Source: Ylistrum balloti (lineage: Eukaryota). Taken from it: a DNA stretch of 64,000 nucleotides. Every line of letters begins with the position of its first letter. Positions within the stretch are counted from its first letter, which is position 1. The DNA is taken from positions 992,001 through 1,056,000 of the forward strand of contig NW_026782111.1 of NCBI RefSeq assembly GCF_031769215.1, read 5' to 3'. The notes beneath the pieces were generated by a model. It was not told the origin of the DNA. It did not search any database and worked only from the letters and a program-made list of their open reading frames with translations. This document shows positions 1 to 64,000 of the stretch, piece after piece. The translations under genes were made by a program, and so were the position numbers.

Positions 1-1692
1 ATAATCTACACAACCATATAGAGATCAACTTACGTCATATATGAACTTAGTGCGTGTCATAACGAGCAGGAGAACAGTAACATGGAACATGTAAGTACAT
101 AACAGGGTTTAGTTTCACAAATAATTCTACTGGAAGTTTTGCATTTAAATGGAATAGGGCCACCGACAAATCCTAGGTACTGCCTTTGGGAATAGGCCAA
201 CTGTTCGATGGGATCGCCAAATACTTCTCGTGAGAGTTATCTCCCTTTTGCGCCGATACATGGGTTAGATAAAGACTTGACAACAAAGCATCTGGTATTT
301 ACGTAAACATATTGCTATTCTGCTAATTAAGTTTAAATATTAAGTCAAAGCAAAGAAATAAGAAAATATGGCATAAGTTTAGATATTTGATGATATTAAA
401 ATAATGTCAATTGTATGACTTCTTACCAAACTTCATTGTTCTGTGAAAAAAGAACTTTGGATGGAATTCATGTTTGAAAGTTAATTTTTTTAACTTTAAA
501 AAAATAACGATTAAATAAATGAGAAAATGAAACAAACAACAACGCATTATTTGTATTGATTTTGTCTTTCATGAAACATTTAAATCAGCTTAACGACACA
601 ACCAGACAGTTCAATTAATTATATCGTATTAAACAACTCCCGTGACATCTATTTTTTTCTACCATGTTTACCAACCAGCTGTGGAATAATGGAATGCGAT
701 CCTAGCTGTAACTAGATATAACGTATCCCATTTAAACAGATATGAAAAAACAACTGCATAAGTAACTAGCTGAACTACGTTGCTACTTTAACTTCGGTAA
801 AAAATATTTAAAAATAGTGATGAGCAACATATACCGACATGCAGCCCTTTCCGTTTGTTGTATAGGCACAACAAACGACAAAGCGTAAAAAAGAGATATA
901 GCAAAATCACGCCAAAATGAAGCGAAAAAGTGAGAAAGGGAAAAGTGTCAAAGCGAAATAAAGAAAAAAAATCAAACTAAAGTTAAAAAATGAAAACCCG
1001 TAAAGCGCAATAACGATAACCACGCCGCAAAATATAAGTGAAAAAAAAAAACCAAACGAAACAGAAAACCCGTTAAAGCGACGAAGTGAAATAACGAAAC
1101 GTACATTAAAAAATTGTGTATATATTAGCTCACTAAAATGATATCATTTGAACTATTTTCATTTGAATTTATAGAAAGCTAATATGTCTTGTTTATAACA
1201 GAATTTACCCAGCAGTTGCCGTAACATTATACACAATCCCGTGTGTATGATAATGACTCTCGGACCAGAAAGATAACATTACTGAGATATCACGCATTCT
1301 CCACCGAAGGCGATATTCTCATTAGCATGTATGTGAATTAAAGATATTAATCAGATCATGTTTTATTAATTTTTCGGAAACATAGGCTGTTTTGCGTCGG
1401 TAATAATAGGCGTTGCCAGTTAATTTTAAATGCATAGTACACATTATACTGGTTTTATAATTCTATTTAAATATTCGCATTTGAAACTTGAAATACATCA
1501 AACATTTGTTTCTACTTAAAATTCATTTCGGTAGCTTTATCATGTAATCCTACAATACGATCGATAACGGTTATATCTCTACACAGGAAACTGATCTTGT
1601 TAAGGTTAATCATTGAACTTAATTTATTGTTATATAAAAATACCATATTATTGCTTGTTGTTACCATTCCCTCGGCGCTAAGTACAATTTTC

Positions 1693-2350
1693 CGATCACT
1701 TCGTGTTAAGCGTCATTTCTGCTTCCTTCAGTGTTACGTGAAGCTCATCATTCCCTAAGTGTTAAGTGTTACTCCACATTGTCTCAGTGTTAAGTGTTAT
1801 TCCTCATTCTTTCAGTGTTAGGTGTACCTCATCATCCCCTCACTGTTAAGTGTAGCTCATCATTCCCTCAGTGTTAAGTATAACTCCTCATACTCTAACT
1901 TTTAAGTATAACTTCTCATTCCCCCAGTGTTAAGTACAACATCTCATTCCCCCAGTGTTAAGTACAACTTCTCATTCCCTCAGTGTTAAGTACAACTTCT
2001 CATTCCCCCAGTGTTAAGTACAACATCTCATTCTCTCAGTGTTAAGTACAACTTCCCTCAGTGTTTACAACCTCATTCCCCCAGTGTTAAGTACAACATC
2101 TCATTCTCTCAGTGTTAAGTACAACTTCTCACAGTGTTAAGTACAACATCTCATTCTCTCAGTGTCAAGTACAACTTCTCATTCCCTCAGTGTTAAGTAC
2201 AACTTCTCATTCTCTCAGTGTTAAGTACAACTTCTCATTCCCTCAGTGTTAAGTACAACATCTCATTCTCTCAGTGTCAAGTACAACTTCTCATTCCCTC
2301 AGTGTTAAGTACAACATCTCATTCTCTCAGTGTTAAGTATTACTCCTCAT
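1693..2350. repeat. 28-bp minisatellite (CAGTGTTAAGTACAAC[A/T]TCTCATT[C/T]C[C/T]), degenerate at the left end and homogeneous at the right
   Basis: CAGTG unit starts at 1925, 1953, 1981 and 2009 (period 28). Explains ORF 2218..2400. Confidence 0.95.
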
Positions 2351-5036
2351 CCCTTTTTACTATCAAATCACCAATAGCCATGCCACTACCACCAAATTAA
2401 CCATTGCCCGTTTCTCTGATAACAGGTCGACCCGACTTTTCTGGACAAGGTAACATCTGTAAATACTTCATTTGTATATATAATACATTAGGGAGAATAA
2501 TGTTTACCGCTACTTGTGGTTGTAAAAAACAGAGTTAACGTCTGTTGGGGATCACCTTCCCAGTGACCGGGATTGTTGGTCCATTTCGGGCCGAACCATC
2601 AGGTGTTCTATGGCGCCAACTAATTAGACGGACCCGCACAGCCCCTACAACTGTCACTACTTCAATATTTTATTGGTTTGGTTACTCTTCAAAAGTTGCC
2701 AATCCCAAACAAAATCAATATTTCCCAGTAGTGGCCTGGTTGGAAGTTGTCAAAAAGTGGGAGTGGGTGAAGGGATGTGGAAAGGTCAAGAATTTTGAAA
2801 ACTTTGCTATTTCCGCGAAATTAACAAGTAGCACGTGCTAATAATCAACATTTCGATATCTCCAATATGTCCGAATACCATTACATATGTAAGAGGTAAC
2901 TTGTAAGTATAAAACCGGAGCGAGCAAGGAAGGAATTTTCCGGAATTCCTAAACACCTGCTATTGGATGAATGATTCAATGAATGTAATGCAAAGTATGT
3001 TCAATGTAATCATACGTAAGTTTTATGTTGGATTTATTAAATTCTATTTCTATTTTTAACTGACTTTTAGTAGCAAGGCTGGTGATCACGCGCGCTAAAA
3101 TTATGTAATATGTTAATTTAGTCTCCAGACGGAAATATAAATCGACATCACGCGGTCAAAAAAATACAACTATTTATACCTAAACAACTTCTAAATTCTC
3201 TGTCAAATGTATATATTAAAAAGAAACAGCTTATATGATAACAAATGTGTTGTAGTTGGGGAAGGGGAAAGGGGGTTTGTCAAAAATACCTTCTCCCACT
3301 CTCCCATTCTAAAGGAAATTGTGGGTGTGGTAGGAACAAATATTAGATAGTAGTCATTATTTGTTCCGAATTGATCTTATTGTTAATTCATGAAACTTGC
3401 AATGCCAAGAGTTAAAGAATGTTTACCTATCTTGAAGGTATGAAAACGAATAATGAACCCAGGGCTCTGTCGGAGGTTGGATATATATGAATTCGTCCGG
3501 AGGGTTGGGATTTTATTAAAGTATCGGAATTTTTATTCGCTCTCACCATTTTCGTCTGTATGACTACACGTATAAAAAAATTAGTCCTTTCTACCATTTT
3601 CACCAATCGTACACCCTGACATGTGGCTTATTCTGGTTCAAACCGTAAGCGCGTGTAATCTGCCATATCCTAAACAGGAGACAAAACAGTTCACCCCAAA
3701 TGTATGGTAAAAGAAACATCAACCAAACACTGAAGTTCATCTCATTTTAATATACATGACAAAATATTCCCGGTGATGGCATGATATATGTATCGAATAA
3801 TCTTATTTTTGTCTGCTGGACTTGGACGCCGCCATTTTGAAATCCGTTCCTCCTATCAACTGCATCTCACGTGATCTTTTGAATTACCCATGACGCAAAG
3901 CATGTTAAGTGGGTCAGACAGCGGACTGGTTTCAGGACTATACCCAAGAAGGTTACGGGAATTCCACACAAACCGTTATCAAACATGCATATGCATCCTA
4001 AGATTTTGAATCTAAATTTCAGTTTGGAATGTTCAATAAAAATTATTAAAAACGAAAAGAATTGATGAAGTATAAAAGTTTAAGTTGGTAAATAGTCACT
4101 TTCTGTCTAGACATACTCTCGCGATGGCAGACATCTTTCGTTATCGAATGCAATTTTGGGTGCAGAACGATCGTTTTAACAAGTACTGTCGCGCCGTTGT
4201 TCCTCTAAACTTGAAAGTTTTATTACTTATCGGCCAAAAGATAGGACGTTTTCACAATAAACTGATAAAAAGGAAATAGTTTAAACGAGGAAGGTTAGAA
4301 GGAATAATGAATTTGATTCTGCAGGATCGTTAGCAAATAAATCCAGTTCTTTTTGAAGTTCCATTGAACTCAAGTCTTCATTGGCTTCAATTGGCCGTTT
4401 TACTTCATTTGATGACGAATGTCTACTTTTCATACAGGAAAGGTACATTGCGTCTCACATATCTACCTACAAACTAGGAAAAACCGTTCTATTGTCACTA
4501 TTGAAATACAAAGACATGTATACATGATTTTGGTAGTTAAGGGGTATAATTTAGAATTTGGAGATTATTAACCATTGTGGAAATGGGAATTTATGGTTTA
4601 TTTTGAGAAATGTAGAAATTTTGGACATGCCTTTTTGTCAGGATAGGGTAAAAATGTATGACATACATGGAAATTGTAGGAATTAGATATGACAATGTTG
4701 TGGTTAGATTGATAAGTACTTTTTATAGAAAGCATCATTTAAATTATGTTGAGTAAAACATTCATTAGCTCTGTTTAGGGGCAAACTTCTCCTATTTTGG
4801 ATGTTTTCAGTAAATTTTCTTGAAAGGAAATTTCCTTATATTCAGAAGAAAATTGGGAATTCGTATTGAATTTTCCTGAACTGTATGAGGTTGAAAAATG
4901 GTGGTTTTTGGGTACATTATGAGATTTCGAGGTCGTGTGATACTGAAACTGAGCATGGATTAAAAAAAATTATACTCTCTGCTGTTAAATCATGTTTGAC
5001 CATGACTTCTGTTGACGACCGGCCTGTTGTAATACA

Positions 5037-5178
5037 ACTCACTCACTCACTCACGCACGCACGCACGCTCGCTCGCTCGCTCACTCACTCACTCACTCAC
5101 TCACTCACTCACTCAACCAGCCCGCCCGCCCGCCCGCCCGCTCACTCACTCGCTCGCTCGCTCACTCGCTCGCTCACT
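5037..5178. repeat. Compound tetranucleotide microsatellite (ACTC)n/(GCAC)n/(GCTC)n/(CCCG)n
   Basis: Read directly from the sequence. Explains the HSLT-repeat tail of ORF 4885..5190. Confidence 0.95.
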
Positions 5179-6432
5179 ATATCTAATTAACTAACCACTA
5201 TCTAATTAACAAATAACTGATAACTTACTAACACTAACTAATACTGACTACTATAGATCATAACTGTATCTAATTGCTTATTGTATATTGGCTTGCATAG
5301 TATGCAGCGACATCACACCGAGACAGAAATTAACATATTGAACAGAAAAAGCAACTAGTTCCACTCTGTAGCACGGGAATTCTTAATTATTCTCGTAGTA
5401 GTTTTCCATCATTTTATTGTTTGCAATAAACATGTGTATAATGTATTTAACAAGAAACTTAAACACTTATATGCGATATGTAGCTCTAACGAAATCGTTT
5501 CAGTTAATATTGAAAAGCCTGTTGTGAGCCGCAGAACTCTCCTGTGGGGAGGTTTCTTTTGTTTAATTTGCCGCCATATCGCCCACAAAACTGTCTGTTT
5601 GAGAAATATTGGTTAATTAAACGACTTCAAATGCGAGTCGTAAAATCTTTATTAAGTCATCAGTGTATAATTAATGCGACAAACTTATTGCAGTTAATTA
5701 GCTCAATTAAGATAAGTTTTGATGTTGAAATGTTTCGTTTTTCCCTAGTGTTTGAGTTACTGGTATATGGTGGTGCTTTAGTAAACAACTTTCTACATCA
5801 CCAATCAACATCGTTATCTGGTATTCGTGAACACATTAAGAAACCAATTAAAACAATATACCTCTGTATTTATCGCATTGGGAATTTGCGCTTAAAACTC
5901 CAACGATATCAGTATTGATTAATTTTAAGAGGATTTTTTTTCAATCGACACGAAACAAAAACAATTTTAAAAGTTTTTTTCCGTTTCTTGATCGCGATTA
6001 TTTTTAAATCGAAAACATGTTTTTTTCTGCTAATGACCCGCTCAGTAATCAGTATATCTATCCAGTGACAGGCAATGCAGCTAGAAACTGTATATTCTCG
6101 TCGATACCTCCCCAAAGACTCGTTCTGGATGAAATCTTCATATTATGATTAAGTTATTTCAAATATTGAGTCAGAACTATGTTTTTGATAGTTGTGTATC
6201 TATATATTTCCTTGTCTCTAAAAAATGCCCTGCAGAAAAAAAGAAAATAATAAATAAAAGCTGTCATATATTAAGTATTAACCTTTAGAAAAAATGTGAA
6301 ATTTTCTCTTTGTGGTGAATTCAAGTCTATGCTTAAATGTAATAAAGTGTTTAATGGTCACATTTAAAGCTGCACGTCTCCCACATGACAGAAACCTGTC
6401 TCTGTTATGTTTACGATATCGACGTGTTTATC

Positions 6433-6446
6433 GTTACCATGGCAAC
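6433..6446. promoter_or_regulatory. Perfect RFX X-box (GTTACCATGGCAAC)
   Basis: Matches the GTHNYY-AT-RRNAAC consensus. No associated gene was identified. Confidence 0.45.
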
Positions 6447-7627
6447 TGGTTATTCTTGTAACCGGTCATTAGTAATAATCTTTCTAATGTCTCAATTTAT
6501 CTAAAATAATCACTATAGGTGCCATTAGGATATACAAAGATAAATAGAATCTCCAGTTTATAAATATATTGAAAAGATTTGTCTATTGTAAAATATATAA
6601 ATACCCGCAGCTTTAATAAGACATTTCGTCTAACAAAAAAATTAAAGGATATTAAGATATCTTATTTCATGTGCCTCATTTAACGTAATTTTGGAAATAT
6701 ATGATTTACATATTCCTTTCAAGGATCCGAGAATTTTCACGTTAACTGCCATTGTATAAATCATTTCGTTTCGCTAACATTACAGTGCACAAGACAGTCT
6801 GAATACGTTCTGTCGGGAGATTACCATACATGGAAGAAAGAGTTAGGCACTTTCTTTTATAACTCTAACCTTGAATTAATCAATCACCATAGCATATCCA
6901 TTGCTGTCATATTTCAGTTTTAGCGCTTCATTTACAAAACGTTGGTATCTGTTGCATTATCATAAACGCTTTGAATACACAGTTCAATTATCGATTTTGT
7001 ATCTAAAATAATTTGCCTTTTCCTACATCATGCACATTATATCCTAAAATAAATCTTTCGCCTTCTTGGAGGTGAGATAGAGGGATCTCAACCCACGGGA
7101 AAAGATTATTAAGTAGGCAAACACGCGGCGTGCCGAGGGGCTGACTGATTATTTCTGTTACTCAGCTAGCCATCTTGTGTTTGTGGTTTTGTTAACGTGA
7201 TTTGACGTTAAAGATATGACTAAAAAACTAAAGTAGGACAAGACAGGGAATTTAGATGTGCTCCGAAAAGTGATCAAGATTAAAATAATTGGGTCGTTTT
7301 TTCAATGCACGAAATCTTGTCATTTTCTCTCAGTGATAACAAACGTTAAACGTATAAAAGTAATTAACTATGTATGGTTTTCCTATCTACTACGTCGGGG
7401 TTCCGGGTATTCTCGTTTCCCCTACAGTAAAAAAACTTCCCGCGCTTCAATGCGGACACATAAAAATGTTTGATATACGCTGAGAGTTTGCTCTCAATGA
7501 TTGTGAAATCAACTAATTTTATGGTTTATGTATAACAGCGTATATTGACCTGTCCTTAAAAACATATAAATGATGTACTTGTTTTTCTGTTTGTATGTGA
7601 CAGGTGTTTTGGGTGTTGAACCTTGGA

Positions 7628-7662
7628 GGGGGGTTGGGGGGTTGGGGGTTGGGGTTTGGGGG
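7628..7662 (+). other. G-quadruplex-forming tract G6TTG6TTG5TTG4TTTG5, followed by AP-1 (TGAGTCA, 7669-7675) and CRE (TGACGTCA, 7706-7713) motifs
   Basis: Five G-runs of at least 4 nt with 2-3 nt loops. Confidence 0.7.
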
Positions 7663-8423
7663 CATGTCTGAGTCATTCACCCGTCCTTGTATACGGAATA
7701 CGGTATGACGTCATCACAGGTATTGTTTGTTTATTGCCAAAGTAATCGTTTTATGATGTTGTTAAGATTGCTGGTTTCATCGTCAACGAAAATTTTAATG
7801 TCATTTTACAGGATTCCTGGAATGACTATCTAAAAGCATGTCTTTTTTGGTTTTTAACTTGCGAGAAAAGAAATCAATTTTATACATTTAGTATATGTTC
7901 AGATCGAACGGCAGGAGACTTGCTTTGTAAGATAACTCGATTGTAAGATAATTTCCAACTGTATCATAGAACTTATAGTAATGTTGAAAAACGACAGGTT
8001 TTATATCCATTCAATATTTGAATAATTTTGTATCTAATTTACAGGAATTTTATTTAAAACAAAATTGGTTTATTGAATATGAATAATAAAAATATTGATT
8101 ACAAAACAACTGAAACAATATATCTATGAAACCATGAAAATGACTTCTTACAAAACAGATCGATAAGTAATAACCGGGAAGCTATACACCATATCGACTA
8201 AAAGTGAAAACTTACAACATGCACAAAATCCCAATTAAATGGAAATGACGTGAAACTATTTTTAAAAGCAGTTAATGCGGCATGAATGTCCGCGATATCA
8301 GCCAATGAGATGTACGGAGTTATTGACGTTTGAGGGCGTGTTTTAAGAATTTTCAGACTGTCATTAATATTGACGACATAGAACAATGAATAACTGACAA
8401 AATTTAAACAGTATTGTCACGTA

Positions 8424-8720
8424 TCAAATTTCAGTTCATTTTCCGCGGCCATCACTAAGGAAAAGAACTAAAATTGAAAGTCTGTCAGTTTTGGTAAATC
8501 AAAGGGCCATAAAAAAAGTCAACCGGAGAAAGAGTGAACTTAACCTGCATCTACTCATAATATAATTACATGTCAAATTTCAGTTCAATAGTTTGGTTAT
8601 GGTTTGTAACAAAATGGTTGCAAACTGATATCTTAACATGTTCGGAGTTCAAGGGCCATAACTCTGGAAAATAAAATCGACAAAATCAAACAAAAAGGTA
8701 ACCTAGACAATTACAGAACA
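8424..8720. repeat. Two ~149-bp monomers of a bivalve-type satellite / Helitron-Helentron core repeat
   Basis: TCAAATTTCAGTTCA recurs at 8424 and 8573, and AAGGGCCATAA at 8502 and 8651. The family assignment rests on recalled motif similarity. Confidence 0.6.
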
Positions 8721-9692
8721 AATTTCATTTCCGCATCGTCGTTGTTGAGTGAATTGTTGTGACTGGTTGATGGACCTGAGCAATCCTAAACAATCCTACA
8801 TTTGGAATGGTCAGGTCATGGCGGTTCATGGTAGGGACATAAAAAAAATTGTTTACGTATATGTACCATCCTTACCAGCACATGAATAACGGCCGAGAGT
8901 AGTCAATCACCCGGGATCAAAACAAAATCTCCTAACATGCAAATTAACAACACAGAATTGTATATATGTGGATATGGCTGTGTAATGCGATGTCTCGTGA
9001 ATGATTCGCGGGGTACTTGTGTGCTTCATGACCTCAATAATGATGACTGGGGACCCCCAGTGATCGATAACGGAGCCTTCGTGGTCCTATACAATTGGTA
9101 ATCAATGACAAATAACGGGGTTTTAGTATACAAGGCATTGATGGATAGCTTTATTTGATGCGTTTAACATTATCAAGCATGCATATCTTACAAGAAACAA
9201 GGCATTTCATGATAACAGGCTTAATGACGCTGAGAAAGAAAAAAATGTCCCCAGCGGTCAGCTCACAAGGCACGAGCCCCATGTATCCGCACTCCTGAAT
9301 CAACCCGGGAAACTACTCGTGCGGAAAAAATCCCATCACTCATTGTTAGTTACCGTCTGTTGATTTCAAGAGAGATCGTTATTTTGTTGTATAGACGGAA
9401 GTACGGAAGAGGTGGTGAAATAATGACTTCAAACGTGATCGTTTTACGGAAACTTATCATTTTTCTTCAAACGAAATATCATCTTTTATATTTCAATGTA
9501 TTCGTCGAAGCATTCTCCGTATTGTGGTCGGTGATTTCCGTTTGATTTTAATGATAATAGTAATATCAATTATTGACCTGCATCAAATTAGCGCCCTCTA
9601 AATAGTTAAGTGTGATACCTCTAGAAATCACGTGTTCAGCGGACACGAACTATCTCCTTCTAAGGGAAAAGAACTAACTGCCCGTATAGATT

Positions 9693-10010
9693 ATGAACTT
9701 TTCCCCTGTAGAAAACATGAACTATCTCCATGTAGGAATCATGAACCATCTCTCTGTAGAAATCATGAACCATGAACTTTTTCTCTGTAGGAATCATGAA
9801 CTATCTCTGTGTGGAAATCATGAACTTTTTCTCTGTAGAAGTCATGAATTATCTCCCTTTAGGAAACATGACCTCTCTCTCTGTAGGAATCATGACCTCT
9901 CTCTCTCTCTCTGTAGGAATCATGACCTCTTTCCCTGTATAAATCATGAACTATCTCCCTGTAGATAACATGAGCTTTCTCCCTATAGGAACCATGAACT
10001 TTTTTCTGTG
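9693..10010. repeat. 24-bp minisatellite (ATGAACTWTCTCYCTGTAGGAATC), about 13 units
   Basis: Periodicity is directly visible. Explains ORF 9693..9968. Confidence 0.93.
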
Positions 10011-12319
10011 GGGCAACGTATGGGTTATAGGATGAAGCCTCTCAAAACTAATTCCTTCCACTGGACAATATTTCATATATATATATATAAATTACTGATA
10101 CCTCCCAGCGGCTAGGAGAAAATTTATCGTTCAGATTCGAAAGTATATGCATGTACCGAAACGTTTTATCTGTGACAAAACGTTAAAGATAACTAATATA
10201 TTCCAGAACGTGTTTTAAAGATTAGGCACGTTCATATATGTAAAATCTGCTTACATTGGAAATTTAGCCATTTAAACCGATTCGTTTTAAGTTTGACCCA
10301 GAGACATTTCAAACCATTCATATTTTACTGATATAACATCGGTTCTCCATTATTTTTCAGTTTTTGGAAACGTCGATTTTTTTAACGCAGAAATACATTT
10401 TCAAAATGTGAAAAGAATTTACTTGAAATAAACGACAAAGACACGTGTCATTTAACAGTGGTAGATAAGGATTTCCTTAGCGACGTGGGATGTTTGTTGG
10501 TAAGTATCACCATCAAACTTTCTGTGTCTAAGTTATTTCTAAATGAATGTGACATCATGATTGCACGGCTGCTGATTACCATGCCTGTACATTGCCTTCG
10601 TTTCTCAACGTACCCTTATCTAGATCAAGTACGCAGTCTGTCTGTTCTATAACGGCTGTGTCCTAAATATAAGAAAAACACGGAGGCCTGAGATATGTCC
10701 GATGTCCGACCGTAAATGCTTGATTTAGAAATCGTAATCAATAGTTCGATACGGAAATCCCTGGCTTGATAGTGTAAAATTGAAGTTAAGAAGTAAACAT
10801 CCTGATATATCATATGTAACACCATTTTGGACGTGTGACAAGATAAGACAATGTCCTTTATTTGTCTTTGTAATGGCGTATCTGTCATCATAAATATGTA
10901 TGTAATAGTGAAATTCAATATTACAAGCGCTGTTTGTTTCTTTTGTTTTTTTTCTTTATTTTTTAAGTTCCATGACGTGTTCTCATGTTTAGAATTCAAG
11001 AACACATCTTCCCTAGACAGTGCAGTGAAACAAGAACTTCGGGATGAAAAGCGTTGTATTTTCTATTTTGACCAGTAAAATTGTAAACAAGATTTAAAAT
11101 TTAGAATAATTGTTAAAAGGTTTTATTTTCGAACAAAATGTTACGAAACATAAAAATAAGCCGCCACTTTAAATTTTCTCTCTGATTAAAACAGGTCTTT
11201 CGGGTTCTCGTGTCATGTGATAGCGGCGACATGATTACTTCCGGTCAGCATCGATTAAGAATATACCTGTATGGAGTTCCTAGATACATTAATGAGTCGA
11301 CATTACTACATGTAACTCTAAGAAAGTCAATATCAATTCCAACGTAGCTATTATCATACCACCCAAAACCAATTAACACCCTGATGAGATCGGTGTATTT
11401 TCACACAGGATGTGCCGACAAACTAACCAACAAATCATGACACGACTATTTTCCCGGAAAGTTTGTTTCCTGCAAACGACGTATGCAATTACAGTATATT
11501 TCATTGAAAAAAAGAAATGTCATTCATAAGCTACAGGCCTGTCACATGTGTTGAAGAAGAGTTCTTTATCATTCTCAATAATTGTCAAATATTATTGAAT
11601 ATTGCAATTCAGAAATTTTGAACGCTTTGAGGCACTATATCATTACCTATGTTTCGTAATTATCGAAACACTGCAGCATTATGACACCTTCAAGTTAGAA
11701 ATACTGATTATTATCTGTAAAATCAAAGTTATGCTGATACACATTTACTTATTGGCCGTTATATCCATTTGATTGATAAGCCTTTAATTATTCTGCCGAA
11801 ATCTGTTTCAGACCTGTCATTATTATGGATGGCTTTTAACGATCGTTGGTCTAATTATACGACGTTGACAATCCTATAACCTAAACAAGGTGCGTCGGCT
11901 TGCTGTACAAAACCTAAGATTCGTCACTCATGACAACTTCAGTCACATTGAAGGTTAACGGCCTCTTCATCTTCAAATACATGTTAATTAAACAGATCGT
12001 GAAACACATAATCAATTCTACATGACTTCACTTTAATGTTTGCAAAACATGCTGATGTGTATGATAAAAAATTCTTTCTCGAGATTTGAGTTTCACGCCA
12101 TCAAACAATCTTTTAAAATTAGATTTGAAAACTTTGCTTTGATGTCAAAGAAGTATTTGATGTTCGAAGATTTGGATTTGAATTATAAAGTTTTGATACG
12201 CAAACGTCAATATCCACACATAAAAAAACATTCCTTCCGAACTTTTTTTTTTGTCGTAGTCATAGAACACTTTTGTTTAGAAGGGATATTTGTTCTTTGA
12301 TGTCAGTTCCGCTTAAATA

Positions 12320-12445
12320 CATGTGAAGATACGAGGTGCGTTGTTCGACACTCCTTATCCGTCTGATTTTCCCGGGGATCTAAAAAAACCAGGCCGATCG
12401 GTGCTGGCATAGTTGTATCCTTGGGCAGGAAACTTTACCCTAAAA
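12320..12445 (+). mobile_element. Possible CORE/V-type SINE fragment running into the assembly gap
   Basis: TTGTATCCTTGGGCAGGAAACTTTACCCT resembles the conserved CORE-SINE segment GTGTCCTTGGGCAAGRCACTTWACC. Confidence 0.4.
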
Positions 12446-12737
12446 NNNNNNNNNNNNNNNNNNNNNNNNNNNNNNNNNNNNNNNNNNNNNNNNNNNNNNN
12501 NNNNNNNNNNNNNNNNNNNNNNNNNNNNNNNNNNNNNNNNNNNNNNNNNNNNNNNNNNNNNNNNNNNNNNNNNNNNNNNNNNNNNNNNNNNNNNNNNNNN
12601 NNNNNNNNNNNNNNNNNNNNNNNNNNNNNNNNNNNNNNNNNNNNNNNNNNNNNNNNNNNNNNNNNNNNNNNNNNNNNNNNNNNNNNNNNNNNNNNNNNNN
12701 NNNNNNNNNNNNNNNNNNNNNNNNNNNNNNNNNNNNN
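12446..12737. other. Assembly gap (N run)
   Basis: Run of N. Confidence 1.
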
Positions 12738-13199
12738 CAATGACGACGACGACGAACAACCTCACTGAAATTCGAATTACATGCCAATTATGCCATTTGT
12801 AGAACTAAATGGTTGCTTACATCTTGCAACATCACAAAAGTATGGTCTGTTACTTTCTATTGGTGACACTGAAATGCTATTAAAATGTTTATATAATTTT
12901 GTCCCTGATTAGCTTGTTTTGGTCTTTATTTGATTTATTGACGAATCGCTCAAAGGCTTAGGATTTACAAGTAAAAATCGGTGTCGATTAATGATTTGAG
13001 TTTACATAGTTCTATTTACAAACAATATGTCTGTTGTTTGGTGGTACGAACTTCCTGTATGGGACAGAGCGTTGTCTAGGGGAAATAAAAACAGTACATA
13101 GTGTGAACTAAGCATTCTTTTCAAATATGATTTATTCTAATTTCATATTGCTTGACCACAACGTGAGCGTTCATGCCGGCATAAATACATGGACGATAT

Positions 13200-13570
13200 C
13201 GTACGGGTACATTGGTAAAATAAACGAATGATGTCAAATAAATACAGTATAAGTTAAATAAGTATACCTTGGTGAACAATGTCGCTCAGACACATATGTT
13301 AAATAAGTATACTTTGGTGAACAATGTCGCTCAGACACATAGGTTAAATAAGTATACCTTGGTGAACAATGTCGCTCAGACACATATGTTAAATAAGTGA
13401 ACGATGCCGACGATAACTCGCGGATACCCTAGTAAAATACGTGTACAATGTCACACGGACACCGATTTTAAGATAAGTGAATGATGCCGACGATAACCTG
13501 CGGATACATTGGTAAAATAAGCTAATAATGTCATACAGGTACATAGGTTAAATAAGCGAATGATGTCGGG
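13200..13570. repeat. 45-bp tandem repeat (three near-identical copies from 13253) inside a degenerate composite array
   Basis: GTTAAATAAGTATACCTTGGTGAACAATGTCGCTCAGACACATA[T/G] is repeated, with related diverged units on both sides. Confidence 0.85.
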
Positions 13571-15479
13571 GATGACCGCACTAGTCCTCTGAAAGGCCTT
13601 AAAACCCGTTAAATAAATAAATAAATTAGTAAATAGATAAACAAATTAATAAATGACCAACGGATGCCTTAGCGAAAAAGCGAAGAGTCGCACGGACACC
13701 ATAGATAAGAACGTGCTGCACCAGTATTGGAGTTTATGAGCGAATATTACGTCGGAGATATCCATCGACGATGACACTCTGATGCTTTAGTTATAAGCAG
13801 ATGATGTCGCTCGGATCCTGTTGTTAATACATATATACGATATCGTATGCATGAGCAACCGTGCCCCTTGTCTTCACCTCTAAATTGGTACAGACTTTGG
13901 TTACAAACATCGCAAATGTCACTGACCACCTTCCAGTGTAAAATCTGGACAGAGGATCACTCTCTAAGAACTCGAATCCCAAAGGCTTCAAGATTAGTCT
14001 CCGTGAAATTACATTACGTATTTAATTAAACGTATTGGCGATTTGCATATAAGATGGCTGCTTGCTTCTAAATTCATAAGAATGAGACTGACGGAGGCAT
14101 GGATGGGTAGCGGGGTCAACTGATGTATGGTAGTTCCGTTATAGGAATGGACAAGACAAGTGCCCCGGTAATATAGCGTGCCATTGTCCGCTGAAGCTTG
14201 TATAACTTTAACACATTCATAACCACAATTAGCGCGTACCGAAGCGGTTAACAAGCTAATTACGCGGTTTGGTTTACACGGCAGATGACCGATTTTAACG
14301 GTTTGTACACTCCAGATAACGATGGATATTGTTATTAATATAATAATGAAACCAGTGTCTTGGTGTCAGAAGTCTTTTTTTATCCTTTTATGGCAAGTCC
14401 TAGTCCATCTGTACAAAAAGGTTGAAATTTGACGTTTTTTTAACCTTTAACGTGTGACACGTATGATTAGATTTGTGAAGAGGTATATGCATATGATTTA
14501 GTTTAATTTAAACATATTTATTGCCAAAAGATAGACAAAGGATTAGACACAAGTTATTGCAACTTATCAACGCCTTCTACCAATATACATTTTAAATGAC
14601 GTTACAATCATAACAATACAAATATACAATTATTGTTACACATTGGCATCAAAATCTCTTGCTGGATTTAATATAGTTTTGCACAGATCTAAAAATGTTT
14701 GCATTAAGGTCCACGGAAAATTGAGAATTGCCAAACAAAAGAATTTCTATATCTAATGCAACGTTCTAATTATCTAAATTTTGAACTAAAATACGTCTTT
14801 CGTTCGAGAAACTTTGACATTCAATAAAATAGTGAGACATTCTCACAAGGATAAACACATTCACAATATGCATTCTCAAGGAGATTAACTCTAAAAAGGT
14901 CATAATTAAGATTATGATTCAGAGGTCCACAATATACATACAGATTCAGAAACCACTATGCTATGAATCATTACCCCGACTACATCAGAGAGAATTTGAA
15001 TGTTCACATCATGACAGCAATATTTGAAATAGAGAATAAATTTGTCAAACGCCGATAATTGAGACGTTGTTAGGCATGCTATCAAATAACATGCAAAATA
15101 ATTTATTTTCTCGCTTCAATTTGAATGAAAGCAAACCAACAACTATTAGTAAACAATTAGTGAGTGTACAAGCATACAATTAAGGATTTCTCGACTTTTT
15201 TTATTTCGTTATCCTAGACTAATATTTCATTGAATGATGTAAGTGCATGATCATCAATAGTTTAGTACATATTGGAAGGATGTGGTGACAAATTTATGAA
15301 AAACTAACCTCAGCAGATTGTTTCTATGAGTAAGACGCGCGTTTTCGATTAAGATATAAAACAGATATTTGGAGACAAAATATACTGTACAAGCATGTAA
15401 ACTGACCATATTCAATACGTGTTACCGTGGCACAGCAGTATAAACTTAATACCGTCATGCATTTACGATGAGATAATAG

Positions 15480-15610
15480 CGGCGACTGACAGGCGCGCGT
15501 CTGGCACGTCTATTTACCGCACAGGTCGGTATGGGGTAACCCATGACAACAGTCACTAGCACGCCCTCATTAGGCGAAGATGGCTCCTCTCACTTCCGGT
15601 TTGAAGACGT
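15480..15610 (+). promoter_or_regulatory. CpG-rich promoter-like island with an X-box-like site (15535-15550), a YY1-like AAGATGGC (15577-15584) and an ETS site ACTTCCGGT (15592-15600)
   Basis: Local GC/CpG enrichment plus motif cluster, with a GTAATT donor at 15609. Confidence 0.5.
15543..15608 (+). CDS. Candidate first coding exon (MTTVTSTPSLGEDGSSHFRFED) of an unrecognised + strand gene
   Basis: ATG to phase-0 donor GAC|GTAATT, in frame with the candidate exon at 15878. Confidence 0.3.
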
Positions 15611-15877
15611 AATTGTAGATGACGATGGCAAATCGTTACAGCCATGACATCGTGTTACAGTTCAGAAGAAATGTTGGTTACCAAACAAAATATGCAACAA
15701 TAAAATGTGCACGTGCAAAGCAGAAATACGCGTGCATGATTGGTATATTATCATTCTCTGGATATAAATGATTTTTGCTGATCCATAATCTGATTCTACC
15801 GGATATGTTCTCTGGTGACGCATTCAGATGAATTCTCATCAAAATGAGACTTTGCGAGACTTGTTTATTTTCTCCAG

Positions 15878-15910
15878 ATAAATCAAATGCACGATTTACT
15901 TGACAACAAG
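15878..15910 (+). CDS. Candidate 33-nt exon (INQMHDLLDNK)
   Basis: Acceptor TTGTTTATTTTCTCCAG, donor AAG|GTACAT, phase 0-0 and open. Confidence 0.35.
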
Positions 15911-16941
15911 GTACATGTACAACACTCCCTGTATAGCCGAACATGTATGTGCAGACGTCAAGTTTGATTTAATGTGTAGAGGCTGATTCAACTGATACTT
16001 GTAGACAAACAAACATACAATTAAATAAACTTGTATAAGACTTCATCAAGCTCCTTTGGTGCAAATTTCACTTGGAAGACATTTTCAATAAAATCGATCC
16101 GACGACAATTTGAAGAAAGTTACATAAGAAGTTTTGTGTGTGTGTAAATTTCCGTGAAATTTTTCGACGTAATGCATCTGACATTTGGGCGTTATGCAGG
16201 GAAATAACCATTGAAATCCGATACTTCGGTCGTGCTGTTAAAAAAAAGATTCAAAATTGTCTGTGAAGTCAGATTCAGAGAGCGGTAATGTACTTCACCA
16301 ACCAACGGTGATCACGTTTAAATTTAATAGTTGGTTCGATATTCTAGGCCTTGTCCCCAATATAGTGCATTCCATGGAATACTTTGACAGCTTACTAACA
16401 CAATATCAACACAGGGTTTGAAAGTTTAAATTGAAGAAGACGATAACAATGCATCCTCTTCCCCCATTGTCTTCCAAGGATCCCAATATTGAAAAAGATT
16501 CTTTTTTTTCTTATGGAGTAAAATGAGTTCGGTGTTCTTTAGTGTGTCTTGTGCTTTCGTCTTATTTCATTGTTCTCACTTGAGAACGTGACATTTCTTA
16601 CTTGGATTAAACAACAAGCGTATATGCTTATCCTTCAGGAGCACATAGCCTCCTCAATATCTATACACACTTATCTTTTGTCCGTATTTAGTAATGCGTT
16701 TCCTTCCTCTGATTCAAGTATTATACAAAGCACGATATTGTGAGCTTGCAGTGTCTTAGCTGTTTACCAATACCCATCATTAATAAAACATAAAACTAAG
16801 TATCAATATTAACAATATTTCTTCTGAAAACGCTAACACCAATATTTTTTTGTCTTTTCGTTTCATTATTATACTTTCATACATGATATCTGCAGTTGTT
16901 CATGGTTGATCGGTTTTCATGGTTTACTGTTGCAACCATTA

Positions 16942-17129
16942 TGACGTCATCGGTTGTTTCGTCTATCGTTTCATGATATGGGACATGACGTCATTTTTTA
17001 CTTATTCTGTTGGTCAATACATGTAATATGACGTCATTTCTTGTTTCATGGTTTATTAATTTTTATGGTTTAGTGATTTTCATGGTATATTTATTTCTAT
17101 GGTCTATTGATACAGCCATTATGACGTCA
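16942..17129. promoter_or_regulatory. Cluster of four ATGACGTCAT (CRE) palindromes in a degenerate repeat
   Basis: TGACGTCA at 16942, 16986, 17029 and 17122. Confidence 0.55.
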
Positions 17130-18619
17130 TGTATTGTTTACCACTTTACCAATACAGGCACTATAATGCGAAATCGGCTATTGATTCAAACACTTTGAAA
17201 AGCAATAACCATTTGGGCTCTCCAGTGTAATTATACCCGTTAGTTCGGATTCACTAACTTCCTCAAAGTCACAATTAATGTCCATTAATCCAACACCCAT
17301 TTGATCGACGTCCTTTCAGTTCGACAGCCGGTTATTTGATAGTGTATTGACGAACGGCTTTGTTATTGACTTAGGCGCGTTCGATTCTAATCATCTTTAG
17401 TGTGTGGCTTCTGGGATGGAGTAAACTTGAAACTAAATGCTTTTTAATACTAAAAATTGCATCAAAAGCTTTCTTGTGCAGATACCGTCCCTCACAAGGG
17501 TAGAGCAAAGTGGTGCTTCCATTAAACTTCATTAGCGTATACTACATTTTATTTCACCCAAAACTACAATGTGAAACTTCATTGCCAAAAACACTTTTAA
17601 GGAGACTCGCAAACATACTTATCTAAACACGAGTGGTGTAAAATAACGGGTAATAAGACAAGGCGCGTTCGTACTGATACCCGAGAATTCAGAAAGTCTG
17701 TGGATAACTCAGAGTTTTGTAACGTCGCTGTGTTTGTGTCACGGTATAAAAGAAAACATGATTAATGTGTAAAATGTGGATTTGTTTATGATATCGTGAC
17801 TCGACTCAAGGGAGACAATAAATAAATTATATTTTTTTTCTAAATTATTGGCGGAAGTGAAGTATCGCGAGATTTCAGGAATAATAATTATTAGAAATAT
17901 TGAAATAGACAAATAATTCAGCATTACTTCCCAATTAACTTGAATACGTCAATGATAAGCGAATTTCTTTTCTAGAAGGGTAGATAGTCAAGGTTACAAA
18001 ATGCTACAGACAGCTTTATCAGTCACAAGAAGACGTATTTATATTTTTGGACGGAAAACTTAAGAGGTAGCTACACGTATAGCAAGATATGAAATTTTAT
18101 ATAACCTTTCACTATACAAGCCAGATTTTGCACTCACGACGGCAAATAACTCCAGACAAGTGCAGTTGTAATTAAATGTTGTATAGAACTTAAAACATAC
18201 CCAAATTGTGATTGTGACATGGACAGTACTATTAAAGATAAATACCTCCGAAACATGTGGTTAAAACTTCAGACCAAAATGCCTATGATTAAACCTTTGA
18301 ATTCATGTGAAACTTTTTACTTGTCCCAGACAGATAAAAACACCTCTGTCATTGCAACATGTCGTCTAGTTCTTGACAATGGTATTATTACTATCAAGGA
18401 CTTTTTGCTCCACAAGTTGACAAGTCGGTTATTTTGTGCATATTTTGGCCGATTGAAGGGCATTTTTTATATCATGTCTCAAGGACCAAAGTCCAAATCA
18501 TTGGTGGACTTATAATCAGCACAGGAGTGTCAAACGTGACTGAAACAAAGCCTGCTAGACATTACATTTTCATAAAAGCAATTGCTTATGTACATAGCCC
18601 TGGTAACAACTGTCCGAAA

Positions 18620-18800
18620 TATACCGCACGGCAAAGTGAGGAGATGGACTAATTACCCAAACGTTCAGGGTTCGAATCCTAGCGGAAGCATTGAATAAAA
18701 AAATGACCACTGTTAAATGGGCGCCTACGTAACATAGGTTATATATATGTTATTCAAATGCCGCCGCTAGGATTCGAACCCTGGTCCTCTGGCTTATAAA
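18620..18800. mobile_element. Two truncated tRNA-Thr-derived repeat copies in inverted orientation
   Basis: 18666-18698 (CAGGGTTCGAATCCTAGCGGAAGCATTGAATAA) is nearly the reverse complement of 18750-18783. Both carry a B box. Confidence 0.75.
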
Positions 18801-19414
18801 TCTATCTTCTAATCCTAAATTTGTATTGAAAGATGTTATCCATGTTTGTGTCTCTTGTACCACGTCAGTGAAGTATCACAAGAGATTAATTTTGAAGGTG
18901 TATTGCCGCAATGACGATTTGTCATATATCACCATAAGTAATGTATTGTTAACTGTAACTTAATCTGACACAAAACTCCGACAGAACAGCAAAGCTTTGC
19001 GGGCTTGATGCACACAACGTTGTAACGAAAAAGCTTTATGGAATGAGATAGTTCAATATATACATACTATTGGTGTCTTGGGAAGTCACTAGTAGATAAA
19101 CCTGGCCAATCATGTTTCAGTTTTAGAAGAAAATGCCAATTTTACTGCACGATTATAAGGAGAAAGACATACAGATATTTACCGCACCTAAGAAAATTGT
19201 AAAGGTGTTTTCTTCGATGTTGAAAATTTTTGCGATTTTTGCATAAAGCGAAAATAATTTTGTTTTTGACGAAAAAGATGATAGGGATATTATTTTTTGT
19301 TTTGAATTCATTGTATCCATTTCTTGTAGTTTTTTCTCTATTTCTTCCGTTTTATTTTCATCCTCGAAAAAAACAACCCTTCACGAAATAACATTAAGAT
19401 TTTCTCATCATTAG

Positions 19415-19687
19415 AATTGCTCCGATCTCGCCGACCATTTGAGCTGTTCTGTGCGTGCTTTGATATTTGCTTTCGACCGTTTCACTCTAGCAGAGCAATC
19501 AGTACGTCCTCGGGAAGTAATGTCATGTATCACCCAGGCCTGGTTTGCGGGACTGCAAAATATGCTGACAGGGGCTGTAACACATCGCTACCAACGAAGT
19601 GACAAATTACTCATTCCATCAGCTCGAGCGGAAAACGTCCTTTCCTTTTCCGATCTGAAGTTACTTATAGCTGCCAACAATTGTGCA
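19415..19687 (+). CDS. Internal coding exon (91 codons, NCSDLADHLSCSVRAL...LLIAANNCA) of an unrecognised protein
   Basis: Acceptor TTTCTCATCATTAG, donor GCA|GTAAGT, phase 0-0, GC-rich and open. Overlaps ORF 19439..19771. Confidence 0.7.
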
Positions 19688-19744
19688 GTAAGTTTTCCGT
19701 CCTTGAGGGATGCCATACAAAGCTATCCTGATATTTTTATCTCA

Positions 19745-19925
19745 CGGTATGATATATTTTCGTGGGGCTAAATTTTCGTGGTCCTTGAACAATCACTATT
19801 TCGTGGTCCTTGTGATTTCATGGACAAATACAGCTCTGAAAATGTACATATACTAAGTATGACAGTTCGTGGACATATGGATTAACGAAAATAAAACCCC
19901 CGCGAAAATTAATTATTTTACATTA
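19745..19925. mobile_element. Degenerate MITE (TTTTCGTGG...CCCGCGAAAATT family)
   Basis: Shares motifs with the TIR element at 62224-62388. Confidence 0.5.
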
Positions 19926-20175
19926 TATGAACAGGTTTATATCGTTTTATTACTGGTGATGATACATCATCTGGTTGATTTATATAAATGTTAAGTTGAA
20001 GGACTTGGCCAGGGTTGTAATACCGATCCTTATGAGGTCTACGGATAATTTAGTCTAGTACGAAAAAACTACAGAGGGGAACTGTTTGTTCTTATGTACA
20101 AGTCAATAGTACAGATAGTCACGCCACCGAACTCAACACTGTTATTCTTAACCCGCTTTGCTATATCATCTGCAG

Positions 20176-20270
20176 CAAAGCGCACGTTGTTCTTTTAACA
20201 ACGATATTGAGCAATGTTTTGACCTTGCAATCAAGAGACAAAGAGCGGTGTTTTGTTTTCATTTTGGACA
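20176..20270 (+). CDS. Next coding exon (QSARCSFNNDIEQCFDLAIKRQRAVFCFHFG)
   Basis: Acceptor ATCATCTGCAG and donor CA|GTAAGC. Open in the phase set by the 19415 exon. A possible terminal exon starts at 20420 (stop 20430-20432; AATAAA at 20549). Confidence 0.65.
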
Positions 20271-22392
20271 GTAAGCTTCTATAGTTTCATGATTTATGCC
20301 GTCCACATTTGGCATTGAGGATAAATCCAATTCAGCATGGTAGCGTTATGGCTCTGTATCCAATATTTAATTCCAATTGAAATCCAACACTATATTGAAG
20401 TTTCTTTTTCATTCACTAGCGACTGGCAATAGTGCAATAGTGGAAAATGCATTTTTGTAGCGTGTTATTATAAGTACTTTACAGCTTGTCAGTAACTGTA
20501 CACGGATAATAGTTGCGATGAGATGAAAACACAAAATCTTGGTTAAAGAATAAATATGTAGGTTGTTATTTTTTATGTGTTCGATCTACCGTTACTTCCG
20601 TGAATAGAGTAACGTCACTAAAGATTCATTCCACATAAAGATATCGATAGTCTGCTACAGGTCCTCCGTGAAAAGGTCCTTCTTTTTTGCTTAAAGATTT
20701 AAGAGAATTTGAACCACCAACAAAACTCTAAACAAGAAAACAAAAAACAGAAAACAAAATAAACCTTTCAGCGTTTCAGCTGTTGTATGTCTACTTGCTT
20801 TAATATTTTTGCAGCTTGGGAAGACTGTTTGAGAACAAATAAACAAATAAATTAAAAAAAAAATGGGATCGTTTGACATCCTAATCACGATGTTGTTCTA
20901 ATCGTCGACAGATCCTGGTGACGTATGTTACTTACGTTGTTGTCACGTGTCACGTGAGCACATTCTATATAAAATATCGATTAATCTATGTGCCTATCTG
21001 TACTGACCGACTTTATGCACAGAGCTCGTGTATAATTATCGATATTGATAAGGATTGAAGAACATAAGTGATTACACATTTCAATTAAAATGTAGAATCC
21101 GATATAGCGTGGCCAAACTTTGACTGTACGACTGATTTGTCAGTGATCCTAGGAACCCCAAATGTTAGACGGCGATCGATAAAAATCAAATTGGCCGAAA
21201 TCATTGTCAGCATATTGATTTGTACGTAACGGAAATGTGTACATATACCGTTTCTTGAGAATGATTACATATACAGTTTCAAATTGCGTGCAAATTTGAT
21301 TATACTTTACTAATAAATATTAAGTATTGTCAGTGCCAGAGTCATAGACTGAATTTCCTTTAGGAAGTGAAAAAAACAACAGCAACATGGTATTTGTTTA
21401 GAAAACAAATACAAAGAAAAAAGACCCATTACATAAATACCTAATTATTAACAAATGTTATTTTAAGATAAATCAAATTTTCAATAATCAGTGAAAACGT
21501 CATTTCAGTGTAATAAACCTAACAAGCTTTATTATCCTTCCAGTACATGAAGGTAAACATCGGAGAATTCAACGTCCTCTCATATGTTGCTCATCCATTG
21601 TAAATAGTATTTAATTGATTTACACATAACTAAATAATATAAACGTCAGTAGAATATAATAAACTCGAAATTATATGATTTTCTGAATTATTTACTTATT
21701 GGAGAGAAATATGGAGATTTTGAGCTTTCAACAGCGGTATACAGCCAATGTGGTAGACAATTTGGAAGGCTATTGTTTAAAATATGTATATAGGAATTAT
21801 CATTAAGGCTGAAAGAGGCTGTCAGGTTATGTTTTTATACTTTTATACCTCGGCTTAGAAGGATATTGTCCTAAAACACTGGGCTTGAGAAGATTAAATA
21901 CAATATATCTTTCTTTATTCTGAGTTTTTTCGTTGGATTTAAAAAAAAAACAAAATATTTAGCTGATGGGCTGTACCTGACTCTCAAGTGAATATAATCT
22001 TTTAATGCAAATTAATTACGTAAAATGAAAAAAACAGCAATCCAAATAATGAATTCAATTGCATCATACTTTTTATTTTTTCATTCCTACTAGACTCGTA
22101 AGTGATGCTATTTTGGCCGTGGGAAGGTATGATATAATTAGAAAAGGAAAAAAAGACTGCATGTTTATATTTCCTTGACAGTTAAACGGAACTTAAAATT
22201 GATGTTCCGCGTGACATTGTCGTCCCCTTATTATAAGTATTCATGTGTTTATTGTTAAAGAAACTGAGCTTGTTCACGTCGACACAGATGTTAGCTACGA
22301 ATTCTGTAGATCTATATTACACTTTTTATGAGAAGAAAATGTAGAGTAAGACTAGGCTAAGACAGTCCTCTTGTAAGTCTGAAAAGATGTGT

Positions 22393-22732
22393 TTGTGCTA
22401 TGTTGTTCCAGTTTCTTGTAAGTCTGTGCTATGTTGTTCCCGTCTCTTGTAAGTCTGTGCTATGTTGTTCCCGTCTCTTGTAAGTCTGTGCTATGTTGTT
22501 CCAGTCTCTTGTAAGTCTGTGCTATGTTGTTCCAGTCTCTTTTAAGTCTGTGCTATGTTGTTCCAGTCTCTTGTAAGTCTGTGCTATGTTGTTCCCGTCT
22601 CTTTTAAGTCTGTGCTATGTTGTTCCAGTGTCTCTTGTAAGTCTGTGCTATGTTGTTCCCGTTTCTTGTAAATCTGTGATATGTTGTTCCCGTCTCTTGT
22701 AAGTCTGTGCTATGTTGTTCCAGTCTCTTGTA
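22393..22732. repeat. 31-bp minisatellite (GTCTCTTGTAAGTCTGTGCTATGTTGTTCC[C/A]), about 11 units
   Basis: Period 31 (e.g. 22441 and 22472). Confidence 0.95.
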
Positions 22733-25112
22733 TGTTTGAATAGATTTGTTTGTGCTGTATTTTAAAAGATTGTTTAATGTTTGCACTTGGGCAATACAGT
22801 CGTTAACAGAAATGATCATGTTTTGTCTCAGTTTATTTAAAGAGCCCTGAGAGATTTCCATGTCTTTTAATTGTGATTACATGTGTTATATTCTAACAAA
22901 GGACTGCCTAATACGGGGTTTAGTGTTTCGACTAATTAACTGCTAAAAGAAGTCATCTGTGCGTCGTATTTGCACGACACTTACCCATACTAATGAAACT
23001 TCTCACAGATCTTCATTTTCCTAAATTAGTAAAGAAATTGGCATATATAGAACAAATCTGGCAAAAGTAATTTATTTTATCTCGTTCCACGTGGTGCATT
23101 TCGTATCGCTTAAATATCACATTCATTGCCTTAAAAATATACACTGTAGATGCCAAGCCTGTTTGTCTGTAGTCCTCTTCAACATCAAAAGGATGGATAG
23201 ACATGTTTTCCGTCCTGCAGTGTTCGTAATTTTCCTGTTTTTGTTCAAACTTAATAAATTTTCTTATTTCCTAGTATTTTTACCTTATAGTTTGATGACC
23301 CCAAGAAATATTTTTCTCGAGCGTGTTTTTCAACAATCAATCTTTGGCGTACATTATCATCGATTGCGTATTCTAACTTTCTGGTGTAACCACTTCGCTG
23401 TGTTCCCAGAGGGACGTGCTTTTTAATTTCCCCTATCTTTTTATATAACGTGTCAAACTTGAGCTTCTAGCAGTAGACATGCTGTTAAAGAATCTGACCA
23501 GTTTATGCTTCCAATTCCTTTGTTTATTGCTGATAAGTCAGGCTGGTCGAACTAAGGTCTTGAGAATCTTCTTAACAAGGGGATAAAATTGATAGTTAAA
23601 AGTCAAAAACTATAAAACCAATCTGTCCACGCGGCTTTAATGCCCTGTGTTAGCTATAATATTCTTATCTTTCGGAAAAGAATTCTAACAATTTTTATAA
23701 GTGTATTATTTTAATACCAAGTCGTTATGTTGTTTTCATTTTGTCATTGTACAGAGAAAATTCTTTTTCCAAAGTTTGCAGGTTAATTGCTCCATAGCGA
23801 ATTGCATGTCTTACATTGGTATAAACTTGTAATGGGGAAGTATTCCTGACGATGCCCGTAGTGAAGAGATATTCTCAAGACGGTATTGGATTGGAATGTG
23901 TTTTTAGAAACATCAGTTAATGTCTGGAGGACGTCCCCAGTTCAAGTGTTAAATTTCTCCCTGTGAAAAGCATTAGAGATATAACTGTGTTTCTCCATGA
24001 CGTTCTTTCCTTCAGCAAAAAATTATAACGACTTGGTTTAAAATTCAAAACGAAAAAAGAAATTGTTTAAAAATGGCAGGTACTACTTGTGTTTCCAATT
24101 CTTAAATTACACAAGACACATACACACGAACACAATTGATTTTGTGAATATGATAAATGCAAGGACATAATGTTTTGAATATTTTTTCGTAGAATAGAAA
24201 TAAATAAGAGTAAAAAAGAGGAAGTGTATGGTATAATATTTTAAAAAAGCCATTAGAAGTCAGAACTGTTGCCAAGAGAGATATATGATGACGTCAGTCA
24301 GGCAGATGGTCCAGTTTGCCGGACAACTTGTGTCTACCATATGTTCCTGTTGATCTAACGCATACTTATATTTTACTACTAAAAACGCCAGTTATAAATC
24401 ACTCTCGTCTTCCTAATATTCAATAATCCTTAAAACGGAACAATCTCTTGAGGACCACCAATATATTACCATCGTTAAAAAATAACTTATTTTATTTACA
24501 ATATTTGGATCTTAATACAAACATTTCCTGCCCGTAATTGCGAGTGATATTTTAAAATATTGTAATTGTTCTGCATAGCGTTCTCTACGGCAATAAAACG
24601 TCTTAATAGCTTGTGCTTGCTGCTGGAAACCGCATTGTCAGCCATGGCATAGCTGTAAAGATAAACACGAGCGATCATAAAACAATAAGTTATGTTATAA
24701 TCATGTTTGAGTCGATACCTTTGTGTTTGGTACTGGGTTCTCTGTGGGAGCCTTAAGTACCATTACCGCCGGGTCTGTACGGCACTGAAGTATATAACCC
24801 GTTGTCGAGACATAATAAAATAGCGGGAAACATGTGTAATACAATTTATGGTGAAATGTTTGATAAACACGACCGTCACACGGAATAAAGCAAGATCTGT
24901 TGCGATCTTGATGAGCTTGTTAATAGTATGTATCAGAGTTTAATGAAACGAATAGAAAATCTCTTCATTTGTGTCGTTCATCCAAGTAGCTTTTCGACGA
25001 TTTGGTAGTTAGCATTGCTGTTGTTCTCCAGTCACAGGAATAAATACCCTGTATTAATAAAGCCTTTCTCTAAAACAAGTGGATCACATTCGAATAGTGG
25101 CGCGTTTAGAAT

Positions 25113-25322
25113 AATTCAAAGTGGTCGAAAGGAGTGTCAAAATCTGGGAGGTGCTTTATATCCACATGTACTCGACATTCTTCGATGACCAGATACAAGA
25201 AAAGTATGATTTTTATCGAATAAGCACGAAAGCACCTCCCCATCTAGATTTTGACATTCCTATCGACCACTTTGGATTTTCCTCAGTCACTTCCTAGGTA
25301 TAAATGTAGGCCCTTAGCATCA
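25113..25322 (+). mobile_element. Truncated copy of the hammerhead-bearing repeat family with an inverted partial duplicate
   Basis: 25160-25322 matches the flank upstream of the HHRs at 44.87 and 56.94 kb and stops at GCATCA. 25113-25157 is the reverse complement of 25229-25278. Confidence 0.75.
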
Positions 25323-26523
25323 CAAGGAACTCACAAGCCATATATGAAAGCCTTACCCCTTACGTGCGATAATTATGGACAAGGTTAAAGTTGATAACAG
25401 ATAAACAGCTGAGACAAACAAACAAAAAAAAAAAAAAAAAAAAAAACGATCAGGGGGCATAAAAATAAGATTGAACGTTTTTTTTACAATACCCTTTTTT
25501 ATTTGAAAGATCTTACATAAAGCCTTACAGGTGAATTTTGCAGTAAAATAAATTTGTTGATCTCAGCCATATTTGTAGATTTGACGCTTGGGAAAACATA
25601 TCACCTCGCCCTGCCTTTTAAACGAAAAGAAAATAAACCACTGGAAACGGTAGCGTTTAAACACAGTGCGTCACAAGTAAACTTACTGATGCAAAAAACA
25701 TCATAGTGGAATTGAGGGAGATCGTGATAGGATAGCGGAATTCGCTTAAACACATTTATCCTGAACAATTTTCAGGTCAACCCCTCCGAATAAACTGTAC
25801 AAGATATGATCAAGTGTTATTTTGAGACGGATTCCGATTGCTTTGATTTATTGCTTAACTCAAAATTACCCAACACCAGGATTTCCAAGTTTTGTGTAGG
25901 ATTCAATTTTCATTTTCAACAATTGCATTTATTTTTAAAGTCTTTTATGTCTGAGGACTGCACATTCGAACTGTCTGACAAACGACCTCGCAAGAAACTG
26001 GATCTGATCCGACTTTCATTTATCATCACGAGAAATGTGGCATTTACGTGTTGAAGATATATTGCACGAATTGCGAAACACCAGTCTTAACAAGGACTTT
26101 GTTAATCCTTCACACACTGTGCACAGAAAACAACATCGATCATTTAATTCTCATCTTTTACACAAGGTTTGACATGTGAAGTGACGTTTAACATAACTAA
26201 ATAATCAAACGGAACACTATCGTTATAAGGTCACAAAGTACAAGCAATGCCAACAGCAAAATTCAAAGTTTAAATTTGAAATTGTGTTACATTTTGATTC
26301 GGAAAGTAACAAGATTCGTTCTAGATTGTGTAGCAAAAGGAAAAATTTGTAACAATTCAATTTTCCTTTGAAGTGGCAAAATAACCTTCTACACTTAATG
26401 ACAAATTTCCGCAGAAAAGTCGATTGGTAACATTTAAATGATACTTTTTGAGACATTTTTTACCGAAACAAAGCAAGTTTTTATTTACTTTTGTCCTTCA
26501 TTACGTAACCTTGGTTCAATACA

Positions 26524-26642
26524 CTGCTCGGTTGGAGAGAAATTCTCATTAGCTTGATCAGTGGAGCGTCAAACTAGTAAGCCGGGGTCCTGGGTTCGAA
26601 TCCTTGTGGCGGCATTCAAATAAATAATGACCTCTGTTACAA
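26524..26642 (+). mobile_element. tRNA-Thr(AGT)-derived SINE-like repeat
   Basis: GAGCGTCAAACTAGTAAGCCGGGGTCCTGGGTTCGAATCC resembles the tRNA-Thr(AGT) anticodon and T arms. B box at 26593-26603; no acceptor stem. Homologous to 44222-44343 (-). Confidence 0.75.
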
Positions 26643-27707
26643 CTAGATACAAAGATACCAGATACAAAGAATCTTTGCTCTATGTCGAATATACACAGTT
26701 TTTTGTATCAGCTGTTCAAAGTTTGTAGCTTGACAAGCATGTCCTTAATCAGAAAGACAAGATCACAGTGTACACACAACAAAAGTTTGATCTTAAGACA
26801 TTTCTAGTTGTAATCTGGTATATTACATTTGTGGATTAAGAGCTTGAGGTTATCAGATAACATTTTGTTCAATGCTGGGAAAGTTCTGCGGTCGTCAGAG
26901 CAATCTCATTGAAAAACATTCTGTTTCTCTGGAATATGCTGTTCGAAGTTTGGCACCAGAAAAAAGTGCGAGATATCTATGATTAAATATCACATTTTGG
27001 AATTAAATCCAGAGAGGGCAGAGAACTGAGTAAACCTCTACCTAACAAGACCTCTGATCTACGGCACCAAAAACAGCTACTCTAAAATAATTGTATTTGA
27101 GTTAATTTTTTTGTTTTATTCTAAAATGGAAAAAATGCATTAAAAACGAAGAAAACCGCAATCTTTTTTAATTCTCAAAGAGAGAGCGGTTTTGTAATAT
27201 AAATGAAATGTATAAAGGCAGCCTTGAATAATGACTTGTTTTAGTTTAGACACGGAGTCACATCAGGTACATTCACCTGTTGTGGATTTAATAACGTGAC
27301 TGAGTTGTTGAAATGGAATCAGACTGAACAAGTCATACATATCTGGTCATTCAAAGTTCAAACTGAAAAATGCAGTTAAAATCGAAATTAATGTTGCCGA
27401 CATGTTTACAAAATCGGGAAACAAACTCAGGCTTAAAAACAAGGACACAAATTGAAGAAAAAAATACATTTACGCATCAGTAAAACTTCAATAAATACTA
27501 AATTCAGTTCCATATTTGTTCCGAAAGGATTAGCGTCTTCAGCTTCATTGACGACACATGTGCATCTCACTCAGTAAAAGTATATAATATCGAATTCTCC
27601 AATGCGACCACACTTCAGAACAACGAATTCCCCAGGAAAACTTATGATATGACCATAGAACAACTATATATATATATATATCAGACTTAAGCCATTGGAT
27701 ATCTTAA

Positions 27708-27750
27708 CATCACTGACGAGTCCTAGAAGGACAAAACAGCTGAATGATAC
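27708..27750 (+). ncRNA. Degenerate minimal hammerhead ribozyme (probably inactive)
   Basis: CATCA CTGACGA GTCC TAGAA GGAC AAAA CAGCTGAA TGAT: G12 to A, and the cleavage triplet is GAA. Confidence 0.8.
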
Positions 27751-29331
27751 ATTATAATTCATAATTTTGTGATTTTATGTATCTATACATTTGTATTAAA
27801 AATGTTATTCACTTCTGTGTATTTTTTACTTAATAATACATATCATATTACTGTGAGGTCGTTAATTCTTTAGTTTTATTTTGGCGGTTCTAGTAATTTT
27901 GCGATATTCCATGTCAAAAAATGATGAATAGTTTGATATTGACATAGAATTTTAGTACCTGTGGATTTTGTGAGCGCTATATATCCATGTAAAGTGACAA
28001 AGAATTTATTCTTTGACATGCGTGATTTTGAAGTATGTGAAATAACTGAAGTATGACTATCATTTTCCATTGTCCTCAAGGATTTCACTTTGTCAGGTTG
28101 AATTTTTAACCAATTTAATTTCTAGATGTTTTCTGTGATGATTAATAATAAGGGGTCATATGAACTATCATGTTGTTTGGCATATCGTCCTTAAGTCAAG
28201 CTGGAAAAAACCGTCTCATAACAATGAGTGAAAATCTCGTTTCCTCGCGGAAATAGATAATCACAGGACGAAAATATGTTTTTTTTTTTCTGATTTTGAT
28301 TAAATTATTTTGAGGATTTGTCTACAACAGTCAAATTAATTTTGTTAGGCTTATTTGTCTTGTCTTGTGACGAAATTGGATAAGAAAGTCATTGGTTTTG
28401 TCTCCCCCATTCGTGAAATGGAATCACCCACCCACTCCCCTTTGTACCAACAATATTGTCCATGTTAACAGTCGGCGTCCCTTAAAAACTTGTCGCGGAG
28501 AATTTATTGTGTCTAGACCTAATGACAGGCATTGGTTACAACTCGCGTATTTTTATACCTTGCCGGTCTCGTGTATAAGGATAGTCTGTTCGACTCCCAG
28601 GGGAGACAACTCCTCGTGAATAAAGATCCAACGCTGCCGGAAGTTGAATTAAAGAACCAATATTAGAAAAGCTATCGTTTAAAGGGTATACTTTAAAAAC
28701 ACTACGGTCTCAAAGACCCGATCATTTTAGAGAGAAAATTATAAAACGACTCCATTTAATGGACTTTTTATGGTGTAGAATCTAACAAAATAGGATTGGA
28801 AATACAATTATTAAGAAAGATTTGAAAGGTCAGCGGAGTTAGTGTGAGAACAATATGCCGTCTTGTCGATTTCCCTCAACACCACAAAGCAATGGGATTT
28901 GGGGTCGATATTTACATTCACGTCTTAAGTACTTTATCTTCGTCGATGTGTGTATGTGTTAAGTTGTAAACAGTCATCTACGGAACCTTTTCATGGATGT
29001 TTGTCTTGGTAACTTGTGTATGTCTGACATGGATGTTTATTTTCCTTGGAGAGGAAAACTGGGGTGTAACAGTACTGAAGGAACACATGGGTTGTTCGAG
29101 CTGAATACTGCGATAATATCATACACATAGGTCATTTTTACAGAGAGTTAATAGATTTTTCACATAATGTAGATAAATTTAATTTTCATGTACTTTGTGA
29201 AGGTTTAGTGCATATAGATTTAATAGAATTCTTCTTTTTCCATGAAGATTATTTTAAATAGTATTTATATATTTATCTTCTATACTTTGTATATTCCTAT
29301 AGTGTATTCTGTATGCTACATATATATGTTA

Positions 29332-29659
29332 CAGTAAGATTGTGAAATCACTAAAACACTCAGTGAATTTGTGAAATCCCTAATTCACTTAGTAATTTCA
29401 CGAAATCACTAAAATCTTTAAAGATTTCCTGCAATTACTGAAAAAAATACTGTTGTATTACACAAATTTTTGAATTATAATTATAATTATAATTTAAGGC
29501 AAAGGACAGCCAGGGATTTCGTGTAATAACTGTGAAGCATCGTTCCAGTTATTACAGGAAATCCCTAAAGATTTCAGTGATTTCGTGAAATTACTAAGTG
29601 AATGAATTCACTGAAAGTTTCAGTGATTTCACGAAATCCCTGATTTCGCAATCTTACTG
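29332..29659. mobile_element. Tc1/mariner-type MITE or foldback element with ~110-bp imperfect TIRs and TA flanks
   Basis: TA|CAGTAAGATT...AATCTTACTG|TA. The arms share CACTTAGTAATTTCACGAAATCACT in inverted orientation, around a central (AATTAT)n. Confidence 0.85.
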
Positions 29660-29736
29660 TAACTCACACAAATATATATACTACTACTACTACTACTACT
29701 ATATATGTATGTGTGTGTTTGGTGTGATTTATTCTC

Positions 29737-29772
<36 letters not shown>
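29660..29772. repeat. (TAC)n and (TG)n microsatellites
   Basis: Read directly from the sequence. Confidence 0.95.
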
Positions 29773-29774
<2 letters not shown>

Positions 29775-31809
29775 ATGTTGGATATGGAGCCAATGAAAGG
29801 AGACCATCAGGAGAAGGTTGTCTGTGCTCTGAGAGATAGAAAAATATGTGGCAACTCATAGAGAAGAGAGTTGAAAAGGAAATTAAATGTTGTCATTCAA
29901 TTGTAGATAAAGGAGTGAAAGTAACGGAATAGAAATAGACCGAGAAAAAAGTGCGTTTCTCATAATTTCCCGGACCATGAGCATGCCACGACCGTCGGTC
30001 TCACTACTTTCAAGAATCATGGTTTTTGCGTAATCTAATTGCGTATATCATTAAAGTATTTTGCCCAAAATCAGCAAATTTGTATCATAATTCATGGTTC
30101 TTAGTGATAAAAGCTAATTATTTCGTGCTATACATGCATAAAAAAACGTCGACGAGATCAAAATTATCTGCAACTGTGATCACCATTGGCGGAAATGTTC
30201 TGTAAGTGAAAGTTATATGTTTTCAATGTTCAAAACCATCTGCTCGTGGTAAGACTTGGTTGAAAGCCAGGATCGTCGTTATTGTAGCCCTTAACTCCAT
30301 AGAAAGCCGAGACGCTTGACGAGAAATGGACATTTAGTTTACTTTGAAGAAAGTAAGCGAATGCTATGTCTGATAAAAATTAATCGGTAAAATCAAATGA
30401 ATTCCCCACGCTCCTGATCAACCGGTTATAATATCCGTTTCTTTTCTTTTGTAAATCGGATTGTCTGGTGTGAGATTAAATTTAAAGTACACGGGAATGT
30501 AGTTTCCATTCATGGACCTACCATATCGGATTGACATACGTACTCTCCTCATATTCAAATGTTTGTTAGTTTTGCAGAGCTTATCGCTTCCCTGTAGCAG
30601 CTGGTGATTTTTTCTCTGAACATCTTGCGGGAGGTTCGTTGCATGCCAACCAGGGCAATCACTGACTGTGCTTTCAAGACCTCGTCTTAAAATAAACGAT
30701 TAAAATAAATATTCCCAACGAGATTGGAATACAGCCGTTGTGTTGCGGTACTCTGCTAAAGCAATCCATTTCACAACAGTAATGATAAAATTCAATTATA
30801 ACTATATCTACAGATTTAGTTTCGGCGTCAGATTTTGGAATTTAAGTAGATAAGAATTCAGTTTATAATGTGGATAGCTAATTTTCAACAATTAAAGCCG
30901 CGATTTCCTGTCCAAGAAACGATATAAAGACGCTTTCGCCGTGGTTAAATTAGTTTTGGTTTTAATTATATTTTTTCTAAATGATGCAAAATTTGTTGCC
31001 AAACATTTTATTGCAAACCGACTGAGCGTCGTTATCACTAATACACGTTCCATGGCGATCATCTATTGACCAGTAATACAAACTCTAGGGCTGTTATCTG
31101 TGTTTAAGAAGTGAAAAGCTCTTAACAAATCCTTTATCGTCTGTATTGATTTTTTGGTATCATTTCCTGGTATTGAGCCACGCCCCCTCCGCCCACTTCA
31201 TCTGAAGCGGTCACGTGATATTTGTATTTTTAGTGTCCTGGTTACGGCGTTTATCCGTGAAGATGTACTGCTATAAGTCTTAATAATTTTCAGTTTTCCA
31301 ATACGGCAAACCGGATTTGTATATGGCTATGTTTCAATGTAAATTAAATAGAACTGCAAAGAAAAAAGAATATGCTGACAACTGTAAACAATAAATTAAT
31401 AAAAAAATCTAAAAAAAAATATAGATAAGTAAAAGATAAAAAAATAAAAAGATTACAAACACGTAAGCAAAAATCAAATTTCGAACTTTAAAAGTTTTCA
31501 ACGTTCAAAAGATGATATAAGAGAAGATATCAACGATGACGAATGAAAGAAATGAAAAAAAAAGTATGATAAGACCGGATGTTTCCATAGATCTGAAATT
31601 GTAATAAACACGGATCCATTTCGAGAACATGCTTTGATCGACCCATTTATGGGTTGCCGTTTATTTTCATGAAGCAGAAAACGATTGCCTTTCTGGAACA
31701 TCTGGTTCTACTCTCCTTGTAAGTTTTCGAAAAAATCCTTCCCTTTGTCTATACTTCGGTATTGTCAAGTTGATAAGAAGTTAAGGTTTTATTCACACGT
31801 TGTTAAACA

Positions 31810-32008
31810 TTACTTTTGATCAATATAACAGTCAATGATAGTCACACGAACTGCTTCGACACGTGAGAAGCTCCTGGCAGTCTGAAAGCTTCTGATTTCT
31901 GGAAGCTGATCACTGGACTTGTAGCGAAAACTGGCACCAGCCGTTTGTGTGTTTGTGATACCATGAAACATATAGGCCTCCTGACTGGCGGTACACTCTG
32001 ACTGGTTC
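31810..32008 (-). CDS. Candidate last coding exon (4) of an unrecognised minus-strand gene
   Basis: Acceptor TATATTCTACAG, open to TAA at 31812-31810, with AATAAA at 31793-31788. The reading frame is uncertain (see findings). Confidence 0.5.
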
Positions 32009-32142
32009 CTGTAGAATATATATCAGTATCAAAGAGGGGTTTGAAAGGAATATTGACGTCTTTGTCTTTCTGTAAAACAAGCGCGTTGTGGATTTGAATT
32101 ACATCATTTAACACTCAACGTGTATTGATAACAGTATCTTAC

Positions 32143-32239
32143 CTTACTGAGGAATTTTGGACCACCTTTGATGGCGCTCCAAGGCGACTCGGGACGTCCT
32201 TTGTCGTCACTGCCGGTCTGGACATTCTGCAAAATCTCA
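32143..32239 (-). CDS. Candidate exon 3 (97 nt) of the minus-strand gene
   Basis: Acceptor TGTTTTTTCAG and donor AAG|GTAAGA; GC-rich; followed by a 134-nt GT-AG intron to exon 4. Confidence 0.65.
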
Positions 32240-33870
32240 CTGAAAAAACATAATAATCACATTAAGAAATGTATGTTGAAATGAGTTATTTTGATCGAAA
32301 CAATTGATTTTGTATTTAAAAAAACCTTACACGATAAAAAATATATAAAATTTAATTATTTTGGTTGTAAATCTTTCCTGATTTTATTAATTATACCTGT
32401 TTTCGGAGAAGGCCATCAAGGATAACCATCTGTCGTTTTCTATTTTATTGTTTGCCTATAGAGTCAGCGTCAATAAAGCGCTTTGATTTCAGGCGAAGTA
32501 ATGAGGAAAGCCTCATGCGTATCAAGAATTGGCTACAAGTAGTACACTATTTCTAAATTATCAATGTGAATGCAGGTTCCGTTGTAGAAAGAACAGGCGA
32601 ACATATTTATTGGTATATAATATCATTTTAACTTTATATGGAATAAGTTAATTCTGGCTGAAAGGAATCAATGCAAGATTTAGATTTATTTTGTATTATA
32701 ACTGAATTAATTATTGAATTAGTAGAGTTTAAACTACGTTGATTCTACCTCGGAGCAAATAATTTGACACAATTTCCGTCCAGACCCTACATCAGAGGGT
32801 AAGACCTCTCCCCCATATTTGTTTGTTTTTGCACCTCCCTAGCCGATAAAACAGATGACACTTACCTTTCTGGAACACATGGTCTTATTCCTTTTGAAAT
32901 AATTCTACACATAAATTTTTCGGGTTTTTTTTAATGTGTTGTCAAAGATTAATCGTATTTGAGTTCGAATTAAGAATCTGTTGACATGTCGATAATTCAT
33001 TTTTGGATTCAAACTATGATAAACCATATCTTATGCTGTTATTTATGAAGAAAATGTTCAAAAAGATTTATGATCCACGCATAATAGTAACAGGAACATG
33101 ATTGTAAAATAGACGGTGGGAAGAAAACTTTAAACGGGTTTTCTATATTCTCGGAGAGAGATATCGAATGCAAATGCGTTTTTGGCAGTTATAGTATTCT
33201 CAAATGACTCCTAATTCAAACTTTGGGTAGCTACATTACTATCATCTGTTAAAATCCCATTTATATTAACATGCAAAAATCAACAATTTCGATTGCTACA
33301 GTGCAAATGTAATTATATATTATCATATCAGAAATGAAGTAATTTTGCTGTAACCGTGGAATTACAGACAAAAATGATTTTGAAATTTTGATAATAATTT
33401 TCTATCTGTAAATATCATTAGAGTTGGAAAGCTTGCGATTAAAATGTTCACGTGCACTTTATTTAACCACACAGTTATGATAATACATGGGATGTTTGGT
33501 GTTGTTCGTTTATGACCCATATTTATTCAGTCAGTTTTAAAAGCCGATAAAAGGCTTGTACTCTTTGTAGTAATAAAGTACCGTTTCCAAATGAAGCCGG
33601 CTTGACTTTACTGCACTTGGAAGCTAAGAGCTACATACTGTGGTAATTATAACGTGACTTAGATTACATAAACCGTGTCAATGGTATGACATAATCACTT
33701 ACTAGTTCTGAATTCATTCCATATCATGCCAAATGTCGGTCAACGTTTTGCAACTGTTTAAATACATATGGAATCAGTTTTCACCCAAAAATTTAAAAAC
33801 AAAATACATGTGATGTGGAATAAAAAAAATAAAGAAATTTGTGAATAAAGAGACAACTTTAAATTCTTAC

Positions 33871-33979
33871 TCCAAACTTTCTTGCTGACGTCACCGAGAG
33901 CTCTCGATAGTCTGTGTTTATTTTCCTCGCTATTGAGATTGACGTTAGATGGTGTATTAACGTTACGGAGTAAGGCAGC
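33871..33979 (-). CDS. Candidate exon 2 (109 nt; AALLRNVNTPSNVNLNSEENKHRLSRALGDVSKKVW)
   Basis: Acceptor GGATTTTTTCAG and donor GGA|GTAAGA. Overlaps ORF 33758..34009. Confidence 0.6.
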
Positions 33980-34217
33980 CTGAAAAAATCCGTCTCTGTA
34001 TCCTTTCATTTATCATTTTAGGATCGGATATTTGTTTTGTCCTTAGAGACATGCTTGGTGATTTGTTTCTATGTTAATCAGGTCATGTATATAGGTATTT
34101 AATTAGAAATGTTTTTGTTGACTATCAGCATTAATGCTACGTCGACGTAAAAAGACTTGTAGTGACGTAGAATGACTTGCAGTTACGTAAAAGACACTGA
34201 TATATGATGTTACTTAC

Positions 34218-34283
34218 TTGATCTGTTAGGAAGCAGATAAAAGTTGGTGGTACAACACCAGGGATGGGTTTATAGACAGTCAT
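34218..34283 (-). CDS. Candidate exon 1 (MTVYKPIPGVVPPTFICFLTDQ)
   Basis: AAAACATGA start context and CAA|GTAAGT donor, phase 0, compatible with exon 2. Confidence 0.5.
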
Positions 34284-34379
34284 GTTTTAAGGTCATTGCT
34301 CTCGCGGACAAATTAGCCTGGTATGTTTATGTAGATACAATATTGGATGTAGGTAAACAGCTCCCAGATCGTGACTGTA

Positions 34380-34480
34380 GTCACGTGTTAAGTAACCAAT
34401 GCCAACACAGTACACAAATATGACGTCAGGTTTCTAAAGGGACGAGAACTGCGCAGCGGTCAACAATCAAGCGGTAAGTC
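34380..34480. promoter_or_regulatory. Candidate bidirectional promoter: E-box CACGTG (34382), CCAAT (34396), CRE TGACGTCA (34421), + strand donor G|GTAAGT (34474)
   Basis: Motif cluster ~100 bp upstream of the minus-strand ATG. Confidence 0.45.
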
Positions 34481-34830
34481 AACAGAAATATTTGCCAAAA
34501 TGTTTGACCTTGCTTCAATAACACAATATGGACTCTGTGATGTTATGACTGGTTCTCTGTGTAGTCTACGATCCAAATATATATTCGGGAATGTGCTGAC
34601 TACATGCTTAATACGAAATATAAATATGATATATATAACAAAAACACTTATACGTCGTTTTTATTAACACATACAATATTGCTTTGTTACCTTTTATTCA
34701 ATTTCAACTTTTGTACTTGTAACAACTACCAACATGTCAACAGAATCATAATCCAAATTCAATAAAATTATATCAAAATATGAATAAAAGAAAAATTTAC
34801 ACGGATACTCCAGAACAAATTAAAATGATA

Positions 34831-34895
34831 ATAAGACCAAGTGTTCCAGAAGAGAAAGTGTCTTCTGCTTTATGGACGACACCCACCATGTAAAT
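34831..34895 (+). repeat. Dispersed repeat family (TAAGACC..TGTTCCAGAA.GG..TCTGCTTTAT)
   Basis: Related copies at ~31670-31710 (-), 32845-32890 (-), 50028-50080 (+) and 61290-61350 (+). Confidence 0.65.
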
Positions 34896-34937
34896 ATTGG
34901 TCATTCCAAGCAATGTCACGTCCTCAAATCAAGGTAT

Positions 34938-36120
34938 ACAACAAAGGAACCAAAAGACAAACTAATGAGCATCAAACACGTCCAGCTTCATACCGTACAA
35001 CAGAACCAAAAGACAAACTAATGAGCATCAAACACGTCCAGCTTCATACCGTACAACAGAACCAAAAGACAAACTAATGAGCATCAAACACGTCCAGCTT
35101 CATACCGTACAACAGAACCAAAAGACAAACTAATGAGCATCAAACCCGTCCAGCTTCATATCGCACAACTGAACCAACAGACAAACTAATGAGTATCAAA
35201 CATGTCCAGCTTCATATCACACAACGGAACCAACAGACAAACTAATGAGTATCAAACATGTCCAGCTTCATACCGTACAACAGAACCAAAAGACAAACTA
35301 ATGAGTATCAAACACGTCCAGCTTTATATCGCACAACTGAACCAGCAGACAAACTAATGAGTATCAAACACGTCCAGCTTCATACCGTACAACAGAACCA
35401 AAAGACAAACTAATGAGCATCAAACACGTCCAGCTTTATATCGCACAACTGAACCAACAGACAAACTAATGAGCATCAAACACGTCCAGCTTCATACCGT
35501 ACAACAGAACCAAAAGACAAACTAATGAGTATCAAACACGTCCAGCTTCATATCGCACAACTGAACCAACAGACAAACTAATGAGTATCAAACACGTCCA
35601 GCTTCATATCGCACTACTGAACCAACAGACAAACTAATGAGCATCAAACACGTCAAGCTTCATACCGTACAACAGAACCAAAAGACAAACTAATGAGTAT
35701 CAAACACGTCCAGCTTCATATCGCACAACTGAACCAACAGACAAACTAATGAGTATCAAACACGTCCAGCTTCATACCGTACAACAGAACCAAAAGACAA
35801 ACTAATGAGTATCAAACACGTCCAGCTTCATACCGTACAACAGAACCAACAGACAAACTAATGAGCATAAAACACGTCCAGCTTCATATCGCACAACTGA
35901 ACCAACAGACAAACTAATGAGCATCAAACACGTCCAGCTTCATACCGTACAACAGAACCAAAAGACAAACTAATGAGCATCAAACACGTCCAGCTTCATA
36001 CCGTACACAGAACCAAAAGACAAACTAATGAGCATCAAACACGTCCAGCTTCATACCGTACAACAGAACCAACAGACAAACTAATGAGCATCAAACACGT
36101 CCAGCTTCATATCGTACAAA
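34938..36120. repeat. 56-bp satellite, about 21 units, with two interspersed variants
   Basis: GACAAACTAATGAG recurs at 34956, 35012, 35068 and onward (period 56). Confidence 0.97.
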
Positions 36121-36560
36121 GAAATGAAATATTTCTCAATGAGACCACGGCGACGACCGTAAAACGTCCCAATAAGTTTAAATAGCCTGCATCTTTTAAA
36201 CTCTGTGACTAATTACTTAAGATGGAGTAATCACATGGAACCTTCATGTCACCAGAATGCGGGATCATTATACAATTGTTACTCTACGGTCGTATTTGTG
36301 TATTTTTCATGATGTTTTTTCTACCCTTTCTTTTAAATTTGTGAAATATGACACTTCAACAGTTTCTTGTTTGATGCCATTGTTATATGCCTATGTCATA
36401 ATATTGATATTTTTCGCTCATTCTTCTTTATGATCGTAAAAAATATCAATTGACTGTCATTTTCGATAAATAGAAGATTGTGCAAAGAGGCATGAGTGTA
36501 AAGCACTTGTCAATACAAATTTAGCATGAAATACAGAAGAGCCAAATAATGAATTAAACT

Positions 36561-36604
36561 GCATATCACAGCTGCTACTTTCTTCGAGGACTCGTTAGTG
36601 ATAC
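36561..36604 (-). ncRNA. Degenerate hammerhead copy with family flanks
   Basis: Minus strand: GTTTCACAACTTTGTCCCTCA GTATCA CTAACGA GTCC TCGAA GAAAGTAG CAGCTGTG ATATGC AGTTTAATTC. Confidence 0.7.
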
Positions 36605-38009
36605 TGAGGGACAAAGTTGTGAAACGTAGTAGACAACTCAGAAAAATGAAAATTAATCAAAAGAAAAGTAAAGTTCTAGGTGGAAAGGTGCACTAGCCCC
36701 ATAATCAAATAATTGTTATGAATTTTTTATACATCAGGTAATTTTAGAACTGTGTCAAGCACATAGGTATATTCACCAAGAATTGATATATACATTATAC
36801 TTATCAAATATTAATTAATTGTTTATCGTCAACATTTGTCGAGGAGATTCTCAAAAACGAAATATATCCTGAACAACTCGAGACGCATAGTTTGGCTAAG
36901 TTATGGATTGAATAATGCTGGTATTTGTTGCATATTGATGTGATAAATGCTTGAATGAAAATCGATGTATTCTACTTTCGGTTTATTTGAATGAAACTTA
37001 ATAATACAATATCGGCATATTTCATTTGGATTTGATATGTCAGAAATTAATATGCTGAAGAGTGTTGTTGTTCCTGTAATCAACATAAACTGCGGTGACA
37101 ATAGATTCTTTCATTGATTTCACATGAATCAAGGCAAGACACGTGAAAAGTCGTGGATCTGGAGACGTAGAGGAAATTGAATATCGATCTATGTTTTGGT
37201 CTTATGCAATAAACTGTAAATTACACACTGGGTACCATAAAGCAAGGAATAGTATAATATTGCCTCTATATACATATCGAGCAACAAGCATCAAGGTCAA
37301 AGAATGGCATTTTCAATACGAGATAGCAAAATTATAGGCGATGAAAATAAGAGAATACAGCCAGTAAACAAAATCGTAACTCTTACCAAAAATCGAAGAT
37401 GAAACTTGGCAATAAGTCGCCTTCGGCCATTCACCCGAAGAATCAGGCTCTTGGAGGAACAGTCTCAGTGTAGGGAATGAAGTACGAAACATGAACACCT
37501 GATCTTAGGGGAAACACAAATTGAAAACTAACGATAGAAGAATTGAAAGCATCACTATTGTAATACAGTTTTTTGGCAAGTTGTTCTGTTAAGGTTTAAG
37601 TACGTAGATATGAAGTTTAGTGCCTCTTGCAGACGAGTTTTGGTGTTCTTGGTTTCAACGTAAGATGGAAGGGATGGAAGATAAGTTTACATTCAGCATA
37701 GACTATGGTCTTGCTGAAGACAACTTGTCTGTAGATAAAGTGATGCAGAATTTGTACTAAAGATATAAGATTCAATAGCACTTTTCTATACAACTTTGAC
37801 TTTGATACCGTAGGGAAAAATAATTATGGAAACTTCATTATACAGTTGTTTTGTCCTATTTTGTCCTAAAGTAAATTTCTCAAATATTAAGTGAAGGATT
37901 ACATCTAATTTTACAACATTCTTAAACTGTCTTAGTTAATTTGATTGGTCAGTGTAAATATTTTTTCGATGATACCACGCTTGTAATTGTTCTTGTCTAT
38001 GTTGGAAGA

Positions 38010-38113
38010 GTGTACAAAAGACACACAAGTGAAAAGTGCCTTTTAATGCAAATTATATAAGATACAGTTAAACAATCAATTGAATATCATCACAAGGCTG
38101 TTTCGTCCTTCCA
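38010..38113 (-). mobile_element. 5'-truncated hammerhead-family copy (3' half of the HHR plus downstream flank)
   Basis: Minus strand: GAAGGACGAAACAGCCTTGTGATG, then a flank matching the TTCACTT..TTTGTAC downstream consensus. Confidence 0.6.
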
Positions 38114-39198
38114 TAACGAAATATTTACACTTACACAGTCTTATTACTGTGCAACATTACCAGATTAAAATGTTTAACATACTAGTATGGAAACATTGAC
38201 CTTTGAACCTGCGTATGAAAATGTTACAGGAACTACTTATGCCAAAAACATGGATTTTTTAAAAAACATTTTAACGTAAAAGGGTGATGTTATTTTCTAA
38301 GAAATGAAATATGTAAATAGAATTTAAAAACATAATCAAATAATACACCATGAATATTTTTTTATAAAAGTCAAAAAAAGGTAATAAGAACCCGCTATGG
38401 ATCGCTTTCACATTTTGTTGTCTGCAGCGTCGACGCTGTTAACAACGTCGGTATCAAAACGTATGAAAGCGGTGACTTACAGCAAGTGATATGTAAAATT
38501 CTTCATCGGAACGAATGAACAACTTCAACAGCTCTGATGAGAAAGGTTTAAGCATAAAAGATGAAGACATTAATCAGATTAAATATGATAATCCGTAAAA
38601 ATGTTTCTGTAATACTTAAAACCGAACCTTTATATCGCCGCGGACGAAAATGTTCAGTTTGTTGTGAAGAGTCAGCAGTGGCTGTTCTTCTAATTAAACC
38701 TCCTCCCACCAATGACCGACTTTTCCAGAGTGATTACGTCACGTACTTACAAGGATTGCTCTACAGTTGATTTTGATGAAAAGACACAGATGTGTTAATA
38801 TAGGGATAGGAATTTTATTTTATGTTAACTATGCTTTTATGGAGCGATTCCTCTACGGATATATTCTAGAGGAAGCGCTTAATAAATAACATTTATGACA
38901 CTTCATATGCAAAATTGATAGAAATCTATTTTCAGTAAAGCAATCGAGAAGGGGTGTTCGTGGTTAAGAAAGTGTGAAAACTGTTTACAGTTAAGCAAAT
39001 TATAAAACGGTGTCTGCAGTAGGACAAATGATAAAAATGTGTGGGCAGTTAGACAAATGTTAAAGATCTGTTCGCAGTGAGGTAAGCTGTGCAAATGTAA
39101 TACTGATATTAAAATAAATATATATAAATATACACAAATTAATTCCTTTAAACATGAACTTTGAGTGATGTGTAGTAGAACAAGTTATGAACTAAAAT

Positions 39199-39242
39199 GC
39201 AGCCTACAGCTGTTTTGTCCTTCTAGGACTCGTCAGTGATGA
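39199..39242 (-). ncRNA. Near-complete minimal hammerhead with a G12 to A change
   Basis: Minus strand: CATCA CTGACGA GTCC TAGAA GGAC AAAA CAGCTGTA GGCTGC. The family upstream flank extends to ~39430. Confidence 0.85.
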
Positions 39243-39492
39243 TAAGGACCTAAGTCATGAAACCTAGGAGGTGACTCTGGAAAACCCAAAGTGATCGAGT
39301 AGATATGCCAAAATCTTAGAGGAGCTGTTCGAATGAAAGAGACGTGCAGATTATGGCAAACGTCTGTAACTAAAAAGTCCACGAGTAATGTTGAGCACCT
39401 GCAGTCTCGAAGAATGTACAAATGACACGCATGTAAAGAACACATTTCAACACACACAAGAACTAGATACAGTACAGCCAAATAATTAAACT

Positions 39493-39524
39493 GCCTCATA
39501 CATCTGTTTCAGCCTTCTAGGATT
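39493..39524 (-). ncRNA. Degenerate hammerhead (CUGA core lost), one family monomer upstream of the 39.2-kb copy
   Basis: Minus strand: ATCC TAGAA GGCT GAAA CAGATGTA TGAGGC AGTTTAATT. Confidence 0.65.
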
Positions 39525-52610: not shown

Positions 52611-54207
52611 TATAATTGGTCAGTTACTCTTGATATGTTTACCTCGGCCTCTTTCTTTAATTTGTAAATTATTGACAAAGTCTAACATGAAATTGACTGC
52701 AATCATATCCAGTAAACTATTTCTTTTCGTATTGATCAATCACATAAACTGTTTAAACCAAACAAACGATCTACTAATATTACTCTTAATATTAAGTTAA
52801 CGACAGCTGGTGATTGTAACAAAACTAATGTATGTGTATTACGTGAGAGGGCGTTACTGTCAAAGAATGTCTGCCCATTACATGCTTGATATAAATACAA
52901 TTTTATATGATTTTATAGTCTCTGGAAATGTTTAAAGCTATTTTACGTCCACATAACTATCATGTTTAAGATAAAAATGTCGTTTTTATGGCTAAAACGA
53001 TAAAACATGAAGTAAATGATAATGAAATCTAGTTGTTAAGGGTAAGAATTTAGACAAACTACCAATATCTTTAACCGCATATCGTTACAGTTTTACAGTA
53101 AGTTTACTATCGGGCAAAATATATAAACCTTTTCTAGATACTTAGATTTAATCTCTGGACAGATCGATTCCGGCTCCAGAAGTCTGACTTTCCAACGTTT
53201 GTACCATAAAATGTTACTATAAAAAGTGAAGTCACTCCAAATGGAAAGCTTTAATTAATAATCTCTACACATTCACTGACTGAATAAGAAGCCAGTGGGT
53301 AAAGCAATGATTCCGAATGATGTTAGGCGTTAGAACCGGAAGTAGCAGATGTACAATCGATTATTATCGATTTTACATTTTGGTGTGTTATTTCTATGTC
53401 AACTAATTGCTCAGTGATCGAACATACAAATCAATACCAAATACTGTCCAACTTGCTATTTCAGCTCAAACGACTACACATTGTCCATGGCGAAATGGAT
53501 GTATTGGTTTTTTTTCGTTCGTTATTTAATGGTATGGTCGTATTAAACCTGGAAATGGAGCTTCCGGGAACTTTTATTTAGTACGCTTTCTGGCATGGTC
53601 CGATGCGACTTCCGGTCCATTCATCAACATTTGCATATATATGTGTATTACTTTAAAACGTTTTAATGGATAACTGCAGGGACAATAGCCATTAATTTTC
53701 TATAATGTTATATATAATGCAGCTATATTTTGTGACGAAATTGATTAAACATAATGATGTCAATTGAAGATCAAATCAGCCGTTGTGGTTTGTTCTGCGC
53801 TGTGTGAATGACAATGTATTGAGCGTCAGCTGCTTGGTGCTAATCTATAAAGTAATGACGACATCTGTCTGTTGACGTACGAGGATAGTGTGTTAAGGTA
53901 GATGGCCCGATGAAAAGGGACATATACAATAGTGATAATAAGAATGAAATGGGAAGATCGATTAGAACACTTTTAATGTGACAGGAATATTGTCGATAAA
54001 ATTAAAAAAAGAAAATAGATAAAGAAAATATTTTTTGATAAGTTCATTGAAATATGATAATGCAAAATTGCTGACGGATAATATTGGTGGGAAATCGAGC
54101 CGAGAGGTTTTTATTCTTATTTTTTATGACATTATATATTAAAATTTTATCATTTTGTGTCAGCTAATTTCTATCCCTTAACCCTCTGCTCTATCACCAC
54201 GCACTGG

Positions 54208-54248
54208 GTCACTGACGTCACGGAAGGACGAAACAGCTGTATGATGCA
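54208..54248 (+). ncRNA. Hammerhead copy with a perfect 3' half and a damaged core/stem II
   Basis: GTCA CTGACG TCACGGAA GGAC GAAA CAGCTGTA TGATGC AG. Confidence 0.75.
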
Positions 54249-54561
54249 GTTTTAACGTTTTAGTATTCATACAATATACCATATATACCACTAAGTTTGT
54301 CGTAAAATGCGCTACTCACCAACGCGTCCTAAATACCATTTCTGATATATTTAAAAACAAACATCTTCCAAAGTGAAACACTGAGATTTTGGCGTTTCTT
54401 GTGAATAGTACACATTTCACACAAGATAATACCTTTCTAAACCAGATTAGAAAAAAAGGTACATTCATTGTTTGGCTCTACTTTTTCTAACTCTAAATTA
54501 ATTTCCATTAAAAATTGTTTCTTTTGTACAATGTAATACAATACTAATTATTGGATGAAAA

Positions 54562-54608
54562 ACTGCATCCCTACGCTTAATTCGTCCATTTAGGACTCGT
54601 CAATGATT
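54562..54608 (-). ncRNA. Degenerate hammerhead copy facing the 54.2-kb copy
   Basis: Minus strand: ATCA TTGACGA GTCC TAAAT GGAC GAAT TAAGCGTA GGGATGC AGTT. Confidence 0.7.
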
Positions 54609-55326
54609 CTAAAGTCTTTGAGTGTGGAAAATTAGGAGTCGACTTTTAATAATAAAATTGGTTGAAATTATTATTAAAATCAGAATGGATGATTCATCTA
54701 ATTTCATTTCATTAACTACTTATCCGATCCCTCAATCAATCTCCCCGCCCCACCCACCAACACACACCTTCAACGCCTACCACCCTCTGTGTTGCTTTCA
54801 CTTTTCTCTCAGTGATGTTGATGTAACGCTGATGTATGTAATTTATTGTATATATTTAGTTTCGGTTCAGAGATTGGTCATGATTTAGAAGAGGTAAGGC
54901 AGAGTGAGTGGCATTCGTTAGGGTTTTTTTTTTTGTTGTTAAAAAATACATAAATGTGTTTCGCTTCGTATGTAAAATAAAGTGGAAATATTATTCTGAA
55001 TCAAAGAAACACCACATTCCAAAACTATCACGTTTTGCCATTTGTTGCTAATCGATACATAGAGTACATTTCAACATCAAACCTGTATATCTACTTAAAA
55101 GATATAGAGAGTTGTAAAATAAACATTTCGGTAGAAACACATATCTCCCCTCAAATCTTAGCCTCGAAGGCAAAATGTCTTCCGATGGGGAGGAATGTGG
55201 AGTTAAATTACACGCCCGGCGTTTTAGTGCTAATGACTAGGGATGTTTCCCATAAACATTTCTTACTACTTCTTAATAGAGTAAGTATAGAACTGGGGAA
55301 TCAATGAGTTCTGAAAATAGGAAGAA

Positions 55327-55665
55327 CACGTGATCATTAAAGAGCACGTGATCAGTAAAGAACACGTGATCAGTGAATACCAAAATGAATAAGGGCACAT
55401 GATAATCGATTATCGAATGTGGTTATTACTGAAAAAAGTGAAAGATGAGATTTTCGATAAGATTATAAGGACACATTGGTTATCACGAATATGGATGACA
55501 CGTGATCATTGATTACTGATTGGCAAAACGACACGTGATTATGGCTTTTCGAAAGGAACACTGACACGAGATCTTTGATTATTTTCAGAAAACGTGTTAA
55601 TTGATAATCGAGTGCAAAATGGATGTGTTACATATTTAATCATGAAAAAGCATTAAAAACACGTG
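55327..55665. promoter_or_regulatory. Cluster of six CACGTG(AT) E-boxes, the first three at an 18-bp period
   Basis: CACGTG at 55327, 55345, 55363, 55499, 55532 and 55660. Confidence 0.55.
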
Positions 55666-55992
55666 ATTATTCCGAAGAAATGATAGAATTCCCGCGTGAG
55701 GTAAGTACTCCAGCGAGATGTGTATTCTAACGAGTAGTAAGTACTCCCACGAAATGACAGTACTTCAATGAACTTTGAGTAAAACCTATAAAAGTCACGT
55801 AATATAGTAGTTTGGAGTCCTTCATCAACACTTCATTATTATTAGCTAGAAATAGGTGGGGGTGGTTTGAGGCGAAAATACCTTCAGTGAGAATACTTTA
55901 TGAATGTGCCGCTAACACACGATTATAATGTACCACGTTACTGAGTAGAAGTAAGTTAAGGTTCTTATTTCGTACGACTTACATATTTAACA

Positions 55993-56072
55993 CTCCCCCC
56001 TCACAGCAACCTCCTCCCCCTCACAACCCCCCCCCCCCCCACCCCGCCTCACAACCCTCCCTCCCCGCCTCC
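55993..56072 (-). other. C-rich tract (G4 on the minus strand / i-motif potential)
   Basis: Multiple C-runs separated by TCACAA-like linkers. Confidence 0.6.
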
Positions 56073-56934
56073 CAATAAAACTATTCTGTATCTATGTGAA
56101 ACACATGAAAACATTTTGTATCCACGTTAATGTATGATGAAGTTTATAGACGAGATAATTGAAAATGATACCCATATCATATATTCTCTCAGTTCTGGTT
56201 TTTGCAAAAATGTTTGCCCACGCATTAAGTAGAAATAAATCCCTTCGAAAATAGGTTTTTTTTTACGGTAAGTGAAATAATTTCTTAAGAAAAAAAATCC
56301 TTTCTGATGATGGATATCTACATGTGGCTATATTCGCGTTAGAACGACAAGGAATTGTGTTTAAATATATCTCTTATATACATATCATATGTTTTGAGTT
56401 TTGTCGTATGACCTTATTAGCCGAATGGAAGAAATGGAAGATGAAAGGGAAAGCAAATATTTGAGTTAATTTTAGTGTGAAAGTGTTACCTGTTCTTGTT
56501 AATGAAATGAAATGAAATTTGATTTTCATCAACATGAAGAATACAAAAGTACATTTCATGTATACCTAAAGAGGATTAAATTTAGACAAACATGTTGTCC
56601 AATCCATTTGCTTTGCAATAAAAATCTTTTGAAATGAACTGAACAGAGGAAATGATCATCTGATACCTGATATAAAATGTGTTTGAATCTTTGAACGGAT
56701 AATTGAATACCTTCGTGTAGTGTCTGTAATGTAAACGAAAAACTACATTTGGTTCCGAGAACATTAAAAGATGGGTGACTGATTTAATGTTTCTGAAATC
56801 ATCCGGTATATGAAAATTGCAAAATTTATTGAACAAGGCATCGATGGTACTTACCAATCTAGATTTTGCTATTTCTTTCGATCACTTCGGATTGTCCTAT
56901 GTCGCCTCCCCAGGTTTCAAATGTTAAGCCCTTA

Positions 56935-57158
56935 GCGCCACTGACGAGTCCAAGAAGGACGAAACAGCTGTATGATGCAGCGTCACTGTCGAGTCCTAGA
57001 AGGACGAAACAGTTGTATGATGTAACATTACTGACGAGTCTGACGAGGACGAAAAAACTGTATGATGCAGCATCACTGACGAGTCCTAGAAGGACGAAAC
57101 AGCTGTATTATGTAGCATCACTGACGAGTCCTAGAAGGACGAAACAGCTGTATGATGT
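56935..57158 (+). ncRNA. Tandem array of five 45-nt minimal hammerhead ribozymes; unit 5 fully canonical
   Basis: CTG[A/T]CGA cores at 56941, 56986, 57031, 57076 and 57121. Unit 5 (57115-57158): stem I GCATCA/TGATGT, CTGACGA, stem II GTCC-TAGAA-GGAC, GAAA, palindromic ACAGCTGT, GTA triplet (cut 57152/57153). The family flank lies upstream from ~56800. Confidence 0.95.
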
Positions 57159-57450
57159 AGTTTAATTCATTGTTTAGTATTTCTCTGTTAGGGACTGGTT
57201 AGGGACAGAAGAGACCTCACAGACTCAGTAGCATGTTTCTCATTTATGTATAACTCTAGATATATATTAAATCGTGATTTTCACTTGTGTGTCCGTCCTT
57301 TGTGGAATCTTCAATAGAACATTCATTAAAGGCAACACTAACTGTCTGACACAGGTACAATTAGTGAATCGCCTTTCGTGATAACGATAAGGTAGATATG
57401 GCAAACATTCAATAAACAACCTGCATATGTTTCCGTGTTGCCAGAGAAAC

Positions 57451-57605
57451 NNNNNNNNNNNNNNNNNNNNNNNNNNNNNNNNNNNNNNNNNNNNNNNNNN
57501 NNNNNNNNNNNNNNNNNNNNNNNNNNNNNNNNNNNNNNNNNNNNNNNNNNNNNNNNNNNNNNNNNNNNNNNNNNNNNNNNNNNNNNNNNNNNNNNNNNNN
57601 NNNNN
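57451..57605. other. Assembly gap (N run)
   Basis: Run of N. Confidence 1.
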
Positions 57606-58740
57606 TTATTTCATCCACATCTTGTTGACCTAGTAAGCCAATTATTTATTTCTTTGATTATGTATTTTAGCGACTTTTTTGCGAGTTTAAAAACAATAAA
57701 ATAACAAAACGACAATAGTCAAACAAAACAAACAATATCAAAACAAACAAAATCTGAACAGTAAACAAACACAAACAGCGCTTTAGATATTGATGCTTTT
57801 CCTAAGTGTAATCTTTTTAACATTTACAAATAACTTGCTATTCATTGTGTTTATTTGCTATCATGATAAACACAGCCGTTTGTTTACATATGTATAGGTT
57901 ATGCTTATCTCCTGTCAGTAGAAACATATTGTACATGTATTCCGACAGCAGTCGAACAGCCACTGACTTCAACCCAGAATCCCAAAACCACTAAACGAAC
58001 TGATAGCAGACTCTGCTCTATCTTGATAAAACAGCCTCTTTATACAAGCAAAAACATGCAAAATGTTTGAATTATCTCATGCTCTTTCTGTTGTGATATA
58101 AAAACATCAACCGGTCTTTCTGCCTGATGATACTTGTTTGTTTTGACCTGAAAAAGCAGGGGTAGATACCTCGATCATACTTATTACTTTCATGTCAATC
58201 ATTATTGGTGCTAATTCATCGTCCATGTTTTCGTAACGATGGGTATTGATAGTGAGATCAACATCCGCTCTACGGGAGATCAGACAGACTATCAGTGAAT
58301 ATTTCACTTACTTTAAGATCTATGAGGGTAACGCCACTTATCTTGTCGTGTTTGGATGTATGTGTGAACTTTACCATGTTAATGGTTTAAAGCGTATTCC
58401 GGTATCCCCTAGGGAAACATGGCTGTGATAGGTCTGGAATCTAGTGGTAATGATACAGCGTTGTAGTCAATAAACGCCAAGAAGGCGTCACTTCCAGTCC
58501 CCTCCTCTCCTGAAAACATTTTATCTTGTTTGGTCTTTTGAAAGAACTTGTAAGACTTTATAGTTAAATTTGAAACATGTTCGCAAGTTAGAATATGAAT
58601 GTATGGTTTATTATCTCGTTTGGTGCAACATTTAGCGCTGATAGTATATTTTTACATCCGTGTAGCTTTTGATGAATACAATTAATTGGTAATAATATCC
58701 GCAATAATCAAAAGATAGGGAATCGTGATGTTTGCTTATT

Positions 58741-58762
58741 TTGTTTCTCCTTGTTTTTGCAG
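58741..58762 (+). promoter_or_regulatory. Strong 3' splice acceptor upstream of the GPCR CDS
   Basis: TTGTTTCTCCTTGTTTTTGCAG|G, 545 nt before the ATG. Confidence 0.6.
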
Positions 58763-59307
58763 GTTAATTGAAAAAGCTGGTGTTCCATATGGGATGTAGA
58801 CTAAAAGTACAAACAGCCTGAAGATATGCTATATTGTTGCATGATGAGACGAGTTCGGCCTCTGTAGACGCTCTGATCGGCTGGAAGAGGGTTGATAACT
58901 GGAATGATGGCAACAGATTTTGTTACAAGAAATGGACTGTTACACAATATCTTCACAGACTATTGAACCTTAATGTTTTAAAGAAAGATAACATTTAAAC
59001 AACGATTCCGTATGTGCAGCAATGTATTTGAATTAACAAGTGATACACACAAATATTGATACCGTAAATACGCGCTACATACAGATATTGACACCGGACG
59101 TACGCGCTACATACAAACAGTGGTCACGCCCGTACATGCAACATAAAACCCTGTAGCGTTCCTGAACGCGTGATATTTTACTACTTATCTAGATCGAGGG
59201 ATACACAACCATTGAGTTTCTACAAACTACATAAAAACGCTCTTCACGTAAAGCTACATACTTCACGTGTTTAAATTCTCTAATAATTCATTATAACAAC
59301 ATAAAAT

Positions 59308-60534
59308 ATGAATTACAGTGAAAACGTGACAATGATTGGTAGCACTGACGTCATATCAACTGAAATATGGAACATCACTAATAGTTCAGTTGGCGTGACG
59401 ACAGATGTCTACTCCAAGTCGTCCTGTCCCAACATGAACGCCTCTGACTCGTCGGACAAGAGCGCACTCGAGGCGTTCAGTGTCCATTACGCTGGAGTTC
59501 ACGGTTATGTTAGTGTTTTTGTGTGCCTTTTTGGAATGCTTGCTAATACGGCAAATATTGTTGTACTTACTCGGAAGAAAATGATAACTTCAACAAATTA
59601 TATTCTAACTTGGTTAGCTGTCGCGGACCTGTTTACCATGCTTGACTACTTCCCGTTTGCTATCCATTTCTATATTCTGAAGGATCCGAAACTCCCCTTT
59701 CCAATGACGAAAGGTTACGGGTGGGTATGTTTTCTTATGTTCCACGCAAGTTTCAGTGTCGTGTGTCATACGATTGCGATATGGTTAACAATAGGATTGG
59801 CCATATTCCGTTTTATATTCATATGGTTTCCAACGAAGGGGGCTTTGTACTGCAGCCAACAGAAAGCTAAAAGAGCAGTGATAGGTGTTATCCTGTACAC
59901 AATAATCATATGCATACCAAACTATATGTCTAACGAAATCACGACATATTGCCTCGGTGAAGAGGAGCCCGTGTATTCGCTGGAGGTGAGGAAAGATGGA
60001 GCTTTTGTGGTGATAAATTCTGTGAACTACTGGACTCAAGCTCTGCTCTTCAAACTTGTGCCCTGTATCATGCTGACGTTGCTGACTCTGCTTCTTATCA
60101 CTGCCATGCATCGCGCTTACAAGCGGCGAGTTGCTCTGAAAAATCAAGGTAAGAAGGAGGATACGGACAAACACAACGAACACAACCGTACCACTCTAAT
60201 GCTGCTGGCAGTTGTCGTTCTTTTTCTTATTACGGAGTTACCGCAGGGCATTCTTACAATATTGAGCAGTTCTATTAAAGGGTTCTTCGATTCTGTCTAC
60301 ATGCCTCTGGGAGATCTTCTCGATATTGTGGCACTTTGCAATAATGCTATCAACTTTGTCCTGTATTGCGGTATGAGTACTCAATTCCGAAAAACATTTT
60401 TTGAAATTTTCTGCAGCTGTATTCCCGAGAGGAGGCCAGGATGGCGAAAACTGGGTGTGGTGACAGCCGAGAAAAATGGATGTACACCCACAACGACAAC
60501 CACCTCATTGTCAACTACTACTACCAAACTGTGA
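59308..60534 (+). CDS. Class A peptide GPCR, myosuppressin receptor / DMSR-1-like (lophotrochozoan myomodulin-receptor group), 408 aa, intronless CDS
   Basis: Seven hydrophobic helices. HGYVSVFVCLFG..NIVVLTRKKM..TNYILTWLAVADL, HTIAIWLT..LAIFRF, RTTLMLLAVVVLFLITELPQG and NFVLYCGMSTQFRKTF are typical of this family. N-terminal N-glycosylation sequons; AATAAA at 60558-60563. Confidence 0.93.
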   Translation: MNYSENVTMIGSTDVISTEIWNITNSSVGVTTDVYSKSSCPNMNASDSSDKSALEAFSVHYAGVHGYVSVFVCLFGMLANTANIVVLTRKKMITSTNYILTWLAVADLFTMLDYFPFAIHFYILKDPKLPFPMTKGYGWVCFLMFHASFSVVCHTIAIWLTIGLAIFRFIFIWFPTKGALYCSQQKAKRAVIGVILYTIIICIPNYMSNEITTYCLGEEEPVYSLEVRKDGAFVVINSVNYWTQALLFKLVPCIMLTLLTLLLITAMHRAYKRRVALKNQGKKEDTDKHNEHNRTTLMLLAVVVLFLITELPQGILTILSSSIKGFFDSVYMPLGDLLDIVALCNNAINFVLYCGMSTQFRKTFFEIFCSCIPERRPGWRKLGVVTAEKNGCTPTTTTTSLSTTTTKL

Positions 60535-62223
60535 CGTAACGCATACTCACGTGCACCAATAAAATGTTACGTGACGCGTGGTCACGTGGATTCTTTGACA
60601 AGGAAACATACATTTCTTAAAATGATTTTAAACGACACATTTCGATATTGCCATGTCACAGTAGTTCAGTAAGGACACGTCAATATTATTGCAATACATT
60701 GTGTTTTATTGTTTGTGTGCTAGCTTTTCATAGGCCATTTTTGTGAAGCGTTTTATTTGTAATACAATTTTGGTACGCGTTATAGTTTTATCTATGTTGA
60801 TGGTATATCGTGTTTTTGCAATAGCTCTGTGTATACGCATGACAGTTGTAATTCTGATAAGAGATTTAAGAGAGTTACTTCTTTTAATACGAACTAATCT
60901 CCTGGTATCTATATGTTAAGCAATAATGCTCAATAATGTGATTATGCAGTTTTTTTAAAACCTATTCAGGCGTCTCTGTTATGTTAGTCTTTTTTTGTTC
61001 ATTTTTAGCAACGTTTACTCGAATTTCGTTTTGAATTTAGATTCCGATTGGCATATTTTTGTTGTTTGGAAACAAGCAGAAAGTCTCAAATATGAGATGT
61101 GTGACAGTTATCGATCCATGGAAAGATATAAAGTGATTCTGTTTTGGGTTCGACTACACTGTGATACTTTTAGGACAAGTACAAACTTGTAATTTTAGTG
61201 TCGATATGATTTTAACTGCGTAAGGTACAACAGTAACAAAGAAAACACCGACAGAATCTTATTAAAACTCAAATTCGATAAAACTAGGGGAAATATGAAC
61301 GCGTCCTCTGCTTTATCGACGACACCGCCATTGTTACTCATGTTATATCATGTTACCAAAGAGATAAAGCCTAAATTGAAACCATGACAAAGTTGATGTT
61401 TTATGTTTAGAGAAGACGATATCAAACTGTATTAGAATAGACCTTTAACAAATTATGATTTGTTAGACTTCGATAAAACCATAAAGCGATACTTATTTGC
61501 AAACTGATTGTAAGATATGTTGTAGACGTGTGGGAAATTGATAACAGTAATATGTTATTGTTACGTGTCTGGCTTGACCAATCTAACTAAAATCACATCT
61601 CGTCACTTACTTTTCAGACCTTTCTTTATAAACTGGATATTTATGTCATAACACATGACTTTTTAAAATTTTGAAGAATCACTTTTCATGATGAAGTGAA
61701 AATCTATACATTATGCATAAGAATGAATAGTAACGTATTTATTTCGACAGCTTCCGCTTCTCTGTCAGATTCCCATGTAACGAGATATATAATACAGCAT
61801 AGGTAGCGAAATGAGAGATGTGATTATAAGTAAATTGTGGATTGGCAAACTCATGGCGTGTTACTGTATTGGCAAGCTTCCTTTATTATGTTGTTCTTTA
61901 AGGTAGGTGATTTTAGCCTAAATGACTGATAAGTGCTACTGCTTGTAGGTATGTTTCTTCCCACAAATTCCTAGTAAATTTATATTATAAAATATTTGTC
62001 TTTGGAACTTAACCGTCTGTAGAAGATATGAAAAATTCATCGAAACAACTTTCACGAACACGATATTGAATCCTAAAATGTCGACCACAGCTGATTATGT
62101 TACTTGTGTTCATTGATTTCCATCATAATGTATATATTGTTCATCGTTATTCTTTACAGTCAATGATGATAAATTATAACACACATAGATAATAAAGATA
62201 TTTCATTTTTGATATTGAGAATT

Positions 62224-62388
62224 TACTGTAAAAACATTAATTTTCGTGATGAGTTTATTTTCATTGATTTCCTGGGTACATTAAATGCACGAAATATATC
62301 AACGAGCTGTTCACGAAATCTAATTTTTGAACATGTTTTCGAAAAATCTCCAAGAATGAGCCCCGCGAAAATATATGATTTTACAGTA
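62224..62388. mobile_element. Tc1/mariner-type MITE, ~165 bp
   Basis: TACTGTAAAAACATTAATTTTCGTG ... CGCGAAAATATATGATTTTACAGTA inverted termini with TA ends. Confidence 0.8.
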
Positions 62389-64000
62389 GATTAATTTTTA
62401 TACAGTATATGTTCGATGATTCATCCGTCATTCCGAATGTGAATAAAAGAGCAATATTACATTTCATTTCGACCAGTAGCACATGGGTAAATTACACTGA
62501 TCGCGACATATCAAGTGTAGCTATTGTTTCATTAACTGATTTAAATGTATTTTTTACAACATTGATGTTGGTACGACTCACCCATTCCAATTTGCGCTTA
62601 AACACGCGAAAAATTATTTTTAATTATTACCTGTATGTTCGGAGCATTTATATAAACATTTAATTCTGTTTAGTTTCTTTCGATCCTCGATTTTTTTAAA
62701 AGAATTATTTTTCAACATAACCAAACAACGTTTTATTGATATATACTACATTGACTTAATTTAAAGTAAAAAAATAAAGTTTTTTATATGACTGCAAATT
62801 CTAATTGAAAACAAAAATGTCAATCGCAAAGCATTTGTGAAGTTTTGTTATAATTTGAATTTTTTGGAACAACGATTATCAGGAAATCATATCATTAAGA
62901 TATTCTATTTCTTCTTATAAGGTACGTGTTAGAAGGTCAAAGCGCTGTATGCAATGACCTCTTGGTATTGTACTGAAATTTTATTTAAAGAAATATGATA
63001 ATCTTTTTTGTCACTGCTGTTATTTGCTTGTATATAGCAATATATCTTGTTTTATTTTACACTAACACTGTTTCTTCACAAAGCATTTTCCCACTATTAG
63101 ATCTTAAGGAAATACCTTAGTGTCATTTATAATATTTGTTTATGTTCTGTAGCTCCATGCGATGGGTGTTTTTGTTAAGATTAAAAAATGGTCGGTAAAA
63201 TATATTAACACATAACTTTTATTAGTCATTGTGATGGTAGATTTGCGACAGCTCGATCTATGAAGTGCTTCATCTTGCAGGTTATGATTGATGCTACTAA
63301 TCTACAAAAGTATTAGTACAGATCATCTCTTCCAATTCTTTTCTATCAAAACAACACAACCATTAACGTTTTCTGATTAGTAAAATCCTAATATAAATAG
63401 AAAAGTTGTATTGGTTGAAAATTGTATCGAAAAAACATTTTCAAATTTCTGTCGTAACTTGAATGTAATGTCCTCGTTGATTCTCGAGTTTTTTTTTTTA
63501 CAGAATGGCAGAAACTTCCATTCTGACTTGGAAATCATTCGTGTGTAATCTTCTTCTCTTGCTTAAAATTAAATTGTGGTAGGTAATTGTTTCTAAGGTG
63601 CGTGCATCGGAAATGAATGTACTCCGAAATATCAATATGAAAATGTCACACGCGACACCAGATAGATAAAATGTACTTAAAAACCTACCCGTGAACCTAC
63701 ATCACGTAGAGTCCAATTTGTACACATATGTTCTCTAAGACAACAGATGTCATGTTTGTATTAGCAGGATTAACAATAAAGTTCAATAAACTAGACATTA
63801 CTCTTAACTTCTTAATTGACTTCATTTATTTGTAGTATATTTTTTTATTTTATCATAAAATTGTTGAAATGTGTCGTTTAGATGACGTGTACAATTTTGT
63901 TAGACTGTTGATCACTAAAATATATATTTCTATCTGTTAATTCGGTTTGGAAACTTTTTTTACTGTCCGTTCTTTTATGAAAGCAAGTATATAGGCCCCT

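What the first reader, a model, noticed from the sequence alone, without database searches (positions are those of the whole stretch)
25113..57180. Dense family of ~300-nt non-coding hammerhead retroelements (retrozyme or Penelope pseudo-LTR-like)
Seen: hammerhead motifs or remnants at ~27.7, 36.6, 38.1, 39.2, 39.5, 42.7, 43.2 (x5), 44.9, 45.5, 50.2, 54.2, 54.6 and 56.9 kb (x5), on both strands, plus a flank-only copy at 25.2 kb. They share an upstream flank (ATATGAAAATT...TCTAGATTTTG...TCGA[C/T]CACT...GTC[A/G]CC...AGGTTTCA...CCTTAGCATCA) and a downstream flank (AGTTTAATTCATT...TATTCACTT...TTTGTAC). No RT or GIY-YIG ORF is present in the window. Established: HHRs mark Penelope-like pseudo-LTRs and non-autonomous retrozymes. 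Inference: an old, high-copy non-autonomous family, at roughly one locus per 3 kb in this stretch and none noticed in the first 25 kb.
Basis: partly seen in the sequence, partly recalled or inferred. Interest (0 to 1): 0.75.

Follow-up and report, generated by a model that had tools for sequence, protein, structure and literature searches.

The report
Decayed hammerhead retrozyme family in scallop
This stretch is littered with dead copies of a short, non-coding jumping element that carries a self-cutting hammerhead RNA motif; it is a kind already described in molluscs and other animals, here with the motif sometimes repeated back-to-back.

Summary
Between 21,966 and 57,317 the window holds 17 independent loci of one repeat family, on both strands. 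None lies in the first 21.9 kb or the last 6.7 kb. The family is genome-wide, with at least 2,800-3,700 first-look candidates in a 648-Mb genome, apparently a scallop's.

The unit is about 389 nt and has no ORF. It carries one canonical type I hammerhead of 45 nt, or a head-to-tail array of 5 to 40 or more such units.

Insertions end at one fixed site about 90 nt 3' of the predicted cut site, without poly(A). Their 5' ends vary, and some copies exceed one unit. This is the anatomy of a non-LTR retrozyme (Cervera & de la Pena 2020), not of a pseudo-LTR around a Penelope gene. Four Penelope-like lineages with intact RT/GIY-YIG ORFs coexist but share no sequence with the family.

Copies are old, about 85% identical to consensus. 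They show no stem covariation among themselves, which fits neutral decay. A lake-metagenome repeat with the same core has three compensated helix I pairs.

All 30 arrays examined share one repeat phase, so they descend from one array-bearing source.

Expression and cleavage could not be tested.

The scan had already noted this family and its 45-nt arrays on other pieces of this genome.

The parts
21966..22110 (-). Decayed hammerhead plus 3' tail (unit 388 to 127)
   Evidence: nhmmer; unit inspection (core broken, 4/12 pairs)
25150..25323 (+). Upstream-flank-only copy (unit 221 to 7), with no hammerhead body or tail
27702..27829 (+). 5'-truncated copy: one hammerhead (GAAA core mutated) plus tail
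36473..36774 (-). 5'-truncated copy (unit 227 to 128) with a dead hammerhead
37750..37857 (-). Tail copy starting inside the hammerhead (unit 22 to 124)
38004..38112 (-). Tail copy starting inside the hammerhead (unit 19 to 129)
39130..39525 (-). More-than-unit copy: partial hammerhead, spacer with an internal deletion, second hammerhead, tail. The hammerheads are about 294 nt apart.
   Evidence: sequence
41840..41910 (-). Tail fragment
   Evidence: E 9e-7
42471..42849 (+). Copy of slightly more than one unit (unit 109 round to 131) with a dead hammerhead at 42741-42785
43212..43519 (+). Five hammerhead units (44-46 nt, all damaged) plus tail, with no upstream flank. It is truncated at the 5' end within the array.
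   Evidence: Rfam; sequence; TRF
44651..44996 (+). 5'-truncated copy (unit 181 to 132). The hammerhead core is intact but helix I is damaged.
   Evidence: (E 1.6e-58)
45440..45593 (-). Decayed hammerhead plus tail (unit 381 to 136)
50118..50395 (-). 5'-truncated copy (unit 251 to 128) with a dead hammerhead
51704..51811 (+). Tail copy starting inside the hammerhead (unit 20 to 124)
54207..54342 (+). Hammerhead remnant plus tail (unit 2 to 128)
54458..54534 (+). Separate tail fragment
54560..54646 (-). End of the upstream flank plus a dead hammerhead, no tail
56791..57317 (+). Upstream flank (unit 252 onward), five 45-nt hammerhead units at 56935-57159, and a tail interrupted by a 69-nt insertion at about 57180-57248. 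Units at 56935, 57070 and 57115 look intact.
   Evidence: Rfam; sequence; TRF

Best explanation
These are dead copies of a non-autonomous, non-LTR 'retrozyme'-type retroelement.

Shown: the source unit is about 389 nt of non-coding sequence. It holds one canonical type I hammerhead: helix I 6 bp, helix II 4 bp, helix III 2 bp closed by a palindromic loop. In one form of the element a head-to-tail array of 45-nt hammerhead units sits at that same position.

Inferred: the element is transcribed as a longer-than-unit or circular RNA. Reverse transcription starts at one fixed internal site about 90 nt 3' of the ribozyme cut site and runs back through the hammerhead and the spacer. It stops at variable points. 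This gives copies with a common 3' end, ragged 5' ends and sometimes more than one unit.

Inferred, not shown: the enzyme is borrowed from the autonomous Penelope-like elements that coexist in this genome.

Inferred from sequence: the single hammerhead should need a partner, because its helix III is too short. In arrays, neighbouring units can pair their 8-nt palindromes and complete each other.

After insertion the copies decayed neutrally. Arrays also changed length at the DNA level.
For: Family and anatomy:
- A profile built from genomic copies maps 17 loci in the window.
- The family has at least 2,798-3,718 first-look candidates genome-wide and about 1e5 rough hammerhead candidates.
- The unit closes from hammerhead to hammerhead in 371-405 nt in 10 of the 13 full-length copies found; the consensus is 389 nt.
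- GC is 40.6% and there is no stop-free stretch over 72 aa.

Ends of insertions:
- 46 of 63 elements end at unit 124-133, with the mode at 128-129. There is no poly(A) and the sequence beyond is unrelated.
- 5' ends are spread over the whole unit.

The hammerhead:
- The consensus has all core nucleotides and the three helices.
- A metagenomic 565-nt tandem repeat with the same core compensates three helix I pairs.
- The centroid fold of two adjacent units pairs the two helix III palindromes.

The arrays:
- Arrays share one phase. Internal units end GTA 179 times against GCA 13 times. Last units end GCA, and single hammerheads end GCA 22 times against GTA once.
- Some arrays lack the upstream flank, for example 43212-43519. 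This fits arrays being present in the copied RNA.

Possible helpers and published parallels:
- Four Penelope-like lineages with RT plus C-terminal GIY-YIG ORFs of 669-934 aa exist in the genome.
- A purified PLE starts reverse transcription internally, 85-92 nt 3' of its hammerhead cut site. Hammerhead cleavage is not needed for insertion in vitro (PMC11167929).
- Mollusc retrozymes of 350-390 bp are described in PMC7229834.
Against: - No RNA evidence.
- No target-site duplications were detectable, though at this divergence the exact-match test is weak.
- No sequence link to any of the 17 Penelope-like loci sampled, so the helper is inferred from co-occurrence and geometry only.
- No covariation within the family.
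- Individual monomers fold no better than shuffles (mean z -0.8). The consensus folds only moderately better (z -2.5, 63% paired), less rod-like than published retrozyme circles.
- No long tandem runs of the whole 389-nt unit were seen in the sample. Only partial dimers were found.
Confidence: 0.78

Rival explanations
1. The copies are solo or 5'-truncated pseudo-LTRs of an autonomous Penelope-like element, whose coding part is simply missing from these insertions.
For: Penelope-like elements carry a hammerhead once per tandem unit and leave 5'-truncated copies with a defined 3' 'tail' (PMC8557442; PMC11167929). Intact PLE ORFs exist in this genome.
Against: In at least 13 copies the sequence upstream of the flank leads back into the family's own tail and hammerhead within about 389 nt, not into an ORF. 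The family profile hits none of 17 PLE loci, except one unrelated nearby copy. The PLE hammerhead cores seen here are of the minimal type with a long helix II, unlike this canonical one.
Confidence: 0.07
2. It is a SINE-like element mobilised by a LINE (for example an R2/RLE-type element) rather than by a Penelope-like element. The hammerhead would be a passenger or a processing signal.
For: A fixed 3' end with 5' truncation is also the signature of LINE-driven target-primed reverse transcription. Earlier scan notes report LINE-type elements with hammerhead-like 3' ends in this genome. These are unchecked leads.
Against: There is no tRNA, 5S or 7SL-like head. There is no poly(A) or simple-repeat tail. 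More-than-unit copies and the roughly 90-nt distance from cut site to 3' end match the PLE pattern. No LINE 3' end was compared, so this is not excluded.
Confidence: 0.1
3. It is a satellite or minisatellite DNA spread by DNA-level processes (unequal exchange, extrachromosomal circles), not by reverse transcription. The hammerhead resemblance would be functionally irrelevant.
For: Hammerhead arrays behave as minisatellites. Lengths run from 5 to 40 or more units. Two assembly copies of one locus differ, with 12 and 15 units. Within-array identity (0.92) exceeds between-array identity (0.876). A tail-derived tandem array exists at C548.
Against: Thousands of dispersed single copies share a common 3' end and have ragged 5' ends in unrelated flanks, and the window shows no segmental duplication. 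These are not expected from DNA-level spread. The consensus is a complete hammerhead, and helix I is compensated in an unrelated repeat.
Confidence: 0.05

Closest known systems
Metazoan non-LTR retrozymes (Cervera & de la Pena 2020, PMC7229834), especially the 350-390-bp Mytilus galloprovincialis repeats
   Same: A non-coding unit of a few hundred nt (here 389) with one canonical type I hammerhead. GC is low. There are no LTRs and no ORF. Thousands of copies are present, in a bivalve, alongside autonomous Penelope-like elements.
   Different: Most copies here are dispersed, 5'-truncated single insertions rather than tandem multimers. A subset carries spacer-less 45-nt hammerhead arrays at the hammerhead position. 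Expression as circular RNA is untested. Homology to the mussel sequences could not be checked, because no sequence is held in the paper's text.
Penelope-like element pseudo-LTRs with hammerheads (Cervera & de la Pena 2014, PMC4209133; Frangieh et al. 2024, PMC11167929)
   Same: There is one hammerhead per repeat unit and more-than-unit copies occur. The 3' end is fixed at an internal site about 90 nt 3' of the cut site (85-92 nt in the anole element). There is no poly(A) and 5' truncation is common.
   Different: No RT/GIY-YIG ORF lies between the repeats. The hammerhead is canonical, not the minimal long-helix-II type seen next to this genome's PLE ORFs. No sequence similarity to the sampled PLEs was found.
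Short vertebrate non-LTR retrozyme families (Li, Clavereau & Pollet 2026 preprint, 10.64898/2026.07.22.740005)
   Same: That survey reports retrozyme consensus lengths down to 51 bp and up to 300 tandem units, and derives retrozymes from PLE pseudo-LTRs. Near-ribozyme-only repeats are therefore not unprecedented.
   Different: Here the 45-nt array is embedded inside a longer 389-nt mobile unit and shares one phase across loci. The taxon is a mollusc, not a vertebrate.
Dimer-dependent hammerheads of newt satellite 2 and avocado sunblotch viroid (Forster et al. 1988, as cited in PMC4209133)
   Same: Helix III is very short with a palindromic loop, so two motifs can pair into a double hammerhead.
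   Different: Here the partner can be the immediately adjacent 45-nt unit, not a copy hundreds of nt away. Activity is untested.

Membership tests
Hammerhead ribozyme, type I (Rfam RF00163) | Conserved catalytic core (CUGANGA, GAA, A15.1-U16.1, non-G at position 17) | tested here: met
   The family consensus and units at 56935, 57070 and 57115 have every core position. Most other window units are mutated.
Hammerhead ribozyme, type I (Rfam RF00163) | Score at or above the Rfam gathering threshold | tested here: met
   38.4 bits against a threshold of 34 at 43346-43435. Genome copies reach 41.6 bits. The cleanest single window unit scores 32.7, just below threshold.
Hammerhead ribozyme, type I (Rfam RF00163) | Three helices supported by compensatory change | tested here: inconclusive
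   Within the family there was 1 double change in 636 cells, no better than shuffles. Against a metagenomic repeat, 3 of 6 helix I pairs are compensated. Helices II and III were fixed by the search pattern, so they say nothing.
Hammerhead ribozyme, type I (Rfam RF00163) | Self-cleavage | not testable with these tools
   Needs in vitro transcription or RNA end mapping.
Metazoan non-LTR retrozyme | Non-coding repeat unit of about 170-400 nt with a type I hammerhead, no LTR and low GC | tested here: met
   389-nt consensus, GC 40.6%, longest open stretch 72 aa.
Metazoan non-LTR retrozyme | Head-to-tail (more-than-unit) genomic arrangement | tested here: met
   Copies span hammerhead to hammerhead, including window 39130-39525 and 42471-42849. 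Long multimers of the full unit were not seen in the sample.
Metazoan non-LTR retrozyme | Expressed as linear and circular RNA of unit length | not testable with these tools
Metazoan non-LTR retrozyme | Target-site duplications (when present, longer than 4 bp) | tested here: inconclusive
   The longest shared words at the two junctions match the shuffled control. Copies are too diverged for an exact-match test.
Penelope-like element pseudo-LTR | Repeats flank an RT plus GIY-YIG ORF | tested here: not met
   No PLE coding similarity in the window. The unit closes on itself. The family profile is absent from 17 PLE loci apart from one unrelated copy.
Penelope-like element pseudo-LTR | Fixed 3' end at an internal reverse-transcription start 3' of the hammerhead | tested here: met
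   3' ends cluster at unit 124-133, 86-95 nt past the cut site. The anole PLE figure is 85-92 nt. This shows the same geometry, not membership.
SINE | tRNA, 5S or 7SL-derived Pol III head and an A-rich or simple-repeat tail | tested here: not met
   No such Rfam or ARAGORN hits in the window. 3' ends lack A-rich or simple repeats.

The most novel reading that the evidence does not exclude
The array-bearing form may be a distinct, compact way of building a retrozyme. The mobile RNA itself would carry back-to-back 45-nt hammerheads. Their 8-nt palindromic helix III strands pair between neighbours, so a dimer-dependent ribozyme becomes a self-sufficient cis double hammerhead. Cleavage would then release 45-nt RNAs, the smallest possible hammerhead circles. 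The shared repeat phase of all 30 arrays would mean this form arose once and then transposed, rather than being ordinary minisatellite growth at each locus.
Probability: 0.2. Interest if true: 0.65.

Novelty: new member of a known kind. Interest (0 to 1): 0.4.

Why it matters
The finding adds a bivalve family, apparently a scallop's, to the animal retrozymes, with a clear anatomy. The 3' end is fixed about 90 nt past the ribozyme cut site and the 5' ends are ragged. 5' ends do not pile up at the cut site.

This pattern fits the internal-initiation mechanism recently shown for one Penelope-like element in vitro. It also suggests that ribozyme cleavage does not define the copied RNA's 5' end.

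The spacer-less hammerhead arrays offer a natural test of whether neighbouring ribozymes activate each other.

For genome annotation, one 389-nt model would mask many thousands of loci. Otherwise these read as scattered 'hammerhead hits' in introns and upstream regions of genes.

Tried and rejected
Nothing can be said about expression, cleavage ends or circles.
A planned look at 20 more PLE loci and at 30 unbiased tail-anchored copies was not possible.
- Stem covariation among 53 independent copies: none.
- Target-site duplications: no excess over control.
- Array-bearing copies as a separate subfamily by their upstream flanks: not supported. Identities were AA 0.738, SS 0.718 and AS 0.728 (permutation p=0.56).
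- Rod-like self-pairing of monomers: weak. Mean z was -0.8 for 10 copies and -2.5 for the consensus.
- Ancient internal duplication of the unit (a relic second hammerhead in the spacer): local alignment score 35 against 28.6+-5.3 for shuffles, not significant.
- 5' ends created by ribozyme cleavage: rejected. The 23 true junctions form a ladder from -4 to +57 across the hammerhead, with only one at the cut site.
- Sub-kb clustering of copies (homing into older copies): 4 of 16 gaps are under 450 bp against about 3 expected, which is not significant (my arithmetic coordinates).
- Local amplification: window copies are no closer to each other (67-78%) than to copies elsewhere.
- Similarity to the 3' region of a GIY-YIG locus (L021): this turned out to be an ordinary family copy lying nearby.
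- The mussel retrozyme sequence for a direct comparison is not held in the paper's text or supplement.
Full report
**Observation**

Rfam scans find type I hammerheads in the window. One is above the gathering score (43346-43435, 38.4 bits). Several type I and type III matches just below threshold tile two five-unit arrays at 43212-43435 and 56935-57159.

A profile HMM built from genomic copies of the family then maps 17 loci between 21,966 and 57,317.

The copies match each other only within the element, at 67-78% identity. No larger duplicated blocks carry them, so they are independent insertions. All 17 fall in 35.4 of the 64 kb (P=6e-4 under uniform placement).

In 87 kb of unrelated loci from the same genome the profile finds one copy. 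In about 130 kb of flanks of other family loci it finds nine. This stretch is therefore several-fold enriched, and I have no explanation for that.

The window holds no PLE coding remnant and no tRNA. The only clear gene is a single-exon GPCR ORF at 59308-60534.

**Family and anatomy**

The window is C254:992001-1056000 of a 648.5-Mb assembly. Earlier scan notes call it a scallop, which I did not verify.

Searching the genome with the 56.9-kb copy or with a whole unit gives 2,798 and 3,718 first-look candidates. Both flanks align in dozens of scored loci. An Rfam hammerhead search gives about 1e5 rough candidates.

In L010, and in at least 13 other copies, the sequence runs hammerhead, tail, spacer, hammerhead in 371-405 nt. 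The majority consensus is 389 nt, GC 40.6%, with no open stretch above 72 aa.

In unit coordinates the hammerhead is 1-45 and the predicted cut follows position 38. Insertions end at 124-133 in 46 of 63 elements, with the mode at 128-129. There is no poly(A) and the DNA beyond is unrelated.

5' ends are spread over the whole unit. Many copies are only the last roughly 100 nt, and some exceed one unit. This is the footprint of target-primed reverse transcription from a fixed internal start on an RNA that is longer than one unit or circular.

**The ribozyme**

The consensus 45-mer has all core nucleotides. Helix I is 6 bp and helix II is 4 bp with a 5-nt loop. Helix III is 2 bp closed by a 4-nt loop, and the whole helix III segment is an 8-nt palindrome. 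This is the 'canonical metazoan type I' layout, which is thought to need a second copy to form a stable helix III (PMC4209133).

Among 53 independent copies there is no covariation: 89% of cells are paired, there is one double change, and shuffles do as well. I read this as neutral decay from one master sequence. The hammerhead is 91% identical to consensus against 84-86% for the flanks. In the window only the units at 56935, 57070 and 57115 still look intact.

A scan of metagenome contigs with a pattern fixing the core and helices II and III found a 565-nt tandem repeat in three lake-metagenome contigs. Its flanks are unrelated. Its helix I differs from the scallop's at three pairs, all compensated. 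That is modest independent support for helix I. It says nothing about helices II and III.

**The arrays**

At the hammerhead position many loci carry 5 to 40 or more spacer-less units.

In 30 arrays the internal units end GTA (179 against 13 GCA). The last unit mostly ends GCA (16 of 30; GTA 6, ACA 4). Single hammerheads end GCA (22 against 1). Arrays are preceded by TTA. This means every array is a repeat of the same 45-nt segment, beginning two bases before the hammerhead. Independent duplications at each locus would give mixed phases.

So the arrays descend from one array-bearing source and moved as part of the element. Arrays that lack any upstream flank fit this reading (43212-43519).

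The upstream flanks of array-bearing and single-hammerhead copies are not differentiated, so both forms belong to one burst. Arrays also changed later at the DNA level. Units are more alike within arrays than between them (0.92 against 0.876). Two assembly copies of one locus have 12 and 15 units (L009 and L017).

In the predicted centroid fold of two adjacent units, the two palindromes pair with each other. Rfam's type III model also scores across unit junctions. Neighbours may therefore complete each other. This is a prediction only.

**Who moves it**

The genome has at least four diverged Penelope-like lineages with intact ORFs of 669-934 aa. Each carries RT followed by GIY-YIG and lies near a minimal hammerhead core with a long helix II, downstream of the ORF in three of the four loci. 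None of 17 such loci shares sequence with the family, so the link is circumstantial.

The geometry does match published PLE behaviour. A purified anole PLE starts reverse transcription internally, 85-92 nt 3' of its hammerhead cut site, which explains the PLE 'tail'. It also does not need hammerhead cleavage (PMC11167929). Here the 3' ends sit 86-95 nt past the cut site.

The 23 true 5' junctions that fall in the hammerhead region form a ladder from -4 to +57, with no pile-up at the cut site. This suggests stalling in a structured region rather than ribozyme-made 5' ends. A 2026 preprint argues that animal retrozymes derive from PLE pseudo-LTRs, and reports consensus lengths down to 51 bp.

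**Comparison and verdict**

The closest described things are the non-LTR retrozymes of animals. These include 350-390-bp repeats in the mussel that are abundantly expressed as circular RNA (PMC7229834).

This family meets the structural criteria. Expression, circles and target-site duplications could not be established. It fails the defining test of a pseudo-LTR, which is a flanked RT/GIY-YIG ORF, and it fails the tests of a SINE.

I therefore file it as a new member of a known kind. The embedded, single-phase 45-nt hammerhead array is its one less ordinary feature. No paper in the searched library mentions hammerheads in scallops.

The scan had already noted the same arrays and dispersed family on other pieces of this genome. 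I used those notes as leads only.

Noticed in passing
window 59308-60534 (+): Single-exon 408-aa ORF of a rhodopsin-type GPCR (Pfam 7TM_GPCR_Srw 3.8e-36, 7tm_1 7e-15). The only array with intact-looking hammerheads (56935-57159) lies 2.1 kb upstream on the same strand. Whether it sits in a 5' intron of this gene was not tested.
   Followed up: partly
window 34947-36123; 48520-49401; 22394-22732; 1723-2354; 9693-10004; 13249-13565: Other tandem repeats unrelated to the hammerhead family: periods of 56 nt (21 copies), 70 nt (12.6 copies, with a strong C-over-G skew), 31 nt, 28/56/84 nt, 24 nt and 45/80 nt (TRF; composition).
   Followed up: no
window 57180-57248: A 69-nt insertion interrupts the tail of the 56.9-kb copy. 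The canonical tail resumes at about 57249.
   Followed up: partly
G000:C548:516472-517099: A tandem array (period about 72 nt, at least 9 units) made only of the last roughly 70 nt of the element's tail. This is a satellite born from the non-ribozyme part.
   Followed up: no
L009 (C959:113210-116576) and L017 (C702:897394-900691): The same locus is assembled twice, with identical flanks on both sides but 12 and 15 hammerhead units. This is either haplotigs or a recent duplication with a change in array length.
   Followed up: partly
L063 (C422:243000-252999) and further C422 hits at 240-262 kb: Head-to-tail array of a Penelope-like element with a 5.36-kb period. Each unit has a 755-aa RT/GIY-YIG ORF preceded by an overlapping 485-aa ORF, and a hammerhead-like core once per unit.
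   Followed up: partly
L068-L070 (lake metagenome contigs Ga0214193_1003621, Ga0007871_1026362, TBL_comb47_HYPODRAFT_10075177): A 565-nt tandem repeat of unknown organism carries a hammerhead with the same helices II and III and core as the scallop family, but a different, fully compensated helix I.
   Followed up: partly
family consensus, spacer about 115-140 nt 3' of the hammerhead: A roughly 25-nt stretch in the spacer resembles the 3' end of the hammerhead plus the first bases of the tail. This hints at a relic second ribozyme, but the whole-unit self-alignment is not significant.
   Followed up: yes
63 elements in window and loci L002-L062: 5' ends are about 3.5 times denser across the hammerhead (unit -4 to 57) than over the rest of the unit. 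The sample is small and partly biased by the search queries.
   Followed up: partly
   Followed up: no

What the first reader, a model, noticed from the sequence alone, without database searches (positions are those of the whole stretch)
56935..57158. A minisatellite whose 45-nt unit is a complete hammerhead ribozyme, with a second (type III) ribozyme formed across each unit junction
Seen: five units at an exact 45-nt period, each with stem I, CUGACGA, stem II (GUCC-UAGAA-GGAC), GAAA, a palindromic ACAGCUGU and a GUA triplet. Established: minimal type I hammerheads with a palindromic stem III occur in Penelope-like elements and cleave poorly as monomers, working as dimers. Inference: the tandem register solves this in cis. 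The 3' stem I strand of unit n (UGAUG) is followed by a 3-nt loop (CAG/UAG) and CAUCA of unit n+1, and the palindromes of consecutive units pair into a stem III of up to 7 bp. This yields a type III hammerhead at each junction. Junction 3/4 (57058-57102; cut 57062/57063) has a perfect stem I, an intact core and a 4-bp stem III. Junction 4/5 (57100-57150) has a 7-bp stem III with one stem I mismatch. A transcript could therefore be cut into 45-nt units with 5'-OH and 2',3'-cyclic phosphate ends, a possible substrate for circularisation.
Basis: partly seen in the sequence, partly recalled or inferred. Interest (0 to 1): 0.9.

Follow-up and report, generated by a model that had tools for sequence, protein, structure and literature searches.

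The report
Tandem array of minimal hammerhead ribozymes
Five head-to-tail copies of a 45-nt minimal hammerhead ribozyme, amplified from the ribozyme module of a common ~300-nt non-coding repeat; the "second ribozyme" at each junction is the long-known double-hammerhead fold seen from inside, and this partly decayed copy shows no sign of use.

Summary
56935-57159 holds five 45-nt units, each a minimal type I hammerhead with a 2-bp helix III and a palindromic AGCU loop. Rfam's type III model also fits three unit junctions (36-41 bits, E about 1e-7), below its curated threshold.

A hammerhead with a short palindromic helix III that becomes active by pairing with a tandem neighbour is the classic double hammerhead (Forster 1988; Cervera & de la Pena 2014). 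With units only 3 nt apart, the inner active site of that dimer is automatically a type III hammerhead.

The array is the ribozyme module, copied five times, of an ordinary member of a ~300-350-nt non-coding repeat family. At least 10 copies and a second five-unit array lie in this window. No reverse transcriptase was found among the ORFs of 85 aa or more. Two of the five cores are damaged.

RNA-run contigs cover only the ribozyme units, never the flanks, so transcription of this locus is not shown. Cleavage, 45-nt products and circles remain untested.

The unusual part is a repeat period equal to the ribozyme itself. Unchecked first-stage notes report such arrays elsewhere in this genome. Verdict: new variant of a known kind, moderate interest.

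The parts
56935..56979 (+). Unit 1. Core and helices II and III are intact; stem I has one C-A mismatch. Predicted cut after 56972.
   Evidence: Hammerhead_1 27.0 bits.
56980..57024 (+). Unit 2. The core carries A6U (CUGUCGA) and the palindrome is weakened (ACAGUUGU). Predicted cut after 57017.
   Evidence: Hammerhead_1 21.2 bits.
57025..57069 (+). Unit 3. The CUGACGA box is intact. Helix II and loop 2 are altered, C15.2 is changed to A and the palindrome is broken. Predicted cut after 57062.
   Evidence: no Hammerhead_1 match is listed for it (lower-scoring same-clan overlaps are dropped).
57070..57114 (+). Unit 4. Core and palindrome are intact; the stem I 3' strand is UUAUG (one mismatch). 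Predicted cut after 57107.
57115..57159 (+). Unit 5. Identical to the family consensus and a perfect minimal type I hammerhead. Predicted cut after 57152.
   Evidence: Hammerhead_1 32.7 bits against a gathering score of 34; 100% match to the consensus.
57055..57105 (+). Junction 3/4 type III fold, the inner site of the u3:u4 double hammerhead. The u4 core would cut after 57062.
   Evidence: Hammerhead_3 39.8 bits, E 3e-7, gathering score 48.5.
57100..57150 (+). Junction 4/5 type III fold with an 8-bp helix III. The u5 core would cut after 57107.
   Evidence: Hammerhead_3 41.0 bits, E 1.5e-8; constrained fold energy -10.2 kcal/mol.
56965..57015 (+). Junction 1/2 type III fold. It uses the damaged u2 core (A6U).
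   Evidence: Hammerhead_3 35.9 bits.
56760..56934 (+). Upstream body of the repeat-family copy that hosts the array. It ends in CCCTTA (56929-56934).
   Evidence: Homology to 44700-44863, 36772-36606(-), 50378-50250(-) and 39316-39243(-).
57160..57330 (+). Downstream body of the same family copy, interrupted by an insertion of about 90 nt.
   Evidence: The GTTTAATTCATTG and TTCACTTGTGT...TTTGT blocks are shared with other copies.
43212..43436 (+). Second five-unit array of the same ribozyme, with units of 44-46 nt. Most cores are damaged, there is no upstream family body, and the downstream body is present.
39198..39536 (-). Head-to-tail pair of family units with hammerheads 294 nt apart, a retrozyme-like spacing.

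Best explanation
The array is a local five-fold amplification of the hammerhead module inside one ordinary copy of a ~300-350-nt non-coding, hammerhead-bearing repeat family. That family is of the animal non-LTR retrozyme / Penelope pseudo-LTR-derived kind. The ribozyme is a minimal type I hammerhead whose helix III is only 2 bp, closed by the palindromic loop AGCU. As in all such hammerheads, the expected active form is the double hammerhead: the 8-nt palindromes ACAGCUGU of two units pair into one long helix III. Because the units here are separated by only 3 nt, the stem I 3' strand of unit n and the stem I 5' strand of unit n+1 form a 5-bp hairpin. The inner active site of each dimer is therefore topologically a type III hammerhead. 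The outer site is closed by the two outermost stem I strands. If this RNA were made, intact cores (u4, u5, possibly u1) could cut after 57062, 57107 and 57152 and release up to two 45-nt units. At this locus the array is most likely a neutral, decaying by-product, formed by slippage or unequal exchange between the short YA|G repeats that flank the single-copy ribozyme. Shown here: the anatomy, the family membership of the flanks, the model scores and the relative fold energies. Inferred: dimer-dependent cleavage, how the array arose, and its neutrality.
For: The period-45 array is real. Type I and type III covariance-model matches have E values from 1e-8 to 1e-2. The core pattern occurs 13 times against 0.01 expected. 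Both flanks of the array are homologous to single-hammerhead copies at 44700-44996, 36474-36772, 50119-50378 and 39187-39316. In the collapsed alignment the locus looks like any other family copy. Two units lie 294 nt apart at 39198-39536. Flanks are 66-75% alike, while the ribozyme is 80-97% alike. No RT or GIY-YIG domain was found in any of the 21 ORFs of 85 aa or more that lie clear of the assembly gaps; the only domain match passing Pfam's own cut-off is a GPCR. The double-hammerhead fold is 6.2-13.5 kcal/mol better than two monomer folds. The monomer minimum-energy fold, 70% of the ensemble, pairs C3-G5 with the helix III strand and is therefore inactive. The full-array minimum-energy fold pairs the palindromes of two units. 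Published work describes the tandem-dependent dimeric hammerhead model (PMC4209133 Fig. 1A and text; PMC6466107; PMC6765202) and derives retrozymes from PLE pseudo-LTRs, with satellite growth by unequal crossover (bioRxiv 10.64898/2026.07.22.740005). Decay is visible: A6U in u2, loss of C15.2 in u3, G12A in the single copies at 27707 and 39198, and no covariation beyond shuffles.
Against: No cleavage data exist. The active folds are not the predicted minimum-energy folds. All Rfam scores for this array are below the gathering thresholds. u5 equals the family consensus and u4 differs by one base, so part of the array may be young or still under constraint. Arrays made of exactly the ribozyme recur: a second one lies in this window, unchecked first-stage notes report up to ~105 units elsewhere, and 49-nt-period forms appear in RNA-run contigs. 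Plain slippage does not predict that recurrence. The RNA runs belong to 'organism A', which may not be the window's own species, so the lack of flank coverage is weak evidence against transcription.
Confidence: 0.78

Rival explanations
1. The array is a working self-processing unit. [quoted passage not shown] This is the first reader's reading, applied to this locus.
For: u4, u5 and u1 have intact cores. The junction type III folds score 36-41 bits. The dimer fold is energetically favoured over monomers. Contigs from four RNA runs contain head-to-tail hammerhead units at summed word depths up to about 2,700.
Against: Those contigs do not cover this locus's flanks at all, and they join units by CCCTAA or CCCTTA (49-nt period) rather than by the 3-nt linker found here. 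Contigs cannot show RNA ends or circles. u2 and u3 are damaged, so a regular 45-nt ladder cannot form. PLE-type minimal hammerheads cleave poorly in vitro even as dimers (PMC4209133).
Confidence: 0.1
2. The 45-nt arrays arise at the RNA level. A cleaved and ligated 45-nt hammerhead circle, or a template jump of the retroelement's reverse transcriptase across the folded stem I, is copied by rolling-circle reverse transcription and inserted. The array would then be a footprint of a 'mini-retrozyme'.
For: The unit runs exactly from cleavage site to cleavage site of a retrozyme monomer whose body has shrunk to 3 nt. Arrays of exactly the ribozyme recur, in two registers of 45 and 49 nt. Array 2 lacks the upstream family body, as a 5'-truncated retro-copy would.
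Against: Array 1 sits between both family flanks in the correct order. Array 2 shows unit chimeras typical of unequal exchange within DNA. No target-site duplications or stand-alone arrays could be examined. No 45-nt circle has been observed.
Confidence: 0.08
3. The sense-strand ribozymes act on the host transcript. If the array lies in a 5' intron or upstream region of the GPCR gene at 59308-60534, cleavage would modulate that pre-mRNA.
For: The array is on the same strand as the GPCR ORF and 2.1 kb upstream of it. A first-stage note (s1-244257) predicts an intron here.
Against: No gene model or transcript was tested. The family is dispersed on both strands. The units are decaying. In vertebrates, retrozyme-type repeats are depleted in introns rather than recruited there (bioRxiv 10.64898/2026.07.22.740005).
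Confidence: 0.03
4. The match is a chance resemblance, or the array is a coding minisatellite. The array is open in one frame (ORF 56866-57165, 99 aa).
For: 45 is a multiple of 3, and one frame of the unit has no stop codon.
Against: The core pattern occurs 13 times against 0.01 expected. Covariance-model E values reach 1e-8. The ORF has no Pfam match. The sister array has 44- and 46-nt units that break the frame.
Confidence: 0.01

Closest known systems
Double-hammerhead (dimeric) self-cleavage of newt satellite 2 and ASBVd transcripts (Forster et al. 1988, as described in PMC4209133 and PMC6466107)
   Same: Helix III is too short to be stable and is capped by a palindromic loop. Two tandem copies merge their helices III into one long helix, and each core cuts the other copy's site.
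   Different: In those systems the two ribozymes are about 250-330 nt apart. Here they are 3 nt apart, so the inner stem I is a 5-bp hairpin with a 3-nt loop and the inner site becomes a compact type III hammerhead of about 51 nt.
Minimal type I hammerheads of Penelope-like elements (Cervera & de la Pena 2014, PMC4209133; Lunse et al. 2017, cited in PMC6765202, not readable here)
   Same: Both are minimal type I motifs without loop-loop contacts. Both have a tiny palindromic helix III, are thought to work as dimers, and are very abundant and variable within a genome.
   Different: The published motifs sit in pseudo-LTRs that flank an RT/GIY-YIG ORF, or occur as dispersed single motifs. The tandems described in the text I could read are 0.1-3 kb apart. 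No RT or endonuclease was found among this window's ORFs of 85 aa or more. Helix II here is 4 bp, not the 6-8 bp of the Schistosoma and Drosophila consensus.
Metazoan non-LTR retrozymes (Cervera & de la Pena 2020, PMC7229834; Li et al. 2026 preprint)
   Same: The host repeat family here is non-coding, low in GC (35%) and about 300 nt long. It carries one type I hammerhead and occurs as solo copies and as a 294-nt-spaced pair.
   Different: Retrozyme monomers are 150-450 nt and give circRNAs of 170-400 nt. The array's monomer is 45 nt, the ribozyme alone. No circRNA evidence exists here.
Hammerhead plus reverse-complement telomeric repeat modules of Athena/Terminon PLEs (PMC6431247, PMC8557442)
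   Same: In RNA-run contigs a CCCTAA or CCCTTA hexamer lies next to the hammerhead, and CCCTTA precedes unit 1 here.
   Different: Only a single hexamer is present, upstream of the ribozyme rather than in a 3' run, and the window has no telomeric context. The resemblance may be chance.
Synthetic rolling-circle transcripts of hammerhead-encoding DNA nanocircles (Daubendiek & Kool 1997; recalled from memory, not checked)
   Same: These are concatemers whose repeat is essentially one hammerhead and which self-process to unit length.
   Different: They are artificial, with an 83-nt unit and a stable helix III. There is no genomic counterpart.

Membership tests
Hammerhead ribozyme (Rfam clan CL00010: RF00163 type I, RF00008 type III) | Conserved core: C3 U4 G5 A6 N7 G8 A9, G12 A13 A14, the A15.1-U16.1 pair, and H17 not G | tested here: met
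   Met in u1, u4 and u5. Not met in u2 (A6U). Weakened in u3 (C15.2 changed to A).
Hammerhead ribozyme (Rfam clan CL00010: RF00163 type I, RF00008 type III) | Three helices around the core | tested here: met
   Type I register: helix I 5-6 bp, helix II 4 bp, helix III 2 bp. Junction register: helix I 5 bp with a 3-nt loop, helix II 4 bp, helix III 4-8 bp.
Hammerhead ribozyme (Rfam clan CL00010: RF00163 type I, RF00008 type III) | Score at or above Rfam's gathering threshold | tested here: not met
   Best type I score is 32.7 against 34. Best type III score is 41.0 against 48.5. The only hit above threshold in the window (43346-43435, 38.4 bits) joins halves of two units of the other array.
Hammerhead ribozyme (Rfam clan CL00010: RF00163 type I, RF00008 type III) | Site-specific self-cleavage 3' of H17 | not testable with these tools
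   Logan contigs show no RNA ends (table 6: none).
Dimeric (double-hammerhead) minimal HHR of Penelope-like elements | Very short helix III with a palindromic loop, plus a second copy in tandem | tested here: met
   The motif C-AGCU-G lies within the 8-nt palindrome ACAGCUGU, and the neighbouring unit is 45 nt away. The dimer fold is 6-13.5 kcal/mol better than two monomers.
Dimeric (double-hammerhead) minimal HHR of Penelope-like elements | Location in a pseudo-LTR flanking an RT plus GIY-YIG ORF | tested here: not met
   No RVT or GIY-YIG match in any of the 21 ORFs of 85 aa or more that were scanned; those overlapping the N runs were left out. Degraded or intron-split ORFs were not excluded.
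Metazoan non-LTR retrozyme | Type I hammerhead within non-coding tandem repeats of about 150-450 bp and low GC | tested here: inconclusive
   The host family fits: about 300-350 nt, one pair at 294-nt spacing, 35% GC. The 45-nt array itself is far below the size range.
Metazoan non-LTR retrozyme | Expressed as abundant circular RNA | not testable with these tools
   Only assembled contigs were available. Back-joints in contigs are equally explained by tandem DNA or RNA.
Athena/Terminon hammerhead-telomere module | A run of reverse-complement telomeric repeats directly adjoining the ribozyme | tested here: not met
   There is a single CCCTTA at 56929-56934. No CCCTAA-linked units occur in the window. 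CCCTAA linkers are seen only in RNA-run contigs.

The most novel reading that the evidence does not exclude
The 45-nt (and 49-nt) hammerhead-only arrays may be a genome-wide satellite that behaves as the smallest possible retrozyme. Array transcripts would cut themselves into ribozyme-sized units through cis double-hammerhead / junction type III folds. The units would be ligated into ~45-nt circles and copied by rolling-circle reverse transcription, which would explain why arrays of exactly the ribozyme keep arising in two registers.
Probability: 0.1. Interest if true: 0.8.

Novelty: new variant of a known kind. Interest (0 to 1): 0.45.

Why it matters
Hammerheads with a crippled helix III are thought to need a tandem partner, but in known cases the partner lies hundreds of bases away. 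An array whose period equals the ribozyme is the limiting case. Every junction is a compact, fully cis type III hammerhead, which gives a clean natural test bed for the dimer model: monomer versus two-unit versus array constructs. If such arrays are transcribed and processed, they would yield the shortest natural ribozyme-derived RNAs or circles known. They would also link satellite birth to ribozyme function. For this particular locus the practical result is more modest. It is a partly decayed copy of a repeat, so it should be annotated as a repeat and not as a gene.

Tried and rejected
1. Looked for an autonomous Penelope-like element around the array. 21 ORFs of 85 aa or more were scanned against Pfam; those overlapping the N runs were left out. 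Only a GPCR passed Pfam's own cut-off, so membership of a pseudo-LTR is not supported in this window.

2. Tested covariation on 17 hammerhead units from the window (alignment A1). Nothing exceeded the shuffled controls. The copies are too few, too related and too decayed, so this gives no support either way.

3. Scanned public collections for the unit and for the unit junction: two metagenome scans and one viral scan. All were blank, so no outside copies were available for comparison.

4. Looked for RNA evidence. All runs offered were assembled contigs, and one read-laying run was allowed. It showed ribozyme-only coverage and no ends, so neither cleavage nor circles could be tested.

5. Searched the window for CCCTAA-linked units. 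Two weak hits matched chance expectation.

6. Considered the coding reading of the 99-aa ORF through the array. Rejected.

7. Tried to read Lunse et al. 2017 and Arkhipova et al. 2017. Neither is held. I therefore cannot exclude that head-to-tail ribozyme-only arrays are already described there.

8. The junction 2/3 palindrome shows one apparent compensatory pair: C to U in u2 opposite G to A in u3. It sits next to an A-G mismatch, and with this many pair opportunities it is not distinguishable from chance.

Full report
**What is there**

Positions 56935-57159 hold five head-to-tail units of exactly 45 nt. Tandem Repeats Finder gives period 45, 4.9 copies, 84% matches, no indels and score 339.

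Each unit reads, 5' to 3': (G)CAUCA, CUGACGA, GUCC-UAGAA-GGAC, GAAAC-AGCU-GUA, UGAUG, and a 3-nt linker (YAG or UAA). This is a minimal type I hammerhead. Helix I is 5-6 bp and helix II is 4 bp. Helix III is 2 bp, closed by the palindromic loop AGCU. The cleavage triplet is GUA.

A degenerate core pattern hits the window 13 times against 0.01 expected from shuffles. In an E-value scan Rfam's type I model matches u5 (32.7 bits, threshold 34), u1 (27.0) and u2 (21.2).

The units are not equally intact:
- u5 equals the family consensus.
- u4 has one stem I mismatch (UUAUG).
- u1 has one stem I mismatch.
- u2 carries A6U in the invariant core (CUGUCGA) and a weakened palindrome.
- u3 has lost C15.2 and part of the palindrome, and has an altered helix II and loop 2.

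**The junction ribozyme**

Take the sequence from the palindrome of unit n, through its GUA and the hairpin UGAUG-YAG-CAUCA, then the core and helix II of unit n+1, to the palindrome of unit n+1. This has the order and pairings of a type III hammerhead.

Rfam's type III model scores it as follows, against a threshold of 48.5:
- 41.0 bits at 57100-57150
- 39.8 bits at 57055-57105
- 35.9 bits at 56965-57015

The predicted cuts after 57062, 57107 and 57152 are placed correctly.

Writing out the pairings shows what this fold is. When the 8-nt palindromes ACAGCUGU of two units pair, A15.1 of one unit pairs with U16.1 of the other, so each core is presented with the other unit's cleavage site. The core of n+1 then needs a stem I made of the 3' strand of n and the 5' strand of n+1. 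That is the junction hairpin. The core of n needs the two outermost strands.

The "type III ribozyme at the junction" is therefore the inner active site of the double hammerhead. That structure is the established explanation for hammerheads with a short palindromic helix III in tandem repeats. Sources: Forster 1988 as described in PMC4209133 (Fig. 1A and text), PMC6466107, which names the palindromic loop and the tandem arrangement as requirements, and PMC6765202. What differs here is only the spacing: 3 nt instead of hundreds.

**Energetics**

With nearest-neighbour parameters, the double-hammerhead fold of two adjacent units is 6.2-13.5 kcal/mol more stable than two separate type I folds. 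For u4+u5 the values are -18.1 against -4.6 kcal/mol.

The isolated unit prefers a different structure, at 70% of the ensemble for u5. In it C3-G5 pair with the CAG of the helix III strand, which would be inactive. The minimum-energy fold of the whole array pairs the palindromes of two units, with z = -3.0 against shuffles. This fits the idea that the monomer is off and the dimer is on.

However, the unconstrained minimum-energy folds of the two-unit RNAs are 7-16 kcal/mol lower still and are not hammerhead folds. Thermodynamics alone does not predict activity.

**What the array belongs to**

The same ribozyme occurs at 27707(+), 39198(-), 39492(-), 42741(+), 44861(+), 54204(+) and 54565(-). 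More degenerate copies lie near 36590(-) and 50235(-). A second five-unit array lies at 43212-43436.

The flanks are homologous over about 165-190 nt upstream and 90-110 nt downstream, at 66-75% identity. The ribozyme itself is 80-97% alike. With the array collapsed to one unit, the locus 56760-57330 aligns like any other copy. At 39198-39536(-) two units lie head to tail with hammerheads 294 nt apart.

Of the 28 ORFs of 85 aa or more, 21 were scanned against Pfam; the seven that overlap the assembly gaps at 12446-12737 and 57451-57605 or lie antisense inside the GPCR ORF were left out. None has an RT or GIY-YIG domain. The only large ORF is a rhodopsin-type (Srw-like) GPCR at 59308-60534.

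The host element is therefore a non-autonomous, non-coding, low-GC (35%) repeat of about 300-350 nt carrying one hammerhead. That is the description of animal non-LTR retrozymes (PMC7229834). A 2026 preprint derives these from Penelope pseudo-LTRs and describes their growth into satellites by unequal crossover (10.64898/2026.07.22.740005).

Single copies in the window carry classic dead-core changes, such as G12A at 27707 and 39198. The 17 aligned units show no covariation beyond shuffled controls. These are old, decaying insertions.

**How the array probably arose**

In single copies the ribozyme is bracketed by a short direct repeat...TTA|G-CAUCA upstream and ...GAUGYA|G-UUUAAUU downstream. 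Slippage or unequal exchange at that repeat gives exactly the 45-nt unit.

The second array shows chimeric units. The 5' half of its u1 equals that of its u5, and the 3' half of its u1 equals that of its u4. It also contains 44- and 46-nt units. This is the signature of unequal exchange within DNA. The two arrays share no diagnostic variants, so they probably expanded independently.

**RNA evidence**

Many RNA runs of a coded "organism A" hold 31-mers of the consensus units, while the long flanking stretch is held well only by a run of "organism B".

I laid the contigs of four RNA runs on 56500-57450. Depth appeared only on the ribozyme units, up to about 2,700 summed word depth on u4-u5, and was zero on both flanks. 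Transcription of this locus is therefore not shown. If organism A is a different species, the test says nothing about this locus.

The contigs do show that head-to-tail hammerhead units exist in RNA libraries. There they are joined by CCCTAA or CCCTTA, giving a 49-nt period; joints reach depths of 201 and 443. They are not joined by the 3-nt linker found here. Contigs cannot show RNA ends or circles.

**Elsewhere in this genome**

Unchecked first-stage notes list 45-nt hammerhead arrays of 9, 10, about 48 and about 105 units on other pieces of this genome. If correct, the phenomenon is a genome-wide satellite, and the scan has found it before on other DNA. I could not verify those notes.

**Novelty**

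The ribozyme class, its dimer mechanism and its retroelement context are all known. In the literature I could read, tandem hammerheads are 0.1-3 kb apart or sit in monomers of 150-450 nt. I found no description of a repeat whose period is the ribozyme itself.

Two key papers, Lunse 2017 and Arkhipova 2017, were not available. I rate the finding a new variant of a known kind, with moderate interest.

The more exciting reading is a self-processing mini-retrozyme that gives ~45-nt circles and spreads by rolling-circle reverse transcription. It is not excluded, but nothing here speaks directly for it. I put it at about 10%.

Noticed in passing
window 56500-57450, RNA-run contigs laid: In contigs of four RNA runs of 'organism A', consecutive hammerhead units are joined by CCCTAA or CCCTTA, giving a 49-nt period. 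Joints reach depths of 201 and 443. CCCTAA is the reverse complement of the TTAGGG telomere unit, which recalls the hammerhead-plus-telomere-repeat modules of Athena/Terminon elements. A single CCCTTA also precedes unit 1 at 56929-56934.
   Followed up: partly
window 43212-43436: This is a second five-unit array of the same ribozyme, with units of 44-46 nt. It has chimeric units and mostly dead cores (UUAACGA, shortened helix II, GUG in place of GUA). Rfam's only hit above threshold in the window (43346-43435, 38.4 bits) is an artefact-like join of the 5' half of one unit and the 3' half of the next.
   Followed up: partly
window 39198-39536 (-): Two family units lie head to tail with hammerheads 294 nt apart, a retrozyme-like monomer length. 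The upstream ribozyme (39492-39536) is heavily degraded.
   Followed up: partly
window 56866-57165 (+): A 99-aa ORF runs through the whole array, because 45 nt is 15 codons and one frame of the unit has no stop codon. It has no Pfam match, and the sister array is not in frame. This is a mechanical ORF and should not be called a gene.
   Followed up: yes
window 57188-57204 (+): Two TTAGGG hexamers 11 nt apart (57188-57193 and 57199-57204) lie inside an insertion of about 90 nt that interrupts the downstream body of the repeat copy.
   Followed up: no
window 59308-60534 (+): An intact single-exon ORF of 408 aa encodes a rhodopsin-family, Srw-like neuropeptide-type GPCR (Pfam 7TM_GPCR_Srw, E 4e-36). 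Its nearest Atlas clusters are dmsr-1-like and FMRFamide-receptor-like proteins of arthropods and molluscs. The array lies 2.1 kb upstream on the same strand.
   Followed up: partly
window 42741-44905 (+): Three same-strand hammerhead sites (42741, the array at 43212-43436, and 44861) lie within 2.2 kb. They may be remnants of a longer tandem cluster of the repeat family.
   Followed up: no
window 55995-56075: A C-rich low-complexity tract with units of about 20 nt, of the form CCCCCCTCACAACAACCCCC, lies 0.9 kb upstream of the array.
   Followed up: no
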